A stretch of 64,000 nt of DNA, taken from contig JAGLLT010000017.1 of NCBI GenBank assembly GCA_023140385.1, positions 1,754 through 65,753 of the forward strand, written 5' to 3'. Below the pieces are notes generated by a model. That model was not told where the DNA came from and did not search any database. It worked only from the letters and a program-made list of their open reading frames with translations. This DNA comes from Candidatus Omnitrophota bacterium (GTDB taxonomy: Bacteria > Omnitrophota > Gorgyraeia > JAGLLT01). Both the position numbers and the translations under genes were made by a program. Below are positions 1 to 64,000 of the stretch, one piece after another (the stretch's first letter is position 1; the number at the start of each line of letters is the position of its first letter).

Positions 1-277
1 CTTCATCATCCCAAACCGCTGTTACCATAGCCACTGGAATATCCGGATCAATTTTTTTTATTCTCTTTAATGTTTCAAGCCCGTTCATGTCAGGCATCAA
101 AATATCCAAAAGCACTAACCCTGGTTTCTCCACATCTATCGCTTTCAGGCATTCCTCACCCGATTGAACCGCTACTAACCTATATCCTTCTTCAGCCAAC
201 TGAACTCCCATCAGCTCAAGGTAACGAGGGTTATCGTCTACCGCCAAAATCATTTTCTTAAAGCTTTTAGCTACCAT
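1..277 (-). CDS. Response regulator receiver (CheY-like) protein, C-terminus outside window
   Basis: Reverse translation reads MVAKSFKKMILAVDDNPRYLELMGVQLAEEGYRLVAVQSGEECLKAIDVEKPGLVLLDILMPDMNGLETLKRIKK..., a REC-domain signature. The ATG is at 277-275 with AGGAGG 8 nt upstream. Confidence 0.7.
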   Translation of the reverse strand, partial: MVAKSFKKMILAVDDNPRYLELMGVQLAEEGYRLVAVQSGEECLKAIDVEKPGLVLLDILMPDMNGLETLKRIKKIDPDIPVAMVTAVWDDE

Positions 278-317
278 TTTTCCTCCTTTTGCAAAAAAAT
301 CTGTCAAAATCTAAATA

Positions 318-395
318 TGGGGTGAGCGAGGGGATTTGAACCCCCGGCCTCCGGAGCCACAGTCCAGCGCTCTATCCAACTGAGCTACGCCCACC
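318..395 (-). tRNA. tRNA-His (anticodon GTG)
   Basis: The reverse complement is GGTGGGCGTAGCTCAGTTGGATAGAGCGCTGGACTGTGGCTCCGGAGGCCGGGGGTTCAAATCCCCTCGCTCACCCCA. It folds as a cloverleaf with the extra G(-1) typical of tRNA-His. The anticodon loop is CTGTGGC and CCA is encoded. Confidence 0.85.
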
Positions 396-397
396 AA

Positions 398-480
<83 letters not shown>

Positions 481-517
481 CGTATTTCATATATCTTGAT
501 GTTTTGCCTTACACTTT

Positions 518-763
518 CTAGGGCAGATGCTCCCTGCCTGCCGGCAGGCAGGTATCCAATTTTTCATAAAATTTTAACCTTTCTTTTTCTGCAATGTACC
601 CTCTCTTTGCTGCAAAGTATAAAAGGTTAATTGTTTCAAAAGCTGACGCTAAACTTATATCCAAAAAGGAACTAAAATTTTTCTTAGTTGCAGTACCTGA
701 CCCTTCAGCAATATTATTTGATATTGATAGAGCGGCTCTCTTCAGCTGATCAACTCTAAACAT
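518..763 (-). pseudogene. Four-helix-bundle protein (23S rRNA IVS protein / Avd-like family), N-terminally truncated copy
   Basis: MFRVDQLKRAALSISNNIAEGSGTATKKNFSSFLDISLASAFETINLLYFAAKRGYIAEKERLKFYEKL aligns to residues ~36-110 of the intact paralog at 24666-25019, with the NIAEG motif. Helix 1 is missing. The longer ORF (to 961) only reads through the tandem repeat and tRNA-Pro. The C-terminus is encoded by the 20-bp palindrome. Confidence 0.4.
533..552. repeat. 20-bp perfect palindrome CCTGCCTGCCGGCAGGCAGG (copy 1 of 2)
   Basis: Read directly in the sequence. A second copy of CTGCCTGCCGGCAGGCAG lies at 14634-14651, and both are preceded by TCC/TAATCC. It forms a GC-rich hairpin. Confidence 0.6.
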
Positions 764-810
764 TATTTTCTTAACTATTTGCACTTGGCCATATGCTATT
801 AGCCAAACCT

Positions 811-900
811 GGCCTGCCAGCCGTAGCCTTAGCGTAGTCCGGCCTGCCAGCCGAAGTTTTAACGTAGTCTGGCCTGCCAGCCGAAGTTTTAACGTAGGCT
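811..900. repeat. Tandem repeat, 3 x 30 bp (ggcctgccagccgaagttttaacgtagtct), abutting the tRNA-Pro 3' end
   Basis: Three head-to-tail units at 811-840, 841-870 and 871-900. Units 2 and 3 differ at 1 nt; unit 1 differs at about 6 nt. Confidence 0.85.
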
Positions 901-977
901 GGTCGGGGTGAGAGGATTCGAACCTCCGGCCCCCTGCTCCCAAAGCAGGTGCGCTAGCCAAGCTGCGCTACACCCCG
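900..977 (-). tRNA. tRNA-Pro (anticodon TGG)
   Basis: The reverse complement is CGGGGTGTAGCGCAGCTTGGCTAGCGCACCTGCTTTGGGAGCAGGGGGCCGGAGGTTCGAATCCTCTCACCCCGA. It has a GTTCGAAT T-loop and anticodon loop TTTGGGA. Confidence 0.85.
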
Positions 978-1104
978 AATAAATCTAAAAACTCAAAGCG
1001 AAAAATATAAAACGATAACTAAAAATTTAAAATAAATAAAACAGTTTTAATTTTCTAATTTATGATTTTTAATTTTATTTTTAGTTTTAAACTATGGTTT
1101 TTAG

Positions 1105-1131
1105 CTCTACACTTTACGTTTTACGCTTATT
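1105..1131. promoter_or_regulatory. Recurrent upstream motif (tacacttt-acgttttacgctt), copy 1 of 3, ~130 bp 5' of tRNA-Pro
   Basis: Similar to 14672-14700 and 29837-29860, all in AT-rich 5' regions of minus-strand genes. Confidence 0.25.
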
Positions 1132-1181
1132 TAGGCAGATAATTATAACAATATACCCTATTAAAGTCAATAAAAAGTTGA

Positions 1182-2099
1182 TTAAAAAAGATAGATTAGT
1201 GATGATATCAAGCGGAGGTCGTTTTTCTCAACACCTTTTGGAGGGTGTGAATCGTAGTCATCAATGAGGCTTAGCCTTAAAGATAATTTATCACTAATTG
1301 GATTTTCCAGAGAGGTTTCACTGCGCAGTCTATACTCACCAAAACTGCTTAAAGCAGGATAGAAAAACACATCCTGTATAATTCTCGCCTTAGCAAATAT
1401 CCTCTTCTCCAGATAACCTCTGCAGATAGAGATAAATTCATCGTTATCCCCTTCTGTCCTGAAGTTCGTATGTTCTACGCCCAGGGCGGCTTCGGCCATT
1501 AGTTTCCAGTCCACCTCATCACTAAACCAATAGCCCAACCCAACAGATGGTATCAGTCTATAATCTATATCGGCAAACCTGTCATGATCCGCCTCGAGCT
1601 TGTAAAAATTATACCACTTCTTCTCCTCCCCAAAGCTAAAAGCATAGCGCCCCATACCGGACCATCTTTGAGCATCCATCTCTTGATTAGACGAAGAATA
1701 AAAAGCATCAGCCTTCAGAGTCACCTCATTACCGTCCGTTTTCCTGCCGGCATAAAAACCCATAGTCACCTGAGAGCTTTCAGAGTTCCCGCGGGAGTCA
1801 TTATAGCCCAGGCTTATTTTTTTCTCCCACAGCACAGCAGGTTCTTTTTTTTCGGCTAAAACAACTTCACCTTCCTTCTCTTTATCAAAAGAAATCCGCT
1901 CAATAAAATCTTTTCTGACGGAGATATCTCCCAAGGCCTCAGTCTTTATCACTACCGTGTCTTCGCTCTCCTCTACTACCCGGCCGCTTATTCTATCATT
2001 GTTTTTCAGATATATTTCATCTGCAAATAGCTCAATCCCTGTTACGGCAAGACAAACATTAAACACAACTATCGCGTAAATAAATATTCTACTTTTCAT
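1182..2099 (-). CDS. DUF481-family (YdiY-like) outer-membrane beta-barrel protein
   Basis: It has a signal peptide, alternating beta-strand pattern and a C-terminal aromatic (…LIYLF). Motifs such as GYWFSDEVDWKL and LGVEHTNFR are typical of DUF481. Confidence 0.5.
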   Translation of the reverse strand: MKSRIFIYAIVVFNVCLAVTGIELFADEIYLKNNDRISGRVVEESEDTVVIKTEALGDISVRKDFIERISFDKEKEGEVVLAEKKEPAVLWEKKISLGYNDSRGNSESSQVTMGFYAGRKTDGNEVTLKADAFYSSSNQEMDAQRWSGMGRYAFSFGEEKKWYNFYKLEADHDRFADIDYRLIPSVGLGYWFSDEVDWKLMAEAALGVEHTNFRTEGDNDEFISICRGYLEKRIFAKARIIQDVFFYPALSSFGEYRLRSETSLENPISDKLSLRLSLIDDYDSHPPKGVEKNDLRLISSLIYLF

Positions 2100-2136
2100 T
2101 TTTCCTTTTTTAAAATATTAAGTGATAAATATATTA

Positions 2137-3135
2137 TTACTTTTTGCGAAACCTTTTAATCGCCAGCATCCCGCTTGACAAACTTAACAAAGTAATAATA
2201 AAGGAAGGTTCGGGCACGGGGGTTCCCGGATGAAAATAAACACCTTCAACTACCATCCAGTCCCAATATGTGCCGTTATAGCTATAGCCGTTGGTTGAAG
2301 TAATATCTAAAAACGGCCACCACTCAACACCATTAGTATCTGTAACCGACAAAACAGTACCGCTGTTCCAGTCCATCCAACTACTCTGAGAACTGGTTGT
2401 ATTCCAGGTATCCCAGATAGCAAAACCGCCTACCGTAATATTCTGCCAGGCACCATCATAAATTCTTATGTCAAACATATTCTCCTGATACCCATAACCA
2501 ACTACCGAATGACCATACCAATCACTGCCGCCGTGCCATTCAATCAAGTCAAGCAGCATAGGGTTTCCCGCGTCTATCTCATTTTTATACGCGTCCCAGC
2601 CGAATGTACCGGAATAATAACTCACGTCATCCAGCCAGCTGTCACAGTTATATGACTCATTAATAGCAGTCGCTGGATCATCCCACAGCGCGTAGTCCCT
2701 GAGGCCCGTAGGTATGTTACTTGACCAGGTCCCTCCGTCACCCAATCCTTCTCCGGAGCGCGAAGTGTGCATAAAGTCAGCGATACAGTTATCGTTATGA
2801 TTACCCGGATTTGGGTCAGGCGTGCCCCAATAGTCCGCGATATGCTCAGGGCTGGCTACCATATTTTGGGCCGTCGCGTTCCAGGTTGATACATCTCCAT
2901 CAACTAAATTGGACCAGTTTCCACTGGCATGGCTGTCCCAATATCCAAAGAGCATGCCGCCCGAGGTGGGCGAACAGCCGTGATACCAGCTATACTGCGG
3001 AACACCGCTAATCGGATTAGCGCCCATCTGAACACTTTCCCCGCTAAGCCGGTTTATGTTAACATCCGCTGATACACTAAATGAACAAAATAATAGTATT
3101 ACTACCGCAATAAATACGCCCATTTCTCTTTTCAT
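2137..3135 (-). CDS. PEP-CTERM-anchored papain-like cysteine peptidase (Peptidase_C39_2-like)
   Basis: The ATG with signal peptide is MKREMGVFIAVVILLFCSFSVSA. A Cys motif YHGCSPTSGGM and His motif GHSVVGYGY match the C39-like catalytic dyad. The C-terminus VPEPSFIITLLSLSSGMLAIKRFRKK is a PEP-CTERM sorting signal. Confidence 0.55.
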   Translation of the reverse strand: MKREMGVFIAVVILLFCSFSVSADVNINRLSGESVQMGANPISGVPQYSWYHGCSPTSGGMLFGYWDSHASGNWSNLVDGDVSTWNATAQNMVASPEHIADYWGTPDPNPGNHNDNCIADFMHTSRSGEGLGDGGTWSSNIPTGLRDYALWDDPATAINESYNCDSWLDDVSYYSGTFGWDAYKNEIDAGNPMLLDLIEWHGGSDWYGHSVVGYGYQENMFDIRIYDGAWQNITVGGFAIWDTWNTTSSQSSWMDWNSGTVLSVTDTNGVEWWPFLDITSTNGYSYNGTYWDWMVVEGVYFHPGTPVPEPSFIITLLSLSSGMLAIKRFRKK

Positions 3136-3211
3136 AGTAGTCCTTAAATTGTTTATACATTGTGATTTATTTAGAACCATAACTAATTATATATTAAAAT
3201 TTGTCCATTTG

Positions 3212-3859
3212 TCAACAACTCTTTCTTCTTCCCGCAAAAATACCAACTAACCCCGTACCAAGAAGAATTAAACTTGATGGCTCGGGAACAACATTTATTT
3301 TGAGATTGTCATAATATGTTAGTCCATCAGCCGCATCGCCAAAGGCTTCTACAACTTCAACTCCAAGCTGAAGTTCGTGTATTCCTGAATAACTGTTCAT
3401 ATCGAGAAGCACATAATGCGGACCGCCCTGATTTTCTATCCATATTTTTTCCGAATCGATAGCTATGTAAGAATTGGCATAGGTACTTTGATTAACACGA
3501 TAAACATCAATACGTAGGCTCCAAATATCCGAAAAGTCTACATCTTGATAAAATTCGATATAATCTCCTGGAAAATGGCTTCCACGAGTTGAAGCAAATA
3601 CATATAAAGCCCAATCTCCTTCCGTAGAAGGATAACCTAAGTTACTAGTGCCATGACCGTTTGTGTTGCCGGAGTTTCGCCATGACCAATCGTCGGGCAT
3701 TCCCCAAAAATCGTAAAGATCGGTTGAAACACCATTTGGCATAAAATCATCATGTTCAAGTTCAAAGCCGGGATTCAGGATTGATGCTTCTACTAAATAA
3801 ATTTTAGACAGTATAATAATTAGGATAAATGTCTTTATAAATATTTTTGAATAACTCAT
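3212..3859 (-). CDS. PEP-CTERM secreted protein, unknown function
   Basis: Signal peptide present. The C-terminus is VVPEPSSLILLGTGLVGIFAGRRKSC (PEP motif, TM helix, basic tail). Confidence 0.6.
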   Translation of the reverse strand: MSYSKIFIKTFILIIILSKIYLVEASILNPGFELEHDDFMPNGVSTDLYDFWGMPDDWSWRNSGNTNGHGTSNLGYPSTEGDWALYVFASTRGSHFPGDYIEFYQDVDFSDIWSLRIDVYRVNQSTYANSYIAIDSEKIWIENQGGPHYVLLDMNSYSGIHELQLGVEVVEAFGDAADGLTYYDNLKINVVPEPSSLILLGTGLVGIFAGRRKSC

Positions 3860-3921
3860 TTTTTCTCCCGGGCATTTTCACATTCGGCCATTTGTTTATT
3901 TTCCATTTCCCTTACCTCCAT

Positions 3922-4776
3922 TTATCTTTTTAACTTTCTTCTTCCCGCAAAAATACCAACCAACCCCACGCCTAAAAGCAAAATAGTGGATGGTTCGGGA
4001 ATTGTAATAGTATCAACCGCGTAGCCTGCCTCAGCCATAGCCGGATTCAAATACGGAAAAACCTTATCAGGTAAATATTCATGGTTGGTTATCAAGTGGG
4101 ATGGCTGTATTTGTACGTGTATCCCAAGGAGTGCCAGTTGATTATTCCAGGTCATAAATAACGGACTGCCTGAGTCACCACCCTGGCAATAACCTTCATC
4201 AATATAGCCACCGTTAAAATCAGTCTTCAAATAACTATACCTGGGTTCGTTTTCTACAATATTCGTCGCCACACGGGCATTCCAGCCATACATATAGACT
4301 TCTTTATCAAAACACCAATCGTTCTCTACATCCAGAATTGGATAATACCCAATATTATCTGATTCAGAAATAGGCTCATCAAGCCACCCCAGCGCAAAAT
4401 CCCCTGCTAAATTGCCATTCGGATGATAAAATATTGTATTTTTTGCCACATTGTAGGATTTTAACTCACCATCTCTATTGCTAAATGATAGCGAACCCCC
4501 CACGGGAATCTGGTAATGCCAGGCGCAAATATAATGTAATGGTGAAATCATAGTTATGCTTTGACTTGGATAAGATGAATTCCATCCCACACCCGACCAG
4601 TCATATTGTGAGGCGAAAAAATCAGGGTTGTTAACAGGATTACCGGCGTATGTGCCGGGAACAAAGCGATCATGGCGAGCCGGATCATAGCCGTTGATTT
4701 GCAGGGCATGGGCGTTTGCGGAAAAACCAATACCCAGAAATAATAAAAACACCGCCGTCCATTTAGATAAATTCAT
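3922..4776 (-). CDS. PEP-CTERM-anchored trypsin-like (S1) serine peptidase
   Basis: Signal peptide present. CQGGDSGSPLF is the GDSGGP-type catalytic-Ser motif. The C-terminus is IPEPSTILLLGVGLVGIFAGRRKLKR. Confidence 0.6.
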   Translation of the reverse strand: MNLSKWTAVFLLFLGIGFSANAHALQINGYDPARHDRFVPGTYAGNPVNNPDFFASQYDWSGVGWNSSYPSQSITMISPLHYICAWHYQIPVGGSLSFSNRDGELKSYNVAKNTIFYHPNGNLAGDFALGWLDEPISESDNIGYYPILDVENDWCFDKEVYMYGWNARVATNIVENEPRYSYLKTDFNGGYIDEGYCQGGDSGSPLFMTWNNQLALLGIHVQIQPSHLITNHEYLPDKVFPYLNPAMAEAGYAVDTITIPEPSTILLLGVGLVGIFAGRRKLKR

Positions 4777-5001
4777 ACGTTCATTATAACAGAAAATCCC
4801 CCATTATCAATATAATTCATTTGTCTTTTTTAGGGAATATTTTACTTATACACAAGATATACAAATCACATCGTCCTAACTTTATTCAGACTTACAAATA
4901 AAGGAATTAAAAAGCAACTATTAAAATTCTAAAATTCTCTCTTGAATATACTGCCCGCATGTAGTAAAATTATATAAAACCATTCATTGAGGAATTAGTG
5001 C

Positions 5002-7515
5002 ATGAAACTGATAAAGCTTTTTATTCTATTTGTTGTCTTGGTCCTGCTGGCCTGCGTTGTTTTAAACTATCACATACTGCCTGTAAGGGGCAAGGCCTTT
5101 CTGATAAACAGGCTGGAACATGCCCTTCATAGAGATGTCCGGATAGACAGAGTTTATTTTTCGCTAAGAAAAGGTGTCGTCTTGAAAGATATAGTCATAG
5201 AGAAAAAGAAAGACGGCCTGCTTAACAAACCACTCTTAACCGCGGATGAGGCAGGTTTTAACGTACTTCTGCTGCCTCTTATCACCCAGCGTAAAATAAT
5301 ACTCACGGACGTTCACGTAAAACATCCTCAACTTAACCTCGCGAAAAATATTGACGGCAACTTAAATATCAGCGATATCTTAAAGCGTAAAAAACCGCGG
5401 GAAACCAAAAAAAGTTCCGAGATGCTGATAGCAAGCCTGAGAATAACTAACGGCCGCTGTAAATTCACCGATTATAGCCGTGAGGACAAACTTGCATGGA
5501 GGTTGAAAGACATTTCGTTTAAATACAACTACTCACTCCCTCTGGCCGTAAAATTCAAAGCTTCTGCCGTATTAAACGAGGACAGCGGCCTTTTTAATCT
5601 TGCCGGCATATACAATCTAAAGGAAAAAAGTTTAACTATAGATATCACCGGAGATAAAATTAGACTATCCAAAATCTCTCCTCCCCTCACTCTACCTCTA
5701 GAGATCAAGGGCCTGGGTGGAATCATGAAAACCAAACTCAAGGCCAGGCTAAATAAGGATAAAATACTAGTAGTACAAGGTACCTCATGGCTCGATAATC
5801 TTATCTTTAAAAGCGACTCTTTCGATATTGCCGGGCGTTTAAATTTTACCTCAGATGTTAAATATGATTTGGCCGCCAAAGAAATAATTGCCATAAGTGG
5901 GGATGTCAACTTTGAAGACGCCTTGATAGAAGGAGTGCCTTATATCCAGACTATATCAAAACTGAAAGGCAAAACTACCTATGACAAAGAAAAAATTGCC
6001 TTTCACGGTTTAAAAGGCGATGTGTTAAATTGCCCCACCGTCATTCGGGGTGCGCTAAATATCAAAAGTCTTTATTTAGATCTTATCGCGAAGTCAGAAT
6101 TAAACCTTAACAAAGTCATAGAGATACTGCCTCAAAAGCAAAAAGAAAAATTCAGGGATCTGAAAATTAAAGGCAGAAGCTATGCTACCTTAAATATATG
6201 TGGTAACTTAAGAAAACTAATCTCTCTCGATATGACCGGAGATCTTTCTCTTTCCGACGTCTCGATGGAAAGCTCCGCTTTTACCCTGACAAATGCCAGC
6301 GGTAAAATCTTTCTATCAAAAGACAGGGTTGAATTAAATAATCTCCTTTTTGACATTAGGCAAAATCAATACTCTCTAAACGCTGTCCTTTCCGACTTTA
6401 ATAAACCCGGCATAGAGTTTAAACTGCTGTCCGACAACCTTTTTGCCGCCGGCACCTGCGACATCGCTCAGAATATCTTCTATATCCGGAAAATAAAAGG
6501 AAACTACTTTAAACATACCTTTGAGTTAAAGGGAGAAGTTACAAATCTTGAGTCGCCTGACTTTAACATCTATGGGGATCTACAGGTAGACTTGGCCGAT
6601 ATAGATAAACTTCTGCCGCCGGCCTGCAAAAAAGTATCCAGCTGGGAGCTAAAAGGCAAATGCCCCGCCACCTTTCACTTTCAAGGTAAGCCGGCCAAAT
6701 GGAAAGAAGCATCAGCCGCCCTCAAATCTTCTGCCAAAAGATTCAATTTAAAAGAGCTGAAGCTCGACAATTTTTATCTTAATGCCGTACTGAAAAACCA
6801 ACAGATCCTGTTAAATAATCTCTCACTTGATCTCTATGACGGCACAGTCAGGCTGTCGGGCGAAATGGACCTGAAAAAGGAAACCTCTCCCTATAAAATG
6901 AGCGCCCTGGCCGGTGAAGTTAATCTTGAAAAATTATTTAAGGATACTAAGCTAAAAGACAAAAGCCTTTCCGGCACAGCCCATCTTAAGCTGAACCTTA
7001 AAAAACCTCTTAAAGACATAAACACTATTTTAGGAAATGGAAGTATAGCCATAACGAATGGCCGCCTTCTGGAAATTCCGGTATTATCAGGCCTGGCTGA
7101 AACAGCCGGAATTCCCGCGTTTGCTGATATGCTAAAGGCCGTGGATATGAACATACTCGATAAAATAGTTATTAAAGAGGTCTATGGTGACTTTCGGATA
7201 CAAAACAGAAACATTACTACCGATAATCTTATTTTAGCCGGCGAAGTTGTTATTTTAAAACCGCGGGGCAGCGTTGACTTTAAAGGCAATCTTAACTTCA
7301 TAACCACGCCCGAAATATCCCCCGGTTTTTTTGACGACACCTCCAAGGCCGGTAAAATCATTTCCATGGTAACCGGCCTATTCACCAGCCACCTCGCCAG
7401 AGTAGAAACCACAGGAACTATTTCCGATCCTCAAAACAAAAGACTACCCCTCCCCACAGAAGATTTAATAAAAAAAGGCCTAAAAGGATTAGAAGACATC
7501 CTCAAAGGCTTTTAA
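5002..7515 (+). CDS. asmA: AsmA-family outer-membrane assembly protein
   Basis: 837 aa with an N-terminal TM anchor. It is a long repetitive beta-rich protein with an AsmA-like C-terminal region (…GRLLEIPVLSGLAE…). GAGGAA lies upstream of the ATG. Confidence 0.55.
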   Translation: MKLIKLFILFVVLVLLACVVLNYHILPVRGKAFLINRLEHALHRDVRIDRVYFSLRKGVVLKDIVIEKKKDGLLNKPLLTADEAGFNVLLLPLITQRKIILTDVHVKHPQLNLAKNIDGNLNISDILKRKKPRETKKSSEMLIASLRITNGRCKFTDYSREDKLAWRLKDISFKYNYSLPLAVKFKASAVLNEDSGLFNLAGIYNLKEKSLTIDITGDKIRLSKISPPLTLPLEIKGLGGIMKTKLKARLNKDKILVVQGTSWLDNLIFKSDSFDIAGRLNFTSDVKYDLAAKEIIAISGDVNFEDALIEGVPYIQTISKLKGKTTYDKEKIAFHGLKGDVLNCPTVIRGALNIKSLYLDLIAKSELNLNKVIEILPQKQKEKFRDLKIKGRSYATLNICGNLRKLISLDMTGDLSLSDVSMESSAFTLTNASGKIFLSKDRVELNNLLFDIRQNQYSLNAVLSDFNKPGIEFKLLSDNLFAAGTCDIAQNIFYIRKIKGNYFKHTFELKGEVTNLESPDFNIYGDLQVDLADIDKLLPPACKKVSSWELKGKCPATFHFQGKPAKWKEASAALKSSAKRFNLKELKLDNFYLNAVLKNQQILLNNLSLDLYDGTVRLSGEMDLKKETSPYKMSALAGEVNLEKLFKDTKLKDKSLSGTAHLKLNLKKPLKDINTILGNGSIAITNGRLLEIPVLSGLAETAGIPAFADMLKAVDMNILDKIVIKEVYGDFRIQNRNITTDNLILAGEVVILKPRGSVDFKGNLNFITTPEISPGFFDDTSKAGKIISMVTGLFTSHLARVETTGTISDPQNKRLPLPTEDLIKKGLKGLEDILKGF

Positions 7516-8095
7516 AAATAACTTCGCTCATCTCCCCAAAGGCTTTGGCTCGATGGCTTATTTTATCTTTAATCTCAGAACCTAACTCCGCGAAGGTTTT
7601 ATCGTAGCCGTCCGGTATAAATACAGGGTCATAGCCAAAACCATGGCTTCCTCTGGGACTAAGAATTATCCTGCCGCGGCAGACTCCCTCTGTTTCAGCT
7701 ATAATCTTATTTTTATCCGCCAAAACCGCCAAACATCTAAAGCAGGCCTTCAATTTATTTTCAGGCGTGTTTTTTAGCAGGCCGATCAACTTTTCTATGT
7801 TTTTCTCATCATTAGCTTCAGGGCCGCTAAATCTTGCCGAGTATACACCGGGCCTGCCGCCTAAGGCTTCAACTTCCAGCCCTGAGTCATCGGCCAGACT
7901 AATGAGGCCGGCTCCGAGTGATGCCTCTATAGCCTTCTTCCGGGCATTTTCCACAAAAGTCTCACCGTCTTCTTCAATTTCCGGTATATTTTTAAAATCA
8001 TTTAATGATTTCAACTTGAGCCCCAGGGGCTCAAGCATCTTTTTAATCTCAATAAATTTATTTTTATTACGTGTAGCGATTAAAATTTCCCGCAT
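7502..8095 (-). CDS. rdgB: dITP/XTP pyrophosphatase (RdgB/Ham1 family)
   Basis: MREILIATRNKNKFIEIKKML…, FIPDGYDKTFAEL and ISHRAKAF are Ham1-family motifs. Confidence 0.8.
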   Translation of the reverse strand: MREILIATRNKNKFIEIKKMLEPLGLKLKSLNDFKNIPEIEEDGETFVENARKKAIEASLGAGLISLADDSGLEVEALGGRPGVYSARFSGPEANDEKNIEKLIGLLKNTPENKLKACFRCLAVLADKNKIIAETEGVCRGRIILSPRGSHGFGYDPVFIPDGYDKTFAELGSEIKDKISHRAKAFGEMSEVIFKSL

Positions 8096-8817
8096 TATTT
8101 TATCTTCAACACTTCTTTTTGTAAACTGATAAGTTTTTTTATACCCGTGCCTGCGAGCCGCACCAGCTCGTTCATCTTATTAACGCTGAAGGAACTGCCT
8201 TCTGCCGTCGCCTGCACCTCAACCAGCTCTCCGCTTGACGTCATAGCTACGTTCATATCTACCTCCGCCTTTGAGTCTTCGTCATACGACAAATCAAGCA
8301 AAATCCCGCCGCGCACAATTCCTACACTAACCGCCGCCACAAAATCGGTCAGCGGCAGTTTGTTAAATACCTCATCCTTCTTAAGCCCCTTTAAGGCCTC
8401 AACCAGAGCAATAAAGCAACCGGTAATACTCGCGCACCTTGTTCCCCCGTCTGCCTGTATCACATCCGCGTCAATCAGAATACTTCGTTCACCCAGCTTG
8501 TCCAGCTCAACAACACCTCTTAAAACACGGCCTATTAACCTTTGAATTTCATATGTCCTGCCGGATGTTTGGCCGCGCCTTCCATCCCGCTTTACTCTTG
8601 TTAAACATGAGCGCGGAAGCATTCCATACTCCGCGGTTATCCAGCCCGAACCCGTATTCCTCAAAAAAAATGGAACCCCGTCTTCTACGGTAGCCGTGCA
8701 GATTACCTTTGTATTCCCCTGCTCTATCAAGCACGAACCCTCGGCATATTTTATGAAACCTGTTTTTATGCTAACCTTTCTCAGTTTATCCGTACCTCTT
8801 AATCCCTGTCTTTGCAT
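8095..8817 (-). CDS. rph: Ribonuclease PH
   Basis: Full-length similarity pattern to RNase PH (GSCLIEQGNTKVICTATVE…, DADVIQADGGTRCASITG). Length 240 aa. Confidence 0.9.
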   Translation of the reverse strand: MQRQGLRGTDKLRKVSIKTGFIKYAEGSCLIEQGNTKVICTATVEDGVPFFLRNTGSGWITAEYGMLPRSCLTRVKRDGRRGQTSGRTYEIQRLIGRVLRGVVELDKLGERSILIDADVIQADGGTRCASITGCFIALVEALKGLKKDEVFNKLPLTDFVAAVSVGIVRGGILLDLSYDEDSKAEVDMNVAMTSSGELVEVQATAEGSSFSVNKMNELVRLAGTGIKKLISLQKEVLKIK

Positions 8818-8855
8818 TAAGATCCTCTCTATTTTTTACTCACGGAAAAATTAAA

Positions 8856-10277
8856 CTAAGCGAGAACGCACACCCTGTTCTTGCCCGACCTCTTTGCTTT
8901 ATATAATGCTTTATCCGCTTTATCAATAAACTTTCCCTTGCTCATCTTCTTTCCATATTCAGCCACGCCGGCGCTTACGGTTAGCCGGCCCTCTGTCTTA
9001 CTTTTTTTACCGGCAAAAGGATAACTTTCAACCGCCCGCCTTATCTTTTCAGCCAAAACCTGCGCTCCCTTCGCGCTGGTCTCCGGCAGGATAATCATAA
9101 ACTCCTCTCCTCCGTAGCGGGCGCCTATATCAACCTTTCTATTAGAAGCTCTAATAATGTCAGCCAGGTCTCTTAATGCCTTATCTCCCGGGAGATGGCC
9201 GTAGGTATCATTGTACTCCTTGAACGAGTCCACATCAAACATTATTAAAGAAAGGTTCCCGGCATAACGCTCGACGCGGTCTACCTCCTGGCTTAAGCGT
9301 TCATGAAAATAGCGGTGATTAAAAAGGCCTGTTACGCTGTCCGTAATGGCCAGGCAGGTTGCCTTTTCATACAATTTGGCATTTTCAATAGCAACCGCCG
9401 CCTGATGTATAATAACAGAAAGCACCTTCAGGTCATCCTCGGTAAATATATCAATATCGGAAGAGGTTTTATCGGTAATATTAAACACTCCTGTTACTTT
9501 ATCTTTCGTCTGCAGCGGCAGGCTCAGGAAAGATTTGGTTTTGTATCTGGATAAATTTTTACTCCTCAGATGGCTGTTCTTTTCAATGTTCTCCACCAGC
9601 AGCGGCTTTCCCTGCTGAGCCACCATTCCGGAAATGGTATTGTCCGCCGCGACCCTTCTTTCCTTACTAGCGGCTTTACTCAAACCCTTAGCCGCCTTAA
9701 TCACCAAATCCCCTGTCTTTTCATCAACCAGCAGCAAAGAAGCCTTTTCCGCGGGAATAAATTCAACAATCTTGTGAACAATAAAATTGACTAAATCATC
9801 TAAATTTAAAATAGCGCTCATACTTTTACCGATGATCAGGATCTGTTCCAGCTTATCCTTTTCTATTTTGAGCTTTTTCAGCAGCCACTTATTCTCCATT
9901 ACCAGATTCTGCTTTTCTAATCCACGGCGGATAACAGATTTAATCTGTTCCACTTTGTACGGCTTAATAATGTAATCATAGGCTTCTGCTTCTATGGCCT
10001 CAACGGTTGTCCTGACTGAGGGGTAAGCGGTTATAATAATACCGCAAATGTCAGGCGTAATCCGCTTTAACTGCTGTAAAACTTCCAGGCCGTCCATGTC
10101 CGGTAAATTCAAATCTAAAATAGCTATATTAAAAAAATTCAGCCTTGCCTTATCTACAGCCTGATAGCCCAATTCAAAAGCGGAAACATCATAACCCTCA
10201 TCCTCCAGGATAAGTTTAAGCATCTCTCTGGCAACTTTTTCATCTTCCACTAATAAAATTTTAATCTTTTCTTTCAT
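8856..10277 (-). CDS. Response regulator with REC, GAF and GGDEF (diguanylate cyclase) domains
   Basis: The REC domain (ILLVEDE…DLNLPDMDG), a GAF-like middle and GGDEF with intact RYGGEEF are all present. The start was chosen at ATG 10277 with GAGGAG SD; the longer ORF start at 10310 is TTG. Confidence 0.8.
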   Translation of the reverse strand: MKEKIKILLVEDEKVAREMLKLILEDEGYDVSAFELGYQAVDKARLNFFNIAILDLNLPDMDGLEVLQQLKRITPDICGIIITAYPSVRTTVEAIEAEAYDYIIKPYKVEQIKSVIRRGLEKQNLVMENKWLLKKLKIEKDKLEQILIIGKSMSAILNLDDLVNFIVHKIVEFIPAEKASLLLVDEKTGDLVIKAAKGLSKAASKERRVAADNTISGMVAQQGKPLLVENIEKNSHLRSKNLSRYKTKSFLSLPLQTKDKVTGVFNITDKTSSDIDIFTEDDLKVLSVIIHQAAVAIENAKLYEKATCLAITDSVTGLFNHRYFHERLSQEVDRVERYAGNLSLIMFDVDSFKEYNDTYGHLPGDKALRDLADIIRASNRKVDIGARYGGEEFMIILPETSAKGAQVLAEKIRRAVESYPFAGKKSKTEGRLTVSAGVAEYGKKMSKGKFIDKADKALYKAKRSGKNRVCVLA

Positions 10278-10288
10278 ATCTTCACTCC

Positions 10289-10753
10289 TCAATGGATTGT
10301 CTTGTCGCAAACTTTCTTAATGAGCTCAATAGTTTTATCCACATCAAAAGGCTTAAAGATACAGGTAGCGGCTCCCGCTTCTAAAGCCGTATTAATCATA
10401 TCTTCAACAGAATAGGCGGTCATCATTATGCAAACCGTCTGGGGACTCATAGCCTTTATCATTCTAAGAGTATCCACGCCATTTACTTCACCCAAAATTA
10501 TATCAATAAAAGCAACATGAAAAAATTCTTTGCCCGTTTTCTCTACAGCCTGCCGCCCGCTTTCCGCGGTTTCAACCTTATAATCACAGTCTTTTAATAT
10601 GGCGGCAAAAGTCTCCCTGGTAGTAAGTTCATCCTCAATAATTAAAATTTTGATTGGTTTTAATGGACACTTATCTTTCTCCCCCTTAGCATTCGCTGGA
10701 GACACTGTTTTCTTTTTGATAATCTTTGAGCGAAAAAAAATGTTTTGTATCAT
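10289..10753 (-). CDS. Single-domain response regulator (REC)
   Basis: ILIIEDELTTRETFAAILKDCDYKVETAESGRQAVEK…DIILGEVNGVDTL…MMTAY is a CheY-like receiver. Confidence 0.7.
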   Translation of the reverse strand: MIQNIFFRSKIIKKKTVSPANAKGEKDKCPLKPIKILIIEDELTTRETFAAILKDCDYKVETAESGRQAVEKTGKEFFHVAFIDIILGEVNGVDTLRMIKAMSPQTVCIMMTAYSVEDMINTALEAGAATCIFKPFDVDKTIELIKKVCDKTIH

Positions 10754-10766
10754 AACGCCTATAACC

Positions 10767-12722
10767 TCACCTTTCTTTTTTTATAGGAAGCCTGATTATA
10801 ACGGTACTTCCTTTGCCTGCTTCGCTTTCCACGCGGATACTACCGTTGTGCCCTATTATTATCTCATTTACAACAGCCAGCCCCAAACCTACGCCTTTAT
10901 GTTTGTCGGTAAAAAAGGGCTCAAAAACCCTCTTTATATTCTCTTTAGCGATGCCGCCGCCGCTGTCACTAATCCTAATCTCCAGCTCATCCTTGATTGT
11001 CTTCGCGCGCACTCTCAACTCTCCTCCCGCGGGCATTGCCTGATAAGCGTTTAAGATTATATTGTCCAGAGCCTGCCTAAAACGAAAGGCGTCCAAGGCC
11101 ACCATAAGGCCGGAGGACTGAAAATCCTCAATTACCTTTATGCCCTTAAGCCACTTTTTCTCCCGGGCGGAACTAATAGCTTCTTCCAGTATTACCTTTA
11201 TATCGGTCGGATTTAAAAGTAATTTAGGCGGACGGGAAAATTCCAGAATATTACTTATAATAACCGAAGCGCGTTCCGCTTCTTTCTCTATATCCTGCAC
11301 TGATTTAGTAAGTGGAGAGCCGGCTTTCTTCAGTTTTTCATTTAAATAATACGCGGCCATTTTAACACCGGTCAGTGGATTTCTAAGCTCATGGCCCATC
11401 ACGGCCGCCATCTGCCCTATAGCCGCCAACCGCTCCTTCTGAACCAACTGGGCCTGCGCCTTCGTCAACTCTTTATAAGCCTCATCTATATCCTCTAATA
11501 TATTCAGCGTAGCCTTTCTGGCATCGCTTAAATCCTTAGTCCGCTCTTCTACTACCCTCTCTAACTTCTCACCCCAGTTTTTAACAGTTTCATACAGCCT
11601 GGCATTCTCAATAGCCACCCCCACGGCATCTCCGATAGAATCCAGCATCCGCATTTCCTCCGGAACAAGCCGGTAATAACCGCGGCTCAATAAACTCAAT
11701 ACTCCCACCATTTTTCCCTTTGACATCAGCGGTATACAGGCGCAGGAACGAATGCTTCTCTTTTCCGTACCTCCTATCATAAAATGCGGAGCCTCTGACA
11801 CATTGGCTATTATTACCGGTTTCCCTGTCCGCGCGACCTCTGTATACATATTGTCCTCTTTTAACTTCAGCCGGGTAATACTTTTGATGTACTCCGCGCT
11901 AAATCCCCGATGGACCCTAAGATTCAGCTCCTCCTTTTCTTTGTCCAACAAAAAAATACAACCCCTATCTACCCTGATTACCTCCAGCATCCTATCCAGG
12001 GCGTCATTTAAGATTTCCTGCAGATTAAGCGACTGGCTCACCAGGCTAAAAACCGCGGTAAGAGCAACCTGACCTCTGACTCTACGCCTGCTTTCCTCCC
12101 TCTGGTTCTTCAGTTCTTCTGTGGACATCATAGTTAAGCCGACAGCGAATATCAAAGAAAAGAGCACTCCCAGGCCGAAGCCTATAGGGGCAAACCACTC
12201 AACATTCCGGAGAAAGGGGTAATCCAGATTATGAAGTCCGTTCAGAAAAAAACCGAGCAGGATTGGCAGGCGGGCCGCGGTTTTCTTCTCTTTTGTAAAT
12301 TTAAAAAAATAGAAACCGCAGGCAATAAAACCCGCACCGCTAATAAGCGATATTGGAACAACCGCCGCGTACCAGTCCCCGACAACAAATACCCCAATAT
12401 AAGAAATCGCTATAATGCCCAGAGTTATTACAATAGCGGCTATATGCCACTTTTTCAAAACCGGCGTCCTCATATTGCCGACGCTTTCTAAGAAAGCCAC
12501 GGCCGTCAAGGCGTAGAAGATATGACGGATAAACCAGAGAAGCTCTGTGCTATTTTGAATAATGGCTAATTCTGTCAGGGCATGAAGGCCAAAAAAAAGC
12601 CAGGCCGCCGCCCACCAAAAAATCATCTTCTCTTTAACCTCAAAGTACCTGACAAAGAGAATGAGTGATACTGCCAGCTTAATACCGCAGTCAATAGAAA
12701 TAGCCGGTGTTATCCACTGCAT
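10767..12722 (-). CDS. Sensor histidine kinase with a polytopic membrane N-domain, GAF, HisKA and HATPase_c
   Basis: About 6 N-terminal TM helices, then a GAF-like region. The H-box is MAAVMGHELRNPL, followed by the ATPase N/G boxes (…DSGGGI…GLGLAVV). Confidence 0.8.
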   Translation of the reverse strand: MQWITPAISIDCGIKLAVSLILFVRYFEVKEKMIFWWAAAWLFFGLHALTELAIIQNSTELLWFIRHIFYALTAVAFLESVGNMRTPVLKKWHIAAIVITLGIIAISYIGVFVVGDWYAAVVPISLISGAGFIACGFYFFKFTKEKKTAARLPILLGFFLNGLHNLDYPFLRNVEWFAPIGFGLGVLFSLIFAVGLTMMSTEELKNQREESRRRVRGQVALTAVFSLVSQSLNLQEILNDALDRMLEVIRVDRGCIFLLDKEKEELNLRVHRGFSAEYIKSITRLKLKEDNMYTEVARTGKPVIIANVSEAPHFMIGGTEKRSIRSCACIPLMSKGKMVGVLSLLSRGYYRLVPEEMRMLDSIGDAVGVAIENARLYETVKNWGEKLERVVEERTKDLSDARKATLNILEDIDEAYKELTKAQAQLVQKERLAAIGQMAAVMGHELRNPLTGVKMAAYYLNEKLKKAGSPLTKSVQDIEKEAERASVIISNILEFSRPPKLLLNPTDIKVILEEAISSAREKKWLKGIKVIEDFQSSGLMVALDAFRFRQALDNIILNAYQAMPAGGELRVRAKTIKDELEIRISDSGGGIAKENIKRVFEPFFTDKHKGVGLGLAVVNEIIIGHNGSIRVESEAGKGSTVIIRLPIKKER

Positions 12723-12723
12723 A

Positions 12724-13314
12724 TTATTTTTCTAATTCCTCCATCTTCTTCTTTAATTCCATCATCTTCAGCTCACGGCCTACGGTCAGGCGGCTAAACT
12801 TCTCAAGCTCCCTCACCTTATCCTCCAACTCCTTAGTTCTCTCTTTAACCTTTATTTCCAACTTCGACTTTAGCTCTTCAAGACCCCTGGTCTTTTCCTC
12901 GACAAAGGCCATAGCTACAATCGATAAAATCTTATCGGCAACCGGTTCATATATAGCCAGCGCTTCATACAAAACGGTTTGATTATTCTGATATTCATCA
13001 AAGAGCGATCTTCCATAAACATCCCTCAAAGTAAGCATCCCTCCGACTATCTCCTCACTTGTCATCGCTTTCAAAACACCCTTCTCCGCCATCGCCCGCG
13101 CGTACTTTTCGGCTCCTCCAAAAACTTTCTCTGCCAGACAGTCAATGCAGGTATCGTATATCACCTCTGACTCTGTCTCTGTTTCCTGGTGACTTAATTT
13201 GTCCAAGAACCCCTTAGCAGTCATTTCTTTTACCCACTTCCGCCTAAGCTTTTCCCGGTTATCCCTGAAATGCTTAACCAACACTTCCCTTAACTCTTTT
13301 ATTTTATCCGTCAT
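12724..13314 (-). CDS. Soluble signalling protein: helical N-domain (possibly RsbU_N/RsbR_N-like) plus a C-terminal coiled-coil S-helix tail
   Basis: The C-terminal tail ELEKFSRLTVGRELKMMELKKKMEELEK is paralogous to the tail of the next gene. ATG 13314 is preceded by GGGGG. Confidence 0.45.
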   Translation of the reverse strand: MTDKIKELREVLVKHFRDNREKLRRKWVKEMTAKGFLDKLSHQETETESEVIYDTCIDCLAEKVFGGAEKYARAMAEKGVLKAMTSEEIVGGMLTLRDVYGRSLFDEYQNNQTVLYEALAIYEPVADKILSIVAMAFVEEKTRGLEELKSKLEIKVKERTKELEDKVRELEKFSRLTVGRELKMMELKKKMEELEK

Positions 13315-13336
13315 TTTAAAACCCCCAATTTTTTCC

Positions 13337-14605
13337 TCAGCCGCCCTCTAATTTTTTCTTCAGACTTTCTATCTCGTCCTTTAAGGCTATCATCTTTAAC
13401 TCTCTATCCACGGCAACCTTATTGAACTTCTCAAGCTCCTCAACTTTCTCCTGAAGCTCGCCGGTCTTCTTCGTTATTTTCTGCTCTAAAGTCCTTCCCC
13501 ATTCTTCTAACTTCTGCCTGGAACTCTTCAAATCTTTAGTCATACGGTTAAACGAGTTGGCCAAAGCCTCTATTTCATCCCTGGTCCCGACTTCTACTTC
13601 TATCTCCAAATCACCTCCGGCAACCTTATCCGCGGCCTCCCTCAATTTTATAACCGGCAAAGACAGGTGCCTGGCAACCATCGTAACTAAAACAGCAATA
13701 AGCAGAGTTACTATAAAACCGACAGCGAAAAACCAATTTCTTATCTTGTATATAGATTTAAAAGCTTCCTTTTCCGATATCTCAACGACCAACATACACT
13801 GTTTATCTGCCAGCCAATTACAGTTGCCGATAACCATCTGGCCTTTGTAATCCTTGTATCTGCTTATACTTTTGCAATTGCCGCTTGAATAGTCCTTCAT
13901 TGAGTCAGAAAAAAACTTCTTCCCAAAAGGAACTTCTGAAGCTATAGAACCGCAGACAAATCTTCCTTCTTTATCAAGAAGGAAGATTTTTTCCTCTTTC
14001 AGCAGAGCACACTCATTTGTAATCGTATCACTTAGGTGCTTAAAATTTACCCTTTCAACTCCCACACCAAGCAGCTTTCCTGTCTCCAGTTGAATAATAG
14101 GCGTAAAAGCTAACATTGTAGGCTGTTTGAAAATCGGCGAGTAATAGATATCGGTTATCCCGGTGATGAAGTCACGGCCTTTTGAGAAATAGTTTCGATC
14201 CGATTTATCAAGCCCTATCTGCGTTTCATCGGTCGAGGCTATTACCTTGCCGCTGATATCAATGATAAACAACTCAAGAGCGCTGGGATCACCTTCTATC
14301 ATTTGCTTTAATCTCATTATAATCTCTCTAACCAAAACATCCGAAGCCTGCCCCTCTTCAATCCGCTCCAGCCTCCCTCTTATATAAATACTGGTAGCTT
14401 TTGACCTTATGTCTCTCTGCCTTTCATTACAAAAACTATTAAGCCGTCCCTCAACTCCTTTTCTGCGGCAATGTTGCTGCTTTAAGACACACTCCTTCAA
14501 GCTTTCTTTACTGCCTTGATAAGCAATAACCCCCATTAATGCAAAAGTACTAATAAAAATACCTAAAAATATAACAGTCAGTTTAGCCTGAAGCTTGAGT
14601 TTCAT
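13337..14605 (-). CDS. Membrane sensor with a periplasmic Cache-like domain, HAMP and coiled-coil tail; no output domain
   Basis: TM1, a ~270-aa extracytoplasmic domain, TM2, then HAMP (VIKLREAADKVAGGDLEIEVEVGTRDEIEALANSFNRM). The C-terminus is ELEKFNKVAVDRELKMIALKDEIESLKKKLEGG. Confidence 0.6.
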   Translation of the reverse strand: MKLKLQAKLTVIFLGIFISTFALMGVIAYQGSKESLKECVLKQQHCRRKGVEGRLNSFCNERQRDIRSKATSIYIRGRLERIEEGQASDVLVREIIMRLKQMIEGDPSALELFIIDISGKVIASTDETQIGLDKSDRNYFSKGRDFITGITDIYYSPIFKQPTMLAFTPIIQLETGKLLGVGVERVNFKHLSDTITNECALLKEEKIFLLDKEGRFVCGSIASEVPFGKKFFSDSMKDYSSGNCKSISRYKDYKGQMVIGNCNWLADKQCMLVVEISEKEAFKSIYKIRNWFFAVGFIVTLLIAVLVTMVARHLSLPVIKLREAADKVAGGDLEIEVEVGTRDEIEALANSFNRMTKDLKSSRQKLEEWGRTLEQKITKKTGELQEKVEELEKFNKVAVDRELKMIALKDEIESLKKKLEGG

Positions 14606-14633
14606 ATCCCTATCTCCTCCAATGTCTTAATCC

Positions 14634-14651
14634 CTGCCTGCCGGCAGGCAG
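14634..14651. repeat. Palindrome CTGCCTGCCGGCAGGCAG (copy 2 of 2), flanked by direct cttaatcc
   Basis: Read directly in the sequence. It sits in the divergent intergenic region between 14605 and 14839. Confidence 0.6.
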
Positions 14652-14671
14652 ACTTAATCCTGTTTTTTTAC

Positions 14672-14700
14672 ACTTTTAGCTTTACGCTTTAAGCTTTCTA
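14672..14700. promoter_or_regulatory. Recurrent upstream motif tacacttttagctttacgcttt, copy 2 of 3
   Basis: It lies 70-95 bp 5' of the 13337-14605 start. A similar motif occurs at 1105 and 29837. Confidence 0.25.
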
Positions 14701-14838
14701 CATATATTGACAATAATATCACATAGACTCTATTCTGTCAATTGAGACTCCCTTAAAGAAAATTCCCACATCTTGTACTTTATAGTATATACTATAATAT
14801 GTCATTGAGACTTAGACACTTAAAAAGAAAGGGCTCAT

Positions 14839-15381
14839 ATGTTAAAAAAAACGATAATACTGGTAGTAGATGACGATAAAGTTCTTTGCCGGAGCTTTAA
14901 AGATGTCTTAGAACTTGACGGATACAAAGTCATCACTGCTGAGACCAGAGTTTTGGCATTAAAGGCGGTCGGCAAAACTCCTCCGGATGTAATCCTGGTT
15001 GATATTCGCCTGCCGGACGGAGACGGTTTAGATTTAATAAAAGAGATAAAACAAATCATCCCTGATGTCTTACCCATTATCATCACCGGTTACGGAAGCC
15101 TGGAAAGTGCCATTGAGGCCATCAAAACCGGCATTTACGGATATATTCTAAAACCCTTTGATGTCGAGGCGGTAAAAAAGATAATAAAAAAAGCGATAGA
15201 AAAAATTGTTCCCGAAATAGAGATATTCAGGGGCCGGGTGAAAACATGGGAAAAAGAGGTAGCTGTCATCGCCGACGACAATGAATGCCTTCACTCATGG
15301 CTTAATAAACGCAAAGAAAAGTACAAGGGAAAATGCGTCAAGGTAGTGCTGATCACTAAAAAAGATGAGCCAAAGGATTAA
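14839..15381 (+). CDS. Response regulator receiver protein with a ~60-aa C-terminal extension
   Basis: ILVVDDDKVLCRSF…DIRLPDGDGLDL…IIITGYG…KPFD is a REC domain. Confidence 0.7.
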   Translation: MLKKTIILVVDDDKVLCRSFKDVLELDGYKVITAETRVLALKAVGKTPPDVILVDIRLPDGDGLDLIKEIKQIIPDVLPIIITGYGSLESAIEAIKTGIYGYILKPFDVEAVKKIIKKAIEKIVPEIEIFRGRVKTWEKEVAVIADDNECLHSWLNKRKEKYKGKCVKVVLITKKDEPKD

Positions 15382-15908
15382 GCGGTTATTTTTCTTCCCC
15401 TTGAATCAATAGCGACAACAGCGGGAAAATTTTCAACCTCTAATTTATATATTGCCTCAGGGCCTAAATCCCCGAAGGTGAGTAACTTTGCCTTTTTTAC
15501 CCTCTCCGACAAATAGGCACCGCATCCGGCGGGAGCCATCAGATACACTCCCTTATTTTTTTTCAGGCTCCTCACCACCTCCTGGGATCTCCTGCCCTTA
15601 CCTATCAAAACCTTAACTCCCGCGTCTAACAAAGACGGTGTAAATTCATCCATGCGGGATGAAGTGGTCGGGCCGCAGGAGCCTACGGGACGGCCTTTTC
15701 CGGCAGGCGTAGGGCCGGTATAATAAATAATTTGATTTTTAAGAACCAAAGGCAGTTTTTTTCCACTTTTTATTAAACCGGCTAATCGAAGGTGCGCCTG
15801 ATCTCTCGCTGTATAAATAGTACCGGATATAAAGACAAACTGTCCGGCTTTAAGTTTTTTTATAACATCAGTATCTAACGGCGTACAGATTTTAAGAGCA
15901 TTTTTCAT
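15378..15908 (-). CDS. fumB: Fumarate hydratase class I (Fe-S), beta subunit
   Basis: YYTGPTPAGKGRPVGSCGPTTSSRMD and MAPAGCGAY are hallmarks of the C-terminal catalytic domain of class I fumarase or tartrate dehydratase. Confidence 0.8.
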   Translation of the reverse strand: MKNALKICTPLDTDVIKKLKAGQFVFISGTIYTARDQAHLRLAGLIKSGKKLPLVLKNQIIYYTGPTPAGKGRPVGSCGPTTSSRMDEFTPSLLDAGVKVLIGKGRRSQEVVRSLKKNKGVYLMAPAGCGAYLSERVKKAKLLTFGDLGPEAIYKLEVENFPAVVAIDSRGRKITA

Positions 15909-15911
15909 TTT

Positions 15912-16754
15912 TTATATGGTTACCGCCGCGCTTCTTGTAGCATGGCATCCTATGTTTACAGCTACCGGAAGGCCGGCAATGTGCGTTGGGTATGTCAGGA
16001 TATTCACACCCAGGCAGGTTGTTTTGCCCCCCAGCCCCATCGGCCCAATCCTTAGATGATTTATCATGCTATAAATCTTCTTCTCCATTTTTAATATGTG
16101 TTTTTTTCTGCTGTTTTTATCAACCGGCCGCAAAAGAGCCATTTTTGCCAGAAGATTTGCCTTTTCGGCCGTCCCGCCAACACCCACCCCGACTATATAT
16201 GGAGGGCAGGCATCAGAACCCGCGTTTTTTACACACTCCACTATAAAATTTTCAATCTCTGTTATCCGGACGGTGGGATTAAACATCTTCATCCGGGTTT
16301 TGTTTTCACTGCCAAAACCCTTAGGCATTACGGTTATTTTTAACCTTTTCCCTTTTTTTAACTCCAAATGTATAATGGCCGGCCCAAACCCTGACCGGCT
16401 TTCCCTTTTCAGCGGGTCACTAACAATGGACGCCCTGAACAGGTACTTTTTATACGAGCGAATTACGGCCTTCTGAATAACACCCTCCAGGCCGCCCCCC
16501 TTAATCCTGACATCTTCTCCGGCCTCAACAAAAACAACGGGCAAGCCGGTATCCTGACAGATTGGCAATCTTTTCGTTTTGGCTATGGCGGCATTTTCAA
16601 GAATAATCCTGTAAAGTTCTCCGGCAAGTTTATTCGTTTCTTTGGCGTAAGCCCTCTTGAGGGCTCTCTTAATATCCGGCCTTATTACGGTATTGGCCTT
16701 TAAAAAAAGACTGCCCACCGCCTCTTCTACTTTAGCGGCGCTGATAACTCTCAT
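15912..16754 (-). CDS. fumA: Fumarate hydratase class I, alpha subunit
   Basis: PICQDTGLPVVFVEAGEDV and VGVGVGGT identify the N-terminal alpha domain. It is adjacent to the beta subunit. Confidence 0.8.
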   Translation of the reverse strand: MRVISAAKVEEAVGSLFLKANTVIRPDIKRALKRAYAKETNKLAGELYRIILENAAIAKTKRLPICQDTGLPVVFVEAGEDVRIKGGGLEGVIQKAVIRSYKKYLFRASIVSDPLKRESRSGFGPAIIHLELKKGKRLKITVMPKGFGSENKTRMKMFNPTVRITEIENFIVECVKNAGSDACPPYIVGVGVGGTAEKANLLAKMALLRPVDKNSRKKHILKMEKKIYSMINHLRIGPMGLGGKTTCLGVNILTYPTHIAGLPVAVNIGCHATRSAAVTI

Positions 16755-17170
16755 TTACTCTTATATCCTTTTCTTTTATACTCTCTGGAGACGGTCGTTT
16801 TAATGCCGCCTCGAATATTAAATTCACCTACTATTTTTGTATAACGCGGATTACAAACTTTTATAAAATCATCTAATATTTTATTAACCACATGTTCGTG
16901 GAAAATACCTACTTCGCGGTAAAAAAATAGGTACTCCTTAAATGATTTCAATTCAATACAATATTTAGCCGGCGCGTATTCAATACAAATACGCGCAAAA
17001 TCCGGTAAGCCTGTTTTCGGACAGATACAGTTGAATTCGCGGGTTTCTATGTGTATGAGGTACTCTTTATCAGAATACTGATTTTCCCAAACTTCTAAGG
17101 GCGGAGTTTTTAGATTCCTTATTTGCCCCTGCAAATTATCGTAAGTAGATTTCTTTTTTCTCGTCATCAC
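16751..17170 (-). CDS. queF: NADPH-dependent 7-cyano-7-deazaguanine reductase (unimodular QueF)
   Basis: The catalytic Cys context is CPKTGLPDF. The QueF motif E(L)KSFKEYLFFYR is present. Length 139 aa. Confidence 0.8.
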   Translation of the reverse strand: MMTRKKKSTYDNLQGQIRNLKTPPLEVWENQYSDKEYLIHIETREFNCICPKTGLPDFARICIEYAPAKYCIELKSFKEYLFFYREVGIFHEHVVNKILDDFIKVCNPRYTKIVGEFNIRGGIKTTVSREYKRKGYKSK

Positions 17171-17880
17171 TTCACTCCCAAAATTTTATGCGTCTGCGGT
17201 ATTACTAACACCTGCCTTAACTCCTTCTTCGCTATTTTAAACAACCTCACCATCTCCTCCTCCTTAACCTTCTCCTTAACCCCGCCAAGAGGCGTAACAG
17301 GCTGTAAAACAACCGGTATATTTTTATTAATACCCCTTATAATGTCAACCGCCTTTTTAAACTCAGCCGGCCTTAAACCGGCGGTAATGACGGCCTTTAC
17401 AAATAAGTCCCCTCTGTTTTTACCGCGAAAACAACCGTTGGCCGTCTTTAAAAAAAGCCGGTGTTCGGCCCATAAAGCTTTAGTTAAGCCGGCCGCCGAG
17501 GGCAGTTTAATATCCATAGAGATATAATCAAGGAACCCTATCACCTCTTTTAACTTTGAGACCAGGGTGCCGTTCGTCTCTAAGTATATCCTATAACCTA
17601 ATCCTTTTAAAGCGGGCAATAAACTTTTCAGGCCGTCCGTATGAATTAACGGCTCACCGCCGGTAATGGCTATCGAGTGACATATCTTATTTTTATCTAA
17701 AGCTCTTATCCTTTTAACCAATCTATCCAGTGAAACCGTTTTTGAAGTCAGGACACCGGTATCGCAATAGCGGCATCTTAGATTACACTTGGCAAAGCGG
17801 ACAAATACCTGGCGCTCACCAACAAACAGGCCCTCGCCCTGAAACGAAGAAAAAATCTCGGCAACGTGTTTTATTTTCAT
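17167..17880 (-). CDS. queE: 7-carboxy-7-deazaguanine synthase (radical SAM)
   Basis: It carries the CNLRCRYCDT radical-SAM cluster motif and sits between queC and queF. Confidence 0.85.
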   Translation of the reverse strand: MKIKHVAEIFSSFQGEGLFVGERQVFVRFAKCNLRCRYCDTGVLTSKTVSLDRLVKRIRALDKNKICHSIAITGGEPLIHTDGLKSLLPALKGLGYRIYLETNGTLVSKLKEVIGFLDYISMDIKLPSAAGLTKALWAEHRLFLKTANGCFRGKNRGDLFVKAVITAGLRPAEFKKAVDIIRGINKNIPVVLQPVTPLGGVKEKVKEEEMVRLFKIAKKELRQVLVIPQTHKILGVK

Positions 17881-18596
17881 CTATCTGTCTTTATACTGAG
17901 AGGATCATCTAATCCGGCCTCACTAAAACCGCGGCTTCGAAGCCGGCAGCTGTCACAGGCGCCGCAAGGATACCTTGCACCTTCATAACAAGACCAGGTA
18001 TATTTAAAGGGCACCTTCAGCCTTCTGCCCAACTTAACAATCTCACCCTTTGACTTCCTTGATAACGGCGTTTTGATTTTAACCATCCTGCCGGTTACGC
18101 CGCGCCTGGTACCAAGCGCGGACATCCTGCTAAAGGCCTTTAAAAAGTCGGGCCGGCAATCGGGGTATCCGGAGTAATCCACGGAATTTACACCGATAAA
18201 GATAGAATCGGCAGATAAAACTTCAGCGTAACAAAGAGCGTAACTTAAAAAGATGATATTTCTGGCAGGCACATAGGTGCTGGGAATACCCGCTTCTTTT
18301 ATCTTTGACAGCCCCCTTTTAGGAAGCCGCCTTTTTTTGTCAATTAGTGAACTACTCCTCGCGGGAAATTTAACCTTTAAAACAATATGGGCGGCGCCGG
18401 CAAGCCCGGCCAGCCTCTTCGCCAGTTTTATTTCCTTTTGATGCCGCTGGCTATAATCAAAACTCAAACAGGTAATCTTATAACCGAGGTTTTTCGCGTA
18501 ATAAAGGGTAACAGCTGAATCAAGCCCGCCTGAAAGTAAAACGATAGCCCTTTTCATTCTTCCGCGAAACTCGCCCGGGACGACTCCGTCTCCCAA
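17877..18596 (-). CDS. queC: 7-cyano-7-deazaguanine synthase
   Basis: AIVLLSGGLDSAV PP-loop is present, with a C-terminal Zn-binding CxxC…CGACDSC. Confidence 0.85.
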   Translation of the reverse strand: MGDGVVPGEFRGRMKRAIVLLSGGLDSAVTLYYAKNLGYKITCLSFDYSQRHQKEIKLAKRLAGLAGAAHIVLKVKFPARSSSLIDKKRRLPKRGLSKIKEAGIPSTYVPARNIIFLSYALCYAEVLSADSIFIGVNSVDYSGYPDCRPDFLKAFSRMSALGTRRGVTGRMVKIKTPLSRKSKGEIVKLGRRLKVPFKYTWSCYEGARYPCGACDSCRLRSRGFSEAGLDDPLSIKTDR

Positions 18597-18946
18597 ATAT
18601 CAACACTCAACCTTTTATATTTTTTAGACTTTAACCCGGCCTTTATTCGGCCATAGACGTAGGCGGCGATATTCTCCGAGGTGGGATTAGCCTTCTTAAA
18701 GCAGTTTAAATCATTAAGACATCTGTGATCCAGCCTCTTTAAAACCCCTGCCAACAGTTTTTTCAAATCTTTAAAGTCCATGACCATACCCGTTGAATTT
18801 AATTTCTCACTCCAAATGCTCACTGACACCTTCCAGTTATGACCGTGCAGCCTTTCACACTTGCCTTTATACGCCCGAAGAAAATGCGCTGAGTTGAATT
18901 CGTCTAAAACCGTAATCTTATACATAATTAAACCTTTCTCACACAA
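18554..18946 (-). CDS. queD: 6-carboxy-5,6,7,8-tetrahydropterin synthase
   Basis: CERLHGHNWKV is the PTPS-family His motif. Length 130 aa. Confidence 0.8.
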   Translation of the reverse strand: MCEKGLIMYKITVLDEFNSAHFLRAYKGKCERLHGHNWKVSVSIWSEKLNSTGMVMDFKDLKKLLAGVLKRLDHRCLNDLNCFKKANPTSENIAAYVYGRIKAGLKSKKYKRLSVDIWETESSRASFAEE

Positions 18947-19725
18947 CTTATTTTTCTGCCTAAAAACTTTCCGCCCACCTTAACAAATTGAGCCGGCTCA
19001 TCGCTTACATAAAAGAGGCATCTTCCTTTTTGCTTCGCCCCCCGCAGGCCGCCGCTTAACTCTAAAAGTTCCTTTACATGCCCGGCAACCTCCTCGGCAG
19101 AGTTTATTAATTCAACCTCACGGCCCATAATCTTTCGAATTGCCTTCATTAATAAAGGATAATGAGTGCAAGCCAATATTAAAGTATCAATTTCTCTCTT
19201 TTTTAACTCCGATAAATATCTCCTGCCGATATTCAAAGTTATATCGTCATTAATCCAGTCTTCTTCAATCAGCGGCACAAAGAGAGGACAGCTTTTAGAA
19301 AAAATCTTAATCCTTTTGTTTATCCTTTTTAAAGCTTGATTATAAACATTACTTTTAATGGTACCGCGCGTTCCGATAACTCCAACACGCAGTCCGCGTG
19401 ACCTTTCGACGGCCTTTCTTACAGCCGGCTCAATAACACCTACCACCGGCACCTTGTATTTTTTTTTAAGAAGATTCAGGCTCAAACTACACGAGGTATT
19501 ACAGGCAACAACGATAATCTTAACCTTGTGTTTTATTAAAAAGTCGGCGTTTTCAATCGAAAACCTGGAAATTGTCTTTTTGGATTTGTTGCCGTAGGGA
19601 ACGCGCGCCGTATCTCCAAAGTAAACAATATTTTCATTCGGAAGCGCCTTCAGCAGTTCCCTGATTACCGTAAGCCCTCCTAATCCTGAATCAAATATCC
19701 CTATAGCCTGATTATTTTCCATCAT
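18928..19725 (-). CDS. murI: Glutamate racemase
   Basis: IGIFDSGLGGLTV and VVACNTSC (catalytic Cys) are present, plus a second catalytic ACTHYP. Confidence 0.85.
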   Translation of the reverse strand: MMENNQAIGIFDSGLGGLTVIRELLKALPNENIVYFGDTARVPYGNKSKKTISRFSIENADFLIKHKVKIIVVACNTSCSLSLNLLKKKYKVPVVGVIEPAVRKAVERSRGLRVGVIGTRGTIKSNVYNQALKRINKRIKIFSKSCPLFVPLIEEDWINDDITLNIGRRYLSELKKREIDTLILACTHYPLLMKAIRKIMGREVELINSAEEVAGHVKELLELSGGLRGAKQKGRCLFYVSDEPAQFVKVGGKFLGRKISCVRKV

Positions 19726-19731
19726 CCGCGC

Positions 19732-20859
19732 TTATCTGGTAAAACCATCTGTTTCTTCGTAGCGATCTTTATAGTTCAGTATCCCCTTAACCAGGGCGTC
19801 GGCAACGCGATGTCTGTAAGACGCCTGCTTTAACATAGCTTCTTCGCGCTTGTTTGAGATAAAGGCCATCTCTACAAGGACTGACGGTGATCGGACACCT
19901 TTTAAAACGTAAAAGCGGGCGCTTTTAACGCCGCGGTTTTTACCTATACCGTCAGCCTGCATTGAATCACACATACACTTTGCCATCTCCTTAGACTCTA
20001 ACCTGTATTCATCATAAAGCATATCCCAAACCGCGGCTTCCGCATTTTTTGTCGGCTTAACATTAAAATCGCATTCCGTCTCCCAGACAGCATTTTCTAC
20101 CGCCTGTACCGCCCGGGCACTGTCGTCAAGGGCATCCGATAAATAAAAAACCTCAAAACCTGAAGGCCGGCGGTTTCTATGGGCATTAGCGTGGATACTG
20201 ATAAAAAAGTCTGGACTATTTTTATTGGAAATACTCGTTCTCTGCCAGAGAGATATATACCTGTCCGTATCCCTGGTCATCACAACCTCAATTCCGCGAT
20301 CTTCCAGCATTCTCTTCACACGTTTTGAAACATCCAGCGCTACAACCTTTTCTTTTAGTCCATAGCGGCCTACGGCGCCCGGATCTTTGCCGCCGTGGCC
20401 GGCATCAATAACTATCTTCCTTATGCGATTTCTCTCTTCACCCCTGCCCGGCAGCCTGCCAAAGCCCCTGTTGAAAAGCCTATCAAGCCTTTCTTCAATT
20501 AACGATAACGGAATAAATACACTACCTCGATAAAGTATAACAGCCGCATCCGTATATACTGTACTTCCATCTATAAGAAGAACTTCGGCGTCAGGCCTGA
20601 GCACGGCCGTGTGGCCGTCCTTTTTCAGAAGCAATCGCCGCGAAACTACATCATAGTCCCGCCTAAGCCGGTAAATACCCGAAAAAACAGTTGCCGCTAC
20701 ATACTTGTCTCCGCCTATCCTAATAGCTTCTTTCCTCGCGGAAATCAAGGCCTCGTTTACCGGAAGGCGGCCGCCTTTGGCGCAACCCTGGACAACAAAC
20801 AAAAGTAATAAAAAAATAACTGCTAATATTTTTTTAAAAGCAGTTTTATTAATTTTCAT
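19732..20859 (-). CDS. amiC: N-acetylmuramoyl-L-alanine amidase (Amidase_3) with an N-terminal AMIN-like domain
   Basis: IVIDAGHGGKDPGAVG and FISIHANA are Zn-ligand motifs. Signal peptide present. Confidence 0.8.
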   Translation of the reverse strand: MKINKTAFKKILAVIFLLLLFVVQGCAKGGRLPVNEALISARKEAIRIGGDKYVAATVFSGIYRLRRDYDVVSRRLLLKKDGHTAVLRPDAEVLLIDGSTVYTDAAVILYRGSVFIPLSLIEERLDRLFNRGFGRLPGRGEERNRIRKIVIDAGHGGKDPGAVGRYGLKEKVVALDVSKRVKRMLEDRGIEVVMTRDTDRYISLWQRTSISNKNSPDFFISIHANAHRNRRPSGFEVFYLSDALDDSARAVQAVENAVWETECDFNVKPTKNAEAAVWDMLYDEYRLESKEMAKCMCDSMQADGIGKNRGVKSARFYVLKGVRSPSVLVEMAFISNKREEAMLKQASYRHRVADALVKGILNYKDRYEETDGFTR

Positions 20860-20865
20860 CTTTAC

Positions 20866-21447
20866 TCACTCAGCGCTCTCTTGACCATTATCAGCCGCTT
20901 CCCTGAAAAAACCCCCATAGTCGCTAAAAAAATCTTCACTGTCAAAAGAACTACTATTAGACAAAAGCCCCGTTAAAGACTCATAAACTCCCGGGGTTAT
21001 CATATAGACGCGCTTTGCCAGGGTAAAATCATTACCGTTTCGCGGTATAAAATCCGCTATCGGGCTCATCGCCGCTATTACAAAAATAAGGCTGATAACA
21101 ATAAGGCCCCGCAGAACGCCTAAGGCCAGGCCGCCCGGCTTATCCACTATCCATATGAGCCGTACCTTTATTTTACCAAACACCCTGTTATTTATAAATA
21201 TAAGTAACGCGTAAAAAAACATTAAAAGGACACCAAAAGATAAAGCGTCAAGAATCAACGAACCTTCAGCGAATAAACTACCCGCTAAACCGCCAAGGCG
21301 GCTACTTGCTTCTTTAAAAAGAATAAAGGTTAGCACGAAAGAAATAAAAACATTAAAAAATGATACTATTTCCAGGAACAGCCCTTTTTTAAAGCCAAAA
21401 AGTGCATAGGTTGTTACAATAGCGATAATTATCGCGGGCAATATCAT
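20866..21447 (-). CDS. cvpA: CvpA-family membrane protein
   Basis: 4-TM small membrane protein with a CvpA-like N-terminus (MILPAIIIAIVTTYALFGFKKGLFLEI). Confidence 0.65.
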   Translation of the reverse strand: MILPAIIIAIVTTYALFGFKKGLFLEIVSFFNVFISFVLTFILFKEASSRLGGLAGSLFAEGSLILDALSFGVLLMFFYALLIFINNRVFGKIKVRLIWIVDKPGGLALGVLRGLIVISLIFVIAAMSPIADFIPRNGNDFTLAKRVYMITPGVYESLTGLLSNSSSFDSEDFFSDYGGFFREAADNGQESAE

Positions 21448-23012
21448 TGAATCTTTCTCTTGGTAAAAAATTTAGTCGCGGGCACAACCGCGTTCAGCTC
21501 CTCCAGCGTCGTCTCGCCCGCCTCAACCCTTCTCACGCCCTGCTCCCTTAAATCCCGCATTCCCCATTTAGCATAATTTTCTCTGATGACATCAGGCGCG
21601 GTGTCACTAAAAATTAACTCTCTCAACTCTTTGTCGGCAAAGAGTATTTCAAAAAGCGCCGTTCTTCCTCTATAGCCGGTATAATTGCACTTAGGACAGC
21701 CCTTGGCTTTATAGACATTTTTTACACCCCTCTCTTCCAAGACGGTATCACGCTCCACTTTTTCCTTACAGTCAGGACAGAGAATACGGATTAGCCTCTG
21801 AGCTATAATTGCCAGCAAGGACGACGATAGGTGATGGGGCGTTATCTCAAAGTCCCTTAATCTTGTTATAGCGTTAGCCGCGTCAATAGAGTGCATGGTG
21901 CTTAAGACCAGATGCCCCGTATCAGCCGCTTGATTGGCTATTTTGGCAGTTTCACCATCTCTGATCTCTCCCACCATAATAACGTCGGGATCCTGGCGAA
22001 GCATCGATCTCAGGCCCTGCACAAAATCAACACCGGCCTTAACATTTATCTGCTGCTGGCTTACACCGGGAAGCTCATACTCAACCGGATCTTCAATAGT
22101 CATTATGTTATACTTTTCCGGATTAACTTTCTTTATAATGCTGTAAAGAGTAGTAGTCTTTCCGCATCCTGTCGGCCCGCAGATTAAAACCATCCCGTGC
22201 GGCTTAGAAACAACCTGCTCTATGCGGCTAAGGTCGTCTTTTAAAAAGCCCAGATTCTCAAGGCTCAAAAGCATACCGTCTCTCCTTAAAATTCTGATAG
22301 CAATCTTTTCACCAAAGATAGCATAGGAGGTAGAAACCCTCAAATCATATTTTTTCCCGCCCACCTCAACCTCAAAACGTCCGCTTTGGGCCTCCTTCCT
22401 TTGGGCTATATCCAGGCCGGCCAGCATCTTAAGCATTGCCGTCACCCTCACTCCCAGTTCTCTGGGGGGGGCGATTACGTCATAAAGCACTCCATCTATT
22501 CTTTGCCTGACCCGAACCTTTTCCTTCTCGGGGTCAAAATGAATATCCGTCGCCCTTTCATAAATTGCCCGGGCAATATAAAACTTAACAACGCTCCATA
22601 CCCTGCTTTTAGCATCCTTGCCGGCTCCCTGCTCTATATCCAACCCCGCATAGTCAAATAACTTAATTATACGGGGATCAAAGTTTTTTACCTTATCAAG
22701 GAATATTTGGTGGGCAACGTCCGAATGAATGAGCTTATTGCAATGGGGACAGGTAAAAAGATTTGTCTCGCTTAATACTTTAGTTAAATCATAACCGCAA
22801 TAGTCACACTTAATGGGACCCTTTGTGTTCCTGCACGCAAGATAGGCCAAAAAGCCGAAGATGTTAAAAAAAAGAGTAGCGGTTGTCCAGAAAGTCTGAG
22901 ATCTCAGCCTCTTTTTATCCGCGTCACGGTTCACCCAGATAACCATTTGAAGAGAAATATAAACGCAGACAAATATTATTAATACAATCCTAATAAGGCC
23001 TGAATCAATCAT
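21444..23012 (-). CDS. GspE/PilB-family secretion ATPase fused to an N-terminal PLDc_N-like membrane domain and zinc ribbon
   Basis: Two N-terminal TM helices carry a W…GFLAYL motif (PLDc_N-like), followed by CDYCGYD…CPHCNKL. The GspE ATPase core has Walker A LICGPTGCGKTTTLYS and tetracysteine CPDC…CPKC. The N1 and MshEN domains are absent. Confidence 0.75.
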   Translation of the reverse strand: MIDSGLIRIVLIIFVCVYISLQMVIWVNRDADKKRLRSQTFWTTATLFFNIFGFLAYLACRNTKGPIKCDYCGYDLTKVLSETNLFTCPHCNKLIHSDVAHQIFLDKVKNFDPRIIKLFDYAGLDIEQGAGKDAKSRVWSVVKFYIARAIYERATDIHFDPEKEKVRVRQRIDGVLYDVIAPPRELGVRVTAMLKMLAGLDIAQRKEAQSGRFEVEVGGKKYDLRVSTSYAIFGEKIAIRILRRDGMLLSLENLGFLKDDLSRIEQVVSKPHGMVLICGPTGCGKTTTLYSIIKKVNPEKYNIMTIEDPVEYELPGVSQQQINVKAGVDFVQGLRSMLRQDPDVIMVGEIRDGETAKIANQAADTGHLVLSTMHSIDAANAITRLRDFEITPHHLSSSLLAIIAQRLIRILCPDCKEKVERDTVLEERGVKNVYKAKGCPKCNYTGYRGRTALFEILFADKELRELIFSDTAPDVIRENYAKWGMRDLREQGVRRVEAGETTLEELNAVVPATKFFTKRKIQ

Positions 23013-23125
23013 TCACAAATACTCCGGGCTAATATTAAACTATCCCACTCCGAAAAATATTGCTTCCGACACATCATCATTTATACCAGAAAGTTACCAA
23101 AAAAGCAAGTACAATTGGAGCGGGT

Positions 23126-23383
23126 TCATTTATACTTGACTATCATAGCTACAATTAAAAGGGATAAGATGAGCATGGCCGCGTTGGTCAGCATTATAGG
23201 CAATGAACCTGTTAATATCCCATAAATCAGCCATAAAAATATGCCCACAGAAAGCATAGAAAACGTAGTTAAAGATAAATCACCCACCCGCTTCGTCTTA
23301 TAAATCCTCATCACCTGAGGCAAAAAAGAAAGCGTACATAAAACACCCGCGCACAACCCGATTATTAAACTGATCATTTTCAA
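23126..23383 (-). CDS. SemiSWEET / PQ-loop family transporter
   Basis: 85 aa with 3 TM helices and an LPQV PQ-motif. Confidence 0.6.
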   Translation of the reverse strand: MKMISLIIGLCAGVLCTLSFLPQVMRIYKTKRVGDLSLTTFSMLSVGIFLWLIYGILTGSLPIMLTNAAMLILSLLIVAMIVKYK

Positions 23384-23476
23384 CTCACCTTTTTTAATAA
23401 TTAGGAGTACTTCCTAATTAAAATTTTTCTACTAATATTATTGTACCAAATTTTGCAAATTGCACAATTAAATGTT

Positions 23477-23914
23477 TTATTCTTCCTCCTCAGGCCGATA
23501 AGAACGCTCCCTTTTTTTCTTACTCCTCTTTGCCTTAGCTTCCAGCATCTTTTCCTTGGCCCTTTTGGACCGTTTACGTTTTTGCCTTTTTATTTTTTCT
23601 ATTTGCTTTCTCTCCGCGGACAGTTTCCCCATGACAAGAGTTTCAATTTTATTAACCAGAATCCTCCGGGCCAAAAATCTATTTTGAACCTGAGACCGCT
23701 CGCGCTGGCATTTCACCTCAAGGCCGCTTGGCTTATGCTTCAGATAAACACAGGTAGAAGTCTTATTAACATTTTGCCCCCCCTTACCCCCCGAGCGGAT
23801 AAACTTCTCCTCAATGTCTTTTTCAAAAACCCCCAGCTCCCGCATCTTCTTCTTCAAAGTTTCTCTTTTAGCTTCGCTTACAGTACCCATAATGGCAATT
23901 CCAAGTTCTGTCAA
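23477..23914 (-). CDS. arfB: Alternative ribosome-rescue factor ArfB (peptidyl-tRNA hydrolase, RF-like)
   Basis: SGGKGGQNVNKTST GGQ motif and a basic C-terminal tail. Length 145 aa. Confidence 0.85.
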   Translation of the reverse strand: MTELGIAIMGTVSEAKRETLKKKMRELGVFEKDIEEKFIRSGGKGGQNVNKTSTCVYLKHKPSGLEVKCQRERSQVQNRFLARRILVNKIETLVMGKLSAERKQIEKIKRQKRKRSKRAKEKMLEAKAKRSKKKRERSYRPEEEE

Positions 23915-23925
23915 AAATAGTTAAC

Positions 23926-24015
23926 TTTAATAACCAATAACCAAGAAACAAGATACAAACAATATTCAAATTTCAATATCCAATAATCAAACAGTCACTC
24001 CTGTCTTGTTTGGTT
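23926..24015. repeat. aaccaataaccaag…acaagatacaaacaata element (copy A) with internal inverted repeat
   Basis: About 85% identical over ~65 bp to 27771-27838. It ends with an inverted segment ctgtcttgtttggttattc. Confidence 0.55.
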
Positions 24016-24072
24016 ATTCAGGAAATTTCTCCGCTAATTTTTCCTGTAAATAAAGTGCCTTTTTTAATGGGG

Positions 24073-24579
24073 TCAGGTCTCAACATTCAACACTTTCTTT
24101 AACTTATCTTTCATCATGCTAACTGCAAAATCTCTATCGTCAACCTTTGCCTGTTGTATATTAAAATTGTATACTTCCCTGATACCTTTTTGTTTTAAGC
24201 GTTTTTTTATACTATTAATACATTTTTCCACGCCCGTGCCGCTCCCATAGGTTGTAAATACAATCGCGTCTTTACCGCCGGCGTTTAGCATTTTATCAAG
24301 GTAGGTATTTACCGCGGGCGTCGGCGCGAACGCCCATACGGGAGAACCTATACATACTAAATCATACCCCGCCAAATCAAAATTAACATCATCAGAAAGA
24401 ACCGCCTCCCGTCCCCGAAGCGCGTCAAGGCACTGAAGAAAGAAATTTCTTTTTTCATTTTCAGGTTTTAATTTATGTACGTCTACCGTAAAACCTTTGT
24501 CTTTTAACAGGCCAACAAGCACCTTAGCCGTTTTTTCAGTGTTGCCGCCATATGAATAATACACTACTAAAGTTTTCAT
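24073..24579 (-). CDS. Flavodoxin-family protein
   Basis: MKTLVVYYSYGGNTEKTAKV is an FMN-binding loop. ATG 24579 is preceded by GGAGGA. Confidence 0.7.
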   Translation of the reverse strand: MKTLVVYYSYGGNTEKTAKVLVGLLKDKGFTVDVHKLKPENEKRNFFLQCLDALRGREAVLSDDVNFDLAGYDLVCIGSPVWAFAPTPAVNTYLDKMLNAGGKDAIVFTTYGSGTGVEKCINSIKKRLKQKGIREVYNFNIQQAKVDDRDFAVSMMKDKLKKVLNVET

Positions 24580-24614
24580 ATCAACCGCTCCTCCGCTTTT
24601 CACTTCTTGTATCC

Positions 24615-24677
24615 AGACGTTCGCCTTCGCTCACTCTAAGGATTAAGACGCTCACCGTGTTCGCTCTAAGGATTAAG
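24615..24677. repeat. Dispersed ~30-bp repeat family (ttcgctc[a]ctctaaggattaagacgctca), two tandem units
   Basis: Same family as 25046-25135 and 28745-28828. Seen directly. Confidence 0.7.
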
Positions 24678-25019
24678 TTTACTCTGTAAGCCACAGAGCA
24701 TCTTTCCTACTTCATTACACATATTACTTACTTTATTAGTTACAACCTCGTCAAGATAATTTAAATCTTTACTTAATATAATATGATATTTCGTTTCTTC
24801 CAGAGAAGCATCGGCTAAATTTAAAAAATGAGAATAATCTCGTTTACCTTTTCTTTTAAATCCTTCAACAATATTAGTAGGAATAGAACTTGCCGAACGT
24901 CTTAGTTGAGAAGTAAGGCCAAATTTTTCTTCGTTTGGAAAACTTCTTGTAATCTTATATATCTCCAACACTAACATATGCGCCTTCTGCCAAACCTTTA
25001 GATCCTTAAAAGTTTTCAT
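24666..25019 (-). CDS. Four-helix-bundle protein (23S rRNA IVS protein / Avd-like family), intact
   Basis: 117 aa. LKVWQKAHMLVLEIYKITRSFP…GLTSQLRRSASSIPTNIVEG… is the canonical family signature. Confidence 0.8.
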   Translation of the reverse strand: MKTFKDLKVWQKAHMLVLEIYKITRSFPNEEKFGLTSQLRRSASSIPTNIVEGFKRKGKRDYSHFLNLADASLEETKYHIILSKDLNYLDEVVTNKVSNMCNEVGKMLCGLQSKLNP

Positions 25020-25045
25020 TTATTTTCGCAATCTCGTTTTTACTT

Positions 25046-25135
25046 AATCCTGTCATCAAGACGCTCATTTCATTCGCTCTAAGGATTAAGACGCTCACTT
25101 TGTTCGCTTTAAGGATTAAGTTCCTTTTACTTAAT
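25046..25135. repeat. Dispersed ~30-bp repeat family, two tandem units in direct orientation relative to 24615-24677
   Basis: gacgctcatttcattcgctctaaggattaag is identical over ~31 bp to 28786-28816. Confidence 0.7.
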
Positions 25136-25264
25136 CCCCAACTTTACACTTAAGATTCAATCTTATATGCAAAGCTAACTCTCAATCTTTGCCTACCCCG
25201 CATATGAACGGAGTGAATTGTTCGGGGTTTTACTTAATCCCTTTTCTTCTATTTTTTGCTTTTA

Positions 25265-25325
25265 ACTTAATCCTTAGAGCTCACCATCACTTTGTCATTG
25301 GTGAGCGTCTTAATCCTTAATCCTG
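25265..25325. repeat. Inverted copy of the same repeat family (cttaatccttagagc … ggtgagcgtcttaatccttaatcc), overlapping the recQ 3' end
   Basis: It is the reverse complement of gctctaaggattaag and ggattaaggattaagacgctcacc. It contains its own hairpin ggtgagc…gctcacc. Confidence 0.6.
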
Positions 25326-27150
25326 TTTGTAAATCCTGTTTTATTACCTCAATAAACACACCAGCATATGCTTTCAACTTATGTTCGCCGACACCGTAGA
25401 TATTCGCGAACTCGTCCTTGGTAAGCGGCTTTTTTGCCGCCATATCCTTGAGAGCCTTGTCTCCAAATATAATATACGCCGGCACCCCTTTCTTTCGCGC
25501 GAGTTCCGCCCTCTTATCGCGCAATCTCTGAAACAAACCCTGATCTACTCCGGCCCAATCCTGCTCCCTGCGTTTTGACCTTTGCCTCGCAATCTGCTTT
25601 TTCTTTTCCCGGACAAGCGGCTTCGCCAGCACCGGAACCGCCTCCGCGTCCAACAACTGCCGCCCCTTATCAGTCACCGACAAGGTGGAAAACTCCCCCT
25701 CCCGCCGCAAAAAATCCTGGCCGAGAAGCTGTTCAATCATATAGCGTATAAACGGCGCGGTCTCATTTACCATTATACCGAACATTGATAACTCATTATG
25801 CCGCAGGGACGCTATCTTATCAAGCATCTTACCTTTTAAAACATCAGTGATATACCCAGCGCCAAATCCGTATTCGTCCTGCCTCACACTCTCCACACAG
25901 GATACGATATTCTGCCCCACAACCAGCGGATCCTCAACCATCTCCAGCTCGCGCAAACAATAATCACAGGCATTACACATATCCACATCATAGGGTTGTC
26001 CGAAATAATTCACAAGCACCTTATGGCGGCATTGCGGTTGAGCGCAAAAATTATACATAACCCCCAGCTTTTCCATTAGCACCGCGCACTCAGGAGATTT
26101 TTTAGCAAAAAAAGTCCACAACCCATAATCCCCGCCGCTGTAAAACATATAACAAAATGCCGGCAGGCCGTCACGGCCGGCACGGCCGATTTCCTGTTGA
26201 TATTGCTCAACGCTCTTAGGCATCCCCGTGTGAACCACAAAACGTATATTCGACCGGTCAATTCCCATGCCAAAAGCCACCGTTGCCACAATAATATTTA
26301 CCTCTTCACGCATAAAACGATTCTGGCTTATATGACGCTCTTTATCAGGCATACCGGCGTGATAGGGCATATTATCAAACCCCAGCCGCTTCAATTTTAT
26401 CGACATACTATCCACATCTTTACGGCGCAGGCAGTAGATAATACCCGGCTCATTATTATGCCGCTCTAAAACCTCCGTTACCTGCTTAATAATCTGCTGG
26501 CGAGGTATTACCCGGTACGTCAAATTAGGCCTGTCCACCAGCCCGATATGCATCATCGGATTGGACAATTCCAACTGGCTCACAATATCATCCTGCACCT
26601 CTTTCGTTGCCGTGGCTGTAAAAGCATGCACGCTGGCCGCCTTAAATATTTTTTTTATCATCCCCAGCGCCCGGTAATCCGCCCTGAAATCATGCCCCCA
26701 ATGACTTATACAATGCGCCTCGTCAATCACAAAAAAAGAAACGCCGATATCCTTTAATAAATTAATTGCCGCCTCATTCTGCAATCGTTCCGGCGACATA
26801 TATAAAAGTTTTACGTTCCCCTGCCGGCAATCCTCAATCGCGGCTCTCTGCTCGACGGCAGATAAGCTTGAGTTTAAATATGCCGCCGCGATGCCCATAT
26901 CACTGAGCGCGTCTACCTGGTCCTTCATCAGCGAGATTAGCGGAGAGATAACCACAAATATCCCTTCTTCCATCAACGCGGGCAGCTGAAAACACAGCGA
27001 CTTTCCTCCGCCCGTCGGCAGTACCGTCAAGCTATCCTTACCCTTAAGTATAGAACAAATCGTTTCTTCCTGTAGAGGTAAAAAGCATTTATATCCCCAG
27101 TGCCGCTCTAATACCCTGCGTATTTTTTCTTTCATTTTCAATAAGACCAA
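25267..27150 (-). CDS. recQ: ATP-dependent DNA helicase RecQ (with RQC and HRDC)
   Basis: Helicase motifs are present: [17 protein letters not shown] ([17 protein letters not shown]) and a Zn-binding Cys cluster. The C-terminal HRDC region is [16 protein letters not shown]…. Confidence 0.9.
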
Positions 27151-27686
27151 AATTGATTTTTGCGTCCGGTTTGACTATTAATTATTATGTGCTTATCAGG
27201 AACAAGTTTGAGTGTATCGTGAATTGCCTGGTCAAAGGTATAAAGTTCAACATGTTTGCCATAGCGGTCTTTTATTTCAGTAATAACTTCCACGAAGTCT
27301 GAATCACCCGAGATAAGCGCGGCTACATCATATTGATCCGTAGCCGCCTTAGAAAACATATCCACGGCAATCTTAACATCAAGCCCTTTCTGAATCCATA
27401 CATTATGAACATGCACCAATCGCCCCAGTTTAACTTCAAAATAGGGAATGCTTAACTTAAGGCCCTTAAGATATTCATGCTGCTCGGTATAAGTACGAAG
27501 ATTTTCTTCTTTGCTAAACTCCGCGGAATAATAGTAACAACGAACCAGCTCCCTTCTTTCCGCTATCCACCCTATTATATTCATCCATTTAATGTCTTTA
27601 CGCCTAATAGGCCTTCGTGTTTTCCTTAAGTCCTTCACCTTCTGAACAACATACTCAGCATCAACAAAAATCATTATACGCTTCAT
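27138..27686 (-). CDS. NYN-domain (LabA-like / DUF88) protein
   Basis: It has MIFVDAEY…DVKIAVDM…LISGDSDF acidic residues typical of NYN/PIN-like nucleases. Its stop overlaps the recQ start. Confidence 0.7.
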
Positions 27687-27712
27687 TTATTCCCTCCTTA
27701 TATAATAACGTT

Positions 27713-27935
27713 AATTTTAACCAATATCCAAGCCGCCATCTTTGTTTTGTTTCGGTTTGATTATTCGAAATTTTAAATAACCAATAACCAAGTTACAAGA
27801 TACAAACAATAACCAATATTCAATAACCAATCATCAAACATTCGCGTCTGTTTCGGTTTGGTTATTTGATTTTGGTCATTGGTTATTATTTGGTTATTGT
27901 TTCTTGTATCTTGGTTATTGTTTACTTGTACCCAT
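27713..27935. repeat. Long imperfect palindrome built from aaccaataaccaag/acaagatacaaacaata units (copy B)
   Basis: The left arm 27771-27838 and right arm 27846-27935 are reverse complements of each other (ttggttattgtttcttgtatcttggttattg). Confidence 0.6.
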
Positions 27936-28742
27936 ATGGGTAATTCTTGCTTGTGCAAAGAATTCTTCAAGCTTCTTTCTATACTCATCCGATGTTACAT
28001 AAACTTCATCGTTGTGACCGCCTTCAAAAGGCAAAAATTGCTTAGGCTCCCCAGCCGCGTCAAAAAGAATTTGTCCGTGGTTAAAAGCAATAACTTCATC
28101 ATTTCTACCGTGAACTATCAGTTTTGGAATATCAATATTTTTTATCTTGTCCAGCGCGTCGTATTTTTGTGAAATCAAGAACTTCATAGGCAAAAACGGA
28201 TAAATCTGCTGTGCCCGTATAACAACTGAAGCAAAACTACTCTCCAGTATTAAGGCGCTTACTTTTCTTCTCAGGCAAACTTCGGCAGCGATTGGCCCTC
28301 CCAATGATTTACCATACATAACAATTTTAGATTTATCAACATCTTTCCTTGACATCAGATAATCGAACGCGGCAATCGCGTCATTATACAAACCTTTTTC
28401 GCCCGGCCTGCCGCTGCTTTTGCCATAGCCGCGATAGTCAAAAATAAAAAAATTCACTCCCATTTCATTAAAAAATTTTACTTTATGCAGGCGATGGCAT
28501 ATATTCCCGGCGTTGCCATGACAGTAGAGCACCGTAGTTTCCGCGTCCTTTGCCGGCACGTACCAGCCATTAAGAATTTCCCCGTCAGATGTTTTAAAAC
28601 TCAACTCCTCATATCCGATACCCACCTCAGCCGGAGTCTCTGAAACTTCCACAGCAGGATAATATAAACTTTTCTGCTCCAAAAAAATAAAATATACCCT
28701 AAAGAGTACAAGAGTAATAACAACTACAAAAAATATCTTCAT
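27915..28742 (-). CDS. Alpha/beta-fold hydrolase
   Basis: An N-terminal TM/signal segment, a GKSLGG nucleophile elbow and a C-terminal His. Confidence 0.7.
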   Translation of the reverse strand: MKIFFVVVITLVLFRVYFIFLEQKSLYYPAVEVSETPAEVGIGYEELSFKTSDGEILNGWYVPAKDAETTVLYCHGNAGNICHRLHKVKFFNEMGVNFFIFDYRGYGKSSGRPGEKGLYNDAIAAFDYLMSRKDVDKSKIVMYGKSLGGPIAAEVCLRRKVSALILESSFASVVIRAQQIYPFLPMKFLISQKYDALDKIKNIDIPKLIVHGRNDEVIAFNHGQILFDAAGEPKQFLPFEGGHNDEVYVTSDEYRKKLEEFFAQARITHMGTSKQ

Positions 28743-28744
28743 TA

Positions 28745-28828
28745 AGACCTCTCATCAAGACGTTCGCGTTCGCTCACTCTAAGAATTAAGACGCTCATTT
28801 CATTCGCTCTAAGGATTAAGTTTTTTTC
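28745..28828. repeat. Dispersed ~30-bp repeat family, two tandem units
   Basis: tcatcaagacgttcgcgttcgctcactctaagaattaagacgctcatttcattcgctctaaggattaag. Confidence 0.7.
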
Positions 28829-28833
28829 AATCC

Positions 28834-29796
28834 TTATTTCAACTGCAATCTTACAAAGACCGGCAGATGGTCGGAACCGATGTCTTCCAGAACACAACGC
28901 TCAATAACCTTAATCTCTTTACTGATTAGTACATGGTCTATCGGAATTCTCATAAAAGCCGGCCACATCGCCGGCCAACTCGCCTGCACCCCAATGCCTG
29001 CCGCGGTATCGTCCAATTTAGCCGCCTTTAAACCGTTAAAGCAACGCGACCAGGGGCTTGTATTAAAATCTCCGGCCACTACCACCTGACAATCACTGCC
29101 GCTAATTAAGGCGGAGAGTTCTCTTAACTGCTCGTTTCTTAAATGCCAGTATTCATCACTTATAGGAGGCACGGGATGGGTTGCCCATAAGATAATTTCG
29201 TCATCATCCTCTTCAATCAGACACTCAAGCGACGGCACCCCGGCTGAGCCTATGTATTTAACTTTGATGGCCATCGGAATTTTAGAAAAAACCGCTATCC
29301 CAAAGTTGTCATCCCGGGGCACAGCTTTATAAACTTTATAATCAGTAAGCGATTTTTCCAATTCATTATACCACGACTGGTCTATCTCTTCCAGGATAAC
29401 AATGTCCGGCATCTTAGTCTTAACAAGATTGATTAACATATCATACCTGCGGTTTGAAGTACAAACATTAGCCAAAAGTATCCTCAATTCTTTTTCAGGT
29501 ACCCTTAAAAAATTATCCCGGCGTGAAAAAGATAAATAAGGAAAAAGTGAAATAAAACAGAATAGCAAAACAACCCCCAAAACAGCCGCTTTTTTAAACT
29601 GCCTGCCAAATAACAAAATTAGCAGTGTAAAAAAAAGAAACACGCTCAACTGCACCCTAAAGTGCGTAAAAATATCAAAAAACCAATACCACCTTCCGGC
29701 AAAACTAACTACAGGCCCCGCGACACCAGCTAAAAAAACAGTCCAACAAAAAGATTTTTTCATTTTTCCTTCCGCTAACCTAATTTTCTTTATCAA
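28834..29796 (-). CDS. Endonuclease/exonuclease/phosphatase (EEP) family protein with N-terminal TM helices
   Basis: The C-terminus …IDHVLISKE…DIGSDHLPVFVRL shows the EEP catalytic His/Asp motifs. Confidence 0.65.
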   Translation of the reverse strand: MIKKIRLAEGKMKKSFCWTVFLAGVAGPVVSFAGRWYWFFDIFTHFRVQLSVFLFFTLLILLFGRQFKKAAVLGVVLLFCFISLFPYLSFSRRDNFLRVPEKELRILLANVCTSNRRYDMLINLVKTKMPDIVILEEIDQSWYNELEKSLTDYKVYKAVPRDDNFGIAVFSKIPMAIKVKYIGSAGVPSLECLIEEDDDEIILWATHPVPPISDEYWHLRNEQLRELSALISGSDCQVVVAGDFNTSPWSRCFNGLKAAKLDDTAAGIGVQASWPAMWPAFMRIPIDHVLISKEIKVIERCVLEDIGSDHLPVFVRLQLK

Positions 29797-29836
29797 CCTT
29801 CTTTTTTTAAATCTTTTTACTTTTACACTATATTTT

Positions 29837-29860
29837 TACACTTTTCGCTTTACGCTTTTA
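29837..29860. promoter_or_regulatory. Recurrent upstream motif tacacttttcgctttacgcttt, copy 3 of 3
   Basis: It lies 22-64 bp 5' of the 28834-29796 start. Confidence 0.25.
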
Positions 29861-29869
29861 GTTTTTTAC

Positions 29870-30199
29870 TTAATCCTTTTCTACTATCCCCCGCCACAGC
29901 TGTTTTGCTTCTTCCAGCCTGCCTTCTTCAAAGTATCTCTCGGCAAGTTCACGCTGTCTTTTTAGTTCTTGTTCAAAGCGTACTCTGTCTCTAACATACT
30001 CCTCCTCTTCTATATAAACAACCCTTGCCCTCTGAGCCGCCTCTTTGTATAAGGCTTTAGCTTCTTTAAGACGGCCTTCTTTTTCAAGTTTTTGAGCGAG
30101 GGTGAACTTTTCATATATGCTTTTTATCTCTTCGTCACTCCCGGCACGTTCATTTGCTCTCTGCCAGGCCCACTTCTCTGGGAAGCTCTGTAGCGCCAT
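29870..30199 (-). CDS. Hypothetical charged helical protein, possibly the out-of-frame continuation of the upstream DUF2341 gene
   Basis: ORF only. It overlaps 30150-30443 by 50 nt in another frame. Confidence 0.3.
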   Translation of the reverse strand: MALQSFPEKWAWQRANERAGSDEEIKSIYEKFTLAQKLEKEGRLKEAKALYKEAAQRARVVYIEEEEYVRDRVRFEQELKRQRELAERYFEEGRLEEAKQLWRGIVEKD

Positions 30200-30443
30200 T
30201 GACTTTAGTTACACGGATATCGCTGGCATCGCTCTGATTGACGTGAGCATGAAAACCGGCGGGAAGGTTGGATAAATTCACATAAATAGAATAATCGGTT
30301 ACATCCGTATCAACTTCGGATGCAAGTATGGTAACCTTAACTCTATACGGCCAGGCAGAATCATACCACCCCGCGTCTGCCTCAATGGCAAAACCTAACA
30401 CCAACCCAAATAGTATTGCTAAACAAATTAACCGTTTGTTCAA
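30150..30443 (-). CDS. DUF2341-like secreted domain, apparently truncated (possible frameshift)
   Basis: Signal peptide present. GWYDSAWPYRVKVTI…DIRVTKVNGATELPREV matches the W-YR…DIRF…LP-EIE pattern of DUF2341. The ORF ends where that family continues. Confidence 0.4.
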   Translation of the reverse strand: MNKRLICLAILFGLVLGFAIEADAGWYDSAWPYRVKVTILASEVDTDVTDYSIYVNLSNLPAGFHAHVNQSDASDIRVTKVNGATELPREVGLAESK

Positions 30444-30569
30444 TATCGCTCCATATTCCTAACAAATCAAATGCTCCACTCGGCATTCTATTGGTTCATA
30501 TTATTGATTTGTGCAGCGGGAATTGAGTGTTGCGTGGATTTGTCCCAAATTTATGTACTGTCAAAAATA

Positions 30570-31889
30570 TTACATATCTTTTAAAAGTTTATTTGCTGTA
30601 GACTTCTCGATAGTATCTTTGAATGTTTGCAATGCTTCTGACAATGTCTTTAATTCCTTGGTCTGCGCAACAGGTATACTGTCAACTCCTCTTTGCTCTA
30701 ACGCGTCAATGATGTACTTTATGGTAAACTTATTAATATCACGGGCGGGTTGATAAGCTATCTCTTTATATTTTTCTGTCTTAGTCTCAGAAATGATTTC
30801 GCTTTCAACTAACTCATAAAGTATCTCACGTGCCAGCCGGATGGGAATTTCCAGGGTATGTGAAATTTGGGCGGTAGTTAACGGCTTATATCCGTTAGAA
30901 AAGTTCTTAATTAATAAATGGGCCGTTCGTAGAGAAAGTAGCTTTTTAAAAGAGTAACTTACTCGTAAGCAATCCGGTTCAAATTCATACGTATCTACAT
31001 TCTGATGAGCAAAAGAAATCTCCGCTCCAAAAAGAACTATCAACCAGCTAAGCTGGAGCCACACCAAAAACAAAGGTAACGCCGCAAAGCTTCCATAAAT
31101 AGCATTATATTTGACCGCTCCAACCTGAAAATTTATATACGCCCACTGAGTAATCTGGTAAATCGTTCCTGCCGTTATTCCCGCTAAAATACCGGATTTA
31201 AGATTAACTTTGGTATTAGGCATAAAAATATAAATAAAAGTAAAAAGCACCCAGATTACAGAATAAGGCAGTAATTTGAGAATTAAAAATAATAAATTGC
31301 TAAAAACTCCCAAAAATGTGAATTTTTCAATTATAAATGTAACCTGAGTAGCTATGAATACCGTAATACTGCTGGACATAATAATAAGAATAGGGCACAG
31401 GAGCATTATAGACAGATAATCACTGAACTTGCGCCCCATACGTCGTGGTACTTTTATTCCCCAGATATCATTAAATGAACGCTCAATGTTACCTAAGACT
31501 TTTATAACCGTCCAAAAAAGAATTGCCACACCTATGCCGGCTATTATACCTCCTCTGGTATTTTCAAGGAGCGAATTGGCAAAATCAACAATTTGCGCTA
31601 TCACCTCTTCTTGGCCGGAAAATTTTCCTAAGAGTTGTTTTTCAAGAAGTTTCTCAAAACCAAAACCCTTAGCGATGCCAAAGGCCATAGCTACCACCGG
31701 CACAATTGAAAGCAGAGAATAAAAGGTAAGAGCTGATGCCCTTAACTGGCACTTATCTTCATTAAATCCCCGCAGTGCCAGGAGAATAACTCTTAACTGT
31801 TTAATAAAAAAAGATTTTGTGCGGGGAAGAGTTCGCAAGCGAATTCTCCAAACGTCGGTTTTGATAAAATTAATAATTCTTGATATCAT
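30570..31889 (-). CDS. YihY/BrkB-family membrane protein with a C-terminal soluble extension
   Basis: About 6 TM helices and an N-terminus …LALRGFNEDKCQLRASALTFYSLLSIVP… typical of YihY. Confidence 0.7.
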   Translation of the reverse strand: MISRIINFIKTDVWRIRLRTLPRTKSFFIKQLRVILLALRGFNEDKCQLRASALTFYSLLSIVPVVAMAFGIAKGFGFEKLLEKQLLGKFSGQEEVIAQIVDFANSLLENTRGGIIAGIGVAILFWTVIKVLGNIERSFNDIWGIKVPRRMGRKFSDYLSIMLLCPILIIMSSSITVFIATQVTFIIEKFTFLGVFSNLLFLILKLLPYSVIWVLFTFIYIFMPNTKVNLKSGILAGITAGTIYQITQWAYINFQVGAVKYNAIYGSFAALPLFLVWLQLSWLIVLFGAEISFAHQNVDTYEFEPDCLRVSYSFKKLLSLRTAHLLIKNFSNGYKPLTTAQISHTLEIPIRLAREILYELVESEIISETKTEKYKEIAYQPARDINKFTIKYIIDALEQRGVDSIPVAQTKELKTLSEALQTFKDTIEKSTANKLLKDM

Positions 31890-31956
31890 AATTGCCCCAT
31901 TCTTCTAAATCCCTTTTTTATTTTATACACTGCGCCTTGACTCGCTTTTACTGTGT

Positions 31957-32397
31957 CTATTTTTTGCTTTTACCAAATCCCTTCTTTTGCCCTTCTCCCA
32001 AACCTTTTGTGTGTTTTTTTTGTTTCTTTTCCGCTTTTTCCTTTCCTTGCTTAGCTTTTTTTCTGGCTTCTTTTAGTATCTTTTCTTCATTCTTTAGAGC
32101 GTCCTTTGCCCCCTTATAGGCTTCTCGCAACTCTGCCGATTTTTTCTTTGCCTCATGGAGAACCTTCTTGCGCGCCTCTTTTTCCTCTTTCGTCTTGCCG
32201 AAGCTTAAAAAACTTTCCATAGCTGCTTTTCTTGCTTCTTTTTTTGCCTGAATATACTCTTTTTTTACTTGCCCCAAACTTTCCTTTGAAGCTTTTATCT
32301 GAGCAGAGTAATCCTCGTCGCCTATTTGCGCAAAAGATGAGGAGAAAGAAAAAAGAAACAAACTCAACATAGTCAAGCTTAACAATCTTTTAAGCAT
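31957..32397 (-). CDS. Secreted lysine-rich coiled-coil protein (possibly Skp/OmpH-like)
   Basis: It has a signal peptide and a K/E-rich helical sequence. The chaperone assignment is an inference only. Confidence 0.35.
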   Translation of the reverse strand: MLKRLLSLTMLSLFLFSFSSSFAQIGDEDYSAQIKASKESLGQVKKEYIQAKKEARKAAMESFLSFGKTKEEKEARKKVLHEAKKKSAELREAYKGAKDALKNEEKILKEARKKAKQGKEKAEKKQKKHTKGLGEGQKKGFGKSKK

Positions 32398-32523
32398 AAA
32401 TAACCACCCCTTTCTTTTATTATTTACGTGATATCCGTGTTCTGTTTTTTTTAATAAACTCCTGGCCGATAATAAGCAAAACGAGCGCGCCCATCTCAGC
32501 CTCCCTCTATTCTGCCAAGTATG

Positions 32524-32892
32524 TTATTGACCAAAGCCAGGTACTTTTTTCTCCACATCTTCTGTGACAGCGCTAACCGCTTCCTGCGCCTTAGCTATCA
32601 ACGCCTCCTTAGCTTTCTCCAGCAAATTCTTTGCTTCCTGTGAATCCTTGTCCACATACCTAAGGATATACTGAGCTATATCAACCGCGCCTTGAAACTC
32701 CTTTGAACTGTAGAGCGTGTTTGCCTGTCCGATAAGATAATTTATCTTTTGTCCGGTTGTTTCCATAGACTTAGATGCCTCAATAGCCTCATTGCTTGAA
32801 GCAACTTTTTTCTCCGAACAGCCAATAATACCCAAGCCAAACATGAAACAACAAACTACAATAATTACCAAACCTCTCTTCATAATAATCAC
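32524..32892 (-). CDS. Lipoprotein, unknown function
   Basis: Signal peptide with lipobox LGIIGC. Confidence 0.5.
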   Translation of the reverse strand: MIIMKRGLVIIVVCCFMFGLGIIGCSEKKVASSNEAIEASKSMETTGQKINYLIGQANTLYSSKEFQGAVDIAQYILRYVDKDSQEAKNLLEKAKEALIAKAQEAVSAVTEDVEKKVPGFGQ

Positions 32893-33061
32893 CTCCTTAT
32901 TTAATGTATCTTATTTAACTCTTTTTTTTATTATACCACAATATTAAAGAAAATTTATTTTAACCTTAATAAGGGGATATTCAATCTTTTTCGGTCGTGC
33001 CCAGATGCAGGGTGTATTGTAACAACACGGTGTAATATAAGATTGACAAATATTTCTAATC

Positions 33062-33610
33062 ATGCGACACTGTTACATTATGAAAAATAGAAGCTTAGGT
33101 CCTGAACAAAAAGCACTCCTTGATGTCGCGCGGCTGATGTGCCTGGCGGCCAGAACGGCTCCCAAAACAAAGGGTATTGACAATATTGTCCTTAAGATTT
33201 TAAAGAAACCGGCATTCTCAAAGATTATAAAGGAAATGGAGCGGACAGCTACAGAAGAAAACAAAAGCAGTTTTTACCGCGACGCCCAGAATTTAAAACA
33301 GAGCGGCCTTCTTATTTTAATCGGGTGCAGATCAAATCCCATGGGCATTACCTACTGCGGTTTCTGCGGACACAATAACTGCCGGGAACTCAGCAAAACT
33401 AAGGGCATCTGCGCTTTTAATTCTATTGACCTGGGAATAGCGGCCGGATCGGCCGTCTCAATAGCCTGCCTTCATCATGCCGATAACAGAATAATGTACT
33501 CTATTGGAAAAGCTGCCATAAAAAAAGACCTGTTTAAAGATAAATCAATTAAACAAGCCTTAGGTATTCCGCTTAGCGCTTCCGGGAAAAATCCTTTTTT
33601 TGACAGATAA
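33062..33610 (+). CDS. DUF2148-type ferredoxin-domain protein
   Basis: ARTAPKTKGIDNI and CGFCGHNNC (Cys-rich) recall the COG4739/DUF2148 family. Confidence 0.45.
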   Translation: MRHCYIMKNRSLGPEQKALLDVARLMCLAARTAPKTKGIDNIVLKILKKPAFSKIIKEMERTATEENKSSFYRDAQNLKQSGLLILIGCRSNPMGITYCGFCGHNNCRELSKTKGICAFNSIDLGIAAGSAVSIACLHHADNRIMYSIGKAAIKKDLFKDKSIKQALGIPLSASGKNPFFDR

Positions 33611-33614
33611 GATT

Positions 33615-35237
33615 TTAAGATACTGACTTTGTGCTTAAGCCTATCTTTCTTTCTTCATCGTCTAACTTTATAACTTTCACTTTTATTTCATCACCTTCTT
33701 TAAAAATCTCTGTTAAATCACCTGAAGGCTTCTCTTCCAACTCGCTGACATGAACCAGGCCCTCAATATCCTTTTCCAGCTCTACAAAGAGACCAAAGCT
33801 CATAATCTTGGTTACCCTACCGCTAATAATCAGACCCGGAGCATACTTTTCTTTGATATCAGCCCACGGATCCGGCGTTAGCTGCTTTAAGCCTAAGGAA
33901 ATTTTGTGACTCCCGGTATCAACAGAAAGGATGACAACTTCTATTTTATCACCTTTTTTTAATATCTCCTCAGGATGATTGACCTTTTTGGTCCAGGACA
34001 GGTCAGAAACATGAATCAGCCCGTCAATACCATCTTCAAGCTCTATAAAAGCGCCATAATTAGTTATATGGCGTACCTTCCCCTCAACCTTTGAGCCAAC
34101 GGGATACTTCTTGGCAATGTCCTCCCACGGATTACCCTCCGTCTGCTTAAGCCCCAGAGATATTTTTCTGTTATCTTTGTCAATGTTTAAAACTACCACC
34201 TCAACTATATCCCCTATAGCCACCATCTCCTGAGGATCAGCTACTCTTCTTACCCAGGAAAATTCAGAGATATGAATTAGGCCCTCTATGCCCTTTTCCA
34301 GTTCAACAAAGGCGCCGTAGTTGACTAAATTAACAACCTTCCCCTTAACCTTTGAACCAACCGGATACTTACTTTCAACCTCTCCCCAGGGATTAGCCGT
34401 CTTTTGCTTAAGCCCCAGAGACACGCGCATATTTTCCTTGTTAAAATCGAGAATTATCACCTCTACATTATCTCCGATTGCCAACATTTCGGAAGGATGA
34501 CTAATTCTACCCCAACTCATATCGGTTATATGAAGCAAGCCGTCAATACCGCCTAAATCGACAAAGGCGCCGAAATCGGTGATATTTTTAACAACACCTT
34601 TTCTTAGCTGGCCCTTCTCCATCTCTTTTAATAACTGCTCCTTGTGCTTAGACATCTCCATATCAAGAAAATCCCTGCGGGAGACAACAATATTTTTGCG
34701 GGGTTTATTAATTTTTACAATTTTAAATTTATAATTCCGCCCCAGAAGCTGATTTAGTTCCTTCGGATTCCTGATACCCGCGAGCGAAGCCGGCAAAAAG
34801 GCCTGTATGCCTACATCCACCATCAGCCCGCCCTTAACCTTCCTGGTAATGGTTCCCTCTATAATATCCTGTTCATTGTAATTATCTATGATGCTTTCCC
34901 AGTTCTTGATTACGTCGGCTTTAGTCTTGGAGATCACCACCATACCGTCATCGTTTTCTTTATTCTCCAGCAGGACATCTACTTCATCACCAACGCTTAT
35001 GGATGCCGGGTCTTTAAACTCCGACAAAGAGAGTACCCCTTCCGACTTATAGCCCACATCTACCAGCACCTCCTTATCGGTAATATCAATAATTTTACCG
35101 GTAACAATAGAGCCTTCCTCAAGGTGCCTGAAGGACTCCTCATAGATTTTATCCAGATCAAACTCTTTTTCCACGTCTTTTTCTTTTAATTCTGCTTCGT
35201 TGGGTTCTAAAGGTTCCACGTTTTCTGTGTTAAACAT
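33615..35237 (-). CDS. rpsA: 30S ribosomal protein S1 (six S1 domains)
   Basis: The S1 motifs repeat (G.V…GAFV.L..G..GL.H.S….). Length 540 aa. Confidence 0.9.
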   Translation of the reverse strand: MFNTENVEPLEPNEAELKEKDVEKEFDLDKIYEESFRHLEEGSIVTGKIIDITDKEVLVDVGYKSEGVLSLSEFKDPASISVGDEVDVLLENKENDDGMVVISKTKADVIKNWESIIDNYNEQDIIEGTITRKVKGGLMVDVGIQAFLPASLAGIRNPKELNQLLGRNYKFKIVKINKPRKNIVVSRRDFLDMEMSKHKEQLLKEMEKGQLRKGVVKNITDFGAFVDLGGIDGLLHITDMSWGRISHPSEMLAIGDNVEVIILDFNKENMRVSLGLKQKTANPWGEVESKYPVGSKVKGKVVNLVNYGAFVELEKGIEGLIHISEFSWVRRVADPQEMVAIGDIVEVVVLNIDKDNRKISLGLKQTEGNPWEDIAKKYPVGSKVEGKVRHITNYGAFIELEDGIDGLIHVSDLSWTKKVNHPEEILKKGDKIEVVILSVDTGSHKISLGLKQLTPDPWADIKEKYAPGLIISGRVTKIMSFGLFVELEKDIEGLVHVSELEEKPSGDLTEIFKEGDEIKVKVIKLDDEERKIGLSTKSVS

Positions 35238-35342
35238 ATTGGTAAATTACCTCCTTAAAAAAGATATTTTATTATCATATTATAGTAAAAAAGTTTTGTC
35301 AAGCAAAAGATTTAATAAATAGCAAAAAAAATGGCCTTACGT

Positions 35343-35957
35343 TTATTTTTTCCGCGCTCTAACGGCTGCCAGAACATCTATCTCCCTCATAACCCTGTCC
35401 GTAAAATCCTTATAGCTATTCTTATCCGAACTCTTCGGCGGATAAACCGCCTTAGCGAAATATACGGATACCCTGGCAATCTTAATAAATCCGGCGCCTC
35501 TAGGAAGCGCCTTATCGGTTCCTGAAACAAAGGCCGGTATAACAGGACATCCGGCTCTCGCGGCTATCAGTCCAACGCCTGACAAACCCGTTCGCAGTTT
35601 GCCGTCATAACTTCTGGTTCCCTCAGGAAAGACAAGCAAGCCCGCGTTTGTTTTGAGAATGCCCAGAGCCTTTCTAATGGCCGCAATATTACTTCCTTCT
35701 CCATCGCTTAAGGGAAAAGCACCCACACTTTTAATCAATAAACCAAAACATCTATTCTTGAACAAACTACCCCTGGTAATAAAAGCAACCCTCCGGGGAG
35801 AGGCTACGCCTACAACCACAGGATCAAGATAACTCACGTGGTTGGCGGCAACGATAAAAGGGCCCGCGGCCGGAATATTTTCGGCTCCCAAAACTCTGAT
35901 TCTAAAAAAGAGTTTAAAAAGTACAGTAAATATAGCCCTGCTAAACCAGTACAGCAT
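35343..35957 (-). CDS. plsC: 1-acyl-sn-glycerol-3-phosphate acyltransferase
   Basis: NHVSYLDP (HX4D) and FPEGTRS motifs. Confidence 0.8.
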   Translation of the reverse strand: MLYWFSRAIFTVLFKLFFRIRVLGAENIPAAGPFIVAANHVSYLDPVVVGVASPRRVAFITRGSLFKNRCFGLLIKSVGAFPLSDGEGSNIAAIRKALGILKTNAGLLVFPEGTRSYDGKLRTGLSGVGLIAARAGCPVIPAFVSGTDKALPRGAGFIKIARVSVYFAKAVYPPKSSDKNSYKDFTDRVMREIDVLAAVRARKK

Positions 35958-35958
35958 A

Positions 35959-36624
35959 TTATTTAATATATGAAGTTATCTTTTTAACAACCTGAACTAT
36001 TGTAAGTTTCGTAGTATCAATATAAATCGCGTCCTCAGCCCGTCTTAAAGCTCCAACCCGCCTTCCGGTATCTTTTTTATCCCGCGCGTTCATATCTCTG
36101 CCAAGAATGTCCAGAACAACACCTTTACCTTCCGAGAGCAGCTGCTGATGGCGCCTGCTCAACCTCTCTTCAAAGGAGGCATCAAGGTAAAACTTTTTAT
36201 CAGCGTTAGGAAAAACTACAGTCGTCGTATCCCTGCCTTCAATAACTATATCTCTGCCTTCTCCGAGAGTACGCTGAAGGCTGACCATTAACTCTCTTAT
36301 CTCCGGAATGTTGGCTAAATAAGCAACGTTATTTGTAACCTCCGGCTCCCTTATCCGCTCTGTTACATCTTCTTCATCCAACAAAACTCTTAACGAACGG
36401 CCATTGGCGCTTTCCAGTTTTACGTTTGTTCCGCGGGCAAGTTCAATCAAAGCCTTTTTGGAGTTTAAATCAATACCGCCACGCAGGGTTTTAAAAGTAA
36501 GCGCCCTATACATGGCTCCGGTATCAACATATACATATCCGAGCTCTTCAGCCAGCATCCGGGCAACGGTACTTTTTCCCGAGCCGGCCGGCCCGTCAAT
36601 TGCTACAACAAAACCCTTTTTCAA
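35959..36624 (-). CDS. cmk: Cytidylate kinase
   Basis: VAIDGPAGSGKSTVA P-loop with cmk-like length and context next to rpsA. Confidence 0.9.
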   Translation of the reverse strand: MKKGFVVAIDGPAGSGKSTVARMLAEELGYVYVDTGAMYRALTFKTLRGGIDLNSKKALIELARGTNVKLESANGRSLRVLLDEEDVTERIREPEVTNNVAYLANIPEIRELMVSLQRTLGEGRDIVIEGRDTTTVVFPNADKKFYLDASFEERLSRRHQQLLSEGKGVVLDILGRDMNARDKKDTGRRVGALRRAEDAIYIDTTKLTIVQVVKKITSYIK

Positions 36625-37466
36625 CCTTTAATCATCTTTCTTGCCGTCTTTGCTTTTTTAAATTCCCGGCTTATAGCCGGACCATTCAAGTCATCTATCT
36701 CTTTTTTTATAACCTTCATGCGTCTTATATATCCATCCAAAGCAAGCGAAATACATCTTCGGTTGCTTAAACAAATATCCCGCCATATTTTTGCTGAAGA
36801 AGATGAAATTCTCGTAGTATCCCTGAAACCGCTGGAAACAAAGTCCGTGTCTCCGTTATTTAGCTCATTAACTAATGCCACGGCCGCTAAATGCGGCAGA
36901 TGACTAATCCGCGCCACGATTTCGTCATGCCGGCCCGGAGTCAAAACCTTAACTTTAGCGCCAAGCTTTCTCCAAAAAGCGCTGATTTTCTTAAGGTCAT
37001 TTAAAGTGGTTCTTTTTGATTTGGTAACAATACAAACAGAACCCTCAAAAAGCCCGGCTCTGGCAAACTCTACACCTGTCCTTTCGGAACCCGCCATAGG
37101 GTGCCCGCCTACAAAAGAGACGCCCGAAGGCAATATTTTTTCTACTTCCTCCACTATCTCACCTTTTGTGCTGGCCACGTCGGTTATAAGACAACCTTTT
37201 TTAAGATAGGGTAATATTTTTTTGATAATTCGGCTCACCATTTTAACAGGCGTGCATATTATTACCAGATCAGCGCCCGAGACAGCCTTTTTCAGCGAAA
37301 GAGTCCCGCTGTCAATCGCCTTACGGCAAAGCGCTTTAGCCAGCGTAGACCTTTTCGTAGTAAGCCCTCTAATCTCTTGGGCCGCTCCTTTTTTCTTAAC
37401 CGCTAAACCAATAGAGCCGCCTATAAGCCCCACTCCCAAAATAGCGATCTTTTTGAACTCTTTCAT
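36621..37466 (-). CDS. tyrA: Prephenate dehydrogenase
   Basis: IAILGVGLIGGSIGLA Rossmann motif and a conserved GGHPMAG. Confidence 0.8.
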   Translation of the reverse strand: MKEFKKIAILGVGLIGGSIGLAVKKKGAAQEIRGLTTKRSTLAKALCRKAIDSGTLSLKKAVSGADLVIICTPVKMVSRIIKKILPYLKKGCLITDVASTKGEIVEEVEKILPSGVSFVGGHPMAGSERTGVEFARAGLFEGSVCIVTKSKRTTLNDLKKISAFWRKLGAKVKVLTPGRHDEIVARISHLPHLAAVALVNELNNGDTDFVSSGFRDTTRISSSSAKIWRDICLSNRRCISLALDGYIRRMKVIKKEIDDLNGPAISREFKKAKTARKMIKG

Positions 37467-37478
37467 TTCTTAATCCAC

Positions 37479-38492
37479 TTAAATAGAGCGGTCGACAACC
37501 GCGCTTATTCGCTTTAAAGACTTCATTAACTCATCAAAAGTATCCGGCTTTAGAGACTGAGCTCCATCAGAAAAAGCCTCTTCCGGATTCATATGAACCT
37601 CGATAAGCAGCCCATCGCATCCGGCCGCTACTGCCGCCTTAGCCATAGGAGCGACTAAACTCCACTTGCCGGTCGCGTGCGAGGGGTCTACTACTACCGG
37701 TAAATGACTTAACTCCTTAATTACTGAAACAGCGCTCAAATCAAGAGTATTGCGAGTCGCGTTCTCAAAAGTTCTTATGCCTCTTTCACATAAAATAACA
37801 TTCAGGTTCCCCTCCGACATAATGTACTCGGCAGACATAAGCAGTTCCTTAACGGTAGCACTCATTCCGCGCTTTAGAAGTACCGGTTTTTTCGTCCGCC
37901 CCACTTCTTTTAAGAGGTCAAAGTTCTGCATATTTCTGGCGCCAATCTGAAAGGCGTCCGCGTACTTATCAATCAAAGGAACCTGCCTGGCATCCATTGT
38001 CTCCGTTACTACAGGCAAGCCGGTCTTGCGCCCAACTTCATTAAGATACTTCAAACCTTCCTCACCCAAACCCTGAAAACTGTAGGGAGACGTCCTCGGC
38101 TTAAAAGCTCCCCCTCTGAGCATCCTGGCACCGGAGGCCTTAACCTTTTTGGCCACTTCCTCCAAAGATTTCAAATTTTCAACGGAACAGGGGCCGGCAA
38201 TAACAACCACCTCTTTGCCGCCTATTTTAACGCCGCCGACATCAATGACACTTGACTCTTTCTTAAAGTCGCGTGAGGCCAGCTTATAGGGCTTTAATAT
38301 CGGCATCACCTTCTCAACGCCCTCAATCGCCTCAAGCGGCTGAAGCCTGATTTTATCCTCTTCGCCGATAACCCCGATAATTGTTCTCTCCGCGCCCTTT
38401 GAAATCACCGGTTTTAAGCCAAGATTTTTAATACGTTCTTCTACATGCCTGATCTGCTCCTCGGAAATATCCGGCTTTAATACAATTATCAC
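37479..38492 (-). CDS. aroF: 3-deoxy-7-phosphoheptulonate (DAHP) synthase, type I-beta with an N-terminal regulatory domain
   Basis: The KDO8P/DAHP-synthase core is IAGPCSVE…, [11 protein letters not shown], with a ~90-aa N-terminal extension. Confidence 0.8.
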
Positions 38493-39589
38493 AGCTTTTC
38501 TCCTTTAACGACCTTCCTCAGCGCGTCTACAAACCTCTGATTCTCATCTTTCGTACCCACCGTGACTCTTATCCAACTGTTTAATTTATAAGAAGCCATG
38601 CTCCTAACAATGACACCCGCTTTAAGCATTTCCTGAAATACCGCGTCAGCTTCTCTCTTAACATTAAACATAATAAAATTTGTAGCGCTGGGTATATAAT
38701 CAAGGCCCATTTCATTTAACTCACTGTATATAAATATCTTACCCTCTTCATTTATTTTAAGGGTCTTCTGCAAAAACTCATCATCATCTAAAGCCGCGTA
38801 GCCCGCCGCCTGAGCCAGATAATTAACGTTAAAGGGCTGTCTGGCCTTATTAAGCGCGGTAATGAGACCCTCATTAGCCAGGCCATAACCCAGACGCAGG
38901 CCGCTCAAACCATAAGCCTTGGAAAAAGTCCTTAGAATGATAACGTTGGGCCTCTCTAAAAACCTGAGCGAATCAGGATAGCCTTCCGCGTCTCTGGCAA
39001 ACTCATAATAGGCCTCATCAAGCACAACCACGATACCCTCCGGCAGTTTGTTTAAAAAATCCTCCAGCCCTTTCTCTTTAATATAGGTACCTACCGGGTT
39101 ATTGGGATTAGCGATAAAAACCATCTTTGTCTTATCGCAAACCGCTTCTAAGATTCCTTTCAGATTGCAGTAAAAATTGTCCAAACTCACTTCGCGGGGT
39201 TTACCCGCCTCCTGCAAAACAGCCAGCTTAAAGATTAAAAAATCCGGGCTCGACATTATAGCCTGTTCGTGTTCATACAAAAAAGCTTTAACGCTAAGCT
39301 CAATTATTTCATTTGAGCCATTGCCGAAAACAATGTTGGCGGGTTTAATGTTCAGCTTCCGGGCCAGCTTATCCCTCAAATAAAAAGAGTTCCCATCCGG
39401 ATAGCGGTTAACTTCACCTAACGATTTCCTCATCGCCTCTACGGCCTTAGGGGAAACACCCAGAGGATTTTCATTTGAAGCAAGTTTCGTAATCTCCTTC
39501 AGGCCCAGTTCCCTTTGAACCTCTTCAATAGGCTTACCGGGTTTATAGGGATTGATATTTTCAATATTTTCTCTTACCAGTTTCTTCAT
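38489..39589 (-). CDS. hisC: Histidinol-phosphate aminotransferase
   Basis: LASNENPLG start motif and a [18 protein letters not shown]-lysine motif. Confidence 0.85.
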
Positions 39590-39590
39590 C

Positions 39591-40655
39591 TTAATTGCTT
39601 TTCGGGTACGAACCGAGAATTTTAACGTAGTGGCAATGGGTGGCCAGTTCTTTAAGCGCCGTCTTTACCTTCTTATCATCATAGTGCCCTTCAATATCAA
39701 CAAAGAAATAATACTTCCAGGCCTTTTTCTTTGAGGGGCGCGATTCTATCTTGGTCAGATTTATCTTATTTTTCTTAAAAGGCGCCAGCATATTATAAAG
39801 GGCTCCCACCCTATCTTTAACAGAAAACATAATAGATGTTTTATCAGAGCCCGTATAAGAAACATCATTTTTACCTATTACCAAAAATCTGGTTACGTTA
39901 TGCGGGCTGTCTTCGATGGAGGCGGCTATAATTTTTAAGCCGTACATCTCAGCCGCCAGCCTTGAAGCAATTGCCGCGGAATATTTACTTCGCCTCGCCT
40001 TTTGGGCCGCTTTTGTCGTAGAGGTCATATCCACCAATACGGCCCGGGGAATATTTTTTTCTATCCATAAGCGGCACTGACTAAAAACCTGCGGATTAGA
40101 ATAAACCTTTTTTATCATACTTTTAGGGCTGTTAGATATCAGGTTATGACAAATTTCAAACATAATCTCAGAACAAATCTTCAGGTCCGCGTCTACAAAC
40201 ATATCCAGCGTATAGGTAACCGCGCCTTCAGTAGAGTTCTCGATGGGCACCACGCCGTAATCAGCCCTGCTTTTTTCCACTTCACGAAAAACGTCGGGAA
40301 TATTATCGCAGGAAAGATATTTAACCGATGAGCCAAACTTACTTAAAGAAGCCAGGTGAGTAAAGGAAGCCGGAGGCCCCAAATAAGCTACCCTGACAGC
40401 CTTCTCCAAAGCAATAGAGGCAGACATTATTTCACGATAAATCGCGCAAAGAGACTTCTCAGTCATAGGGCCCGTATTTTTTTTTATCAGATTACGATAG
40501 ACCTCTTTTTCCCTGGCAGGAGCATATATCTCCTTCTTGCCGTATGATTTAATCTTGCCGATTTCAAGGCTAAGCCCGGCTCTATCATTCAGCTTTTTTA
40601 AGAGTATGCTATCTATCTCGTCAATCTTCCCGCGCAGTTCCTTGAGCTCCATCAT
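39591..40655 (-). CDS. pheA: Bifunctional chorismate mutase / prephenate dehydratase (P-protein) with an ACT domain
   Basis: The N-terminal CM helix is LRGKIDEIDSILLKKLNDR. The PDT domain (YLGPPASFTH, TRF) and a C-terminal ACT follow. Confidence 0.85.
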   Translation of the reverse strand: MMELKELRGKIDEIDSILLKKLNDRAGLSLEIGKIKSYGKKEIYAPAREKEVYRNLIKKNTGPMTEKSLCAIYREIMSASIALEKAVRVAYLGPPASFTHLASLSKFGSSVKYLSCDNIPDVFREVEKSRADYGVVPIENSTEGAVTYTLDMFVDADLKICSEIMFEICHNLISNSPKSMIKKVYSNPQVFSQCRLWIEKNIPRAVLVDMTSTTKAAQKARRSKYSAAIASRLAAEMYGLKIIAASIEDSPHNVTRFLVIGKNDVSYTGSDKTSIMFSVKDRVGALYNMLAPFKKNKINLTKIESRPSKKKAWKYYFFVDIEGHYDDKKVKTALKELATHCHYVKILGSYPKSN

Positions 40656-41271
40656 TACTCTCCTTTACATCAACTTGTTGGATCTCTTTATCTTCAGCCT
40701 GTTTTAAGGGGGCTTCAGTGTCCCGATTTTCTTCTATAACTTCATCAGCCGTCTGCCTAAAATGCTCTATGCTTGGCAAATCCTCAAGAGACTTAAGCCC
40801 AAAGTACTTCAAAAACAAACTGCTCGTCCCATAAAGAAAGGGACGGCCCACTACTTCTTTTCTGCCCTTAATTTTAATCAGCCCTTTTTCCAAAAGGCTC
40901 CGCATAACGCCGTCTACGTTAACGCCCCGTATCTCTTCTATATCAAGCCTGGTAACAGGCTGTTTATAAGCTATAATGGCCATAGTCTCAAGAGCCGGCT
41001 TTGAAAGACGCTCTACGTGTTTATTTTTATATAGCTTTCTTATATATTTTGCGTACTCCGTCCTGGTTCCTATCTGATAACCTCCGGCAACCTCATTTAT
41101 CCCAAAACTCCTGCCGGTTTCCCTGTACTCATTTTTGAGTTCATCTATCCGCTCTCTAACGGCCTTTGGCTCCTCAGTCTCCAGAACCAGCCTTATTTGC
41201 TCCAGAGACAGAGGCTCCTCACTCGCTATAAGCATGGCTTCAATTATTCTCTTTACCTCAACTCTCTCCAT
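40621..41271 (-). CDS. scpB: Segregation and condensation protein B
   Basis: IEAMLIASEEPLSLEQI…AIIAYKQPVTRLDIEEIRGV is the ScpB tandem-WH signature. Confidence 0.85.
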   Translation of the reverse strand: MERVEVKRIIEAMLIASEEPLSLEQIRLVLETEEPKAVRERIDELKNEYRETGRSFGINEVAGGYQIGTRTEYAKYIRKLYKNKHVERLSKPALETMAIIAYKQPVTRLDIEEIRGVNVDGVMRSLLEKGLIKIKGRKEVVGRPFLYGTSSLFLKYFGLKSLEDLPSIEHFRQTADEVIEENRDTEAPLKQAEDKEIQQVDVKESNDGAQGTARED

Positions 41272-41273
41272 TT

Positions 41274-42026
41274 TTATCCGTAAGTACTCCTTACCTTTGG
41301 TTGAATCTGTTCGCTGTTTCTTCTTATCTGAATTTGCCCAAAGGGCCGGCGCTGAAAGACGATAATCTCTTTCAACCTTATCAGTTCAAGTATGGCCAGA
41401 AAGGTAGCTATAATTTCAAGCTTGTTTTTCGCCTTTTCAAAAAGGTTGTCAACAAATATTGTCTCTTCCGCCGTCAATTTATGAAGAAGTTCGTGTATTT
41501 TTTCAGAAACCGTAAATTCGTCCTTAATAACCTCCTGAAACTTCTCCCTGGAAACCCTCGTTAACACGGTTGAGAAGGCTGAGATTAAATCAAAAACAGT
41601 AGCTTCAAAATAAACCTCCCCGCTGTTATCCCGAAATTTTTTCGCGTCCTGCGGGGCCCGGACAAAAATGTCCTTTTGCCTCACTTCCCTCAGTTCAAGA
41701 TGGCTTGCCGCCTCTTTAAACTGCTGATACTCCAGCAGTTTCTTGACAAGCTCAGCCCTTGGATCATCTTCTTCAATATCCTCTTCCGCAGCCTCCTCGG
41801 CGGGAAGAAGCATCTTTGATTTAATATGCATCAGGGTAGCCGCCATAACAAGATACTCACCGGCTATGTTCAAATCCATATGGCGCATTAAATCGAGGTA
41901 CTCTAAATACTGCTTTGTTATTTCAGCAATGGGGATGTTAGATATATCCAGTTCACTTTTTTTTATCAAAAAAAGAAGTAGATCAAGCGGGCCTTCAAAA
42001 ATTTCTAATTTTATCTTGTAGGACAT
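41274..42026 (-). CDS. scpA: Segregation and condensation protein A
   Basis: LEIFEGPLDLLLFLIKKSELDISNIPIAEIT is a canonical ScpA N-terminus. Confidence 0.85.
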   Translation of the reverse strand: MSYKIKLEIFEGPLDLLLFLIKKSELDISNIPIAEITKQYLEYLDLMRHMDLNIAGEYLVMAATLMHIKSKMLLPAEEAAEEDIEEDDPRAELVKKLLEYQQFKEAASHLELREVRQKDIFVRAPQDAKKFRDNSGEVYFEATVFDLISAFSTVLTRVSREKFQEVIKDEFTVSEKIHELLHKLTAEETIFVDNLFEKAKNKLEIIATFLAILELIRLKEIIVFQRRPFGQIQIRRNSEQIQPKVRSTYG

Positions 42027-42032
42027 TGCTTT

Positions 42033-43040
42033 CTAACCCGAAAAGTAATTTATTTTCATAGCCGCTCTTACACTTTTTATCGTATCCACTGCGATCCCGC
42101 GCGCCTTTTTAGTTCCTTCTATTAAAATATCATCGATTTTTTTAGGGTGGGCTTCAAGTTTTTTTCTCTTTTCCCTAATAGGCCCCAAGAACTCATTTAA
42201 GCCTCCTGACAACCTTTTTTTGCATTCCACACAGCCAAGTCTACCGGCGAGACAATCCTTTTTAATCTGAGGCACCTCCGCCTCGTTCTTATTAAAGCCC
42301 CTGTGATATATATAAACCGGGCATTTGTCAGGATGGCCTTTGTCATTAAGACGAATCTTTGTTGGATCGGTAAACATACCCGAAACCCTACAGGAAATCT
42401 CATCCGGCCCATCAGACAAATAAATCACGTTGCCCAAACTTTTACTCATCTTATTCAGGCCATCAGTCCCCACAAGGCGCCCAACTACCCCCACTTGAGC
42501 CTTAGGTTCAATTAATACTTCCTGATACATCCTGTTAAATTTTCTGACAATCTCCCTGGTTTGCTCAATTATCGGCAGTTGATCTTCGCCCACAGGTACC
42601 AGGTTGGCCTTAAATATAGTAATGTCGGCCGCCTGTGAAACCGGATAACCCAGAAAACCATACATTACGTTGTCGCTAAGCCCTAAAGCCTTTATCTCCT
42701 GCTTTATCGTGGGATTGCGCTGGAGACTGGCAATACTCGTAAACATAGAAAAATAAATAGTGAGTTCAGTTATCTCAGGAATCATAGACTGGAGAAATAT
42801 GGTAGAAATTTCCGGATCAACTCCGCAGGCAATATTATCCATAGTTACCTCTCTGATATCCTGAGCCAGCCTCTCGGGATGGTCAAAGTTGGTAGTTAAA
42901 GCCTGTACATCGGCAATAAGAATATACTCTTCATAGGTTTCCTGCAACTCTACTCTGTTAGCAATTGAGCCCACATAATGGCCTAAATGAAGTTTGCCGG
43001 TCGGCCTGTCGCCTGTTAAAATCCTCTCTTTCTTTTTCAT
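42033..43040 (-). CDS. trpS: Tryptophan--tRNA ligase
   Basis: TGKLHLGHY (HIGH) and KMSKS motifs. Confidence 0.9.
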   Translation of the reverse strand: MKKKERILTGDRPTGKLHLGHYVGSIANRVELQETYEEYILIADVQALTTNFDHPERLAQDIREVTMDNIACGVDPEISTIFLQSMIPEITELTIYFSMFTSIASLQRNPTIKQEIKALGLSDNVMYGFLGYPVSQAADITIFKANLVPVGEDQLPIIEQTREIVRKFNRMYQEVLIEPKAQVGVVGRLVGTDGLNKMSKSLGNVIYLSDGPDEISCRVSGMFTDPTKIRLNDKGHPDKCPVYIYHRGFNKNEAEVPQIKKDCLAGRLGCVECKKRLSGGLNEFLGPIREKRKKLEAHPKKIDDILIEGTKKARGIAVDTIKSVRAAMKINYFSG

Positions 43041-43046
43041 AAACGC

Positions 43047-45005
43047 CTATAACGTTTTTTTAATCTTTTCCAACTTGAAGACCTCTATTAAATCTCCGGC
43101 CTTAATATTATTAAAGTTTCTAAAACCAATACCGCACTCAAACCCTTCCTTAACCTCTTTTACGTCGTTCTTAAACCTTTTTAATGAGTCAACCGTACCT
43201 GTAAAAATATTTTCATCCTCCCTGATAATCTTTGACTCCATACCTCTGACAATAGCCCCCTTAACAACCATACAGCCGGCTATTGTGCCCACCTTTGACA
43301 CCTTAAAGACCTGCCGTACTTCGGCGCGGCCTTCCAGCGATCTTTTTATGTGGGGCTCTAAAAGGCCTTCCATGGCCGACCTTATGTCCGATATCGCCTC
43401 ATAGATAACGCTGTAAAGCTTAATTTCCACACCTTTGCTTTTGGCTGTTTCGCTTGCCTTAACATCCTTACCAACACCAAAGCCTATAATTACCGCTCCC
43501 GAAACAACCGCCAACATTACGTCCGACTCATTTATATTTCCAACACCCTTATGAACAAGATTCAACTCCACCTCTTCACTCTCTATCTTATTTAGTGAAG
43601 CGCATAAAGCCTCCAACGAACCCTGCACATCTGTTTTTATAATAACATTTAAAATCTTTATTTTTCCTTTTTGTATTTCCTTAGATAAGTCTTCCAGGGT
43701 TAAAGCCCTGGCTTGCGGCATAAGATCTTTTTCTCTTTTTTTGTGGCGTCTTTTCTCAACTATACTTCTCGCCTTTTTTTCTTCGTCAACCACATAAAAA
43801 GTGTCTCCCGCCTCGGGCACTCCGGAAAAACCCAATATTTCTACGGGGGCGGACGGGCCAGCCTTATTTATCCTTTTGCCATGATCGTTAATCATAGCCT
43901 TAACCCTCGCGTAATGAAGGCCCGTAACAACAATATCCTGTAGTTTAAGCGTCCCGCTTTGAACTAAAGCTGTAGCTACCACGCCGCTGCCTTTACAAAT
44001 CTTTGCCTCTACAATAGTGCCGCTGGCGTACGTGTCCGGGTCAGCCTTTAATTCCAGAATTTCAGCCTGCAGCAGCACCATCTCCAATAAATGCTCTATC
44101 CCTTCGCCTGTTTTTGCTGATACACAGACGCAAATAATCTCCCCGCCCCACTCTTCAGGTGTCAGATTTAACTCCTGAAGCTGATTTTTAACTTTATCCA
44201 CATTTATATTGGGCTTATCTACCTTATTAATAGCAACAATTATCGGCACCTTTGCCGCCTTAGCGTGATCAATTGCCTCAATGGTTTGCGGCATTACGCC
44301 GTCATCAGCGGCCACCACTAAAACAACAATATCGGTGACGTGCGCGCCGCGGGCGCGCATAGCGGTGAAGGCTTCGTGGCCGGGTGTATCCAGAAAGGTT
44401 ATATCATGTCCGCTAAAGTCAACTTCATAAGCACCGATATGCTGGGTTATGCCTCCGGCCTCCCCATCAACTACGTTGGCCTTTCGTATGGCGTCAAGAA
44501 GCAGCGTCTTGCCGTGGTCTACATGGCCCATCATAGTAACTACAGGAGCCCGGTGGACACGTTTTTTGCTGTTTTCTTTTACCTCATGTAATTGAATAAG
44601 TTCCTGCTCATCGCTGAGTTTTTCTTTTAACTCCACTTTATAAGGCTCTGCTATTTTTTCACAAACATCCTTATCAATCGTTTGATTAATATTAGCAAAT
44701 ATATTTAACTTTATCAACTTCCCGATTAATTCATTGGGTTTTATTTGAAGCTTAATGGCAAGATTTTTAACCGTCAGCGGATAAATAACCTCAATCTCCT
44801 TAAAATCCTTTCTCTTTATTTTCTCAACTTCTTTTCTTTTCTTCTTAGAAGCCTCCTCGAGTTCATGCCGGAGTATTTCAGCGGTCTCATCATCAATAAC
44901 ACTCATATGCCCCTTAACGCTTACGCTAAGCTCTCTTAGCTTAACAATGAGCTCTTTACTTGAAAAACCCAGTTCCTTGGCTAATTTATGGACTCTTACG
45001 CTCAT
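43047..45005 (-). CDS. infB: Translation initiation factor IF-2
   Basis: G-domain is [26 protein letters not shown], with a C-terminal IF2 beta-barrel. Confidence 0.9.
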
Positions 45006-46157
45006 TTAATCTCCTACCGGTTTTTTAGCACCTTTTATGATTTTTTCCGCCGTTTTTTGGCCTATACCCGGAATTTTAGTTAAATCCTCTACGCCGGCTT
45101 TGGCAAGCATCTCTCTCGATTTCATACCCGCCTCAATCAAAAGAGCGGCCGTTTTCGTGCCTATACCCTTAATCTTATCGATTGCACCGGCCTCCTCTTT
45201 GTCAGCCGCCGCCTTCGATACCTCGCTGGCGCTCTTTATATTTATGCTTACCCCTGTCAACTTTGAGGCTAATCTGACATTTTGGCCCCGCTTACCGATA
45301 GCCAGTGATAACTGGTCGTCATTCACCAAAACCATGGCATTCCTGTTTTCCTCATCCATCTGTATTTCCATAATTTCAGCCGGTGACATCGCGTTTTTAA
45401 TATACTCCTTAATTTGACTGCTGTATTTAACAATATCAACCTTCTCACCTTCAAGCTCGGCGACAACACTCTTAACGCGTGAACCCCGCACTCCGACGCA
45501 GGCACCCTGACTGTCCACCCTGTCATCATGAGAGTAAACGGCCAGCTTAGTCCTCTCGCCGGCTTCTCTGGCAATTGATTTAATCTCCACGATATGTTCA
45601 TAGATCTCCGGCACCTCCAGCTCAAAGAGCTGCCTGACAAACTCAGGGCTTGTCCTTGAAAGTATTATGCGCGGGCCTTTACTCGACTGCTCCACAGCCT
45701 CAACGTAAGCCCTTATCCTCTGACCCTGACTATAATTCTCCTTTGAGACCTGAAACTTTCTTAAGATAATCCCCTCTGCCTTGCCTAAGTTCACAATAAT
45801 TCCCTGGCGATCAAAACGGTAGATGGTCCCGCTTACAATTACGCCAATTTTATCCTTAAAGTCATTATATATGACGGTTCGCTCCGCTTCGCGTATCTTC
45901 TGGATGATAACCTGCTTGGCGGTTTGGGCGGCTATACGCCCAAACTCAGCTGATTCAATCTCCTTGCCTTCAGCGCAAATCTTAATCTCGCCCGTTTCCG
46001 GATCAAATTTAACAGACACATCCCCTTCTCTGCCGGGGATAGTCTTTTTAGCGGCAGACAAAAGAGCTGATTCTAAAGCCTCAATCAAGACATTTCTTTC
46101 TATGCCCTTTTCTCTTTCAATATTTTCTAATATTCCCAGCAACTCACTTTTCATCAT
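45006..46157 (-). CDS. nusA: Transcription termination/antitermination factor NusA
   Basis: N-terminal NusA domain, an S1 and 2xKH (GKRGQNVRLA). Located upstream of infB. Confidence 0.9.
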   Translation of the reverse strand: MMKSELLGILENIEREKGIERNVLIEALESALLSAAKKTIPGREGDVSVKFDPETGEIKICAEGKEIESAEFGRIAAQTAKQVIIQKIREAERTVIYNDFKDKIGVIVSGTIYRFDRQGIIVNLGKAEGIILRKFQVSKENYSQGQRIRAYVEAVEQSSKGPRIILSRTSPEFVRQLFELEVPEIYEHIVEIKSIAREAGERTKLAVYSHDDRVDSQGACVGVRGSRVKSVVAELEGEKVDIVKYSSQIKEYIKNAMSPAEIMEIQMDEENRNAMVLVNDDQLSLAIGKRGQNVRLASKLTGVSINIKSASEVSKAAADKEEAGAIDKIKGIGTKTAALLIEAGMKSREMLAKAGVEDLTKIPGIGQKTAEKIIKGAKKPVGD

Positions 46158-46630
46158 TGCTTCCTTTTCATATCAAGTTTAATCACTGCCTTCTTTATCC
46201 GGCTTAAACTTAACTCTTTTCTCTCGCCGGCTATATCCAGCAGAATATTATCACCTTCAATTTCTACGATTTTGCCGCATGTCTCTTCAATTGTCGTGCC
46301 GCAAGCCGCATAGGTTACCTCAACAACCTCACCTCTTACCCTCTCAAAGTCCCTTTTTGTAACCAGCGGCCTGTCAAGGCCGGGAGACGCGGCCTCCAGG
46401 ACAAAGCGGCCGGGGACTATCTCGCTCTCTTCTAAGACTTCTCCCATCCGCCTGTTAAATTCAGCGCACTCCTCAAGGGTTATTCCGCCAGGCTTATCAA
46501 GCAAAAAAAGGACAACCAGGCCTTTTTGTTTGCGGGAGCCCAACTCTATCTCAACCAGCTCTAAACCCCTTGCCTTCAATAAGCCGGAGGCGGCATTCTT
46601 TAACTTTTCCTTAAGCTCTTCTTTGTTCAT
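46154..46630 (-). CDS. rimP: Ribosome maturation factor RimP
   Basis: The start was chosen at ATG 46630 (MNKEELKEKLKNAASGLLKARGLELVEIEL…), the typical RimP N-terminus. The longer ORF to 46723 adds a non-conserved leader. Confidence 0.7.
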   Translation of the reverse strand: MNKEELKEKLKNAASGLLKARGLELVEIELGSRKQKGLVVLFLLDKPGGITLEECAEFNRRMGEVLEESEIVPGRFVLEAASPGLDRPLVTKRDFERVRGEVVEVTYAACGTTIEETCGKIVEIEGDNILLDIAGERKELSLSRIKKAVIKLDMKRKQ

Positions 46631-46757
46631 TTTTTCATTCAATAAAAAAAGTGGGGTAAACCCACTTCCATTAAAAACATTAAACTTGTTTAAAATTATA
46701 CTAAAAGGCCGTCTTGTTGTCAAGGATTTTTTGGCGCCGTAAACGTAAAAATACGCA

Positions 46758-46800
46758 AATAATAAGCGGCTACCTTTTATAAAGATAACCGCTTATTTCA
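46758..46800 (-). terminator. Putative rho-independent terminator downstream of the OMP gene
   Basis: On the minus strand aataagcgg-(20 nt)-ccgcttatt is followed by atttgcgtattttt. Confidence 0.35.
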
Positions 46801-46834
46801 TAACTTTTATATGTCTTTTAAGCTTAACTCCCCA

Positions 46835-47440
46835 TCAAAAACGGCACTTAAGCCCGCCGCCAAGCATCCACATATCACCATCTAGATCAACTTGAGCATG
46901 CGTACCAAAAGCATCTACGTGGCCGGTTGTATCGCTCCACATAAAACTACCTTCTAAATTTAGAGCTACATTCTCTGTAAAGTAGTAGTCGAGGCCAGCG
47001 CCCAGTTTAAGGGCAAACTCACTATCCATATCAACTGAAATACCGGCATTTGTTAAAGCTGAGCTCTCATCATAGTCCCAGAAACAAACACCCAGCCCCA
47101 AAATGCCGTAAGGAACTACCGCGCATTCATCCAATTCAATCGGATTCTTAACAATTAGAGTCGCTAAAAGAGGCACTACGCTAACATCTCCGTAATCCAC
47201 CCCGTCATACTCCTCATTCCAACCGGCATAACCGCATTCACCGCCTATAGCAATGTATCGGGTCAGGTCATAAGCAATGTTTCCTCCGACATAGCAGGTA
47301 CTGTCAGCGGCACTTTCTTCAGGGTCAACATAAGAAACATTCACTCCCAGCGTCCACTTTTGCGCCTCATCATAAGCAAAAGCAAGACTGCTGGTCATTA
47401 TAAAAGCAACTAACAAAATTAAGCATACAAACTTTTTCAT
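46835..47440 (-). CDS. Outer-membrane beta-barrel protein (OmpW/OmpA-beta-barrel-like)
   Basis: Signal peptide, alternating amphipathic strands, and a C-terminal …GGGLKCRF aromatic. Confidence 0.6.
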   Translation of the reverse strand: MKKFVCLILLVAFIMTSSLAFAYDEAQKWTLGVNVSYVDPEESAADSTCYVGGNIAYDLTRYIAIGGECGYAGWNEEYDGVDYGDVSVVPLLATLIVKNPIELDECAVVPYGILGLGVCFWDYDESSALTNAGISVDMDSEFALKLGAGLDYYFTENVALNLEGSFMWSDTTGHVDAFGTHAQVDLDGDMWMLGGGLKCRF

Positions 47441-47625
47441 CTTTAACTCCTTATTTCATGTTTAATACTTTTCACTATCCGTTAACTTATTATCTCCCCA
47501 CATCACCTCTCTTTCTTTTTCTTAGTAATTAAGAAAGCGTTACAGTTAAGTTGTTATATAAATATTTGAAAAAGTGATTGTATCATACAAAGAGACAAAT
47601 ATCAAGCACGTTTTTTTAGCTCTTA

Positions 47626-48843
47626 TTAACTTATCAATTCAGCTATATTAAATACCGGTAAGTAAAGAGCTATCACAATCCCTCCGATAATAACTCCTAA
47701 AACAACAATTATTACCGGTTCAATCAGAGAGGTTAAGCCATCTACGATAGCCGTAACTTCAGCATCATAAAAATCAGAAACCTTGAGCAGCATCTCTTCA
47801 AGGGAACCTGTTTGCTCACCGACAGCTACCATTTTAACGACCAGAGGTGGAAATATGCCGCTGCTTGCCAGAGGTTGGGCTATGCTCTCGCCCCCCCTAA
47901 CATTTTCCAGAACCTTGAAAACTACTTTTTCAATTACTTTATTGCCGCTTGTTTTGGCAACAATATCCAGGGAGGTCAAAATAGAAACGCCGCTTTTTGT
48001 CAGAGTGCTTAATGTCCTTGAAAATCTGGAAATGGAAACCTTCCTTATTAGTTTACCAGCTATAGGGAGCCTTAAGAGCATCCCATCAATGAAAAGCCCG
48101 CCGGGTTCTGTCTTGGAAAACATAAAAATCCCCGCGATTACAGCCGCGATTCCAAGTACAAACGCGAGAAGCCATTTAGTCACCAAATTGCTTAACAACA
48201 ACAAAAACTGTGTCGGCCCGGGCAAGTTCGCGCCAAAGCCGGAGTATATTTCCGCGAAAGACGGAACCACCTGAACCAGCATAAATACCGTAATACCCGC
48301 CGCCGTAAGCGTAATAACAACAGGATATACTAAGGCAGCCTTAACCTTCTTCTGCAGTTTACTTGTCTCTTCCAGATAAGAAGCCATACGTTGTAAAATA
48401 TCATCCAGCATACCTGAGGCCTCACCGGCTGAAATCATGTTAACGAAAAGCGTTGAGAAGGCTCTGGGATACCTGGATAGAGCTTCCGATAGGCTGCTGC
48501 CGCCCTCAACTGCTTCTTTCACTTTACTAATCAAAGATTTAAACGGCCTTTTTTCTGACTGTTCAACAAGTATCTCAAGGCCCTGAATTAAAGGAAGGCC
48601 GGCACTTACCATAGTAGCCAACTGCCTCGAAAAAACAGCCAGGTCATCCGTTTTTATTTTGATTGAGGAAGATGGCGGGTTAAAGCTGAAAGCAAAGGGG
48701 GATTTTTTATTTTTACTTATGGAAAGGATGAAGCACTTTCTCTCTTTTAAGATATTTACAGCAGCTTCCTCGGTGGGAGCGCTCAAGATACTGGTTGACA
48801 CCGTTCCATTTTTCTTTTTAATGGTGTATTTAAATTCGGGCAT
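47626..48843 (-). CDS. pilC: Type II secretion / type IV pilus platform protein (GspF/PilC family)
   Basis: Two T2SSF repeats and 3 TM segments over 405 aa. Last gene of the operon. Confidence 0.85.
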   Translation of the reverse strand: MPEFKYTIKKKNGTVSTSILSAPTEEAAVNILKERKCFILSISKNKKSPFAFSFNPPSSSIKIKTDDLAVFSRQLATMVSAGLPLIQGLEILVEQSEKRPFKSLISKVKEAVEGGSSLSEALSRYPRAFSTLFVNMISAGEASGMLDDILQRMASYLEETSKLQKKVKAALVYPVVITLTAAGITVFMLVQVVPSFAEIYSGFGANLPGPTQFLLLLSNLVTKWLLAFVLGIAAVIAGIFMFSKTEPGGLFIDGMLLRLPIAGKLIRKVSISRFSRTLSTLTKSGVSILTSLDIVAKTSGNKVIEKVVFKVLENVRGGESIAQPLASSGIFPPLVVKMVAVGEQTGSLEEMLLKVSDFYDAEVTAIVDGLTSLIEPVIIVVLGVIIGGIVIALYLPVFNIAELIS

Positions 48844-48851
48844 AGGTTATT

Positions 48852-50546
48852 TTACTCCGAAGTTATCCTCAAGACCTCTTCTATTGTCGTCTGCCCCGCG
48901 AGAAACTTTTTAACGGCGTTCTCCCACAGCGTCTTCATACCTTTTGAAACAGCATATTCCTTAATCCTATCGCTTGACTCTTTAGCCAGAATCATATTTT
49001 TAATCTCTTCATCAATCTCCATAACCTCAATCGTCCCCATTCTTCCCATATAACCTGTGTTATTGCACTGCTTACATCCTTGAGCCTGATAGCCGGTAAT
49101 TTCTTCCTTCACGTTAATGCCTAATTTTTTTAGAACTTCCATAGGCACCCTATATTCACGGCGACAAGCGGAACAAACCCTTCTGCAAAGCCTTTGAGCA
49201 ACAACTAAAATAAGACTTGAAGCAATCAAAAAGGGCTCTATGCCCATATCAACCAGCCGCGTTATGGCGCCGGCAGCATCATTTGTATGAAGCGTACTGA
49301 AAATCAATAAGCCTGTAAGTGACGACTTAATGGCAATATCAGCCGTCTCCGAATCTCTAATCTCACCAACCATAATTACGTCTGGACTTTGTCTTAATAT
49401 TGATCTGAGCCCTCCGGCGAAAGTCAAACCTATTTCCGGTTTAACCTGAACCTGAGTTATCCCCTCAAGCTGATACTCTACAGGATCTTCGATAGTCATT
49501 AAACTCACCTTAGGCTTGTTAAGCTGATTTAAGATTGAATAGAGGGTCGTTGATTTACCTGAGCCGGTGGGCCCTGTAACCAAAATCATACCATAGGGCT
49601 TAAGGACAGCTCTCTTAAAGGCTTCAAGAGGCTCTGACAAAAAACCAAGCTTTTCCAGGCCGACACTCAAATTGGACTTATCAAGAGCTCTCATAACAAT
49701 TTTTTCACCATGAGCTATGGGCAGGCAGGAAACCCTAAAGTCGATTTCTTTGTCTTTAAATTTTACCTTAAACCTCCCATCCTGCGGCAGTCTTCTTTCG
49801 GTAATATCCAGATTGGACATTATTTTCAGGCGGGCAATAAGGGCATTCTGATACTTTTTCGGTATTTCAAAGGCCTCCTGAAGCTCCCCGTCAACACGGT
49901 AACGGATACGCAAAATATTTAGATAAGGCTCTAAGTGTATATCACTGGCCCTTTGCTTCAAGCCTTCGTCTATAATACGGCCAACCATCCTGATAACCGG
50001 AACCTTCTCATCAACCTGCATCATCTGAACCTCACCCTTTACATGCTCCAACTCCGATTCCTGTCCAGACCCCGCCTCATTTAGCATATCCATCACTCCG
50101 GCGTTAACACCTCCATAGGCTATCCTAATTGCCTTTTTAACCTCATCCGGAGTGCTGATAATTGGTTTAATTGTCATACTGGTTAAACTTTTAATATCAT
50201 CAAGGGCGAATATATTTAAAGGATCGGCCATAGCAATGGTCAGGGTATTGCCAATTTTTGAAAGAGGTATTACAAGATAATGACTGGCAATCTGTTCGGG
50301 AATAATCTTTAAAACTTCAAAGTCAATCTTATATTTGGAGAGCTTTATAATAGGTAGATTCAGTTGGCTCGCCAGACAGCTCATCAATTGCTCTTCACTG
50401 ACCGCCCCCTGCTTAACAAGAATCTTGCTTAGCAAACCTCCTTCATTCTTCTGAATTTGAATTGCCTTATCCAGAGCGTCCTTTGAAATGAACTGGCTAT
50501 CAAGTAACGTTTTTTTAATTTTTTCTTCAAGGCTAATTTTAGCCAT
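48852..50546 (-). CDS. pilB: MshE/PilB-family assembly ATPase with an N-terminal MshEN (c-di-GMP-binding) domain
   Basis: The two MshEN motifs are LLDSQFISKDALDKAIQIQ and LSKILVKQGAVSEEQLMSCLASQ. Walker A is LVTGPTGSGKSTTLYS and the tetracysteine is CSAC…CKQC. Confidence 0.85.
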   Translation of the reverse strand: MAKISLEEKIKKTLLDSQFISKDALDKAIQIQKNEGGLLSKILVKQGAVSEEQLMSCLASQLNLPIIKLSKYKIDFEVLKIIPEQIASHYLVIPLSKIGNTLTIAMADPLNIFALDDIKSLTSMTIKPIISTPDEVKKAIRIAYGGVNAGVMDMLNEAGSGQESELEHVKGEVQMMQVDEKVPVIRMVGRIIDEGLKQRASDIHLEPYLNILRIRYRVDGELQEAFEIPKKYQNALIARLKIMSNLDITERRLPQDGRFKVKFKDKEIDFRVSCLPIAHGEKIVMRALDKSNLSVGLEKLGFLSEPLEAFKRAVLKPYGMILVTGPTGSGKSTTLYSILNQLNKPKVSLMTIEDPVEYQLEGITQVQVKPEIGLTFAGGLRSILRQSPDVIMVGEIRDSETADIAIKSSLTGLLIFSTLHTNDAAGAITRLVDMGIEPFLIASSLILVVAQRLCRRVCSACRREYRVPMEVLKKLGINVKEEITGYQAQGCKQCNNTGYMGRMGTIEVMEIDEEIKNMILAKESSDRIKEYAVSKGMKTLWENAVKKFLAGQTTIEEVLRITSE

Positions 50547-50576
50547 CTTATTTCTCTCTATGAAAAAAGTAAAAAG

Positions 50577-52298
50577 CTAAACTACTGTAACCCTTAATAT
50601 TTCCTCTAAGGCGGTAATTCCCTTGGCGGCTTTTATTAAGCCGTTTTCTCTAATGGTATTCATGCCCTCAGAGCCCGCCTGCTTTAATAAGCTGGCTTCT
50701 GATTCCCTCTTAATAATTATATCTTTGATCGCGCTTGACAAAAGAATGGCCTCGCTAATTACCACTCTTCCCTTGTAGCCCGTATTCTGACAGCTGGGAC
50801 AACCTTTTCCTTTATAAAAACTTTTTATCTCGGCGTTAATTTTCTTTTCAATTTTATCCAACCCAAGATTCTTCCTCAAATTATTATTTATTTCATAGGC
50901 CTCTTTGCAATTAGAACAAACTCTTCTAACTAATCTTTGAGCTATAAAAAGAAGACAGGATGAGGTAATTAAAAAAGGTTCTACGCCCATATCGACCATT
51001 CTGATTACAGAACCCGCGGCCGAGGTTGTGTGCAGGGTACTCAAAACAAGGTGTCCGGTTAAAGCGGCTTTGATAGCCACGTCAACGGTCTCAAAGTCCC
51101 TGATCTCGCCTACCATAATTATATCCGGATCCTGCCTTAATATTGACCTTAAGGCGGAAGCGAAGGTCAAGCCGGCCTTCGGCAGGCATGTTACTTGATT
51201 TACCCCCTCTAATTCATATTCAACCGGATCTTCTACAGTAACTATATTTTTGGCCGGGGAATTAACAAGCTGTAAAACTGAGTAAAGTGAGGTGGTTTTG
51301 CCGCAGCCGGTAGGCCCGCAGACCAAGATCATGCCGTGGGGGCGCCTGGCACTTTCCTTTAATCTTTCTAATACCTGCTCCTCAAAGCCAAGTTTATTAA
51401 TATCTAAAGTTGACGACGACTTATCCAAAACTCTCAGGGCAATCTTTTCTCCAAAGCTTGAAGGTAAAACAGACACCCGATAATCAACCTCTCTTTTCAG
51501 CACCCGGACTTTAAACCTTCCGTCTTGGGGAAGACGATGCTCGGCTATATTGAGATTTGACATTACCTTTATGCGAGAAATAATAGCGCTATGAAGAGCC
51601 TTGGGGACCGTCGGACTTTCCTGCAGGATTCCGTCCACTCTATACCTTACCGTTGTTTTCTTTTCCTGCGGCTCAATTAAAACATCGCTTGCCGCGCGCC
51701 TAACAGCTTCGGTAAGTATCAGGTTGGTTAATCTAATAACCGGCTTCTCGCCCATCATCTTCAGCAAGGTATCAGCATCCTGAACCTTGCCGTCTGAGCT
51801 CGCCTTAACGTCCTTCAAAAGGCTTTCATCGCCCTCCCTCAGGAGACTTTCAAGCTTCCCGCCCTGGCCGTAATACCTATCAAGGGCACTAAGGATTTCC
51901 TCTTCACTACTTATAATGGGATGAATAACAAATCTGGTTAAAGCCTTTAAATCATCAATGGCAAAAATATTTAAAGGATCGGACATAGCAATAGTTAAAG
52001 TATTGCTTATTTTTGAAACTGCTATTAAGACATACCGCCTGGCCAGCTCTTCCGGAATTAATTTAACAATCTCCTTGTCTATCCTGAGCTTGTCGAGAGA
52101 AATGAGTGGAATGCCCGAACTCTCACTTAAAGCCGCCATCAGGTCATCGTTTTTAACAAACTTTAAGGAAATCAATATATCTCTCAACTTCCCCTGTTTT
52201 TGTTTTTGTATCTTGAGTGCTTCCTCAAGCTGCTGGCGGGTAAGCAGTTTATTCTCTAATAAAATCTTAATAACTTCTTCTTTTAAGTTTTTCGCCAT
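50577..52298 (-). CDS. Second MshE/PilB-family ATPase with an N-terminal MshEN domain
   Basis: The two MshEN motifs are LLENKLLTRQQLEEALKIQ and LRDILISLKFVKNDDLMAALSES. Walker A is LVCGPTGCGKTTSLYS and the tetracysteine is CSNC…CPSC. Confidence 0.85.
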   Translation of the reverse strand: MAKNLKEEVIKILLENKLLTRQQLEEALKIQKQKQGKLRDILISLKFVKNDDLMAALSESSGIPLISLDKLRIDKEIVKLIPEELARRYVLIAVSKISNTLTIAMSDPLNIFAIDDLKALTRFVIHPIISSEEEILSALDRYYGQGGKLESLLREGDESLLKDVKASSDGKVQDADTLLKMMGEKPVIRLTNLILTEAVRRAASDVLIEPQEKKTTVRYRVDGILQESPTVPKALHSAIISRIKVMSNLNIAEHRLPQDGRFKVRVLKREVDYRVSVLPSSFGEKIALRVLDKSSSTLDINKLGFEEQVLERLKESARRPHGMILVCGPTGCGKTTSLYSVLQLVNSPAKNIVTVEDPVEYELEGVNQVTCLPKAGLTFASALRSILRQDPDIIMVGEIRDFETVDVAIKAALTGHLVLSTLHTTSAAGSVIRMVDMGVEPFLITSSCLLFIAQRLVRRVCSNCKEAYEINNNLRKNLGLDKIEKKINAEIKSFYKGKGCPSCQNTGYKGRVVISEAILLSSAIKDIIIKRESEASLLKQAGSEGMNTIRENGLIKAAKGITALEEILRVTVV

Positions 52299-52307
52299 CT
52301 ATAGATT

Positions 52308-52832
52308 TTACTCCTCGGGGGCGGTGCCGCCCTGACTGTTTTCTTCATCCACTTGTCGCGGAGCATTGCTAAAGTTAAGTTTAGCAATGTCCTCTTCCCG
52401 CGAAACGATACTTCCGTACAAGCGGTTTATAGCGTCCTTTATATCACTTGCCGTACTGACAAAGGCCGTAACCTTACAGTTCGTTATATACTCAAGGTCT
52501 TTTATGGCAAAATCATTTAGCGGATCTGACATAACTACAGTCAAAACATTCCCAATTTTGTCAATGGGAATAAGAAAATATTGCCTGGCAACGTTCTCCG
52601 GCACAAGCTTTATTGCCTCAATATTAATGTCATAATTACTCAAAGGCAGATAAGGAAAACCGTACTGATCAGCCAGGGACATAACCAAATTCTCTTCACT
52701 AATAAAATTCAGCTCAATTAAAATCTGCCCTAAAAGGCCGCCCTTTTCTTTTTGAGACTTCAGGGCTTCATCTAACTGAACCTGCGTAATTATCTTTTTC
52801 TCAATGAGAAGCTGTCCCAGCTGTTTTTTCAT
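52308..52832 (-). CDS. Stand-alone MshEN (T2SSE_N) domain protein, putative c-di-GMP receptor
   Basis: 174 aa. The two motifs are LGQLLIEKKIITQVQLDEALKSQ and LGQILIELNFISEENLVMSLADQ. There is no ATPase domain. Confidence 0.7.
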   Translation of the reverse strand: MKKQLGQLLIEKKIITQVQLDEALKSQKEKGGLLGQILIELNFISEENLVMSLADQYGFPYLPLSNYDINIEAIKLVPENVARQYFLIPIDKIGNVLTVVMSDPLNDFAIKDLEYITNCKVTAFVSTASDIKDAINRLYGSIVSREEDIAKLNFSNAPRQVDEENSQGGTAPEE

Positions 52833-52853
52833 CTCTGCGTCCTTTTCAAATGG

Positions 52854-55800
52854 TTATTCTTTTAACTTTCTCTTGACGCTTTCTATCGCTTTACTAACCT
52901 TTCTTCTTACTTCATCATTACTGTATTGAGAATAAAGTTTCAGGGTTTCAAGGCAGCCCCTGTCTCCTATAAGCCCCATAACCTCTATAATATTCATAAT
53001 AACTTCTACATCTCTGGTGGCCGATAATTCACGCCTTAACTCTTCAAGGGACTTACTTCCGAATTTTGCGAGAATTTCAGCTATGTATCGCCTGTTTAAA
53101 TAAGCATCATAGGGATCAATCCTTTTGTTAGGTTTAGATAAAAGATTGACAAAATAATCTACCGTCCCTTCGCCCGCTTCATCAATCAGCGAAGCAATGG
53201 CTTCAGCGTCTGTTCTTCTTACCTTTACCTTAAACACTCCGGCAAGAGCCTTTACGTTTTCCTTTTTAGCAATCTGAGCCAAAACTTTGCTTAAAACATT
53301 CTTCCGCTCTTCGCCGATTTTCTCACCGGGCGCAGTAATTTCCTTAATAAACCGGGTTATGGAAACAGCCAAATCAAATTCCTTCTTATTAATAAAGATG
53401 CCGATAAGCCTGTCTAAAACGAGACTTTCCGAGGTAAAAACTGAAAGATCCTTTTCACCGCCTATCACATCCACAAGACACCTGCTTATAAAACGCAGGC
53501 AATCTATAGCATCATTGGAGCTTAAAATATCTACTATGCTCTGAAGATTAGCCGCTACATATAGACGAACCTGACAATTTTCAGACTCAAAATTTTTAAA
53601 TATTTTACTCAGGGCTTCATTAACTACCTCTTCTTTGTTGTCCAAAAGCAGTTCATAGAAGACCTCCTTCACGCTTTCTAAAAGTTCCTGATCCAAGAAG
53701 GACTCCGCGGACAAAGACTTTATTTTAATAAGCTTATCAGAATAAGAGAGGTTGCGCCATAAATCAGGTTTTAAAAAACTAAGAAACTGCTCATTGGAAA
53801 TGCCGCAAGCGGAAAAACTCTGACTCATTGATTCAAGAATACCAACCCTTCTTTTCTTATCCGGCAAGAACCTTTTTATGTAATCTTTTATGTCGGTAAA
53901 ATTAACTTTACCCTGCTTATATCTCTCACATTCCTGCGCGAAAAAAGTTTCTATTTTGCTATCAGGAAGTTCGCTAAAGGCTTTAGCCATTTCATCGGAG
54001 GTAATTCCCACATTTTTAAGATTTTTCTGTTTTAAAATCTGAGAGCGCAGCTCAGGCTGTAGATTAAGTACAAACTGTAGAAGGTTTTCCTTATACCGCT
54101 TTTGTTTTTCAGAATTTTCCTTTAAAACCTCACTTTTCATCTTTTTTAAACTTTGCTTTACGATATCAGCTTTTTCGTTTATGTTCATGTTCTGAAAATC
54201 AAAATCACTCTCAGCGGCACCAGGGCCTTCCGGGCCTTTAGAAAAAATCCCGGCTAAATAATCCGGGTTCCGGCCTAAAACATCAAGCATAGAACTTCTT
54301 GAATCAGTTGAAGCTTCCGGTCTACTAAGCATATAATTTATTAGCATTACTTCATTAATCTTGCTTCTTTTTTCCTGCGGCCGGCCAAGCTTCTTTCTTA
54401 ATATCTTCTCGTAATGAACCATGATAAGCTTAATGCCCGCTACGTTATTTTGCTTAAGTATAGCCTGCAGGCCGCCCAAATCATCTATCTCTGACGTTTT
54501 TTTTGAAAGAGCCGTGAGAAAAACGTCAAGCTCTCCTTCTTTCACGTCTTTCTCAAAGAAAAAAGACTGTATTCTATACTTTTTTAATAAAGAAGCGAGG
54601 CTGCCGATTACTGCGCTTCTAACATCCTTAGCCCTCAGCTCTCCCCCATTTACTAGAAGATAACCCTCAACATCAGAAAAAGAAATCACCTCATATCCCT
54701 TAAAAAGCTCTCCTAAATAATTATATAACTCCCTCACCGAATCAACCCTGACCTTGCTCCCCTTGGGATATAATCCATAATTTACAATCCCGGCCCTTAA
54801 AGAAACAATAACCTTAATGATAAGCCTATAGTCATCTTTTTTAAGCGGCTCTACAGCAAGAGGCAACTCCTCCTCCTCTTCTTCTTTTAGGCCGGCCAAC
54901 TCTCTTGATAAGACTTCCTGCAAATACTGGTTAGCTTCATCCGAATTAAAACTTCTTAAGGCTTCATCTTGGGCAATCTTTTCATAATCGGATGCCTTTT
55001 TCGCGTCTTTGGCCTTTTTAAAATGATAGGCAAGAAGGTTAGCCGCGGCCTGCGGATTGCTACTGCTTGACGCCTCCGCGATCTGAGCGAATTTTTCATG
55101 AAGTTTATTGCGCTCATTTTCCTGAACTTCGTCATAAAGCAGCTCCCAGAGCAGTTTATTTCTAAAACTAAATATCTCCTGCCCCCCTGTTTCGCGGGAA
55201 TCAATAAACATCTTCTGCCTGGACCGCTCTATCATCTCGCCGATGTAGCCGGGACTTTTACCAGTCATCTTTTCCAGAGCTTCAAGGCTGAACTCTTGCC
55301 CCAAAACAGCCGCGTTAGACAAAAAATACTTGGTCTCTTCATCCATATGCTTAAGCTTATCCTGTATAATTTCCTTGATACCTAAAGATATATCATCGTC
55401 TTTGATTTCCTTTTTACGCCATTTTTCGTCTTTAAAGTAAATTGAACCGTTTTCGATAAGTTTTCTCAAGGACTCTTCTATAAAATACGGATTACCTTCT
55501 GTTCTTGAGTAAAATAACTGATTTAACTTGTCATCAAATTCCAAGTCGCCAAAAATAGAGTTAATCATCTTTTTGGTTTCCTCGGAGCTAAGCGGCTTAA
55601 GTTCTACGCAAAGACTTTTTTGATTTCGCTGTAACTGTTCATATAACTGCCGTAGTATTATATTCTCATCAAACCTTCTTATTAATTCCGAGTAGCGAAA
55701 AGCGCATACAATACAGATTTTTTCATTTACCTCATTGCTTAACAAATAATTAATAAGAGAAATCGTGGCCAAGTCGACCCACTGAAAATTGTCAAAAGTT

Positions 55801-56864
55801 ATAAATAAAGGCTTTTGCTGAGATAACTTTATCATCAGTTCCGCCAACGCCTTAAAAAGATGGGATCTGAAGTTTTTTTCGTCAAGTTTTACCTTTTCAA
55901 TCCGGCGGCTTGAAAACTTTTGAAGGGCCGGCTCCAACTCAATCAGGCAAGAAAGCTCTATCTCAGACAAGCTGTCAATTATCCGCTTGGCTCCATCCCC
56001 AAGCGACTTCATAACCCCCTCAAGGTTGGCCGATAAGACCTGATATGGTTGGGAAGATATGACTTCAGTGCAGCGGGCCGCTAATGAAAGACTTTCTTTT
56101 GACAGAGCATAACTCGCGGCTTCTAATTGAAGCTTGCTTTTTCCCAAGCCTGCTTCAGCCTGTATAAGAACCGTCCTGGCTGTATTATTCCCAAAACTAT
56201 CGTCTATTACCTCTTTAATTCTCTTTAAGTTCTTTTCTTTTCCGATAATCTCAAAAGACAAAAGTTCAAATACTTTATCTTTATTCAATATATCTTCGGG
56301 TACTTGCGTAAATATGGAAACTCTGTTTCTACCGGTTCTTTTAGATAAATATAAGGCTTCATCCGCGCGATAAATAAGTTTTTCGGCGACTTGCGCGTCA
56401 CGCGGATACAAGGCAAGGCCCAGACTTAAGGTTAAGTTTATATCGCGCTGGCCGCCTTCTCCCGCAAAAACATACTGTGAAATCCTGCCTATCAGCCTCC
56501 CGGAGATCTTTAACGCGTCGCCTTCAGCCGTCATAGGCAGTATCACAATAAATTCATCACCGGCATATCTTATTATCTCATCATACTCACGAAAACTCTC
56601 CCTCAGTAAATCAGCCACCTCCATCAACACCTTATCTCCTCTCAGATGCCCATAGGTATCATTAATCTCTTTAAACTTATCTATATCTATCATAAATAGC
56701 GATAAAGGGTACTGTTCTCTGTCGGCCTTTTCTATATTTTCTCCAAGGCATTTATTTAGATAACGCCTGTTATGAAGATTAGTCAGATCATCCCGATAGA
56801 TTAGTTCCTGTACTGCCTCTTTGTCCTCTATATAAAGTTGTTTTTTCCTTCGATCTCTCTGCAT
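52854..56864 (-). CDS. 1336-aa multidomain protein: N-terminal GGDEF (AGDEF variant), AAA+/STAND-like NTPase, a long middle region and C-terminal HEAT repeats
   Basis: The GGDEF domain has DLTNLHNRRYL…RYAGDEF. Walker A is TVLIQAEAGLGKSKL, with a Walker B-like FITFDNFQWVD. The C-terminus has HEAT/PBS-lyase-like repeats (…NDEVRRKVSKAIESV). Confidence 0.7.
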   Translation of the reverse strand: MQRDRRKKQLYIEDKEAVQELIYRDDLTNLHNRRYLNKCLGENIEKADREQYPLSLFMIDIDKFKEINDTYGHLRGDKVLMEVADLLRESFREYDEIIRYAGDEFIVILPMTAEGDALKISGRLIGRISQYVFAGEGGQRDINLTLSLGLALYPRDAQVAEKLIYRADEALYLSKRTGRNRVSIFTQVPEDILNKDKVFELLSFEIIGKEKNLKRIKEVIDDSFGNNTARTVLIQAEAGLGKSKLQLEAASYALSKESLSLAARCTEVISSQPYQVLSANLEGVMKSLGDGAKRIIDSLSEIELSCLIELEPALQKFSSRRIEKVKLDEKNFRSHLFKALAELMIKLSQQKPLFITFDNFQWVDLATISLINYLLSNEVNEKICIVCAFRYSELIRRFDENIILRQLYEQLQRNQKSLCVELKPLSSEETKKMINSIFGDLEFDDKLNQLFYSRTEGNPYFIEESLRKLIENGSIYFKDEKWRKKEIKDDDISLGIKEIIQDKLKHMDEETKYFLSNAAVLGQEFSLEALEKMTGKSPGYIGEMIERSRQKMFIDSRETGGQEIFSFRNKLLWELLYDEVQENERNKLHEKFAQIAEASSSSNPQAAANLLAYHFKKAKDAKKASDYEKIAQDEALRSFNSDEANQYLQEVLSRELAGLKEEEEEELPLAVEPLKKDDYRLIIKVIVSLRAGIVNYGLYPKGSKVRVDSVRELYNYLGELFKGYEVISFSDVEGYLLVNGGELRAKDVRSAVIGSLASLLKKYRIQSFFFEKDVKEGELDVFLTALSKKTSEIDDLGGLQAILKQNNVAGIKLIMVHYEKILRKKLGRPQEKRSKINEVMLINYMLSRPEASTDSRSSMLDVLGRNPDYLAGIFSKGPEGPGAAESDFDFQNMNINEKADIVKQSLKKMKSEVLKENSEKQKRYKENLLQFVLNLQPELRSQILKQKNLKNVGITSDEMAKAFSELPDSKIETFFAQECERYKQGKVNFTDIKDYIKRFLPDKKRRVGILESMSQSFSACGISNEQFLSFLKPDLWRNLSYSDKLIKIKSLSAESFLDQELLESVKEVFYELLLDNKEEVVNEALSKIFKNFESENCQVRLYVAANLQSIVDILSSNDAIDCLRFISRCLVDVIGGEKDLSVFTSESLVLDRLIGIFINKKEFDLAVSITRFIKEITAPGEKIGEERKNVLSKVLAQIAKKENVKALAGVFKVKVRRTDAEAIASLIDEAGEGTVDYFVNLLSKPNKRIDPYDAYLNRRYIAEILAKFGSKSLEELRRELSATRDVEVIMNIIEVMGLIGDRGCLETLKLYSQYSNDEVRRKVSKAIESVKRKLKE

Positions 56865-56879
56865 AACGCTTAGACACCT

Positions 56880-57953
56880 CTAAAGATCCTTTAACATCCT
56901 CTTTAAATCTTCTACTTCGTTTGTTCTTGATAAGGCAGATTCATAATCAATTCTTCCCAACTGACAAAGCTCTTTTAGGCTGTGATTCATCGCTTTCATC
57001 CCATCCTTCTGTGAAGTCTGTATTACGGAATATATCTGATGAATCTTTTGTTCCCTTATTAAACTCCTGACGGCAGGAGTTAAAACCAACAGTTCAAACG
57101 CCAAAACTCTACCGGAACCGCTGGCCCTAGGTATCAACTGCTGTGATATAACGGCGTTTAACACAAAAGAAAGCTGTACCCTTACCTGTTCCTGCTGGTG
57201 CTGAGGAAAAACGTCAATTATCCTGTTAATCGTTTGAGCGGAGTCCGAAGTATGAAGTGTTGCCAAAACCAGATGCCCTGTCTCGGCGGCGTTTAGAGCC
57301 AACTCTATGCTCACTAAATCTCTCATCTCACCGATTAATATAACATCTGGATCCTGACGGAGGACATGCTTGAGAGCCTGAGAAAAAGAATGGGTGTCGC
57401 GGCCTACTTCACGCTGATCAATAACCGCTTTTTTATTCGAGTATAAATACTCTATCGGATCCTCTATAGTTACAATATGAACCGGGCGATCATTATTAAT
57501 AAACTCTACCATGGCGGCTAAGGTGGTTGATTTTCCGCTTCCCGTCGCGCCGGTTATTAGCACCAGCCCTTTATTCTTCACGCACAATTCAGTCATAGTG
57601 TTGACCGGCAGGCCGCACCCCTCAAAAGACATAATTTTGGCCGGCAAGGCCCTGATAGCAACCCCGATTTTTCCTTTTTGATAAAACACATTGGCTCTAA
57701 AACGCGCTATCTTTTCTATGCCAAAGGACATGTCCAGCTCGAGATCCCTTTCAAGAGCCTTTTTTTGATCTTCGCTAAGAATACCGCTTAGCAGATTTTG
57801 TATCTCCTCACTGCTGAGACTCTCGTAATCACAGGGAATTAGCTTCTCGTCAACTCTAAAATGCGGAACAGAGTCAGATGATAAATGCAGGTCAGACGCC
57901 TTTTTCTCTACCATCAACAATAAAGCTTCCTTAAGAACAGTTAACCTGGTCAA
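56880..57953 (-). CDS. pilT: Type IV pilus retraction ATPase PilT
   Basis: ASDLHL N-terminus. Walker A is LITGATGSGKSTTLAAM, with AIRHVLRQDPDVILIGEMRD. The TTG start at 57953 has an AAGGAGGTG SD; the alternative ATG is at 57914. Confidence 0.85.
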   Translation of the reverse strand: MTRLTVLKEALLLMVEKKASDLHLSSDSVPHFRVDEKLIPCDYESLSSEEIQNLLSGILSEDQKKALERDLELDMSFGIEKIARFRANVFYQKGKIGVAIRALPAKIMSFEGCGLPVNTMTELCVKNKGLVLITGATGSGKSTTLAAMVEFINNDRPVHIVTIEDPIEYLYSNKKAVIDQREVGRDTHSFSQALKHVLRQDPDVILIGEMRDLVSIELALNAAETGHLVLATLHTSDSAQTINRIIDVFPQHQQEQVRVQLSFVLNAVISQQLIPRASGSGRVLAFELLVLTPAVRSLIREQKIHQIYSVIQTSQKDGMKAMNHSLKELCQLGRIDYESALSRTNEVEDLKRMLKDL

Positions 57954-58002
57954 AACACACCTCCTTATGGAAATTTAGCGTTAGGATAATAATAAATTAT
58001 TA

Positions 58003-59424
58003 TCAAGTATATACTTTATTGGCGTCTTGAGACCGCGCCCGATCCAACAGCTTCCGGGCCTTGATGACTAACTCCTCAGAGCTCATCCCGTCCAATGGAT
58101 TAGCCGTTACCGCCGCGCTTACGGTTATATTTTTCTCGGGCATTGACTCCTGATTTGCAAAGTCAAAATTCTCAATTTTCTCTCTGATTTTATCAGCTGT
58201 CATATGAGCTTCTTTTTTATTCTTCTCAGGAAGAATCAAAGCAAAAGCACACTGTTCAAACCTGCCCACCTTATCTATCCGCTCAACGTTTGCCTTTATG
58301 ATAGAGGCTATTTTTTTCAATATCTCATCCGAAACCTGCTTGCCAAATCTGTCCTGGCAAGCGTCAAAATTATCGACTTCCACTAAGATAAAAGAACACG
58401 GCCGCTGATATGTAATAGCTCTTTGAATCTCCTCATTTAAACGTTCTCTTAGATATTTTATATTATATAGCCCCGTCAACTCATCTCTTACTGAAAGCTC
58501 TTTGGTTTTATTCATAAGCAAGTTATTTTCTATAGCAATAGAAATCTGCTTACTAAAGACCTTCATCAGCTCCAGGTCATCACTCGCGAAACTAAAATCA
58601 TTTTTATTGTTACCGAGAATCATATCGCACTTAACCTCACCGTGAAGTACAACAGGAAAAACAATTATGTTATTTAAATTCAGGCTTTTTTTTAAGCTCT
58701 TTGTTGCACCATCAACTCTGTGCTTCTTATCCAAAACTAAGCTTTCCCGCTGCTTTGAAAGCCTGGCAAGAACACCTTCGGAAAAATCTTTTTCAAGGGC
58801 TTCCATTTCTTCGGGTTTAAGATTATTAGTAGCCTTTATCTTTACCCCGGCGCCTTCCGCCTCAAAAATTACCAAAAAGCTTTTCTCGCAGTCAACAACA
58901 TCAGGAAGTCTTTCGATTACAGTCTGCAATATTACGCTAAGATCTCCGGCGCCGGACATAATGCTGCTAACCTGAAAAAGAGTCGATAGGGCTGTCATTT
59001 TTTTATTGATGTCCAGATTAATGCTTCTTATCTGCTCCTCATAGCCCTTTAAAGTATCTACATTTTTATTTATTTTTGAAGCCATTGAGTTAATAGAAAT
59101 ACTTAAATCACCGATTTCATCCTCTCTGTTAGTCGGAATTTGCCCAAGATCATTGCCGTCTGTATAAAGTTTGAGTTTTTTAGAAATCTGAATAACAGGA
59201 TCAACGATGCTTTTAGCCACAAACAGGCCCAAAAGCGCTATAATGGTTGTTATTAAAACCAACAGGCTGGTGTCACCGATAATTATATCCTGCTCATACA
59301 CGTATTTATTTATAAGAACTCCACAGAGTAAAAGGGGCATAATTGACATAAGGCTAAAAGCTAAGATTAATTTATACTTCAGGCCCTTTGGCATTAAAGA
59401 TACCGCTTTAAATAACTTATACAT
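58003..59424 (-). CDS. Membrane signalling protein: 2 TM, HAMP, GAF and a degenerate GGDEF domain
   Basis: The GGDEF fold is RDELTGLYNIKYL…, but its signature is GRFEQCAF instead of GG(D/E)EF. Confidence 0.65.
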   Translation of the reverse strand: MYKLFKAVSLMPKGLKYKLILAFSLMSIMPLLLCGVLINKYVYEQDIIIGDTSLLVLITTIIALLGLFVAKSIVDPVIQISKKLKLYTDGNDLGQIPTNREDEIGDLSISINSMASKINKNVDTLKGYEEQIRSINLDINKKMTALSTLFQVSSIMSGAGDLSVILQTVIERLPDVVDCEKSFLVIFEAEGAGVKIKATNNLKPEEMEALEKDFSEGVLARLSKQRESLVLDKKHRVDGATKSLKKSLNLNNIIVFPVVLHGEVKCDMILGNNKNDFSFASDDLELMKVFSKQISIAIENNLLMNKTKELSVRDELTGLYNIKYLRERLNEEIQRAITYQRPCSFILVEVDNFDACQDRFGKQVSDEILKKIASIIKANVERIDKVGRFEQCAFALILPEKNKKEAHMTADKIREKIENFDFANQESMPEKNITVSAAVTANPLDGMSSEELVIKARKLLDRARSQDANKVYT

Positions 59425-59538
59425 TACAAGTCCCCTCCGATCAAAACAACATTTTTAAACTGAATTTAAAAACTTTAAATTATTTAAATACTTCACTTAA
59501 GTATACTATATAAAAAAAATTTAGTCAAGGTCGCCGGA

Positions 59539-60624
59539 TTAACTATCGTCAAATTTCAGATTTAGTAAAATTCCCGCCAAAATTAAAAAAACTATTATGT
59601 GTGAACCGCCATAACTGATAAAAGGCAGGGGCAGGCCGACTACAGGCATAAGGCCGATGCACATGCATATATTTATCACAACGTGAAGCACAAATAGAGT
59701 ACTTATGCCAACCGCCAGCAATTTTTTCTCCATATTCTCCGACCTCTGGGCTATGTTAAGCCCTTCCCAGATAATAATGAAAAAAAGCAGTATTACAATT
59801 ACGGCGCCGATAAATCCCCACTCCTCACCAATGCAGGAAAAGATAAAGTCCGTATGATGTTCAGGCAAAAAATTCAACTGCCCCTGGCTCCCCCTAAGCA
59901 GCCCTTTTCCCCAAAAACCACCGGAACCGATAGCGATTTTTGACTGAATGATAGTGTATCCGGCGCCCAGCGGGTCAATATCGGGATTAATAAAAACCAG
60001 AAGTCTCTGTTTCTGATAATCTTTCAAGAGAGTCCATAAAAGCGGAGCGGCCGCCGCGCCGGATATAAACGTTAAGACAATATACCTTAATCTTATACCC
60101 CAGATGTAAAGCATAGCAAAAAGAATGGGGATAAAAATTAAAGAAGTCCCCAGATCAGGCTGCTTCAGGATAAGTATCACCGGAAAAAAAACCAGGATAA
60201 GGCAGACTGCCACACATCCGGCCCCCGCTTCTTTGTATTTATAAGAAGATAAAAATCTGGCCAGAGTTAAAATGATTACCAGCTTCATCAGCTCCGAAGG
60301 CTGGCAATTTACGCCAAAAAAGGAAACCCATCTGGCCGCGCCCAACTTCGGCTGGGCGATAAACATTACTATTAAAAGCAAAATTAAATTAGCGGCATAA
60401 AAAAGATAAGATAATTCCAGAAGTCTTTTGTAGTTGATGATAAAAACTAAACCCGCGAGACAGGCGCCAATGGCAATCCATCTTAGCTGTAAAGCGACGT
60501 AGTTTATCTTCGTTCCCGACTCACCGCCATACGAAGCGCTATAAAGAGCCGCGCAGCCTAAAATAAGAAGTAAAATTAAGGCCGACGGCAATAAATAACT
60601 TCTCTTTCGCTCACTTAATATCAT
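59539..60624 (-). CDS. rodA: Rod-shape-determining protein RodA (SEDS family)
   Basis: 10-TM FtsW/RodA pattern (…GAARW…PSELMK…). It is adjacent to PBP2 and mreBCD. Confidence 0.8.
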   Translation of the reverse strand: MILSERKRSYLLPSALILLLILGCAALYSASYGGESGTKINYVALQLRWIAIGACLAGLVFIINYKRLLELSYLFYAANLILLLIVMFIAQPKLGAARWVSFFGVNCQPSELMKLVIILTLARFLSSYKYKEAGAGCVAVCLILVFFPVILILKQPDLGTSLIFIPILFAMLYIWGIRLRYIVLTFISGAAAAPLLWTLLKDYQKQRLLVFINPDIDPLGAGYTIIQSKIAIGSGGFWGKGLLRGSQGQLNFLPEHHTDFIFSCIGEEWGFIGAVIVILLFFIIIWEGLNIAQRSENMEKKLLAVGISTLFVLHVVINICMCIGLMPVVGLPLPFISYGGSHIIVFLILAGILLNLKFDDS

Positions 60625-62348
60625 TATTTTGATAAATACTTCCTTTTAATAAATTCAATAATTTGCCTGCTTACGCCGGCGGCCTCAACGCCGCCTGCAC
60701 CGCCATGCTCTAAAAAAACTACCAGGGCAAACTCCGGTTTATCGGCCGGAAAAAAACAGGTAAAACAGGCATGCGTAAGCCCGGAGGAAGTTTGGGCGGT
60801 CGCGGTTTTTCCGGCTACCCTAACTCCTTCAACCTGAGCTCTCCTGCCTGTACCGCTGTCAGAGACAACCAACTTTAATCCGCGCCTGACAATATCAAGG
60901 TTTTCCTTTTTAAAATTAAGCCTCCTGGGCTTTTTTGAGCAGGCTTCCAAATCAGCTATCTTTTTGACTATCTGAGGGCAAACCAGATTGCCTCCGTTAG
61001 CAATTACGGAAATCATCCTTAATATTTGGATGGGCGTAGCCAGAAAATAACCCTGCCCGATGGCAAATATTACCGTCTCTCCGTCATACCACCGCTCTCC
61101 CTTTTTTTTCAGCTTCCACTCTTTATCCGGTACCAAGCCGGCCGCTTCACCCCCCAACTCTATTCCTGTAGGCCTGCCAAAACCAAATTGTCTCGCGTAA
61201 GAACTCAAGGAATCAATTCCCGCGCCTAAACCCGCCTTATAAAAAAATACGTTACAGGAATTTTTCAGAGCATCAATAATCGTCTCTTCACCGTGACCTT
61301 TTGAATACCAGCAGCGAAAGGTGCTTCTCCCGAGTTTAAAGTAGCCGGGGCAATTAATGGTTTGCCCGACATCTACAACCTTTGTCTCTAAAGCGCAAAG
61401 AGCGGTCACTACCTTAAATACCGAGCCGCTTGGATAAGCAGACTGAATATTCCTGTTCGTCATAACCGAATCTTTTGAGTTAAAGATTACTTTAATTTTT
61501 CTGCTTCTTTGGGGAGAGGGACTGACGATGACGTTGGGATTAAAGCTGGGAGTGCTTACCATAGCCAGAACTTCGCCGCTAAAGGGGTTCATAACACAAA
61601 CAGCGGCTTTTCTTTCTTTAGTCAGGTTGTAAATATAATTCTGCAGTTCAATATCAATAGTAAGGTGCAGATCTTTACCTTTCCGAGGAGCTTTGTGGCC
61701 TAATATCTTTATCCACCTCCCTTTGTTGTCCACCTCAATCTGATATCCGCCGTCTTCTCCTTTCAGATAGCTGTCAAAGGCCGCTTCTAATCCGGTGCGC
61801 CCGATAAAGTCAACTATCCTGTAGCCATAAAACCTCAGCTTTTTATACTCCTGCCAGGTTAGCTTGGTTATGTAGCCGATTAAGTGCGCCGTTGACTCCT
61901 CATAGACATATTCCCTTAGGGGAACTGTCTCAATTACAATTCCCTTTAACCGCAAAATCTTCTCCTCAATCAATATCGCCTTCTTTTTAGGAATGTCCTC
62001 CGCTACAACCGCCGGCACAAAAGGATTTATCGCGTTTTGTTTTAGTTTTTCCCTTAATGCCGCGACCGGTATTTCGAGGATAGCGGAAAGCTTTGTCAGG
62101 GTAGAGCTGTTGCTGCCGGCCTCACGCGGTATAACCGCCGCGTTAAAAGAGAGCCTGCTTTTAGCCAGAAGCTTCCCTTCCCGGTCGTATATGTTTCCTC
62201 TGGCGGCCATGATAGGTATTAAGCGCACCCTGTTTTCCCGGCTTTGTCTTTTATAATGCTGGCCCTTGAAAAGCTGAATTCGCCCCAGGCCGGTTATCAG
62301 CAGGATAAAGGATAGTAAAATCACTAATTTAATATGAACGATTCTCAT
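60624..62348 (-). CDS. mrdA: Penicillin-binding protein 2 (elongasome transpeptidase)
   Basis: N-terminal anchor and dimerisation domain. The transpeptidase motifs are SGSVFK, SCN and KTGTA. Confidence 0.85.
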   Translation of the reverse strand: MRIVHIKLVILLSFILLITGLGRIQLFKGQHYKRQSRENRVRLIPIMAARGNIYDREGKLLAKSRLSFNAAVIPREAGSNSSTLTKLSAILEIPVAALREKLKQNAINPFVPAVVAEDIPKKKAILIEEKILRLKGIVIETVPLREYVYEESTAHLIGYITKLTWQEYKKLRFYGYRIVDFIGRTGLEAAFDSYLKGEDGGYQIEVDNKGRWIKILGHKAPRKGKDLHLTIDIELQNYIYNLTKERKAAVCVMNPFSGEVLAMVSTPSFNPNVIVSPSPQRSRKIKVIFNSKDSVMTNRNIQSAYPSGSVFKVVTALCALETKVVDVGQTINCPGYFKLGRSTFRCWYSKGHGEETIIDALKNSCNVFFYKAGLGAGIDSLSSYARQFGFGRPTGIELGGEAAGLVPDKEWKLKKKGERWYDGETVIFAIGQGYFLATPIQILRMISVIANGGNLVCPQIVKKIADLEACSKKPRRLNFKKENLDIVRRGLKLVVSDSGTGRRAQVEGVRVAGKTATAQTSSGLTHACFTCFFPADKPEFALVVFLEHGGAGGVEAAGVSRQIIEFIKRKYLSK

Positions 62349-62841
62349 AGGCTAAAAACCCTAACGACTTCTTTAAAAAAATACAAAGCGGGCCAAAAAT
62401 AAAGGTGGAATACAGCGCCGTCGGCAGGATTACCATTTTAAGCGCCTCGATAAAACCCGCGAGAGGCAGAAAAACTCTCGAGGCCAGATAATAAAGACTA
62501 TAAACCGCCAAAACAGAACTAAAACATATAAAAAGCTGTATCGGAATATTTTCGCGATACACCCTTTGGCCGTATAAGGGCAAAACAAAACCGCACAAAC
62601 CAAAGGTTAAAATATTTAAGCCAAAAATCCCACCTGACAATACGTCACCGATAAAACCGGCAAAAAGCGCCGTCTTCAGGCAAAAGGAACCTTCAAAGTA
62701 AAAGGTGGAGAAGATAACGATTGTCAGTAGAATATCCGGTTTTACGCCGGCAACGCGGAAACGGTACAAAAAAGTTGCCTGCATAAGCGCCGCCAAAATC
62801 ACAAAAAAAATCAAAAACTGCTTTTGACTTCTTTTACGCAT
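62329..62841 (-). CDS. mreD: Rod-shape-determining protein MreD
   Basis: Small 5-TM protein between mreC and mrdA. Confidence 0.6.
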   Translation of the reverse strand: MRKRSQKQFLIFFVILAALMQATFLYRFRVAGVKPDILLTIVIFSTFYFEGSFCLKTALFAGFIGDVLSGGIFGLNILTFGLCGFVLPLYGQRVYRENIPIQLFICFSSVLAVYSLYYLASRVFLPLAGFIEALKMVILPTALYSTFIFGPLCIFLKKSLGFLAYENRSY

Positions 62842-63599
62842 AAGACCTCCTCAAGCTTCATCAAGGCGGCCTCCGGCCGCACCAGAGCAATGGTATACAA
62901 GGAGGAAGCATCGTGGCTGATACTAATAACCTCCCCTATCAAAAGGCCTTCGGGATATAACCCGCTATTGGCGGAAGTAACTACCTTATCCCCCTGCATT
63001 ATCTTGCTTTCCAAAGGCAGGTATTTCATCCGGCATAAACCTTTATAGACACCTTCTAAAAGGGCTTCATCTCTGGTTCGTTGAATTTTGGCCGCTACGC
63101 GAGAAACCGGATCGGTCAAAAGCATCACCCTGCACACTCCTCCATCGGCCTCTATTACCCTTCCCGCCAAGCCGGAGCAAGATAGAACCGCCGCGCCTTC
63201 TCTTATTCCATCATTTGTTCCTTTATCAATTATTATTGTGTTAAACCAGTTTGTCGTATCCCGCCCGATGACCCTCGATGCAACTGTGTCAAATAGAACT
63301 TTTTCTTTAAACTCAAAAAGCTTCTGAAGCCGGAGATTCTCCAACCGGATCTCTTCAAAAGAAGTAAGCCTCCCCTTTAATAGACCCACCTCCCGCCTTA
63401 GGGCGCTATTTGACTGAAGTATATGTTTATATTCCAGGAGGCCGGCTAAATTTCTTGAAGATACTTCTGAGGCACTTAGAGGATATTTAAATGCTGAAAG
63501 AAAGACATTTTTTATTTTATTAGAAACTCTATTTGGAAGGAATACTATAGCTATAAATATTAAAGCGCATACAATCCAAGTGATTCTTTTTATAATCAC
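62811..63599 (-). CDS. mreC: Rod-shape-determining protein MreC
   Basis: N-terminal TM, coiled coil and beta-rich C-domain. It follows mreB. Confidence 0.8.
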   Translation of the reverse strand: MIIKRITWIVCALIFIAIVFLPNRVSNKIKNVFLSAFKYPLSASEVSSRNLAGLLEYKHILQSNSALRREVGLLKGRLTSFEEIRLENLRLQKLFEFKEKVLFDTVASRVIGRDTTNWFNTIIIDKGTNDGIREGAAVLSCSGLAGRVIEADGGVCRVMLLTDPVSRVAAKIQRTRDEALLEGVYKGLCRMKYLPLESKIMQGDKVVTSANSGLYPEGLLIGEVISISHDASSLYTIALVRPEAALMKLEEVLCVKEVKSSF

Positions 63600-63610
63600 T
63601 TACTTAATCC

Positions 63611-64000
63611 CTATGCTTCATATTTTGCGGAAATACTTACCTTTTTCAGATACTTTATTTCATCCAGCATTTTGCCCGTCCCCAGGCAAACAGCAGTCAG
63701 CGGATCATCGGCTACATTAACCGGCAGGCCTGTCTCCTCAGCCAGAAGCTTATCAAGATTGCGCAGGAGAGCCCCTCCACCGGCAAGAATCAAGCCTCTA
63801 TCAACTAAATCAGCGGAAAGCTCCGGCGGTGTCCTTTCGAGTGTGGCTCTTACCGACTCAATAATTAAGGCAATCGGTTCAGAAAGCGCCTCTCTGACTT
63901 CTTCTGAAGAGATAGTTAATGTTTTGGGAAGGCCGGCCACTAAATCACGCCCCTTAACTTCCATAGACAACTCTTCATCCAGCGGATAAGCGGAACCTAT
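63611..64000 (-). CDS. mreB: Rod-shape-determining protein MreB, C-terminal part (5' end outside window)
   Basis: …IGSAYPLDEELSMEVKGRDLVAGLPKTLTISSEEV…GGGALLRNLDKLLAEETGLPV… is the MreB C-terminus. The frame stays open to the window edge. Confidence 0.85.
   Translation of the reverse strand: MGSAYPLDEELSMEVKGRDLVAGLPKTLTISSEEVREALSEPIALIIESVRATLERTPPELSADLVDRGLILAGGGALLRNLDKLLAEETGLPVNVADDPLTAVCLGTGKMLDEIKYLKKVSISAKYEA

Follow-up and report, generated by a model that had tools for sequence, protein, structure and literature searches.

How a pilus motor can be coupled to cyclic di-GMP (c-di-GMP) signaling in a locus that encodes no pilus, and which of its several candidate domains reads the second messenger, are the questions raised by a block of seven genes from an Omnitrophota bacterium. 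The seven open reading frames (ORFs) all lie on the minus strand at 47626-59424 of the window, by which we mean the entire 64-kb stretch of DNA analysed. They follow one another in the order HGG (a HAMP-GAF-GGDEF protein), PilT, a very large GGDEF protein (the giant), a stand-alone MshEN protein, the PilB paralogs PilBa and PilBb, and PilC, with intervening gaps of 49, 15, 21, 9, 30, and 8 bp (Table 1). An earlier note on this DNA had given exactly these coordinates, strand, order, and 8-49-bp gaps, and its domain calls were borne out by Pfam and NCBIfam HMM searches of each ORF. That c-di-GMP components are genetically coupled to a PilB/PilT/PilC motor, as it proposed, is clear. Its statement that pilin and PilMNOPQ genes are missing from the window also holds: no prepilin N-terminus of the G/FTLxE type occurs in the six frames of the 64 kb, the pilins and PilM/N/O/P/Q proteins of relatives gave zero matches as tblastn queries against the window, and a Pfam scan of its remaining ORFs of at least 100 aa yielded no pilin or secretin. 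The gap between rodA and HGG contains a promoter-like site (TTGACT-17-TATACT, 59528 to 59500), which is a weak hint only, because the number of such sites in the region (30, versus 26.6 +/- 5.6 expected) is not above chance.

Table 1. Features of the seven-gene block and its flanks, in window coordinates.
Feature	Position	Strand	Basis or remark
Beta-barrel porin-family gene	46835..47440	-	OMP_b-brl Pfam; MCK5306049.1 'porin family protein'
Synteny breakpoint	47441..47625	.	blastn vs L090; relatives carry a pilin gene here
PilC platform protein, 405 aa	47626..48843	-	two T2SSF repeats (Pfam)
PilBb, PilB paralog, 564 aa	48852..50546	-	MshEN + T2SSE (about 1e-135)
PilBa, PilB paralog, 573 aa	50577..52298	-	MshEN + T2SSE (about 1e-135)
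Stand-alone MshEN, 174 aa, predicted c-di-GMP receptor	52308..52832	-	Pfam MshEN only, 2.7e-20
53-residue double c-di-GMP motif of stand-alone MshEN, aa 4-56	52665..52823	-	
Giant, 1336 aa: GGDEF (AGDEF), STAND-type NTPase (AAA_16), alpha/beta domain, ARM/HEAT solenoid	52854..56864	-	
ARM/HEAT-like alpha-solenoid of giant, aa ~895-1336	52857..54182	-	structure model, Foldseek
Conserved alpha/beta domain of giant, aa ~676-815	54420..54839	-	
AAA_16 (STAND) NTPase of giant, aa 206-378	55731..56249	-	Pfam
GGDEF domain of giant, aa 23-181	56322..56798	-	RYAGDEF, RxxD (R92-D95), DxD, ND
PilT-type retraction ATPase, 357 aa	56880..57953	-	Pfam T2SSE only; TIGR01420
HGG, membrane-anchored HAMP-GAF + catalytically dead GGDEF, 473 aa	58003..59424	-	Pfam, hydropathy
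Intergenic gap, rodA to first block gene (HGG)	59425..59538	-	114 bp

Comparison with other genomes places the block within a larger cluster. The cassette, located downstream of mreBCD-mrdA-rodA, recurs in six related Omnitrophota loci, where pilin genes and PilM follow it directly, and PilN-O-P and a secretin are present in all five loci that extend that far. Three of these relatives (L001, L087, and L003) match the block gene for gene in their order and continue with pilin(s) and PilM-N-O-P-secretin; their giants are 52%, 54%, and 30% identical to that of the window, respectively, and their PilT orthologs 59-77%. The cassette is permuted in L084, which additionally carries REC-GGDEF and REC-HD-GYP genes. 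The view of the locus as a self-contained module of non-textbook arrangement therefore does not survive, and the alternative that the earlier note itself had said would count against that view, a pilB-pilT-pilC locus with adjacent pilins, is correct for the lineage but not for this strain. The inspection covered seven cassettes and nine loci that carry the giant: two related cassettes (L123 and L124) lack the giant, and in four other genomes it is located away from pilus genes. For the pilus cassette the giant cyclase is optional, an insert rather than its 'dedicated GGDEF scaffold', and a GGDEF-family gene of some kind accompanies the cassette in all seven loci.

The motor genes are readily assigned. 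PilT scores 464 bits against the NCBIfam PilT/PilU model TIGR01420 (cut-off 319), and the best NCBIfam matches of PilC, whose orthologs are 49-69% identical, are type IV pilus PilC models. The two paralogs score 646 and 640 bits with the PilB model TIGR02538, versus 585 and 599 for GspE, and Geobacter and Myxococcus PilB are their top PDB sequence matches. All 14 PilB sequences compared have the Walker A motif, Asp box, GEIRD, His box, and CxxC...CxxC; judged by sequence, PilBa and PilBb are both PilB-type ATPases with intact catalytic motifs, and the zinc motif of PilBa is intact as well. Orthologs of each are 48-90% identical across seven loci while the paralogs share only 41-53%, indicating that the duplication is ancient.

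The three MshEN domains differ in how well they preserve the ligand contacts. Failure of these domains to match MshEN models had been named beforehand as grounds for abandoning the earlier interpretation; all three match, and the PilB N-domains score 44.8 and 46.1 bits against NF053729 (cut-off 38). [quoted passage not shown] The helical scaffold is kept, but both paralogs have lost the third-position glycine from both repeats: where the consensus reads RLG / RLG / ..Q, the N-domain of PilBa reads EVI / KLR / ..S, and the triads of PilBb are KIK / LLS. PilBa lacks the second glutamine, which the window's PilBb retains (Q61). Across the families, G11, G40, and Q61 are found in 0, 13, and 0 of 106 PilBa sequences and in 0, 6, and 8 of 15 PilBb sequences. 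Through the backbone amide and through side chains, the G11 and Q61 positions form hydrogen bonds with c-di-GMP (PMC5013675). It is therefore improbable that all three domains are c-di-GMP receptors, with the PilBs binding directly as Vibrio MshE does and the stand-alone protein acting as a third receptor or a buffer. Beyond the shared HMM match, that proposal can draw on the retention of L25, L29, L39, L54, L58, and Q32 in both PilB families, on the arginine that opens motif I in 62 of 106 PilBa sequences, and on Q61 of the window's PilBb. However, the HMM matches of both PilBs begin at model positions 5-6, past the RLG triad, G11 is missing from 121 of 121 PilB N-termini, and the non-binder XpsE shows the same kinds of change (G11V/G40L/Q61V; PMC5013675). 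In PilF, a glycine-to-alanine change by itself lowers c-di-GMP binding 10-30 fold (PMC12002112). The PilB N-domains, having passed the HMM cut-off, could bind c-di-GMP weakly or by another mode.

The stand-alone protein, which the earlier note had rightly singled out as a third MshEN domain on its own gene, matches NF053729 with 63.8 bits, the match spanning all 53 positions of the motif. The NCBIfam NfrB MshEN region matches it as well, and its PDB sequence matches are the N-domains of PilF (the top match, E 5.9e-41), PilB, and MshE. Its double motif consists of QLGQLLIEKKIITQVQLDEALKSQ, the spacer KEKGG, and LLGQILIELNFISEENLVMSLADQ; the extended consensus (R/K/L)LGxx..Q (PMC11731258) served as the reference. 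Among 121 family members, 50-90% identical overall, G11, G40, and Q61 are invariant, Q32 is present in 120, and motif II opens with leucine in all. The turn glycines G18 and G47 are replaced by K and N in the window's protein. The first residue of motif I stacks on guanine; it is Q or T, not R, K, or L, in 108 of the 121 sequences. The high-affinity binder PilF GSPII-B (KD 6 nM) carries KLG and LLG, without arginine, and binding at 2 nM is seen with its K167L variant (PMC11731258). When the corresponding motif II residue was changed back to serine in a PilF construct, binding was abolished, and a perfect MshEN consensus does not guarantee it (PMC12002112).

The protein might instead be no nucleotide receptor but an N1 domain that has become detached and serves as an adaptor or decoy at the site where the PilBs dock on PilM/PilC, with the GGDEF proteins signaling elsewhere. 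The opening Q or T lies beyond the tested R/K/L set, PilF GSPII-A is a near-consensus domain and yet a non-binder, and the distribution of the giant, lacking from some cassettes and elsewhere in other genomes, would fit such a role. We nevertheless consider it unlikely: the contact positions that vary freely in the neighboring PilB N-domains are kept in the stand-alone protein, and such constancy would be difficult to account for if it bound no ligand. The constant company of a GGDEF-family gene also speaks against it. Together, the residue patterns suggest that the reader of c-di-GMP is the small, separate MshEN protein rather than either motor ATPase. PilBa starts 9 bp past the stop of the MshEN gene in the window; in three relatives there is an overlap of 1-8 nt between these genes.

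The locus contains, as had been proposed, one probably active and one degenerate GGDEF domain. The former belongs to the giant (MCK5306054.1, annotated 'diguanylate cyclase'; Pfam GGDEF 1.4e-44, AAA_16 3.6e-14). RYAGDEF is invariant across 20 giant homologs, the DxD and ND motifs are invariant or nearly so, the Walker A GxGK is invariant, and the RxxD site is retained in at least 90% of the aligned sequences. An AGDEF site can be active, as in VCA0965 (PMC3974145), and AGDEF domains can also be inactive, as is reported for NbdA; that of the giant is probably active. The NTPase domain has the Walker A sequence AEAGLGKS and the Walker B sequence FITFDNF, and its residues G239, G241, K242, and D358 are invariant in the homologs. 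In the additional alpha/beta domain, L698-Y699-P700 is invariant and N739-G740 nearly so; structure comparison found no match to this domain. The Pfam HEAT_2 match of the C-terminal half is weak (23 bits, below the 27.7 cut-off), but many homologs have HEAT_2 in their precomputed Pfam annotation, and the HEAT assignment is supported by the structure model (pLDDT 80), which has designed armadillo proteins, importin-beta, and SF3B1 as its best Foldseek PDB matches. The degenerate domain is that of HGG (Pfam HAMP E 1.1e-5, GAF_2 1.7e-8, GGDEF 1.6e-30), which has hydrophobic segments at about aa 18-38 and 53-72 with a loop of about 14 aa between them. In this protein EQCAF takes the place of the GGDEF signature, and the substrate-binding ND pair has not been kept. 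All seven HGG orthologs have a degenerate motif, and six of the seven lack the RxxD inhibitory site.

We propose, with a probability of about 0.65 and on the strength of sequence comparison, that the block is the cytoplasmic motor and regulator half of a type IVa pilus cluster typical of Omnitrophota, in which c-di-GMP is read by the stand-alone MshEN. On the PilC platform, PilBa and PilBb would drive extension of the pilus, acting as alternative motors or together in a mixed hexamer, and PilT would retract it. The giant would synthesise c-di-GMP, its STAND architecture comprising an effector, an NTPase switch, and a repeat sensor, such that NTP- and ligand-driven oligomerisation could pair its AGDEF domains into the required dimer while the RxxD site would limit the product by feedback. 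The PilB N-domains, having lost the glycine and glutamine contacts, would not read the messenger. The stand-alone MshEN, with its invariant contacts and probable translational coupling to PilBa, would do so and, in its ligand-bound form, would gate extension in trans, via PilBa/PilBb or their PilM/PilC docking site; this action on PilB we purely infer. HGG is predicted neither to synthesise c-di-GMP nor to bind it at an RxxD site and would most likely relay a membrane or GAF-sensed signal through protein contact.

This arrangement resembles several known systems in part. As in Vibrio MshE, a domain of the same fold and of the 53-residue double motif family couples the second messenger to the extension motor of a type IV pilus. 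In MshE, however, receptor and ATPase form one polypeptide, whereas here the domains fused to the ATPases have lost the contact residues and the intact motif is on a separate 174-aa protein; moreover, the locus lacks msh genes, its ATPases are two ancient PilB-type paralogs, and PilT is encoded within the operon. Thermus thermophilus PilF likewise has several MshEN-type domains per motor (three N-terminal GSPII/MshEN domains, of which A is a non-binder and B and C bind; PMC11731258, PMC12002112), part degenerate and part binding, the latter being a prediction here. Its motif II opens with LLG, without arginine, exactly as in the stand-alone MshEN, but its motif I opens with K rather than Q or T and its domains all reside in one polypeptide, whereas in the present locus the domain that is the candidate for binding has a gene of its own, upstream of PilBa. 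In the Xanthomonas FimX-PilZ-PilB system c-di-GMP also reaches PilB in trans via separate receptors, one of which has degenerate GGDEF and EAL domains (PMC8389850). In contrast, the window encodes no PilZ or EAL domain, the predicted trans receptor is an MshEN, and the degenerate GGDEF protein HGG lacks the RxxD site. E. coli NfrB-DgcJ similarly pairs an MshEN receptor genetically with a specific diguanylate cyclase (PMC8669469), but the output of NfrB is a glycosyltransferase, not a pilus motor, and the cyclase of the present locus is a STAND-type protein of 1336 aa. Other STAND-type cyclase proteins share the sequence of effector, AAA_16 NTPase, and helical repeats (e.g., class III adenylate cyclase-AAA_16-TPR), and such proteins (P0072, P0106, and P0118) are among the distant matches of the giant; the latter differs in its GGDEF effector, its extra conserved alpha/beta domain, and the position of its gene inside a pilus operon.

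In this strain the motor half is severed from the pilin and secretin genes at the pilC stop. Positions 1-5286 of L090, a relative with 91% DNA identity, match 52907-47623 of the window (blastn), and the similarity ends at the pilC stop codon. A porin gene, which is outside the pilus system, fills the place of the pilin genes, and the same junction of pilC, porin, and rimP-nusA-infB occurs in L125 and L126, assemblies from two different samples, indicating a real, strain-specific rearrangement. The absence of pilin and PilMNOPQ genes from 64 kb and the breakpoint exactly at the pilC stop might suggest a decaying remnant whose structural genes were lost and whose motor genes are becoming pseudogenes or being re-used, but this is very improbable given seven intact ORFs, four comparable genes identical in length to those of L090 without indels, their dN/dS of 0.09-0.15, which indicates purifying selection and argues that the motor genes still work, and a probable homolog in the same genome of a gene from the pilin-pilM interval. 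That gene in L090, between pilin and pilM, encodes an ABC ATPase, and a protein at least 90% identical to it, MCK5306964.1, is encoded on a 118-kb contig. Its accession lies 914 away from that of the window's PilC, MCK5306050.1, and this numbering suggests that the pilus structural genes are located elsewhere in the same genome.

The seven ORFs occupy 47626-59424 on the minus strand, with intergenic gaps of 49, 15, 21, 9, 30 and 8 bp, in the order that an earlier note made from the sequence had given them, and scans with Pfam and NCBIfam models returned for every ORF the domains which that note had assigned. The locus represents a system of a known type, the c-di-GMP-regulated type IV pilus, and the finding is real; what appears to be new, judged from residue conservation, is a detached and strongly conserved MshEN protein beside PilB N-terminal domains that look ligand-blind, together with an inserted cyclase of the STAND type. 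The block lies between mreB (partial)-mreC-mreD-PBP2-rodA upstream and a beta-barrel porin gene followed by rimP-nusA-infB-trpS downstream. Promoter and terminator sites were not more numerous than in shuffled sequence, and operon boundaries therefore could not be drawn from that scan. The top NCBIfam matches of PilC are PilC models, at scores under their equivalog cut-offs. The proteins of the window are deposited at NCBI as MCK5306021-056, encoded on a 99-kb contig of a Candidatus Omnitrophota/Omnitrophica MAG; the 90% cluster of the GGDEF-NTPase giant is represented by a 313-aa fragment, and the exact window giant is missing from the homolog listing.

Genes of the seven-gene block in the window
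Gene	Position	Strand	Domains or family
HGG	58003-59424	-	HAMP-GAF-GGDEF (Pfam)
PilT	56880-57953	-	PilT/PilU family, TIGR01420 464 bits (cut-off 319)
Giant, 1336 aa	52854-56864	-	GGDEF, AAA_16, weak HEAT_2 (Pfam)
Stand-alone MshEN, 174 aa	52308-52832	-	MshEN domain alone (Pfam)
PilBa	50577-52298	-	MshEN and T2SSE (Pfam)
PilBb	48852-50546	-	MshEN and T2SSE (Pfam)
PilC	47626-48843	-	two T2SSF repeats (Pfam)

The published MshEN motif consists of two copies of RLGxx(L/V/I)(L/V/I)xxG(L/V/I)(L/V/I)xxxxLxxxLxxQ with a five-residue joiner, in which the glycine at position 3 hydrogen-bonds to guanine through its backbone, the glutamine at the end contacts ribose and phosphate, and the leucines build stacking clusters; the non-binder XpsE carries G11V, G40L and Q61V (PMC5013675). 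Work on Thermus thermophilus PilF broadened the first position to R/K/L, the KD being 6 nM for the GSPII-B domain, which has KLG and LLG, and 2 nM for the K167L variant of that domain (PMC11731258). In the same protein, replacing G by A weakens binding 10-30 fold, and binding is abolished when motif II opens with serine (PMC12002112). All three MshEN domains of the block match both the Pfam MshEN model and NF053729, the NCBIfam model of the 53-residue c-di-GMP motif (cut-off 38 bits): the stand-alone protein scores 63.8 bits over model positions 1-53, PilBa 44.8 bits over 5-52 and PilBb 46.1 bits over 6-53. The two PilB matches thus open at positions 5-6, past the RLG triad.

Residues of the MshEN domains (VcMshE numbering; 121 stand-alone sequences, 106 PilBa and 15 PilBb distinct N-termini)
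Position	Stand-alone MshEN	PilBa	PilBb
Motif I, window	QLG	EVI	KIK
Motif II, window	LLG	KLR	LLS
Ends of repeats, window	Q and Q (Q27, Q56)	Q and S	Q and Q
G11	121/121	0/106	0/15
G40	121/121	13/106	6/15
Q32	120/121	106/106	14/15
Q61	121/121	0/106	8/15, window copy included
Motif I first residue	Q 62, T 46, L 7, R 3	R 62/106	K 12, R 3
Motif II first residue	Leu 121/121	R 50, S 27, K 26	S 8, rest mixed

The c-di-GMP motif that had been read in both PilB paralogs holds at the level of the domain model, but G11 is found in 0 of 121 sequences over both PilB families, Q61 is missing throughout PilBa, and neither paralog has the (R/K/L)-L-G start of the two repeats. The stand-alone protein fits that start at both glycines and in motif II; its motif I Q lies outside R/K/L. 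At the level of individual residues, the stand-alone protein alone of the three domains looks like a c-di-GMP binder, and the PilB N-domains resemble XpsE. These 121 stand-alone proteins with invariant contacts, set against 121 fused domains that lack them, form a data set for refining the MshEN consensus, one that takes in Q or T at the first position. Stand-alone entries with a recorded source are publicly named 'hypothetical protein' or 'PilB', both of which are misleading.

PilBa and PilBb score 646 and 640 bits against TIGR02538 (PilB), just below its equivalog cut-off of 675.65 and above their GspE scores, and in both NCBIfam and PDB matches they lie about equally near the PilB proteins of Geobacter and Myxococcus and nearer to these than to GspE. 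The Walker A motif, Asp box, GEIRD motif, His box and four-cysteine zinc motif are present in 14/14 PilBa and PilBb sequences. The paralogs are 41-53% identical to one another and orthologs over seven loci 48-90%, which indicates that the PilB duplication predates the divergence of these lineages. The stop codon of the MshEN gene lies 9 bp ahead of PilBa in the window, and the two genes overlap by 1-8 nt in three related loci (L001, L003, L084), a spacing that fits co-translation of the two subunits. A reading of the block as a type II secretion system is ruled out by the presence of PilT, by PilB scores exceeding those of GspE, and by the PilM/N/O and pilin genes of relatives. Several of the PilB paralogs carry the misleading public name 'Flp pilus assembly complex ATPase component TadA'. 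A third T2SSE ATPase resembling PilB/GspE (MCK5306021.1, 522 aa) is encoded at 21444-23012 (-) by an orphan gene, flanked by genes for a CvpA-family and an RF-1-domain protein; in place of MshEN its N-terminus has a hydrophobic segment and a zinc-ribbon-like region, CxxC...CxxC.

The two GGDEF proteins of the block differ in their active sites, as the earlier note had proposed in describing one probably active and one degenerate domain. The RxxD allosteric inhibition site sits five residues ahead of the GGDEF active-site motif; in the giant it reads REYD, and at least 90% of 20 homologs retain R92 and D95. Among these homologs (25-53% identity) RYAGDEF, in which A replaces the first G of GG(D/E)EF, and the DxD and ND catalytic residues are invariant, and the K/R is conserved. 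An AGDEF site is active in Vibrio cholerae VCA0965 (PMC3974145); other AGDEF domains are inactive, and that of NbdA is called degenerate. The conserved residues suggest that the giant is probably an active, feedback-inhibitable cyclase. Its AAA_16 domain matches at 54 bits (Pfam cut-off 32.6), with G239, G241 and K242 of the Walker A GxGK and D358 invariant in the 20 homologs, and the C-terminal half is modelled as an ARM/HEAT solenoid (pLDDT 80); this succession of GGDEF, AAA_16 and helical repeats is the STAND layout.

HGG, by comparison, has two membrane segments with a very short outer loop, followed by HAMP, GAF and a GGDEF fold, and in 7/7 orthologs the GGDEF motif has degenerated (EQCAF in the window, where the ND pair is also lost, and DHSQF twice, SEYQF, GDDCF, SGDTF and SSNSL in the others). 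Since RxxD is missing in 6/7 orthologs as well, HGG is predicted neither to make c-di-GMP nor to bind it by the known GGDEF mode; a role as an RxxD-type receptor like PelD or PopA is ruled out by the same loss. A second c-di-GMP module lies at 8856-14605 (-) and encodes a dCache-HAMP protein, a 196-aa protein of no known family, a GAF histidine kinase, a single REC protein and a REC-GAF-GGDEF cyclase with a canonical GGEEF and the RxxD site RKVD.

Where homologs of the giant or the stand-alone MshEN have a recorded source, it is almost always a Candidatus Omnitrophota/Omnitrophica MAG, and gene neighbourhoods were read for nine giant- or MshEN-carrying loci. In L001, L087 and L003 (giants 52%, 54% and 30% identical) the genes run mreBCD-PBP2-rodA, HGG, PilT, giant, MshEN, PilBa, PilBb, PilC, pilin(s) and PilM-N-O-P-secretin. 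L084 (giant 26% identical) is permuted and has a second MshEN gene, REC-GGDEF and REC-HD-GYP genes, PilN-O-P-Q, PilM and a pilin. L123, which represents the very common 148-aa MshEN class, and the MshEN-carrying locus L124 have the cassette but lack the giant, with pilins and PilM coming next in L123 and pilins and PilMNOPQ in L124, and the other giant homologs (L085, L086, L088, L089) stand among unrelated genes. Prepilin genes directly follow pilC in L001, L003, L087, L123, L124 and L090, a 91%-identical relative, and lie nearby in L084; PilM-N-O-P and the PilQ secretin are present in L001, L003, L084, L087 and L124. Because the cassette of relatives continues into these genes, the unit at the level of the phylum is an ordinary type IVa pilus (T4aP) cluster. 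Three features of the motor part are unusual and constant, namely the dead-GGDEF sensor, the stand-alone MshEN gene and the tandem PilB genes, and the giant cyclase is an optional insert. Thus the tandem PilBs and in-operon GGDEF proteins, taken previously as a departure from the textbook arrangement, are normal for the phylum. A profile search of genome contigs with the giant alignment ran on generic GGDEF peptides and gave, among the matches listed, unrelated GGDEF proteins and zero Omnitrophota loci. In L084 (8000-10004 and 21859-22287) the REC-GGDEF and REC-HD-GYP genes lie between PilBb and the giant, so that both synthesis and breakdown of c-di-GMP are encoded in the operon, and a Y1 transposase separates PilM from the pilin.

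The window itself contains no pilin or secretin, as had been claimed: no prepilin-type N-terminus (methylation motif) occurs in six frames of the 64 kb, the pilins and PilM/N/O/P/Q of relatives gave zero tblastn matches, and Pfam found no pilin or PilMNOPQ domain in the remaining ORFs of at least 100 aa. L090 and L091, from a MAG of the same sample series, are 91.3% identical to the window in DNA over a stretch that runs from the MshEN gene to the stop codon of pilC at 47623, where similarity stops with zero bases beyond. Past pilC, the genes of L090 are a pilin, one unknown gene, two ABC transporter genes, another pilin-like gene and PilM. L094, a contig recovered from metagenomes with NusA as query (NusA 73% identical), shares its gene order with the window over >11 kb starting at rimP, but upstream of rimP its genes are unrelated to the window. 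This rules out a clean loss of pilA-pilQ from between pilC and rimP and argues for a rearrangement that joined two otherwise conserved blocks. Misassembly is ruled out, since the pilC-porin-rimP-nusA-infB junction recurs in scaffolds from two different samples (L125, L126). The porin gene as query found zero relatives in metagenome contigs. MshEN, PilBa, PilBb and PilC have equal lengths in the window and L090, with dN/dS of 0.09-0.15, indicating that the motor genes are being maintained. Furthermore, the ABC ATPase of the L090 pilin-pilM interval has a cluster mate at least 90% identical, MCK5306964.1, located on a contig of 118 kb; the accessions of this protein and of the window PilC differ by 914, and if, as this numbering suggests, the cluster mate belongs to the same MAG, the pilus structural genes have probably moved rather than been lost. 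The absence that had suggested a self-contained module is therefore a strain-level rearrangement and not a property of the system. The L090 insert (5832-8242), a 231-aa gene of no known family and the ABC pair (ATPase, ABC-2 permease), follows the major pilin and precedes the second pilin-like gene and PilM, and is unusual in a pilus cluster.

The block encodes a T4aP motor cassette, with two PilBs whose catalytic motifs are intact and one PilT, and the contact set for c-di-GMP, as far as residues tell, is intact in the stand-alone MshEN and missing from the fused domains. GGDEF domains act as pairs only; the giant would make c-di-GMP upon oligomerisation driven by its NTPase and repeat sensor. 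The stand-alone MshEN would then serve as the receptor and gate extension in trans, via PilBa/PilBb or their docking site on PilM/PilC, while PilT would retract the pilus and HGG may relay a membrane or GAF-sensed signal through protein contact. In MshE the receptor is fused to the ATPase, whereas here the putative receptor is a separate protein, and PilF has several fused MshEN-type domains, some of them non-binding. The FimX-PilZ-PilB system uses separate receptors that act in trans, but these are of other folds, and no PilZ or EAL domain was found by Pfam in any scanned window ORF. NfrB-DgcJ pairs an MshEN effector with its own cyclase. The MSHA locus has mshE with the mshA-Q set and no dedicated PilT; the block differs from it in lacking msh-type genes and in having PilB-type ATPases and PilT, with PilMNOPQ in relatives.

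The Omnitrophota form a widespread phylum whose members have very small cells and are mostly uncultivated, and their pili are the obvious structures to consider for attachment, motility or uptake of DNA. We put at about two in five the probability that, across this phylum, the detached, translationally coupled MshEN is the sole receptor through which two obligate ligand-blind PilBs are controlled in trans, with a STAND-type cyclase feeding it in some lineages. The locus bears on the question of whether a pilus motor can take c-di-GMP input via a separate MshEN subunit, and such a split-sensor design, if true, would be undescribed among pilus and type II secretion motors; the open-access literature searched held no description of the Omnitrophota arrangement or of a stand-alone MshEN beside PilB.

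Elsewhere in the window, two genes at 518-961 (-) and 24666-25019 (-) belong to the 23S_rRNA_IVP/bAvd-like four-helix-bundle family. An envelope-related group at 1182-4776 (-) and 5002-7515 (+) encodes a DUF481 outer-membrane protein, a weak Peptidase_C39-like protein, two PEP-CTERM proteins and an AsmA/DUF748 protein. The rimP ORF at 46154-46723 (-) has a TTG start and 189 aa; the gene is called as 158 aa in other assemblies, so the true start is probably an internal Met. Positions 46723-46695, at this ORF, match TTGACA-17-TATAAT perfectly.

Follow-up and report, generated by a model that had tools for sequence, protein, structure and literature searches.

We report a genuine, strongly conserved small gene of the Omnitrophota type IV pilus operon, found on the minus strand of a 64,000-nucleotide stretch of Omnitrophota DNA (the window, by which we mean the whole stretch analysed). 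Its 174-aa product is a detached MshEN (GSPII) module, and on balance we lean toward the reading that it is a trans-acting subunit through which the type IVa pilus extension motor of Omnitrophota senses c-di-GMP. This reading draws on the fold of the protein, the conservation of its motifs, the degeneracy of the matching domains in two neighboring ATPases, the linkage of these genes in an operon, and the existence of a naturally fused form, all of which were observed.

The small gene and its operon

The genes and signals on which the argument draws are as follows:
52308..52832, minus strand: stand-alone MshEN gene, 174 aa plus stop codon (open reading frame list, Pfam and NCBIfam matches, homologues, and conserved synteny)
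52840..52844, minus strand: Shine-Dalgarno-like AAGGA, 7 nt 5' of the MshEN-gene ATG, read from the sequence
50577..52298, minus strand: PilB-a, extension-type ATPase, 573 aa (PF05157 and PF00437; TIGR02538, 646 bits)
48852..50546, minus strand: PilB-b, second extension-type ATPase, 564 aa, 48% identical to PilB-a (profiles and pairwise alignment)
47626..48843, minus strand: PilC platform protein, 405 aa (PF00482 T2SSF, two repeats)
52854..56864, minus strand: giant GGDEF (AGDEF plus RxxD I-site)-AAA_16-HEAT protein, 1336 aa (Pfam; motif REYDEIIRYAGDEF)
56880..57953, minus strand: PilT retraction-type ATPase, 357 aa (TIGR01420, 464 bits)
58003..59424, minus strand: HAMP-GAF-GGDEF membrane protein at the head of the cluster (Pfam; GGDEF signature degenerate here, EQCAF)
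8856..10310: REC-GAF-GGEEF protein with I-site, also encoded in the window

The small gene starts with ATG and is separated by 21 nt from the stop of the 1336-aa GGDEF gene and by 9 nt from the ATG of the first ATPase gene, PilB-a, whose Shine-Dalgarno-like GAGGAG is formed by the last codons of the small gene (GAG GAG), within its stop region. An earlier, sequence-only reading of this DNA had placed the gene between the ATPases and the giant GGDEF protein, a position borne out by the open reading frame list and the domain matches. Neither pilin nor PilMNOPQ genes were found in the window, and no N-methylation motif was present.

The gene order around it is fixed: HAMP-GAF-GGDEF, (PilT), stand-alone MshEN, PilB-a, PilB-b, PilC. 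Among 80 species-level Omnitrophota loci, every one of sufficient length carries a small gene of 145-197 aa at the same operon position, immediately 5' of PilB-a and mostly with gaps of -23 to +20 nt, and in all 80 the stand-alone MshEN and PilB-a are separate genes. PilC comes after PilB-b in related loci of sufficient length, and the HAMP-GAF-GGDEF gene is the upstream neighbor in nearly all loci. The giant GGDEF gene occurs in loci L001 and L010 and in part in L008, and is absent from L004 and most other loci; in most genomes, which lack it, the MshEN gene directly follows PilT or the HAMP-GAF-GGDEF gene.

Relatives of the small gene are encoded in at least 533 species genomes, and the best 80 species genomes with a relative all belong to the Omnitrophota; 2618 homologues were found, and the 120 among them that were listed are 145-221 aa long. 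Across 57 species, the stand-alone domain shows a mean identity of 64%, compared with 62-65% for the ATPase cores and 50% and 47% for the ATPases' own N-domains of the same species, and the four-helix subdomain alone shows 63%, compared with 46% and 38% for the ATPase copies. In conservation the stand-alone copy thus equals the ATPase catalytic cores and surpasses the ATPases' N-domains, a comparison inflated in its favor by the choice of the 80 loci by similarity to the stand-alone protein itself. The sequence-only reading's premise that MshEN normally forms an ATPase's N-terminus proved too simple: many MshEN architectures have been published (PMC5013675, Supplementary Table 4), and 42 of the 150 best cluster representatives from a family-profile search are no longer than 230 aa. 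A limited literature search found no earlier account of a free-standing MshEN protein encoded in a pil operon or by Omnitrophota.

As for the ligand, the organism has the means to make c-di-GMP, in the window's REC-GAF-GGEEF protein with its I-site and in the AGDEF giant. The giant protein is a possible local source in the window's clade; it was rejected as a general partner because it is confined to that clade. The signature of the HAMP-GAF-GGDEF neighbor differs greatly across its 66 orthologues: of the 33 that were listed, one has the canonical GGDEF and one SGDEF. This protein was rejected as a dedicated local cyclase because its signature is degenerate or variable in most species. These loci therefore do not, as a general feature, have a dedicated c-di-GMP source of their own.

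Fold and ligand-contact positions

Within the small gene, the following parts can be told apart:
52752..52823, minus strand: c-di-GMP motif 1, residues 4-27 QLGQLLIEKKIITQVQLDEALKSQ (aligns with MshE 9-32)
52665..52736, minus strand: c-di-GMP motif 2, residues 33-56 LLGQILIELNFISEENLVMSLADQ (aligns with MshE 38-61 and PilF 196-218)
52410..52664, minus strand: MshEN_C / T2SSE_N1 alpha-beta subdomain, residues 57-141 (PF05157; three strands plus helices in the AF2 model, block-mean pLDDT above 90)
52311..52409, minus strand: low-confidence charged tail, residues 142-174, with the conserved short motif AKLNFSNAPRQ (AF2 pLDDT and family comparison)

Both MshEN profiles matched well above what chance would give and above their cutoffs, Pfam PF05157 at residues 57-141 (E = 2.7e-20, 72.6 bits against a cutoff of 23.1) and NCBIfam NF053729 "c-di-GMP_motif" at residues 4-56 (63.8 bits against 38), so that the absence of a profile match, which the sequence-only reading had named as grounds for abandoning its assignment, was not observed. 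The Pfam search found no other domain in the 174-aa protein, with no Walker A, T2SSE, or PF00437 match and no PilZ family at E ≤ 0.01, and only positions 2-152 of the TIGR02538 model were covered. The protein is accordingly a complete MshEN/GSPII domain followed by a low-confidence tail, as had been proposed. NF053729 also scored above its cutoff in both ATPases (44.8 and 46.1 bits); the profile itself therefore does not separate binders from non-binders, and the call rests on individual positions.

The AF2 model of the protein has a mean pLDDT of 85.8, with 10-residue block means of 84-97 up to residue 140, and contains helices at residues 5-11, 17-30, 34-40, and 46-57, then three strands with flanking helices. 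Its top Foldseek match in the PDB was 5HTL, the MshE N-domain with c-di-GMP (TM 0.81 on the target, rmsd 2.6 Å, 36% identity), and the next-best matches were the PilF GSPII-B c-di-GMP complexes. From about residue 141 the block means fall to 60 or less, and to below 50 at residues 162-171. The acidic disordered tail of the sequence-only reading thus holds for this protein, as a charged low-confidence segment, but tails of at least 20 aa occur in only about 15 of 189 family members, a clade-restricted minority that has in common (V/I)(S/A)K(F/Y/L/V)(N/D)FxN(A/V)(P/A)R. Being confined to a few clades, the tail was rejected as a general feature or partner element.

In the alignment to 5HTL, query residues 1-112 correspond to MshE 6-117, equal spans that we read as ungapped, and on this reading the motif positions correspond residue for residue, giving two 24-residue motifs (4-27 and 33-56) and a 5-residue spacer (28-32). 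In motif 1, Q4, L5, G6, K13, L20, L24, and Q27 align with R9, L10, G11, G18, L25, L29, and Q32 of MshE; in motif 2, L33, L34, G35, N42, L49, L53, and Q56 align with R38, L39, G40, G47, L54, L58, and Q61. D103 aligns with MshE D108 and PilF D266, the position of a residue contacting guanine. The claim that both repeats are intact therefore holds for the Leu, Gly, and Gln contact positions, that is, the Leu triads (L5/L49/L53 and L20/L24/L34), the glycines at the third position of each motif (G6 and G35), and the terminal Q27 and Q56, but not for the first residues (Q4 and L33 rather than Arg) or the turn glycines, in whose place this orthologue has K13 and N42. L33 lies within the extended R/K/L consensus for the first residue, and Q4 lies outside it (PMC11731258). 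Most of the family has Q or T at the latter position, and one residue before it K3 is invariant; it is a speculation that K3 might substitute for R/K/L at the start of motif 1.

Among 82 genome-derived stand-alone orthologues, G6, G35, and Q56 are each kept in 82, Q27 in 81, and L33 in 79, and the six Leu-triad positions are hydrophobic throughout, with conserved or conservatively substituted residues in the family; 114 database members show like conservation of the Gly, Gln, and Leu-triad contact positions. Across the stand-alone family, G6, L20, and Q27 vary little or not at all, and L33, G35, and Q56 are invariant in A1. The ligand-contact residues of the stand-alone family are, judged by this conservation, under strong selection.

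Changing both PilF Q190 and Q218, the equivalents of Gln27 and Gln56, to Glu abolished c-di-GMP binding (PMC11731258), and Gln27 and Gln56 are ligand contacts, not core residues. Neither MshE G11L nor MshE G40I binds c-di-GMP, nor does XpsE, which has G11V/G40L (PMC5013675); replacing Gly by Ala is enough to lower affinity 10- to 30-fold, and an engineered GSPII-A with Ser as the first residue of motif 2 lost binding (PMC12002112). Even a perfect consensus is insufficient, as the motif-restored PilF GSPII-A still failed to bind owing to its N-cap and tight subdomain packing (PMC12002112).

The two PilB ATPases and the proposed role of the free module

PilB-a has a complete MshEN N-domain of its own, 43% identical to the stand-alone protein over 140 aa without gaps, and the N-domain of PilB-b is 36% identical to it. 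In the window, PilB-a has I, R, and S at the equivalents of G6, G35, and Q56, and PilB-b has K at the G6 equivalent and a degenerate first motif. The same holds at the family level: the first-motif Gly is found in none of 69 PilB-a and none of 60 PilB-b sequences, the second-motif Gly in 15 of 69 and 15 of 60, and the second Gln in 0 of 69 and 17 of 60 (with Glu instead in 33 of 60), and the stand-alone copy keeps the first-motif Gly and second Gln in 81-82 of 82 genomes. The ATPase-borne MshEN copies are thus predicted to be ligand-dead, and because both neighboring ATPases have lost the binding residues, sensing is probably supplied in trans.

A natural fusion bears on the identity of the partner. 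The 765-aa protein P0132, encoded on the metagenomic contig L087, joins a stand-alone-like MshEN (42% identity) through a linker to a PilB-a-like ATPase (50% identity over its full length), and is followed by PilB-b and then PilC, matching the window's order; PilB-a was the only fusion partner found. Fused (MshEN)2-4-T2SSE architectures have also been published (PMC5013675, Supplementary Table 4). An apparent 1170-aa PilB-a/PilB-b fusion in L076 was discarded because it arose from a masked run of N in the scaffold.

The idea, already raised from the sequence, that the free copy is a c-di-GMP-dependent adaptor for the two ATPases is thereby partly supported: the contact residues are near-invariant in the stand-alone family and degenerate in both ATPases, the conservation of the stand-alone copy equals that of the ATPase cores and exceeds that of their N-domains, and nature has fused it to a PilB-a-like ATPase in the same gene order. 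From this we infer that the protein binds c-di-GMP, what its partner is, and in which direction it acts. The N-terminal four-helix bundle would bind one c-di-GMP through both Leu triads, the G6 and G35 backbone amides, and the side chains of Gln27 and Gln56, with L33 stacking on one guanine as L196 of PilF GSPII-B does. The ligand would reorient the bundle relative to the C-terminal N1D-like subdomain, which would dock on PilB-a or on the PilM/PilC platform normally engaged by PilB N-domains, making pilus extension c-di-GMP dependent even though both PilB paralogues are without binding residues of their own. By analogy with MshE, PilF GSPII-B, and Myxococcus xanthus PilB, we favor high c-di-GMP activating extension.

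The free N1D-like domain could instead be a decoy or competitor that occupies the PilB N-domain docking site on PilM/PilN/PilC or on the ATPase ring, blocking extension or deciding which PilB paralogue is engaged, with c-di-GMP releasing or enforcing the block. We consider this rather unlikely, although the protein is closely paralogous to the N-domains that the ATPases themselves carry, the GSPII/N1 domains of GspE and XpsE bind GspL, the PilM homologue, PilF GSPII-C is needed for stimulation by PilMN (PMC6325625), and the conservation and synteny fit this reading and the adaptor equally well. The fusion on L087 puts the module in cis on PilB-a, which better fits an accessory motor domain than an antagonist, and the known effects of MshEN and c-di-GMP on pili are positive. 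It is also unlikely that the free MshEN, by its ligand state, selects PilB-a or PilB-b (or a hetero-hexamer) for the pilus platform.

A structural subunit that has lost c-di-GMP binding and only provides the two-ATPase motor with one more N1D-type scaffold or assembly factor seems to us quite unlikely. The Q or T at the start of motif 1 is not among the validated residues (R/K/L), GSPII domains that resemble the consensus can fail to bind, and both turn glycines are missing in this orthologue, but a pure scaffold would need no invariant Gln27/Gln56 and Gly6/Gly35, positions that drift freely in PilB-a and PilB-b, and it is in the four-helix subdomain that conservation most exceeds that of the ATPases' copies.

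It is very unlikely, too, that the module is a c-di-GMP adaptor for another neighbor, for example in the recruitment or feedback regulation of PilT, the HAMP-GAF-(degenerate)GGDEF sensor, or the giant GGDEF-STAND-HEAT protein. The HAMP-GAF-GGDEF gene is as constant a neighbor as PilB-a, PilT often lies directly upstream, and FrgA of M. xanthus joins MshEN to HEAT repeats, with which the giant protein ends; many loci, however, have neither PilT nor the giant gene in between, PilB-a is always close downstream, and the sole fusion found is to PilB-a.

That the gene is what remains, as a fragment or pseudogene, of a third, disrupted ATPase gene (the sequence-only reading had allowed for a 5' fragment) is extremely improbable, as it has its own start, Shine-Dalgarno-like site, and stop, is kept in at least 533 species genomes with invariant residues, and is followed by a complete PilB with its own full MshEN and no ATPase remnant; synteny, conservation, and this downstream PilB refute a recent disruption. 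The tail aligns loosely with the PilB-b N1D-N2D linker, which suggests a possible ancient origin by truncation of a PilB paralogue, one compatible with a trans-acting sensor.

Known MshEN systems and implications for Omnitrophota

The protein shares with Vibrio cholerae MshE (5HTL) the two-subdomain fold, the 24-residue motifs with their 5-residue spacer, the Leu triads, both Gly and both Gln, and the Asp108 equivalent; MshE differs in carrying the domain as the N-terminus of a T2SSE ATPase rather than as a separate polypeptide, and in having Arg9, Arg38, G18, and G47 where Q4, L33, K13, and N42 are found here. GSPII-B of Thermus thermophilus PilF (8PDK), a high-affinity domain, is likewise an extra MshEN module upstream of the ATPase-proximal one, has Q190/Q218 and D266 at the positions of Q27/Q56 and D103, and binds c-di-GMP without any Arg, its L196 corresponding to L33; it is required for twitching and adhesion. 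Its first motif starts with Lys, unlike the Gln here, and PilF carries three modules in cis on one ATPase, whereas here one separate module accompanies two ATPase paralogues. In fused (MshEN)2-T2SSE ATPases such as Cthe_1107 (PMC5013675, Supplementary Table 4) and P0132 the parts are covalently joined, although the L087 locus that encodes P0132 has the same parts list and order as the window.

PA3740 of Pseudomonas aeruginosa, compared here by its description only, is also a small MshEN-type protein without an ATPase and a c-di-GMP receptor tied to surface motility: it consists of MshEN and a divergent T2SSE_N1, binds c-di-GMP, and affects swarming, but, as listed in PMC5013675, its C-subdomain has diverged strongly, and neither a pil-operon context nor a link to PilB is mentioned there. 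Outsourced c-di-GMP sensing has a precedent, by functional analogy, in the PilZ-FimX pair of Xanthomonas and Pseudomonas and in FimW of P. aeruginosa, which follow the same logic of trans-acting c-di-GMP regulation of PilB-driven extension, with PilZ docking on the PilB N-domain (7LKM). Their folds are unrelated (PilZ, and a degenerate EAL in FimX) and there is no homology; FimW was rejected as a homologous stand-alone MshEN protein because the literature describes it as PilZ-type.

It is not yet clear how GSPII/MshEN domains couple c-di-GMP to extension, in part owing to the domain's flexibility and its poor resolution on the ATPase (PMC11656802). A separate sensor beside predicted ligand-dead ATPase copies would make binding, docking, and motor activation separable for study, and it yields a testable prediction with named residues (G6, G35, Q27, and Q56). 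A role in host attachment has been ascribed to the type IVa pilus cluster of Omnitrophota, and a phylum-wide survey of their pili mentions neither PilB nor c-di-GMP (PMC10066038); the present gene adds a conserved, previously undescribed component to that cluster. If our reading is true, Omnitrophota have moved c-di-GMP sensing out of both extension ATPases into one free subunit, and if that subunit were also to select between the PilB paralogues, it would be a second-messenger-controlled motor switch for host attachment by ultra-small predatory or parasitic cells.

A free MshEN gene in the pilus cluster

The ORF studied here lies in a run of reverse-strand genes (window coordinates):

58003-59424 (-), HAMP-GAF-GGDEF membrane protein, head of the cluster
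52854-56864 (-), giant GGDEF protein, 1336 aa
52308..52832 (-), stand-alone MshEN protein, 174 aa
48852-52298 (-), tandem PilB-type extension ATPases, PilB-a (50577..52298) and PilB-b (48852..50546)

It is separated by 21 nt from the stop of the giant GGDEF gene and by 9 nt from the ATG of the following PilB-type ATPase gene, and in our reading of the sequence AAGGA stands 7 nt upstream of its own ATG. Pfam PF05157 (MshEN) matched residues 57-141 (E=2.7e-20) and NCBIfam NF053729 ('c-di-GMP_motif') residues 4-56 (63.8 bits, cutoff 38); these were the only domain matches, and no ATPase domain was found. An AF2 model made with 114 family members as input had block-mean pLDDT values of 84-97 through residue 140 and of at most 60 from about residue 141, and its closest PDB match was 5HTL, the c-di-GMP-bound MshE N-domain (TM 0.81, rmsd 2.6 Å, 36% identity), with c-di-GMP complexes of PilF GSPII-B and the X. 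citri PilB N-domain next. PF05157, NF053729 and the match to 5HTL confirm the sequence-only reading of this ORF as an MshEN fold without an ATPase; by sequence and fold the protein is a member of the MshEN family, with c-di-GMP binding predicted. The tail (residues 142-174; 52311-52409, -) carries the motif (V/I)(S/A)K(F/Y/L/V)(N/D)FxN(A/V)(P/A)R and then a charged low-complexity stretch; the motif is common to the tailed members, about 15 of 189 in the family, and is a possible docking peptide. The tail can also be aligned, loosely, with the N1D-N2D linker of PilB-b.

The worry that the ORF is the 5' fragment of a disrupted ATPase gene was not borne out, as the next gene encodes a complete PilB and the gene is likewise short in relatives from many species genomes. 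The N-domain of PilB-a itself aligns with the ORF without gaps over 140 residues (43% identity). A database search with the stand-alone protein returned 2618 relatives, and the 120 listed were all 145-221 aa long and came, where a source was named, from Candidatus Omnitrophota or Omnitrophica. In a scan of one genome per species, at least 533 genomes encoded a relative; the best 80 were Omnitrophota throughout, some wrongly labelled 'Planctomycetia' by depositors' pipelines, and included the complete genome of Ca. Velamenicoccus archaeovorus LiM. The window therefore belongs to an Omnitrophota genome, whose nearest named relative is Ca. Kappaea frigidicola (71% identity for the stand-alone protein).

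Among species loci on long enough contigs the order was HAMP-GAF-GGDEF, (PilT), stand-alone MshEN, PilB-a, PilB-b, PilC, with a gap of -23 to +20 nt between the MshEN and PilB-a genes in most. In one species (L062, 8134-8562) a second stand-alone MshEN gene separates PilB-b from PilC. At window 44000-47626, an OMP beta-barrel gene comes after PilC and then, by eye, rimP-, nusA- and infB-like ORFs; relatives such as locus L001 have pilins and pilMNOPQ after PilC. The whole 64-kb window contained no pilin N-methylation motif. In L001 and L004, which differ in carriage of the giant GGDEF gene, the pilus cluster lies directly downstream of Pfam-annotated mreB-mreC-mreD-PBP2-rodA, which the window ORFs at 59539-63970 (-) resemble by eye; this linkage of cell-elongation and pilus genes is conserved. 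A third T2SSE-family ATPase (21444-23012, -; 522 aa; Walker A GPTGCGKT) shows no recognisable MshEN domain; its N-terminal part, some 135 aa long, is hydrophobic and rich in Cys instead.

Ligand positions in the three MshEN modules

Positions were mapped directly from the MshE alignment, which has equal spans, is apparently ungapped and is offset by +5. The sequence-only reading had called both 24-residue repeats intact. This holds for the Leu at position 2, the Gly at position 3, both Leu of LxxxL and the terminal Gln, all present in both motifs; it does not hold for the two Arg that start the MshE motifs, replaced by Q4 and L33, or for the two turn Gly, replaced by K13 and N42. The turn Gly is not universal in the family, since the first one is also missing from the Geobacter PilB N-domain deposited in the PDB (VRNNII). 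Motif 2 opens with Leu in PilF GSPII-B as well (L196), a 6-nM binder in which K167L tightens c-di-GMP binding and whose authors widened the consensus start to (R/K/L)LG (PMC11731258). Gln at the start of motif 1 falls outside this set, and an engineered GSPII-A with Ser at position 1 of motif 2 lost binding (PMC12002112). Position 4 is Q or T across the family, the Lys before it is near-invariant (invariant in the alignment of database members, 81/82 in the genome set), and D103 aligns with the guanine-contacting C-subdomain Asp of MshE (D108) and PilF (D266). Binding by the stand-alone protein is thus predicted as likely but not certain, because the contact residues are kept but motif 1 starts outside the R/K/L set.

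Ligand-contact residues in modules extracted from species loci (stand-alone numbering)
Position: stand-alone (n=82); PilB-a (n=69); PilB-b (n=60)
G6 (first-motif Gly): 82/82; 0/69 (T, S, V, I); 0/60
Q27: 81/82; 67/69; 50/60
G35 (second-motif Gly): 82/82; 15/69; 15/60
Q56 (second-motif Gln): 82/82; 0/69; 17/60 (Glu in 33)

Published non-binders include the MshE mutants G11L and G40I and XpsE, which has G11V and G40L (PMC5013675); changing Gly to Ala lowers affinity 10- to 30-fold (PMC12002112), and Q190E + Q218E abolishes binding by PilF GSPII-B (PMC11731258). Because their contact positions fail these mutational criteria, both ATPases are predicted to be non-binders or weak binders, and of the operon's three MshEN modules the stand-alone copy alone retains a predicted ligand site. 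Over one set of 57 species, in loci picked by similarity to the stand-alone protein and hence biased toward it, mean pairwise identity was 64% for the stand-alone domain, 62-65% for the ATPase cores, and 50% and 47% for the N-domains of PilB-a and PilB-b (four-helix subdomain: 63%, 46% and 38%).

The two ATPases are 48% identical and form a conserved adjacent pair across Omnitrophota loci L001-L086; by eye, those of the window retain the Walker A, Asp, Walker B and His box motifs and the Cys4 zinc site. Two extension motors for one pilus system could form a hetero-hexamer or serve as alternative motors. An apparent 1170-aa double PilB (L076, 10574-14086) is an artefact of a masked-base run joining two genes.

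Fused relatives and sources of c-di-GMP

Among 1.84 billion cluster representatives, a profile search picked out 35,235 MshEN-containing clusters (642 at E<=1e-30) of diverse architecture, with 42 of the 150 best at most 230 aa long. One representative, P0132 (765 aa), joins a stand-alone-like MshEN (42% identity) through a low-complexity linker to a PilB-a-like ATPase (50% identity over the full length), and PilB-b and PilC follow on its contig. A fused form with the gene order unchanged is an argument for the free module acting with PilB-a as an additional N-terminal domain; the module would then correspond, in unfused form, to published (MshEN)2-4-T2SSE ATPases like PilF. Another representative, P0165, combines a stand-alone-like MshEN (51% identity) with, by eye, a PilZ-like segment plus hydrophobic stretches, possibly membrane helices; it would hold two different c-di-GMP receptor domains in one protein.

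The giant GGDEF protein has AGDEF with an RxxD I-site, an AAA_16/STAND-like NTPase and C-terminal HEAT repeats; its gene sits between the PilT and MshEN genes in the window's clade only (L001, L010; partial copy in L008). In the HAMP-GAF-GGDEF protein EQCAF replaces GGDEF, and its 66 orthologues vary (GDDEF, SGDTF, GETEF and others), those listed including a single canonical GGDEF; conserved cyclase activity is unlikely, and the protein may serve as a receptor or scaffold. Judged from these sequences, a dedicated local c-di-GMP source is not a general trait of the pilus cluster. The organism can make c-di-GMP, since the window also encodes a REC-GAF-GGEEF protein (8856..10310) with canonical GGEEF and an I-site, which adjoins a GAF-HisKA-HATPase kinase (the two together at 8856-12722, -) and is likely a two-component-controlled diguanylate cyclase.

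A possible role in pilus extension

We propose that the stand-alone protein would bind c-di-GMP and that its N1D-like C-subdomain would dock on PilB-a, or on the PilM/PilC platform, rendering pilus extension c-di-GMP dependent; it is known that GSPII domains contact PilM homologues and mediate PilMN stimulation (PMC6325625). The fold, the conserved ligand site, the degenerate ATPase sites, the tight operon linkage and the fused form support this at the sequence level, and the logic is that of Pseudomonas and Xanthomonas, in which PilZ-FimX acts in trans for a PilB N-domain that does not itself bind the ligand. By analogy with MshE, M. xanthus PilB and PilF GSPII-B, the effect on extension is probably positive. 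The chief alternative is a decoy role, in which the protein and the PilB N-domains would compete for the platform; these data do not decide the sign of the effect between decoy and adaptor. PilT or the GGDEF neighbours as target are possible but less well supported, and a ligand-independent scaffold is less likely because it would not need the invariant Gln27/Gln56 and Gly6/Gly35.

The MshEN family itself is already known, and stand-alone or near-stand-alone members are on record (PA3740, PMC5013675; database architectures). In the literature searched we came across no account of a pilus operon with a conserved free MshEN gene, or of degenerate ATPase-borne copies beside one, and a survey of type IVa pili in Omnitrophota mentions neither PilB nor c-di-GMP (PMC10066038). 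The contrast between the stand-alone and ATPase-borne modules yields a clear, testable prediction.

Follow-up and report, generated by a model that had tools for sequence, protein, structure and literature searches.

A 64,000-nt stretch of DNA from an uncultured Candidatus Omnitrophota bacterium (here referred to as the window) encodes, at 52854..56864 on the minus strand, a real, conserved, and so far uncharacterised signaling protein of 1336 aa. It joins a GGDEF domain with an AGDEF motif to a STAND NTPase module, a new α/β domain (here referred to as LYP), and an ARM/HEAT-like α-solenoid. Since its gene lies beside those of a small c-di-GMP receptor and of pilus motor ATPases, the protein probably provides a second-messenger control that is private to the pilus. 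A cyclase switched by its STAND module, whose c-di-GMP would act via the adjacent MshEN protein on the pilus motor, is the best explanation at hand, and its chances appear about even. How single diguanylate cyclases reach specific outputs ('local signaling') is a central question in c-di-GMP biology, and at this locus the genes for cyclase, receptor, and motor are linked in one compact set, so that every step is testable. Omnitrophota are uncultured, often ultra-small, and probably live as predators or symbionts, and almost all of them have type IVa pili (PMC10066038). Attachment behavior could therefore plausibly be controlled by a conserved regulator in their pilus motor operon.

The open reading frame runs from ATG to stop without internal stops, preceded by a Shine-Dalgarno-like site (GAGGTG) ~11 nt 5' of the start. 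Its database entry is MCK5306054.1 ('diguanylate cyclase', Candidatus Omnitrophota), and the identical protein is found on 6 contigs that come from independent assemblies. Over 100 full-length homologues (1270-1450 aa) have the same domain order, and the architecture recurs in over 40 full-length ones with 20-54% identity. That the long frame arose by assembly or annotation from separate GGDEF, ATPase, and HEAT genes, an objection that the earlier note had raised against itself, is refuted by these homologues, by the identical protein on the 6 contigs, and by the lack of internal stops in the frame; nothing was found in its favor, and its probability is practically negligible. The order that the earlier note had read from the translation (GGDEF, P-loop NTPase, C-terminal repeats) is borne out by Pfam matches and homologues, and the motifs it quoted are present. 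A literature search found no paper describing the GGDEF-STAND-LYP-ARM/HEAT architecture; databases contain many related GGDEF-AAA_16-TPR proteins.

The N-terminal domain (aa 23-181; 56322..56798, minus strand) is indeed GGDEF: it matches PF00990 over model positions 2-161 of 161 (E 1.4e-44; 152 bits against a gathering score (GA) of 23.8) and TIGR00254 with 160.7 bits (E 2.5e-47), and among solved structures it is closest to those of the active cyclases DosC, PleD, and WspR (E 1e-35 to 1e-29). Its active-site motif departs from the GG(D/E)EF signature and reads A101-G-D-E-F105 (56550..56564, minus strand). All 23 aligned homologues have this motif, and its conservation reaches at least 90% in a 47-sequence alignment; among 119 long family proteins 107 carry AGDEF and 12 GGDEF. 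The metal-binding Asp, guanine-specifying Asn/Asp, and phosphate/transition-state Lys/Arg residues are in place (D60, D62, N68, D77, K175, D103-E104); these, the rest of the GDEF core, K65, D69, and H73 are invariant in the 23 homologues, and R179 is present in a column where Arg is the majority residue. D77 is the canonical Asp at a position where cGAMP-making Hypr GGDEFs have Ser. Since the other catalytic residues are intact despite the variant motif, the domain is probably an active diguanylate cyclase domain.

That an AGDEF variant can still be catalytic, as the earlier note held, is demonstrated by VCA0965 of V. cholerae, a natural AGDEF cyclase active in vitro and in vivo; the variant accounts for ~1.6% of GGDEFs (PMC3974145). 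VCA0965 shares both the AGDEF motif and an RxxD I-site with the 1336-aa protein, whereas its sensory part is unrelated, a STAND module is absent, and in the present family AGDEF is the rule rather than an exception. Activity is not guaranteed, since AGDEF has been called degenerate or inactive in some proteins, e.g., NbdA. Some relatives with two LYP copies carry clearly degenerate motifs (ASDEF, AGDNF, SGDSF, ATDAF), so catalysis is dispensable in parts of the family. The I-site, R92-E-Y-D95 (RxxD, five residues N-terminal of the active-site motif; 56580..56591, minus strand; read from the sequence), is a predicted site for product inhibition; it is present in 47 of the 119 family proteins and missing from 72.

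The GGDEF domain is followed by a P-loop NTPase core (AAA_16, aa 206-378; 55731..56249, minus strand; Pfam E 3.6e-14) and, according to NCBIfam alignment and motif conservation, by a STAND helical arm/winged-helix region (aa 379-667; 54864..55730, minus strand). Walker A reads AEAGLGKS (236-243) and Walker B LFITFDN (353-359), with G239, G241, K242, and D358 invariant in the homologue alignment. In the window clade the second acidic residue of Walker B is N359 (D-N rather than D-D), so that hydrolysis may be slow or absent. The GxP motif of the helical arm (G457-N-P459, within TEGNPYFIEES) has an invariant Gly and a Pro conserved in at least 90%, and positions 483-932 of the NCBIfam model TOMM_kin_cyc align to aa 206-667. 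A profile of aa 195-672 matches AAA_16-TPR-GerE (MalT/LuxR-type), Guanylate_cyc-AAA_16, TIR_2-AAA_16-TPR, and BTAD-cyclase-AAA_16-TPR proteins (E 1e-60 to 1e-90), all of effector-NOD-sensor layout and the MalT-like ones matched end to end; none of the solved STAND structures was matched by sequence beyond the P-loop. These matches strengthen what had been a tentative 'STAND-like' label for the NTPase, and aa ~206-667 is identified as a predicted MalT/AAA_16-type STAND NTPase with helical arm. The whole protein shows the tripartite effector-NOD-repeat layout, with GGDEF as effector, AAA_16 plus arm in the center, and LYP plus α-solenoid at the C-terminus.

MalT is activated by ligand- and ATP-driven oligomerisation. 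MalT/LuxR-type STAND proteins have the homologous P-loop and helical arm (E 1e-80 to 1e-90 with the aa 195-672 profile), share Walker A, Walker B, and GxP, and likewise carry a C-terminal α-repeat sensor, and an oligomerisation-type activation is presumed for both. They differ in output, a C-terminal DNA-binding domain in place of an N-terminal GGDEF enzyme, and in sensor, TPR in place of LYP plus ARM/HEAT. Fusions of class III nucleotide cyclases to AAA_16(-TPR/LuxR), e.g., of the mycobacterial Rv0386 type, follow the same plan of an N-terminal cyclase that requires dimerisation and a homologous AAA_16 STAND module; the aa 195-672 profile search detected such fusions at two loci (L105 and L127). 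In contrast to these, the 1336-aa protein has c-di-GMP rather than cAMP as its predicted product, another sensor, and a dedicated genomic link to the pilus motor. The two cyclase types, GGDEF and class III, have a common fold (Pei and Grishin 2001, cited in PMC7159879).

The roughly 500 aa that the earlier note had left unassigned resolve into the STAND arm (to aa ~667), the LYP domain, and an α-solenoid running into the HEAT repeats. The LYP domain (aa ~676-815; 54420..54839, minus strand), named after the invariant L698-Y699-P700, is modeled with confidence by AlphaFold2 (pLDDT 92.4, pTM 0.87) and has no match in Pfam, in PDB by sequence, or by Foldseek. Its profile matches 5372 representative proteins. 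It is a widespread, previously undescribed α/β domain that travels with HEAT repeats and nucleotide-signaling domains, and the locus thus exposes a domain of ~5400 representative proteins that has neither a Pfam model nor a solved structure. The remainder (aa ~860-1336; 52857..54287, minus strand) is modeled as all-helical with pLDDT mostly 80-96, and Foldseek matches this α-α solenoid to designed ARM proteins, importin-β, SF3B1, PP2A-A, and CAND1 (E 1e-6 to 1e-4). For the C-terminal HEAT repeats proposed before, HEAT_2 at aa 1257-1323 scores 23.0 bits (E 9.7e-5), under the GA of 27.7 bits. Most homologues carry PF13646 in precomputed domain lists.

The gene is embedded in a pilus-motor operon, as proposed earlier. 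On the minus strand, with inter-gene gaps of 8-49 nt, the cluster begins with a HAMP-GAF-GGDEF membrane protein (58003..59424; Pfam and sequence) with a degenerate site (EQCAF for GGDEF), which occupies the same position at loci L003, L004, and L094. It is followed by the 357-aa PilT retraction ATPase (56880..57953; TIGR01420, 464 bits against a cut-off of 319), which ends 15 nt upstream of the 1336-aa gene. Downstream, with gaps of 8-30 nt, lie the 174-aa stand-alone MshEN protein (52308..52832; NCBIfam NF053729, 63.8 bits against a cut-off of 38), PilB-type ATPase 1 (573 aa; 50577..52298; T2SSE E 8e-135), PilB-type ATPase 2 (564 aa; 48852..50546; T2SSE E 2e-136), and the PilC platform protein (405 aa; 47626..48843; T2SSF E 7e-63, with PilC as best NCBIfam match). 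Both PilB proteins score just under the TIGR02538 equivalog cut-off of 675 bits (646 and 640 bits, respectively). PilT, PilB, and PilC homologues of a type IVa pilus motor thus fall in one predicted transcription unit. Pilins and PilMNOPQ are absent beside the window operon, which is followed by an OMP gene, rimP, and nusA; at the orthologous loci L003 and L004, pilins and PilMNOPQ are found directly downstream. Another REC-GAF-GGDEF system is present in the same window.

While its domain order and operon setting hold, the earlier interpretation missed the stand-alone MshEN partner, the wide spread of the middle domain, and the family members outside pilus operons. Nine of the 15 family members examined have a gene for a stand-alone MshEN protein of 144-174 aa immediately downstream, followed by PilB-type (T2SSE) ATPases and PilC wherever the contig continues. 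The adjacency persists with unrelated upstream genes, e.g., cobalamin or MerR genes, and the order of 1336-aa homologue, MshEN-only protein, and ATPase is kept across members only 20-30% identical. The remaining six lie away from MshEN or pilus genes, near lpx genes, glycosyltransferases, or two-component systems, for example; the pilus link is therefore a subfamily trait.

The c-di-GMP motif of MshEN is a 53-residue double motif of two 24-residue motifs and a 5-residue linker, in which Gly3 plays a role (PMC11731258). In the 174-aa protein two such 24-aa motifs, QLGQLLIEKKIITQVQLDEALKSQ and LLGQILIELNFISEENLVMSLADQ, flank the 5-aa spacer KEKGG; Gly3 and Gln24 are kept in both, with deviations at position 1 of motif I (Q) and position 10 of both. 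All 11 stand-alone MshEN proteins retain Gly3 and Gln24 in both motifs, whereas Gly3 is kept in 0 of 10 ATPase-fused MshEN bundles; the ATPase-fused copies have lost Gly3, as in the N-terminal motifs of both window PilB-type ATPases, or the helix bundle altogether. All three MshEN-type N-domains in the window pass the NCBIfam c-di-GMP-motif cut-off, so the PilB proteins may also bind c-di-GMP directly. V. cholerae MshE (MshEN) and the GSPII domains of Thermus PilF, known for putting type IV pilus extension ATPases under c-di-GMP control, likewise place the receptor fold and double 24-residue motif beside PilB-type ATPases, whereas in the pilus-linked members of the present family the MshEN with competent motifs is a polypeptide of its own (144-174 aa), its gene directly following that of the cyclase.

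From the observed architecture, conservation, and gene linkage, we infer catalysis, oligomerisation, MshEN binding, and an effect on the pilus, as follows. The predicted cytoplasmic protein has the classical STAND arrangement: the effector at the N-terminus, a nucleotide-binding oligomerisation module in the middle, and the sensor at the C-terminus. Binding of a ligand or partner protein at the LYP-HEAT region, as sensor or scaffold, would release autoinhibition; ATP binding would let the NTPase modules oligomerise; and this would bring the GGDEF domains into the antiparallel dimers needed for c-di-GMP synthesis. Pairing of two GGDEF domains to switch on synthesis is a principle shared with PleD and WspR, whose GGDEF domains are similar (E about 1e-33 to 1e-30); these oligomerise via phosphorylated receiver domains, whereas the 1336-aa protein has an NTPase instead. 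The co-transcribed stand-alone MshEN would bind the c-di-GMP close to its source, with the PilB N-domains perhaps binding it less tightly, and the loaded MshEN would modulate the type IVa pilus motor of PilB, PilT, and PilC. The result would be what the earlier note suggested, namely c-di-GMP production that is nucleotide-gated and confined to the vicinity of the motor ATPases. A working analogy is FimX-PilZ-PilB of Xanthomonas and Pseudomonas (PMC8389850), in which a large multidomain GGDEF protein and a small adaptor regulate PilB, here paralleled by the LYP-HEAT protein, MshEN-only protein, and PilB. In contrast, FimX has degenerate GGDEF/EAL domains and is a receptor only, its adaptor is PilZ, it lacks a STAND NTPase, and outside GGDEF it is not homologous to the 1336-aa protein. 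STAND NTPase gating would be the regulatory mode of the cyclase; a literature search found no description of such gating for GGDEF enzymes. A more elaborate version, possible and on balance doubtful, is a three-part coupled relay in which a signal sensed by LYP, as a new fold, and by the HEAT scaffold, a STAND oligomer, and the AGDEF cyclase feed a split-off MshEN docked on the scaffold, acting in trans on PilBs with decayed receptor sites. If true, it would represent a new diguanylate cyclase activation route (NTP-driven oligomerisation) and, with its 'receptor in trans', a new way of bringing type IV pili under c-di-GMP control, at work in a phylum in which pili are believed to serve attachment to hosts or prey.

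Two other readings, each unlikely, keep the protein in c-di-GMP signaling. The AGDEF domain might be catalytically dead and serve as a receptor of GTP or, at the I-site, of c-di-GMP, making the protein a c-di-GMP-responsive, FimX-like STAND scaffold that recruits or regulates pilus motor parts. In its favor, nearly all members have lost the first Gly of the signature, RxxD is kept in the window clade, degeneration is clear in the neighboring HAMP-GAF-GGDEF protein and complete in the motifs of some relatives, and AGDEF is treated as inactive in NbdA. However, all other catalytic and substrate-binding residues are invariant at only 20-54% identity, which is unexpected for a mere receptor, and the AGDEF of VCA0965 is active (PMC3974145); moreover, 72 of 119 family proteins lack the I-site, so binding there cannot be the function that the family conserves. 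Alternatively, a general-purpose STAND-regulated cyclase could feed the global c-di-GMP pool, its operon position reflecting co-expression only, without a dedicated MshEN relay. The six members in unrelated contexts and the REC-GAF-GGDEF system in the window fit this reading, while the persistence of the cyclase, MshEN-only, and ATPase order at 20-30% identity with different upstream genes argues against it, as does the retention of binding motifs by stand-alone MshEN where ATPase-fused copies lost Gly3.

A third reading, that of an anti-phage or conflict STAND NTPase (Avs-like) whose GGDEF effector makes an alarm nucleotide, is disfavored and very improbable. It draws on the many bacterial STAND NTPases with enzymatic effectors that are defense proteins, on the TIR-AAA_16-TPR proteins among the close relatives of the STAND region, and on the occasional nucleotide-signal-generating GGDEF in NTP-dependent conflict systems (vWA-MoxR systems; PMC7159879). 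Against it, PADLOC defense models gave no match to the 1336-aa protein at E <= 0.01, mobile-element and defense-island signatures are absent, and homologues at 30% identity share a conserved housekeeping neighborhood (mreBCD-PBP2-rodA ... pil ... rimP-nusA-infB).

The gene under study, hereafter the target, is translated as 1336 codons without interruption (window 52854..56864, minus strand) and carries a ribosome-binding-like GAGGTG about 11 nt 5' of its ATG; promoter and terminator scans returned no signal above shuffled expectation. The protein has been deposited as MCK5306054.1, a 'diguanylate cyclase' of Candidatus Omnitrophota, is carried in identical form by six contigs from independent metagenome assemblies, and has a 53% identical homologue whose assigned source is Ca. 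Kappaea frigidicola. A homology search recovered approximately 70 proteins, 1150-1480 aa long, that combine GGDEF and AAA_16 domains, with or without HEAT_2, and are 20-54% identical to the target, mostly from Omnitrophota and Desulfobacterota-like MAGs, with 'diguanylate cyclase' as their sole annotation. As these full-length homologues keep the architecture, an assembly fusion of separate genes, against which the earlier note had cautioned, is excluded. The order of a GGDEF domain followed by a P-loop NTPase, as read in that note, was upheld by Pfam matches on the minus strand to GGDEF (aa 23-181, E 1.4e-44) and AAA_16 (aa 206-378, E 3.6e-14), and the motifs it listed were all found, namely, A101GDEF105, Walker A AEAGLGKS (236-243), and Walker B LFITFDN (353-359).

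The middle of the protein, about 500 aa that had been called unassigned, is now divided: aa ~379-667 belong to the STAND module, and the part that follows holds a domain without known relatives. Residues 206-667 match the ATPase-plus-helical part of the NCBIfam TOMM kinase/cyclase fusion model (E 1.5e-36), and a profile of aa 195-672 found hundreds of metagenomic proteins (E 1e-60 to 1e-90) with AAA_16-TPR-GerE (MalT/LuxR type), Guanylate_cyc-AAA_16, TIR_2-AAA_16-TPR, or BTAD-cyclase-AAA_16-TPR architectures, which are classical effector-NOD-sensor layouts. When metagenomes were scanned with this STAND profile, most matches were to other AAA_16 STAND proteins and just about five were family loci, which aided classification and added little synteny. 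Against PDB sequences, a single-sequence query of this region gave no match and a profile query gave only generic P-loop matches (ClpC, RuvBL2). In a 23-sequence alignment of the family, also the source of the invariant LYP and GGDEF residues given below, G239, G241, and K242 of Walker A, D358 of Walker B, and G457 of the GxP motif are invariant, and P459 of the latter is at least 90% conserved. At Walker B (window 55788-55808, minus strand), both the window clade and the clade of homologues P0045/P0048/P0055 have D358-N359, and the other clades have D-D. The D-N pair in the window clade suggests slow hydrolysis, i.e., a long-lived ON state, and the clades that carry it may possess a naturally hydrolysis-impaired switch.

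The remainder of the middle contains the invariant residues L698-Y699-P700, after which we named the LYP domain (aa ~676-815, window 54420..54839, minus strand). Modelled alone, it forms a compact α/β domain (pLDDT 92.4, pTM 0.87) with, in order, two long helices, a β-hairpin, a helix, a strand, three helices, and a strand. The domain has no Pfam match, its profile has no credible match among PDB sequences, and Foldseek found no match of the model in the PDB (best E 0.54, TM <=0.3). A weak match to the SaCas9 REC lobe among PDB sequences (E 0.003) was rejected as compositional because of the bias flagged by HMMER (5.0), and a relation to the stand-alone MshEN proteins was dismissed at an hhalign probability of 0.9%. 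A word-index homologue search with the LYP alignment gave no match, probably an index limit, and an exhaustive HMMER search found 5372 representative proteins of 1.84 billion, 1754 of them at E <= 1e-10. Many of the matches have two copies, e.g., relatives of ~1400 aa in which the domain is duplicated, and HEAT repeats usually follow on its C-terminal side. Because, among proteins P0137-P0275, the LYP+HEAT pair is found as stand-alone proteins, with cNMP-binding domains (P0270, P0274), and in a 2140-aa Pkinase-GGDEF-AAA_16-LYP-HEAT protein (P0235), it behaves as a mobile cassette for sensing or scaffolding, tied to nucleotide signalling. Where the earlier note had proposed C-terminal HEAT repeats, aa ~860-1336 are predicted to be an all-helical solenoid (block-averaged pLDDT mostly >75, rising to 90-96 in the C-terminal half), similar by Foldseek (E 1e-6 to 1e-4) to designed armadillo proteins, importin-β, SF3B1, PP2A-A, and CAND1; the Pfam HEAT_2 match (aa 1257-1323, minus strand, 23 bits) stays below the gathering score of 27.7.

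At the N-terminal end, R-Y-A-G-D-E-F is invariant in the 23 aligned sequences, as are the further catalytic and substrate-binding residues D60, D62, K65, N68, D69, H73, D77, and K175. The AGDEF variant occurs in 107 of 119 long family proteins, with GGDEF in the other 12, and in most N-terminal GGDEF domains fused to AAA_16 and TPR sensors; since it predominates in both sets, AGDEF is a hallmark of the GGDEF-STAND unit, not a one-off decay. In kinase-AAA_16-TPR-GGDEF proteins, the C-terminal GGDEF domain reads GGEEF. The RxxD I-site is kept in the target (R92-D95) and present in only 47 of the 119 family proteins. AG(D/E)EF motifs make up ~1.6% of GGDEF domains, and VCA0965 is a natural AGDEF enzyme that is catalytically active (PMC3974145). 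Some distant relatives with two LYP copies have truly degenerate GGDEF motifs, and catalysis is therefore not universal across the wider family. At locus L157 (5245-11580, plus strand), two tandem GGDEF-AAA_16-TPR genes of ~1050 aa each carry canonical GGDEF motifs and lack the LYP domain; the cyclase-STAND unit is thus also found joined to TPR sensors and is able to duplicate.

On the minus strand of the window, the gene order is mreBCD, PBP2, rodA; a degenerate HAMP-GAF-GGDEF gene; pilT; the target; a 174-aa MshEN-only gene (52308..52832); two pilB genes; pilC; an OMP gene; and rimP-nusA-infB. Between HAMP-GAF-GGDEF and pilC, adjacent genes are 8-49 nt apart. This order is repeated at L094 (55% identity to the target) and around P0011 (30%), where pilins and pilMNOPQ follow; it is rearranged at P0024 and L117 (~26%), and reduced to target, MshEN-only, two ATPases, and pilC at P0048, P0045, and P0031 (~20-25%), where the upstream genes are unrelated. 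The order also recurs at P0014, whose contig ends just past the MshEN-only gene. The pilus link strongly marks a subfamily and does not extend to the family at large, because a stand-alone MshEN gene lies immediately 3' of the target homologue in 9/15 distinct members and the neighbourhoods of the other six (P0017, P0041, P0035, L158, P0016, P0028) are unrelated. Directly 5' of the pilus/c-di-GMP cluster lies mreB-mreC-mreD-PBP2-rodA (59539-63599, minus strand), likewise at L001, L003, and L004, an unusually stable juxtaposition of a cell-shape operon and a pilus cluster given target proteins only 26-30% identical. At L004, the P0024 locus, the pilus cluster has REC-GGDEF and REC-HD-GYP genes (8000-10004, plus strand) inserted directly 5' of the target homologue, and a second stand-alone MshEN gene is present; these REC-GGDEF, REC-HD-GYP, and MshEN genes are predicted to be a complete local set to make, break, and sense c-di-GMP.

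In MshEN, c-di-GMP is bound by two 24-residue motifs, (R/K/L)LGxx(L/V/I)(L/V/I)xxG(L/V/I)(L/V/I)xxxxLxxxLxxQ, with five residues between them, and the Gly3 backbone amide hydrogen-bonds guanine (PMC11731258; PMC12943098). Gly3 and Gln24 are kept in both motifs of all 11 stand-alone MshEN proteins from family loci, in whose alignment Gly3, Gln24, and a Leu cluster are invariant; Gly3 is absent from both motifs in all 10 four-helix bundles that are fused to ATPases. Three loci have ATPases without the bundle; of the two ATPases in each of L009, L091, and L092, one is without the whole N-domain and the other without the bundle. Two tandem PilB-type paralogues are conserved side by side in the window (48852-52298, minus strand) and in L003, L004, L094, and L117, and both have lost Gly3 of both motifs in their N-terminal four-helix bundles. 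Since the two in the window pass the 38-bit cut-off of the NCBIfam c-di-GMP-motif model (44.8 and 46.1 bits; MshEN-only 63.8), they may bind c-di-GMP directly. The membrane protein that opens the cluster (HAMP-GAF-GGDEF, 58003-59424, minus strand; same position in L003, L004, L094, and probably L117) carries R-F-EQCAF instead of RxGGDEF, also differs at substrate-binding positions, and may be a sensor or receptor partner, not a cyclase. Because it reads EQCAF, the target is the only plausibly active cyclase of the window cluster.

The synthesis of c-di-GMP from two GTP requires that GGDEF domains pair (PleD/WspR), and in STAND NTPases (MalT/Apaf-1) a ligand at the C-terminal sensor triggers ATP-dependent oligomerisation, by which the N-terminal effectors are brought together. 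The predicted anatomy of the target fits an oligomerisation-activated cyclase: a ligand at its C-terminal sensor would drive ATP-dependent STAND oligomerisation, the GGDEF domains would pair and make c-di-GMP, and the co-translated MshEN protein would read it and in turn act on the PilB/PilT/PilC motor. This would be the same c-di-GMP control via MshEN as in the MshE paradigm, with the receptor in the window acting 'in trans', and the target-MshEN-PilB relay is proposed as a functional analogue of FimX-PilZ-PilB. Alternatively, the AGDEF domain could serve solely as a receptor, or an active target could supply the global c-di-GMP pool. A role in defence is disfavoured, because no PADLOC defence family matched and the genes around the target are a conserved housekeeping set.

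GGDEF, the MalT-type STAND module, HEAT repeats, MshEN, and PilB are each known singly; their combination, the conserved cyclase-MshEN-motor linkage, the family-wide AGDEF, and the LYP domain appear to be new. No paper was found on GGDEF-STAND-HEAT proteins, on diguanylate cyclases under STAND control, or on the regulation of Omnitrophota pili by c-di-GMP. According to PMC10066038, which mentions neither 'c-di-GMP' nor 'GGDEF', nearly all Omnitrophota have type IVa pili, and these are implicated in host or prey attachment.

Elsewhere in the window, a second c-di-GMP/two-component cluster (8856-14605, minus strand) encodes a dCache-HAMP protein (13337-14605), a GAF-HisKA-HATPase kinase (10767-12722), and a REC-GAF-GGDEF response regulator (8856-10310), all on the minus strand. 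A further GspE/PilB-family ATPase of 522 aa without MshEN domain (21444-23012, minus strand) adjoins an Amidase_3 gene (19732-20859) and may be part of a second secretion or pilus system. A PEP-CTERM-tagged protein is encoded at 3922-4776 (minus strand). Nearly all of the window is coded on the minus strand, and its one large gene on the plus strand encodes an AsmA/YhdP-like protein (5002-7515).
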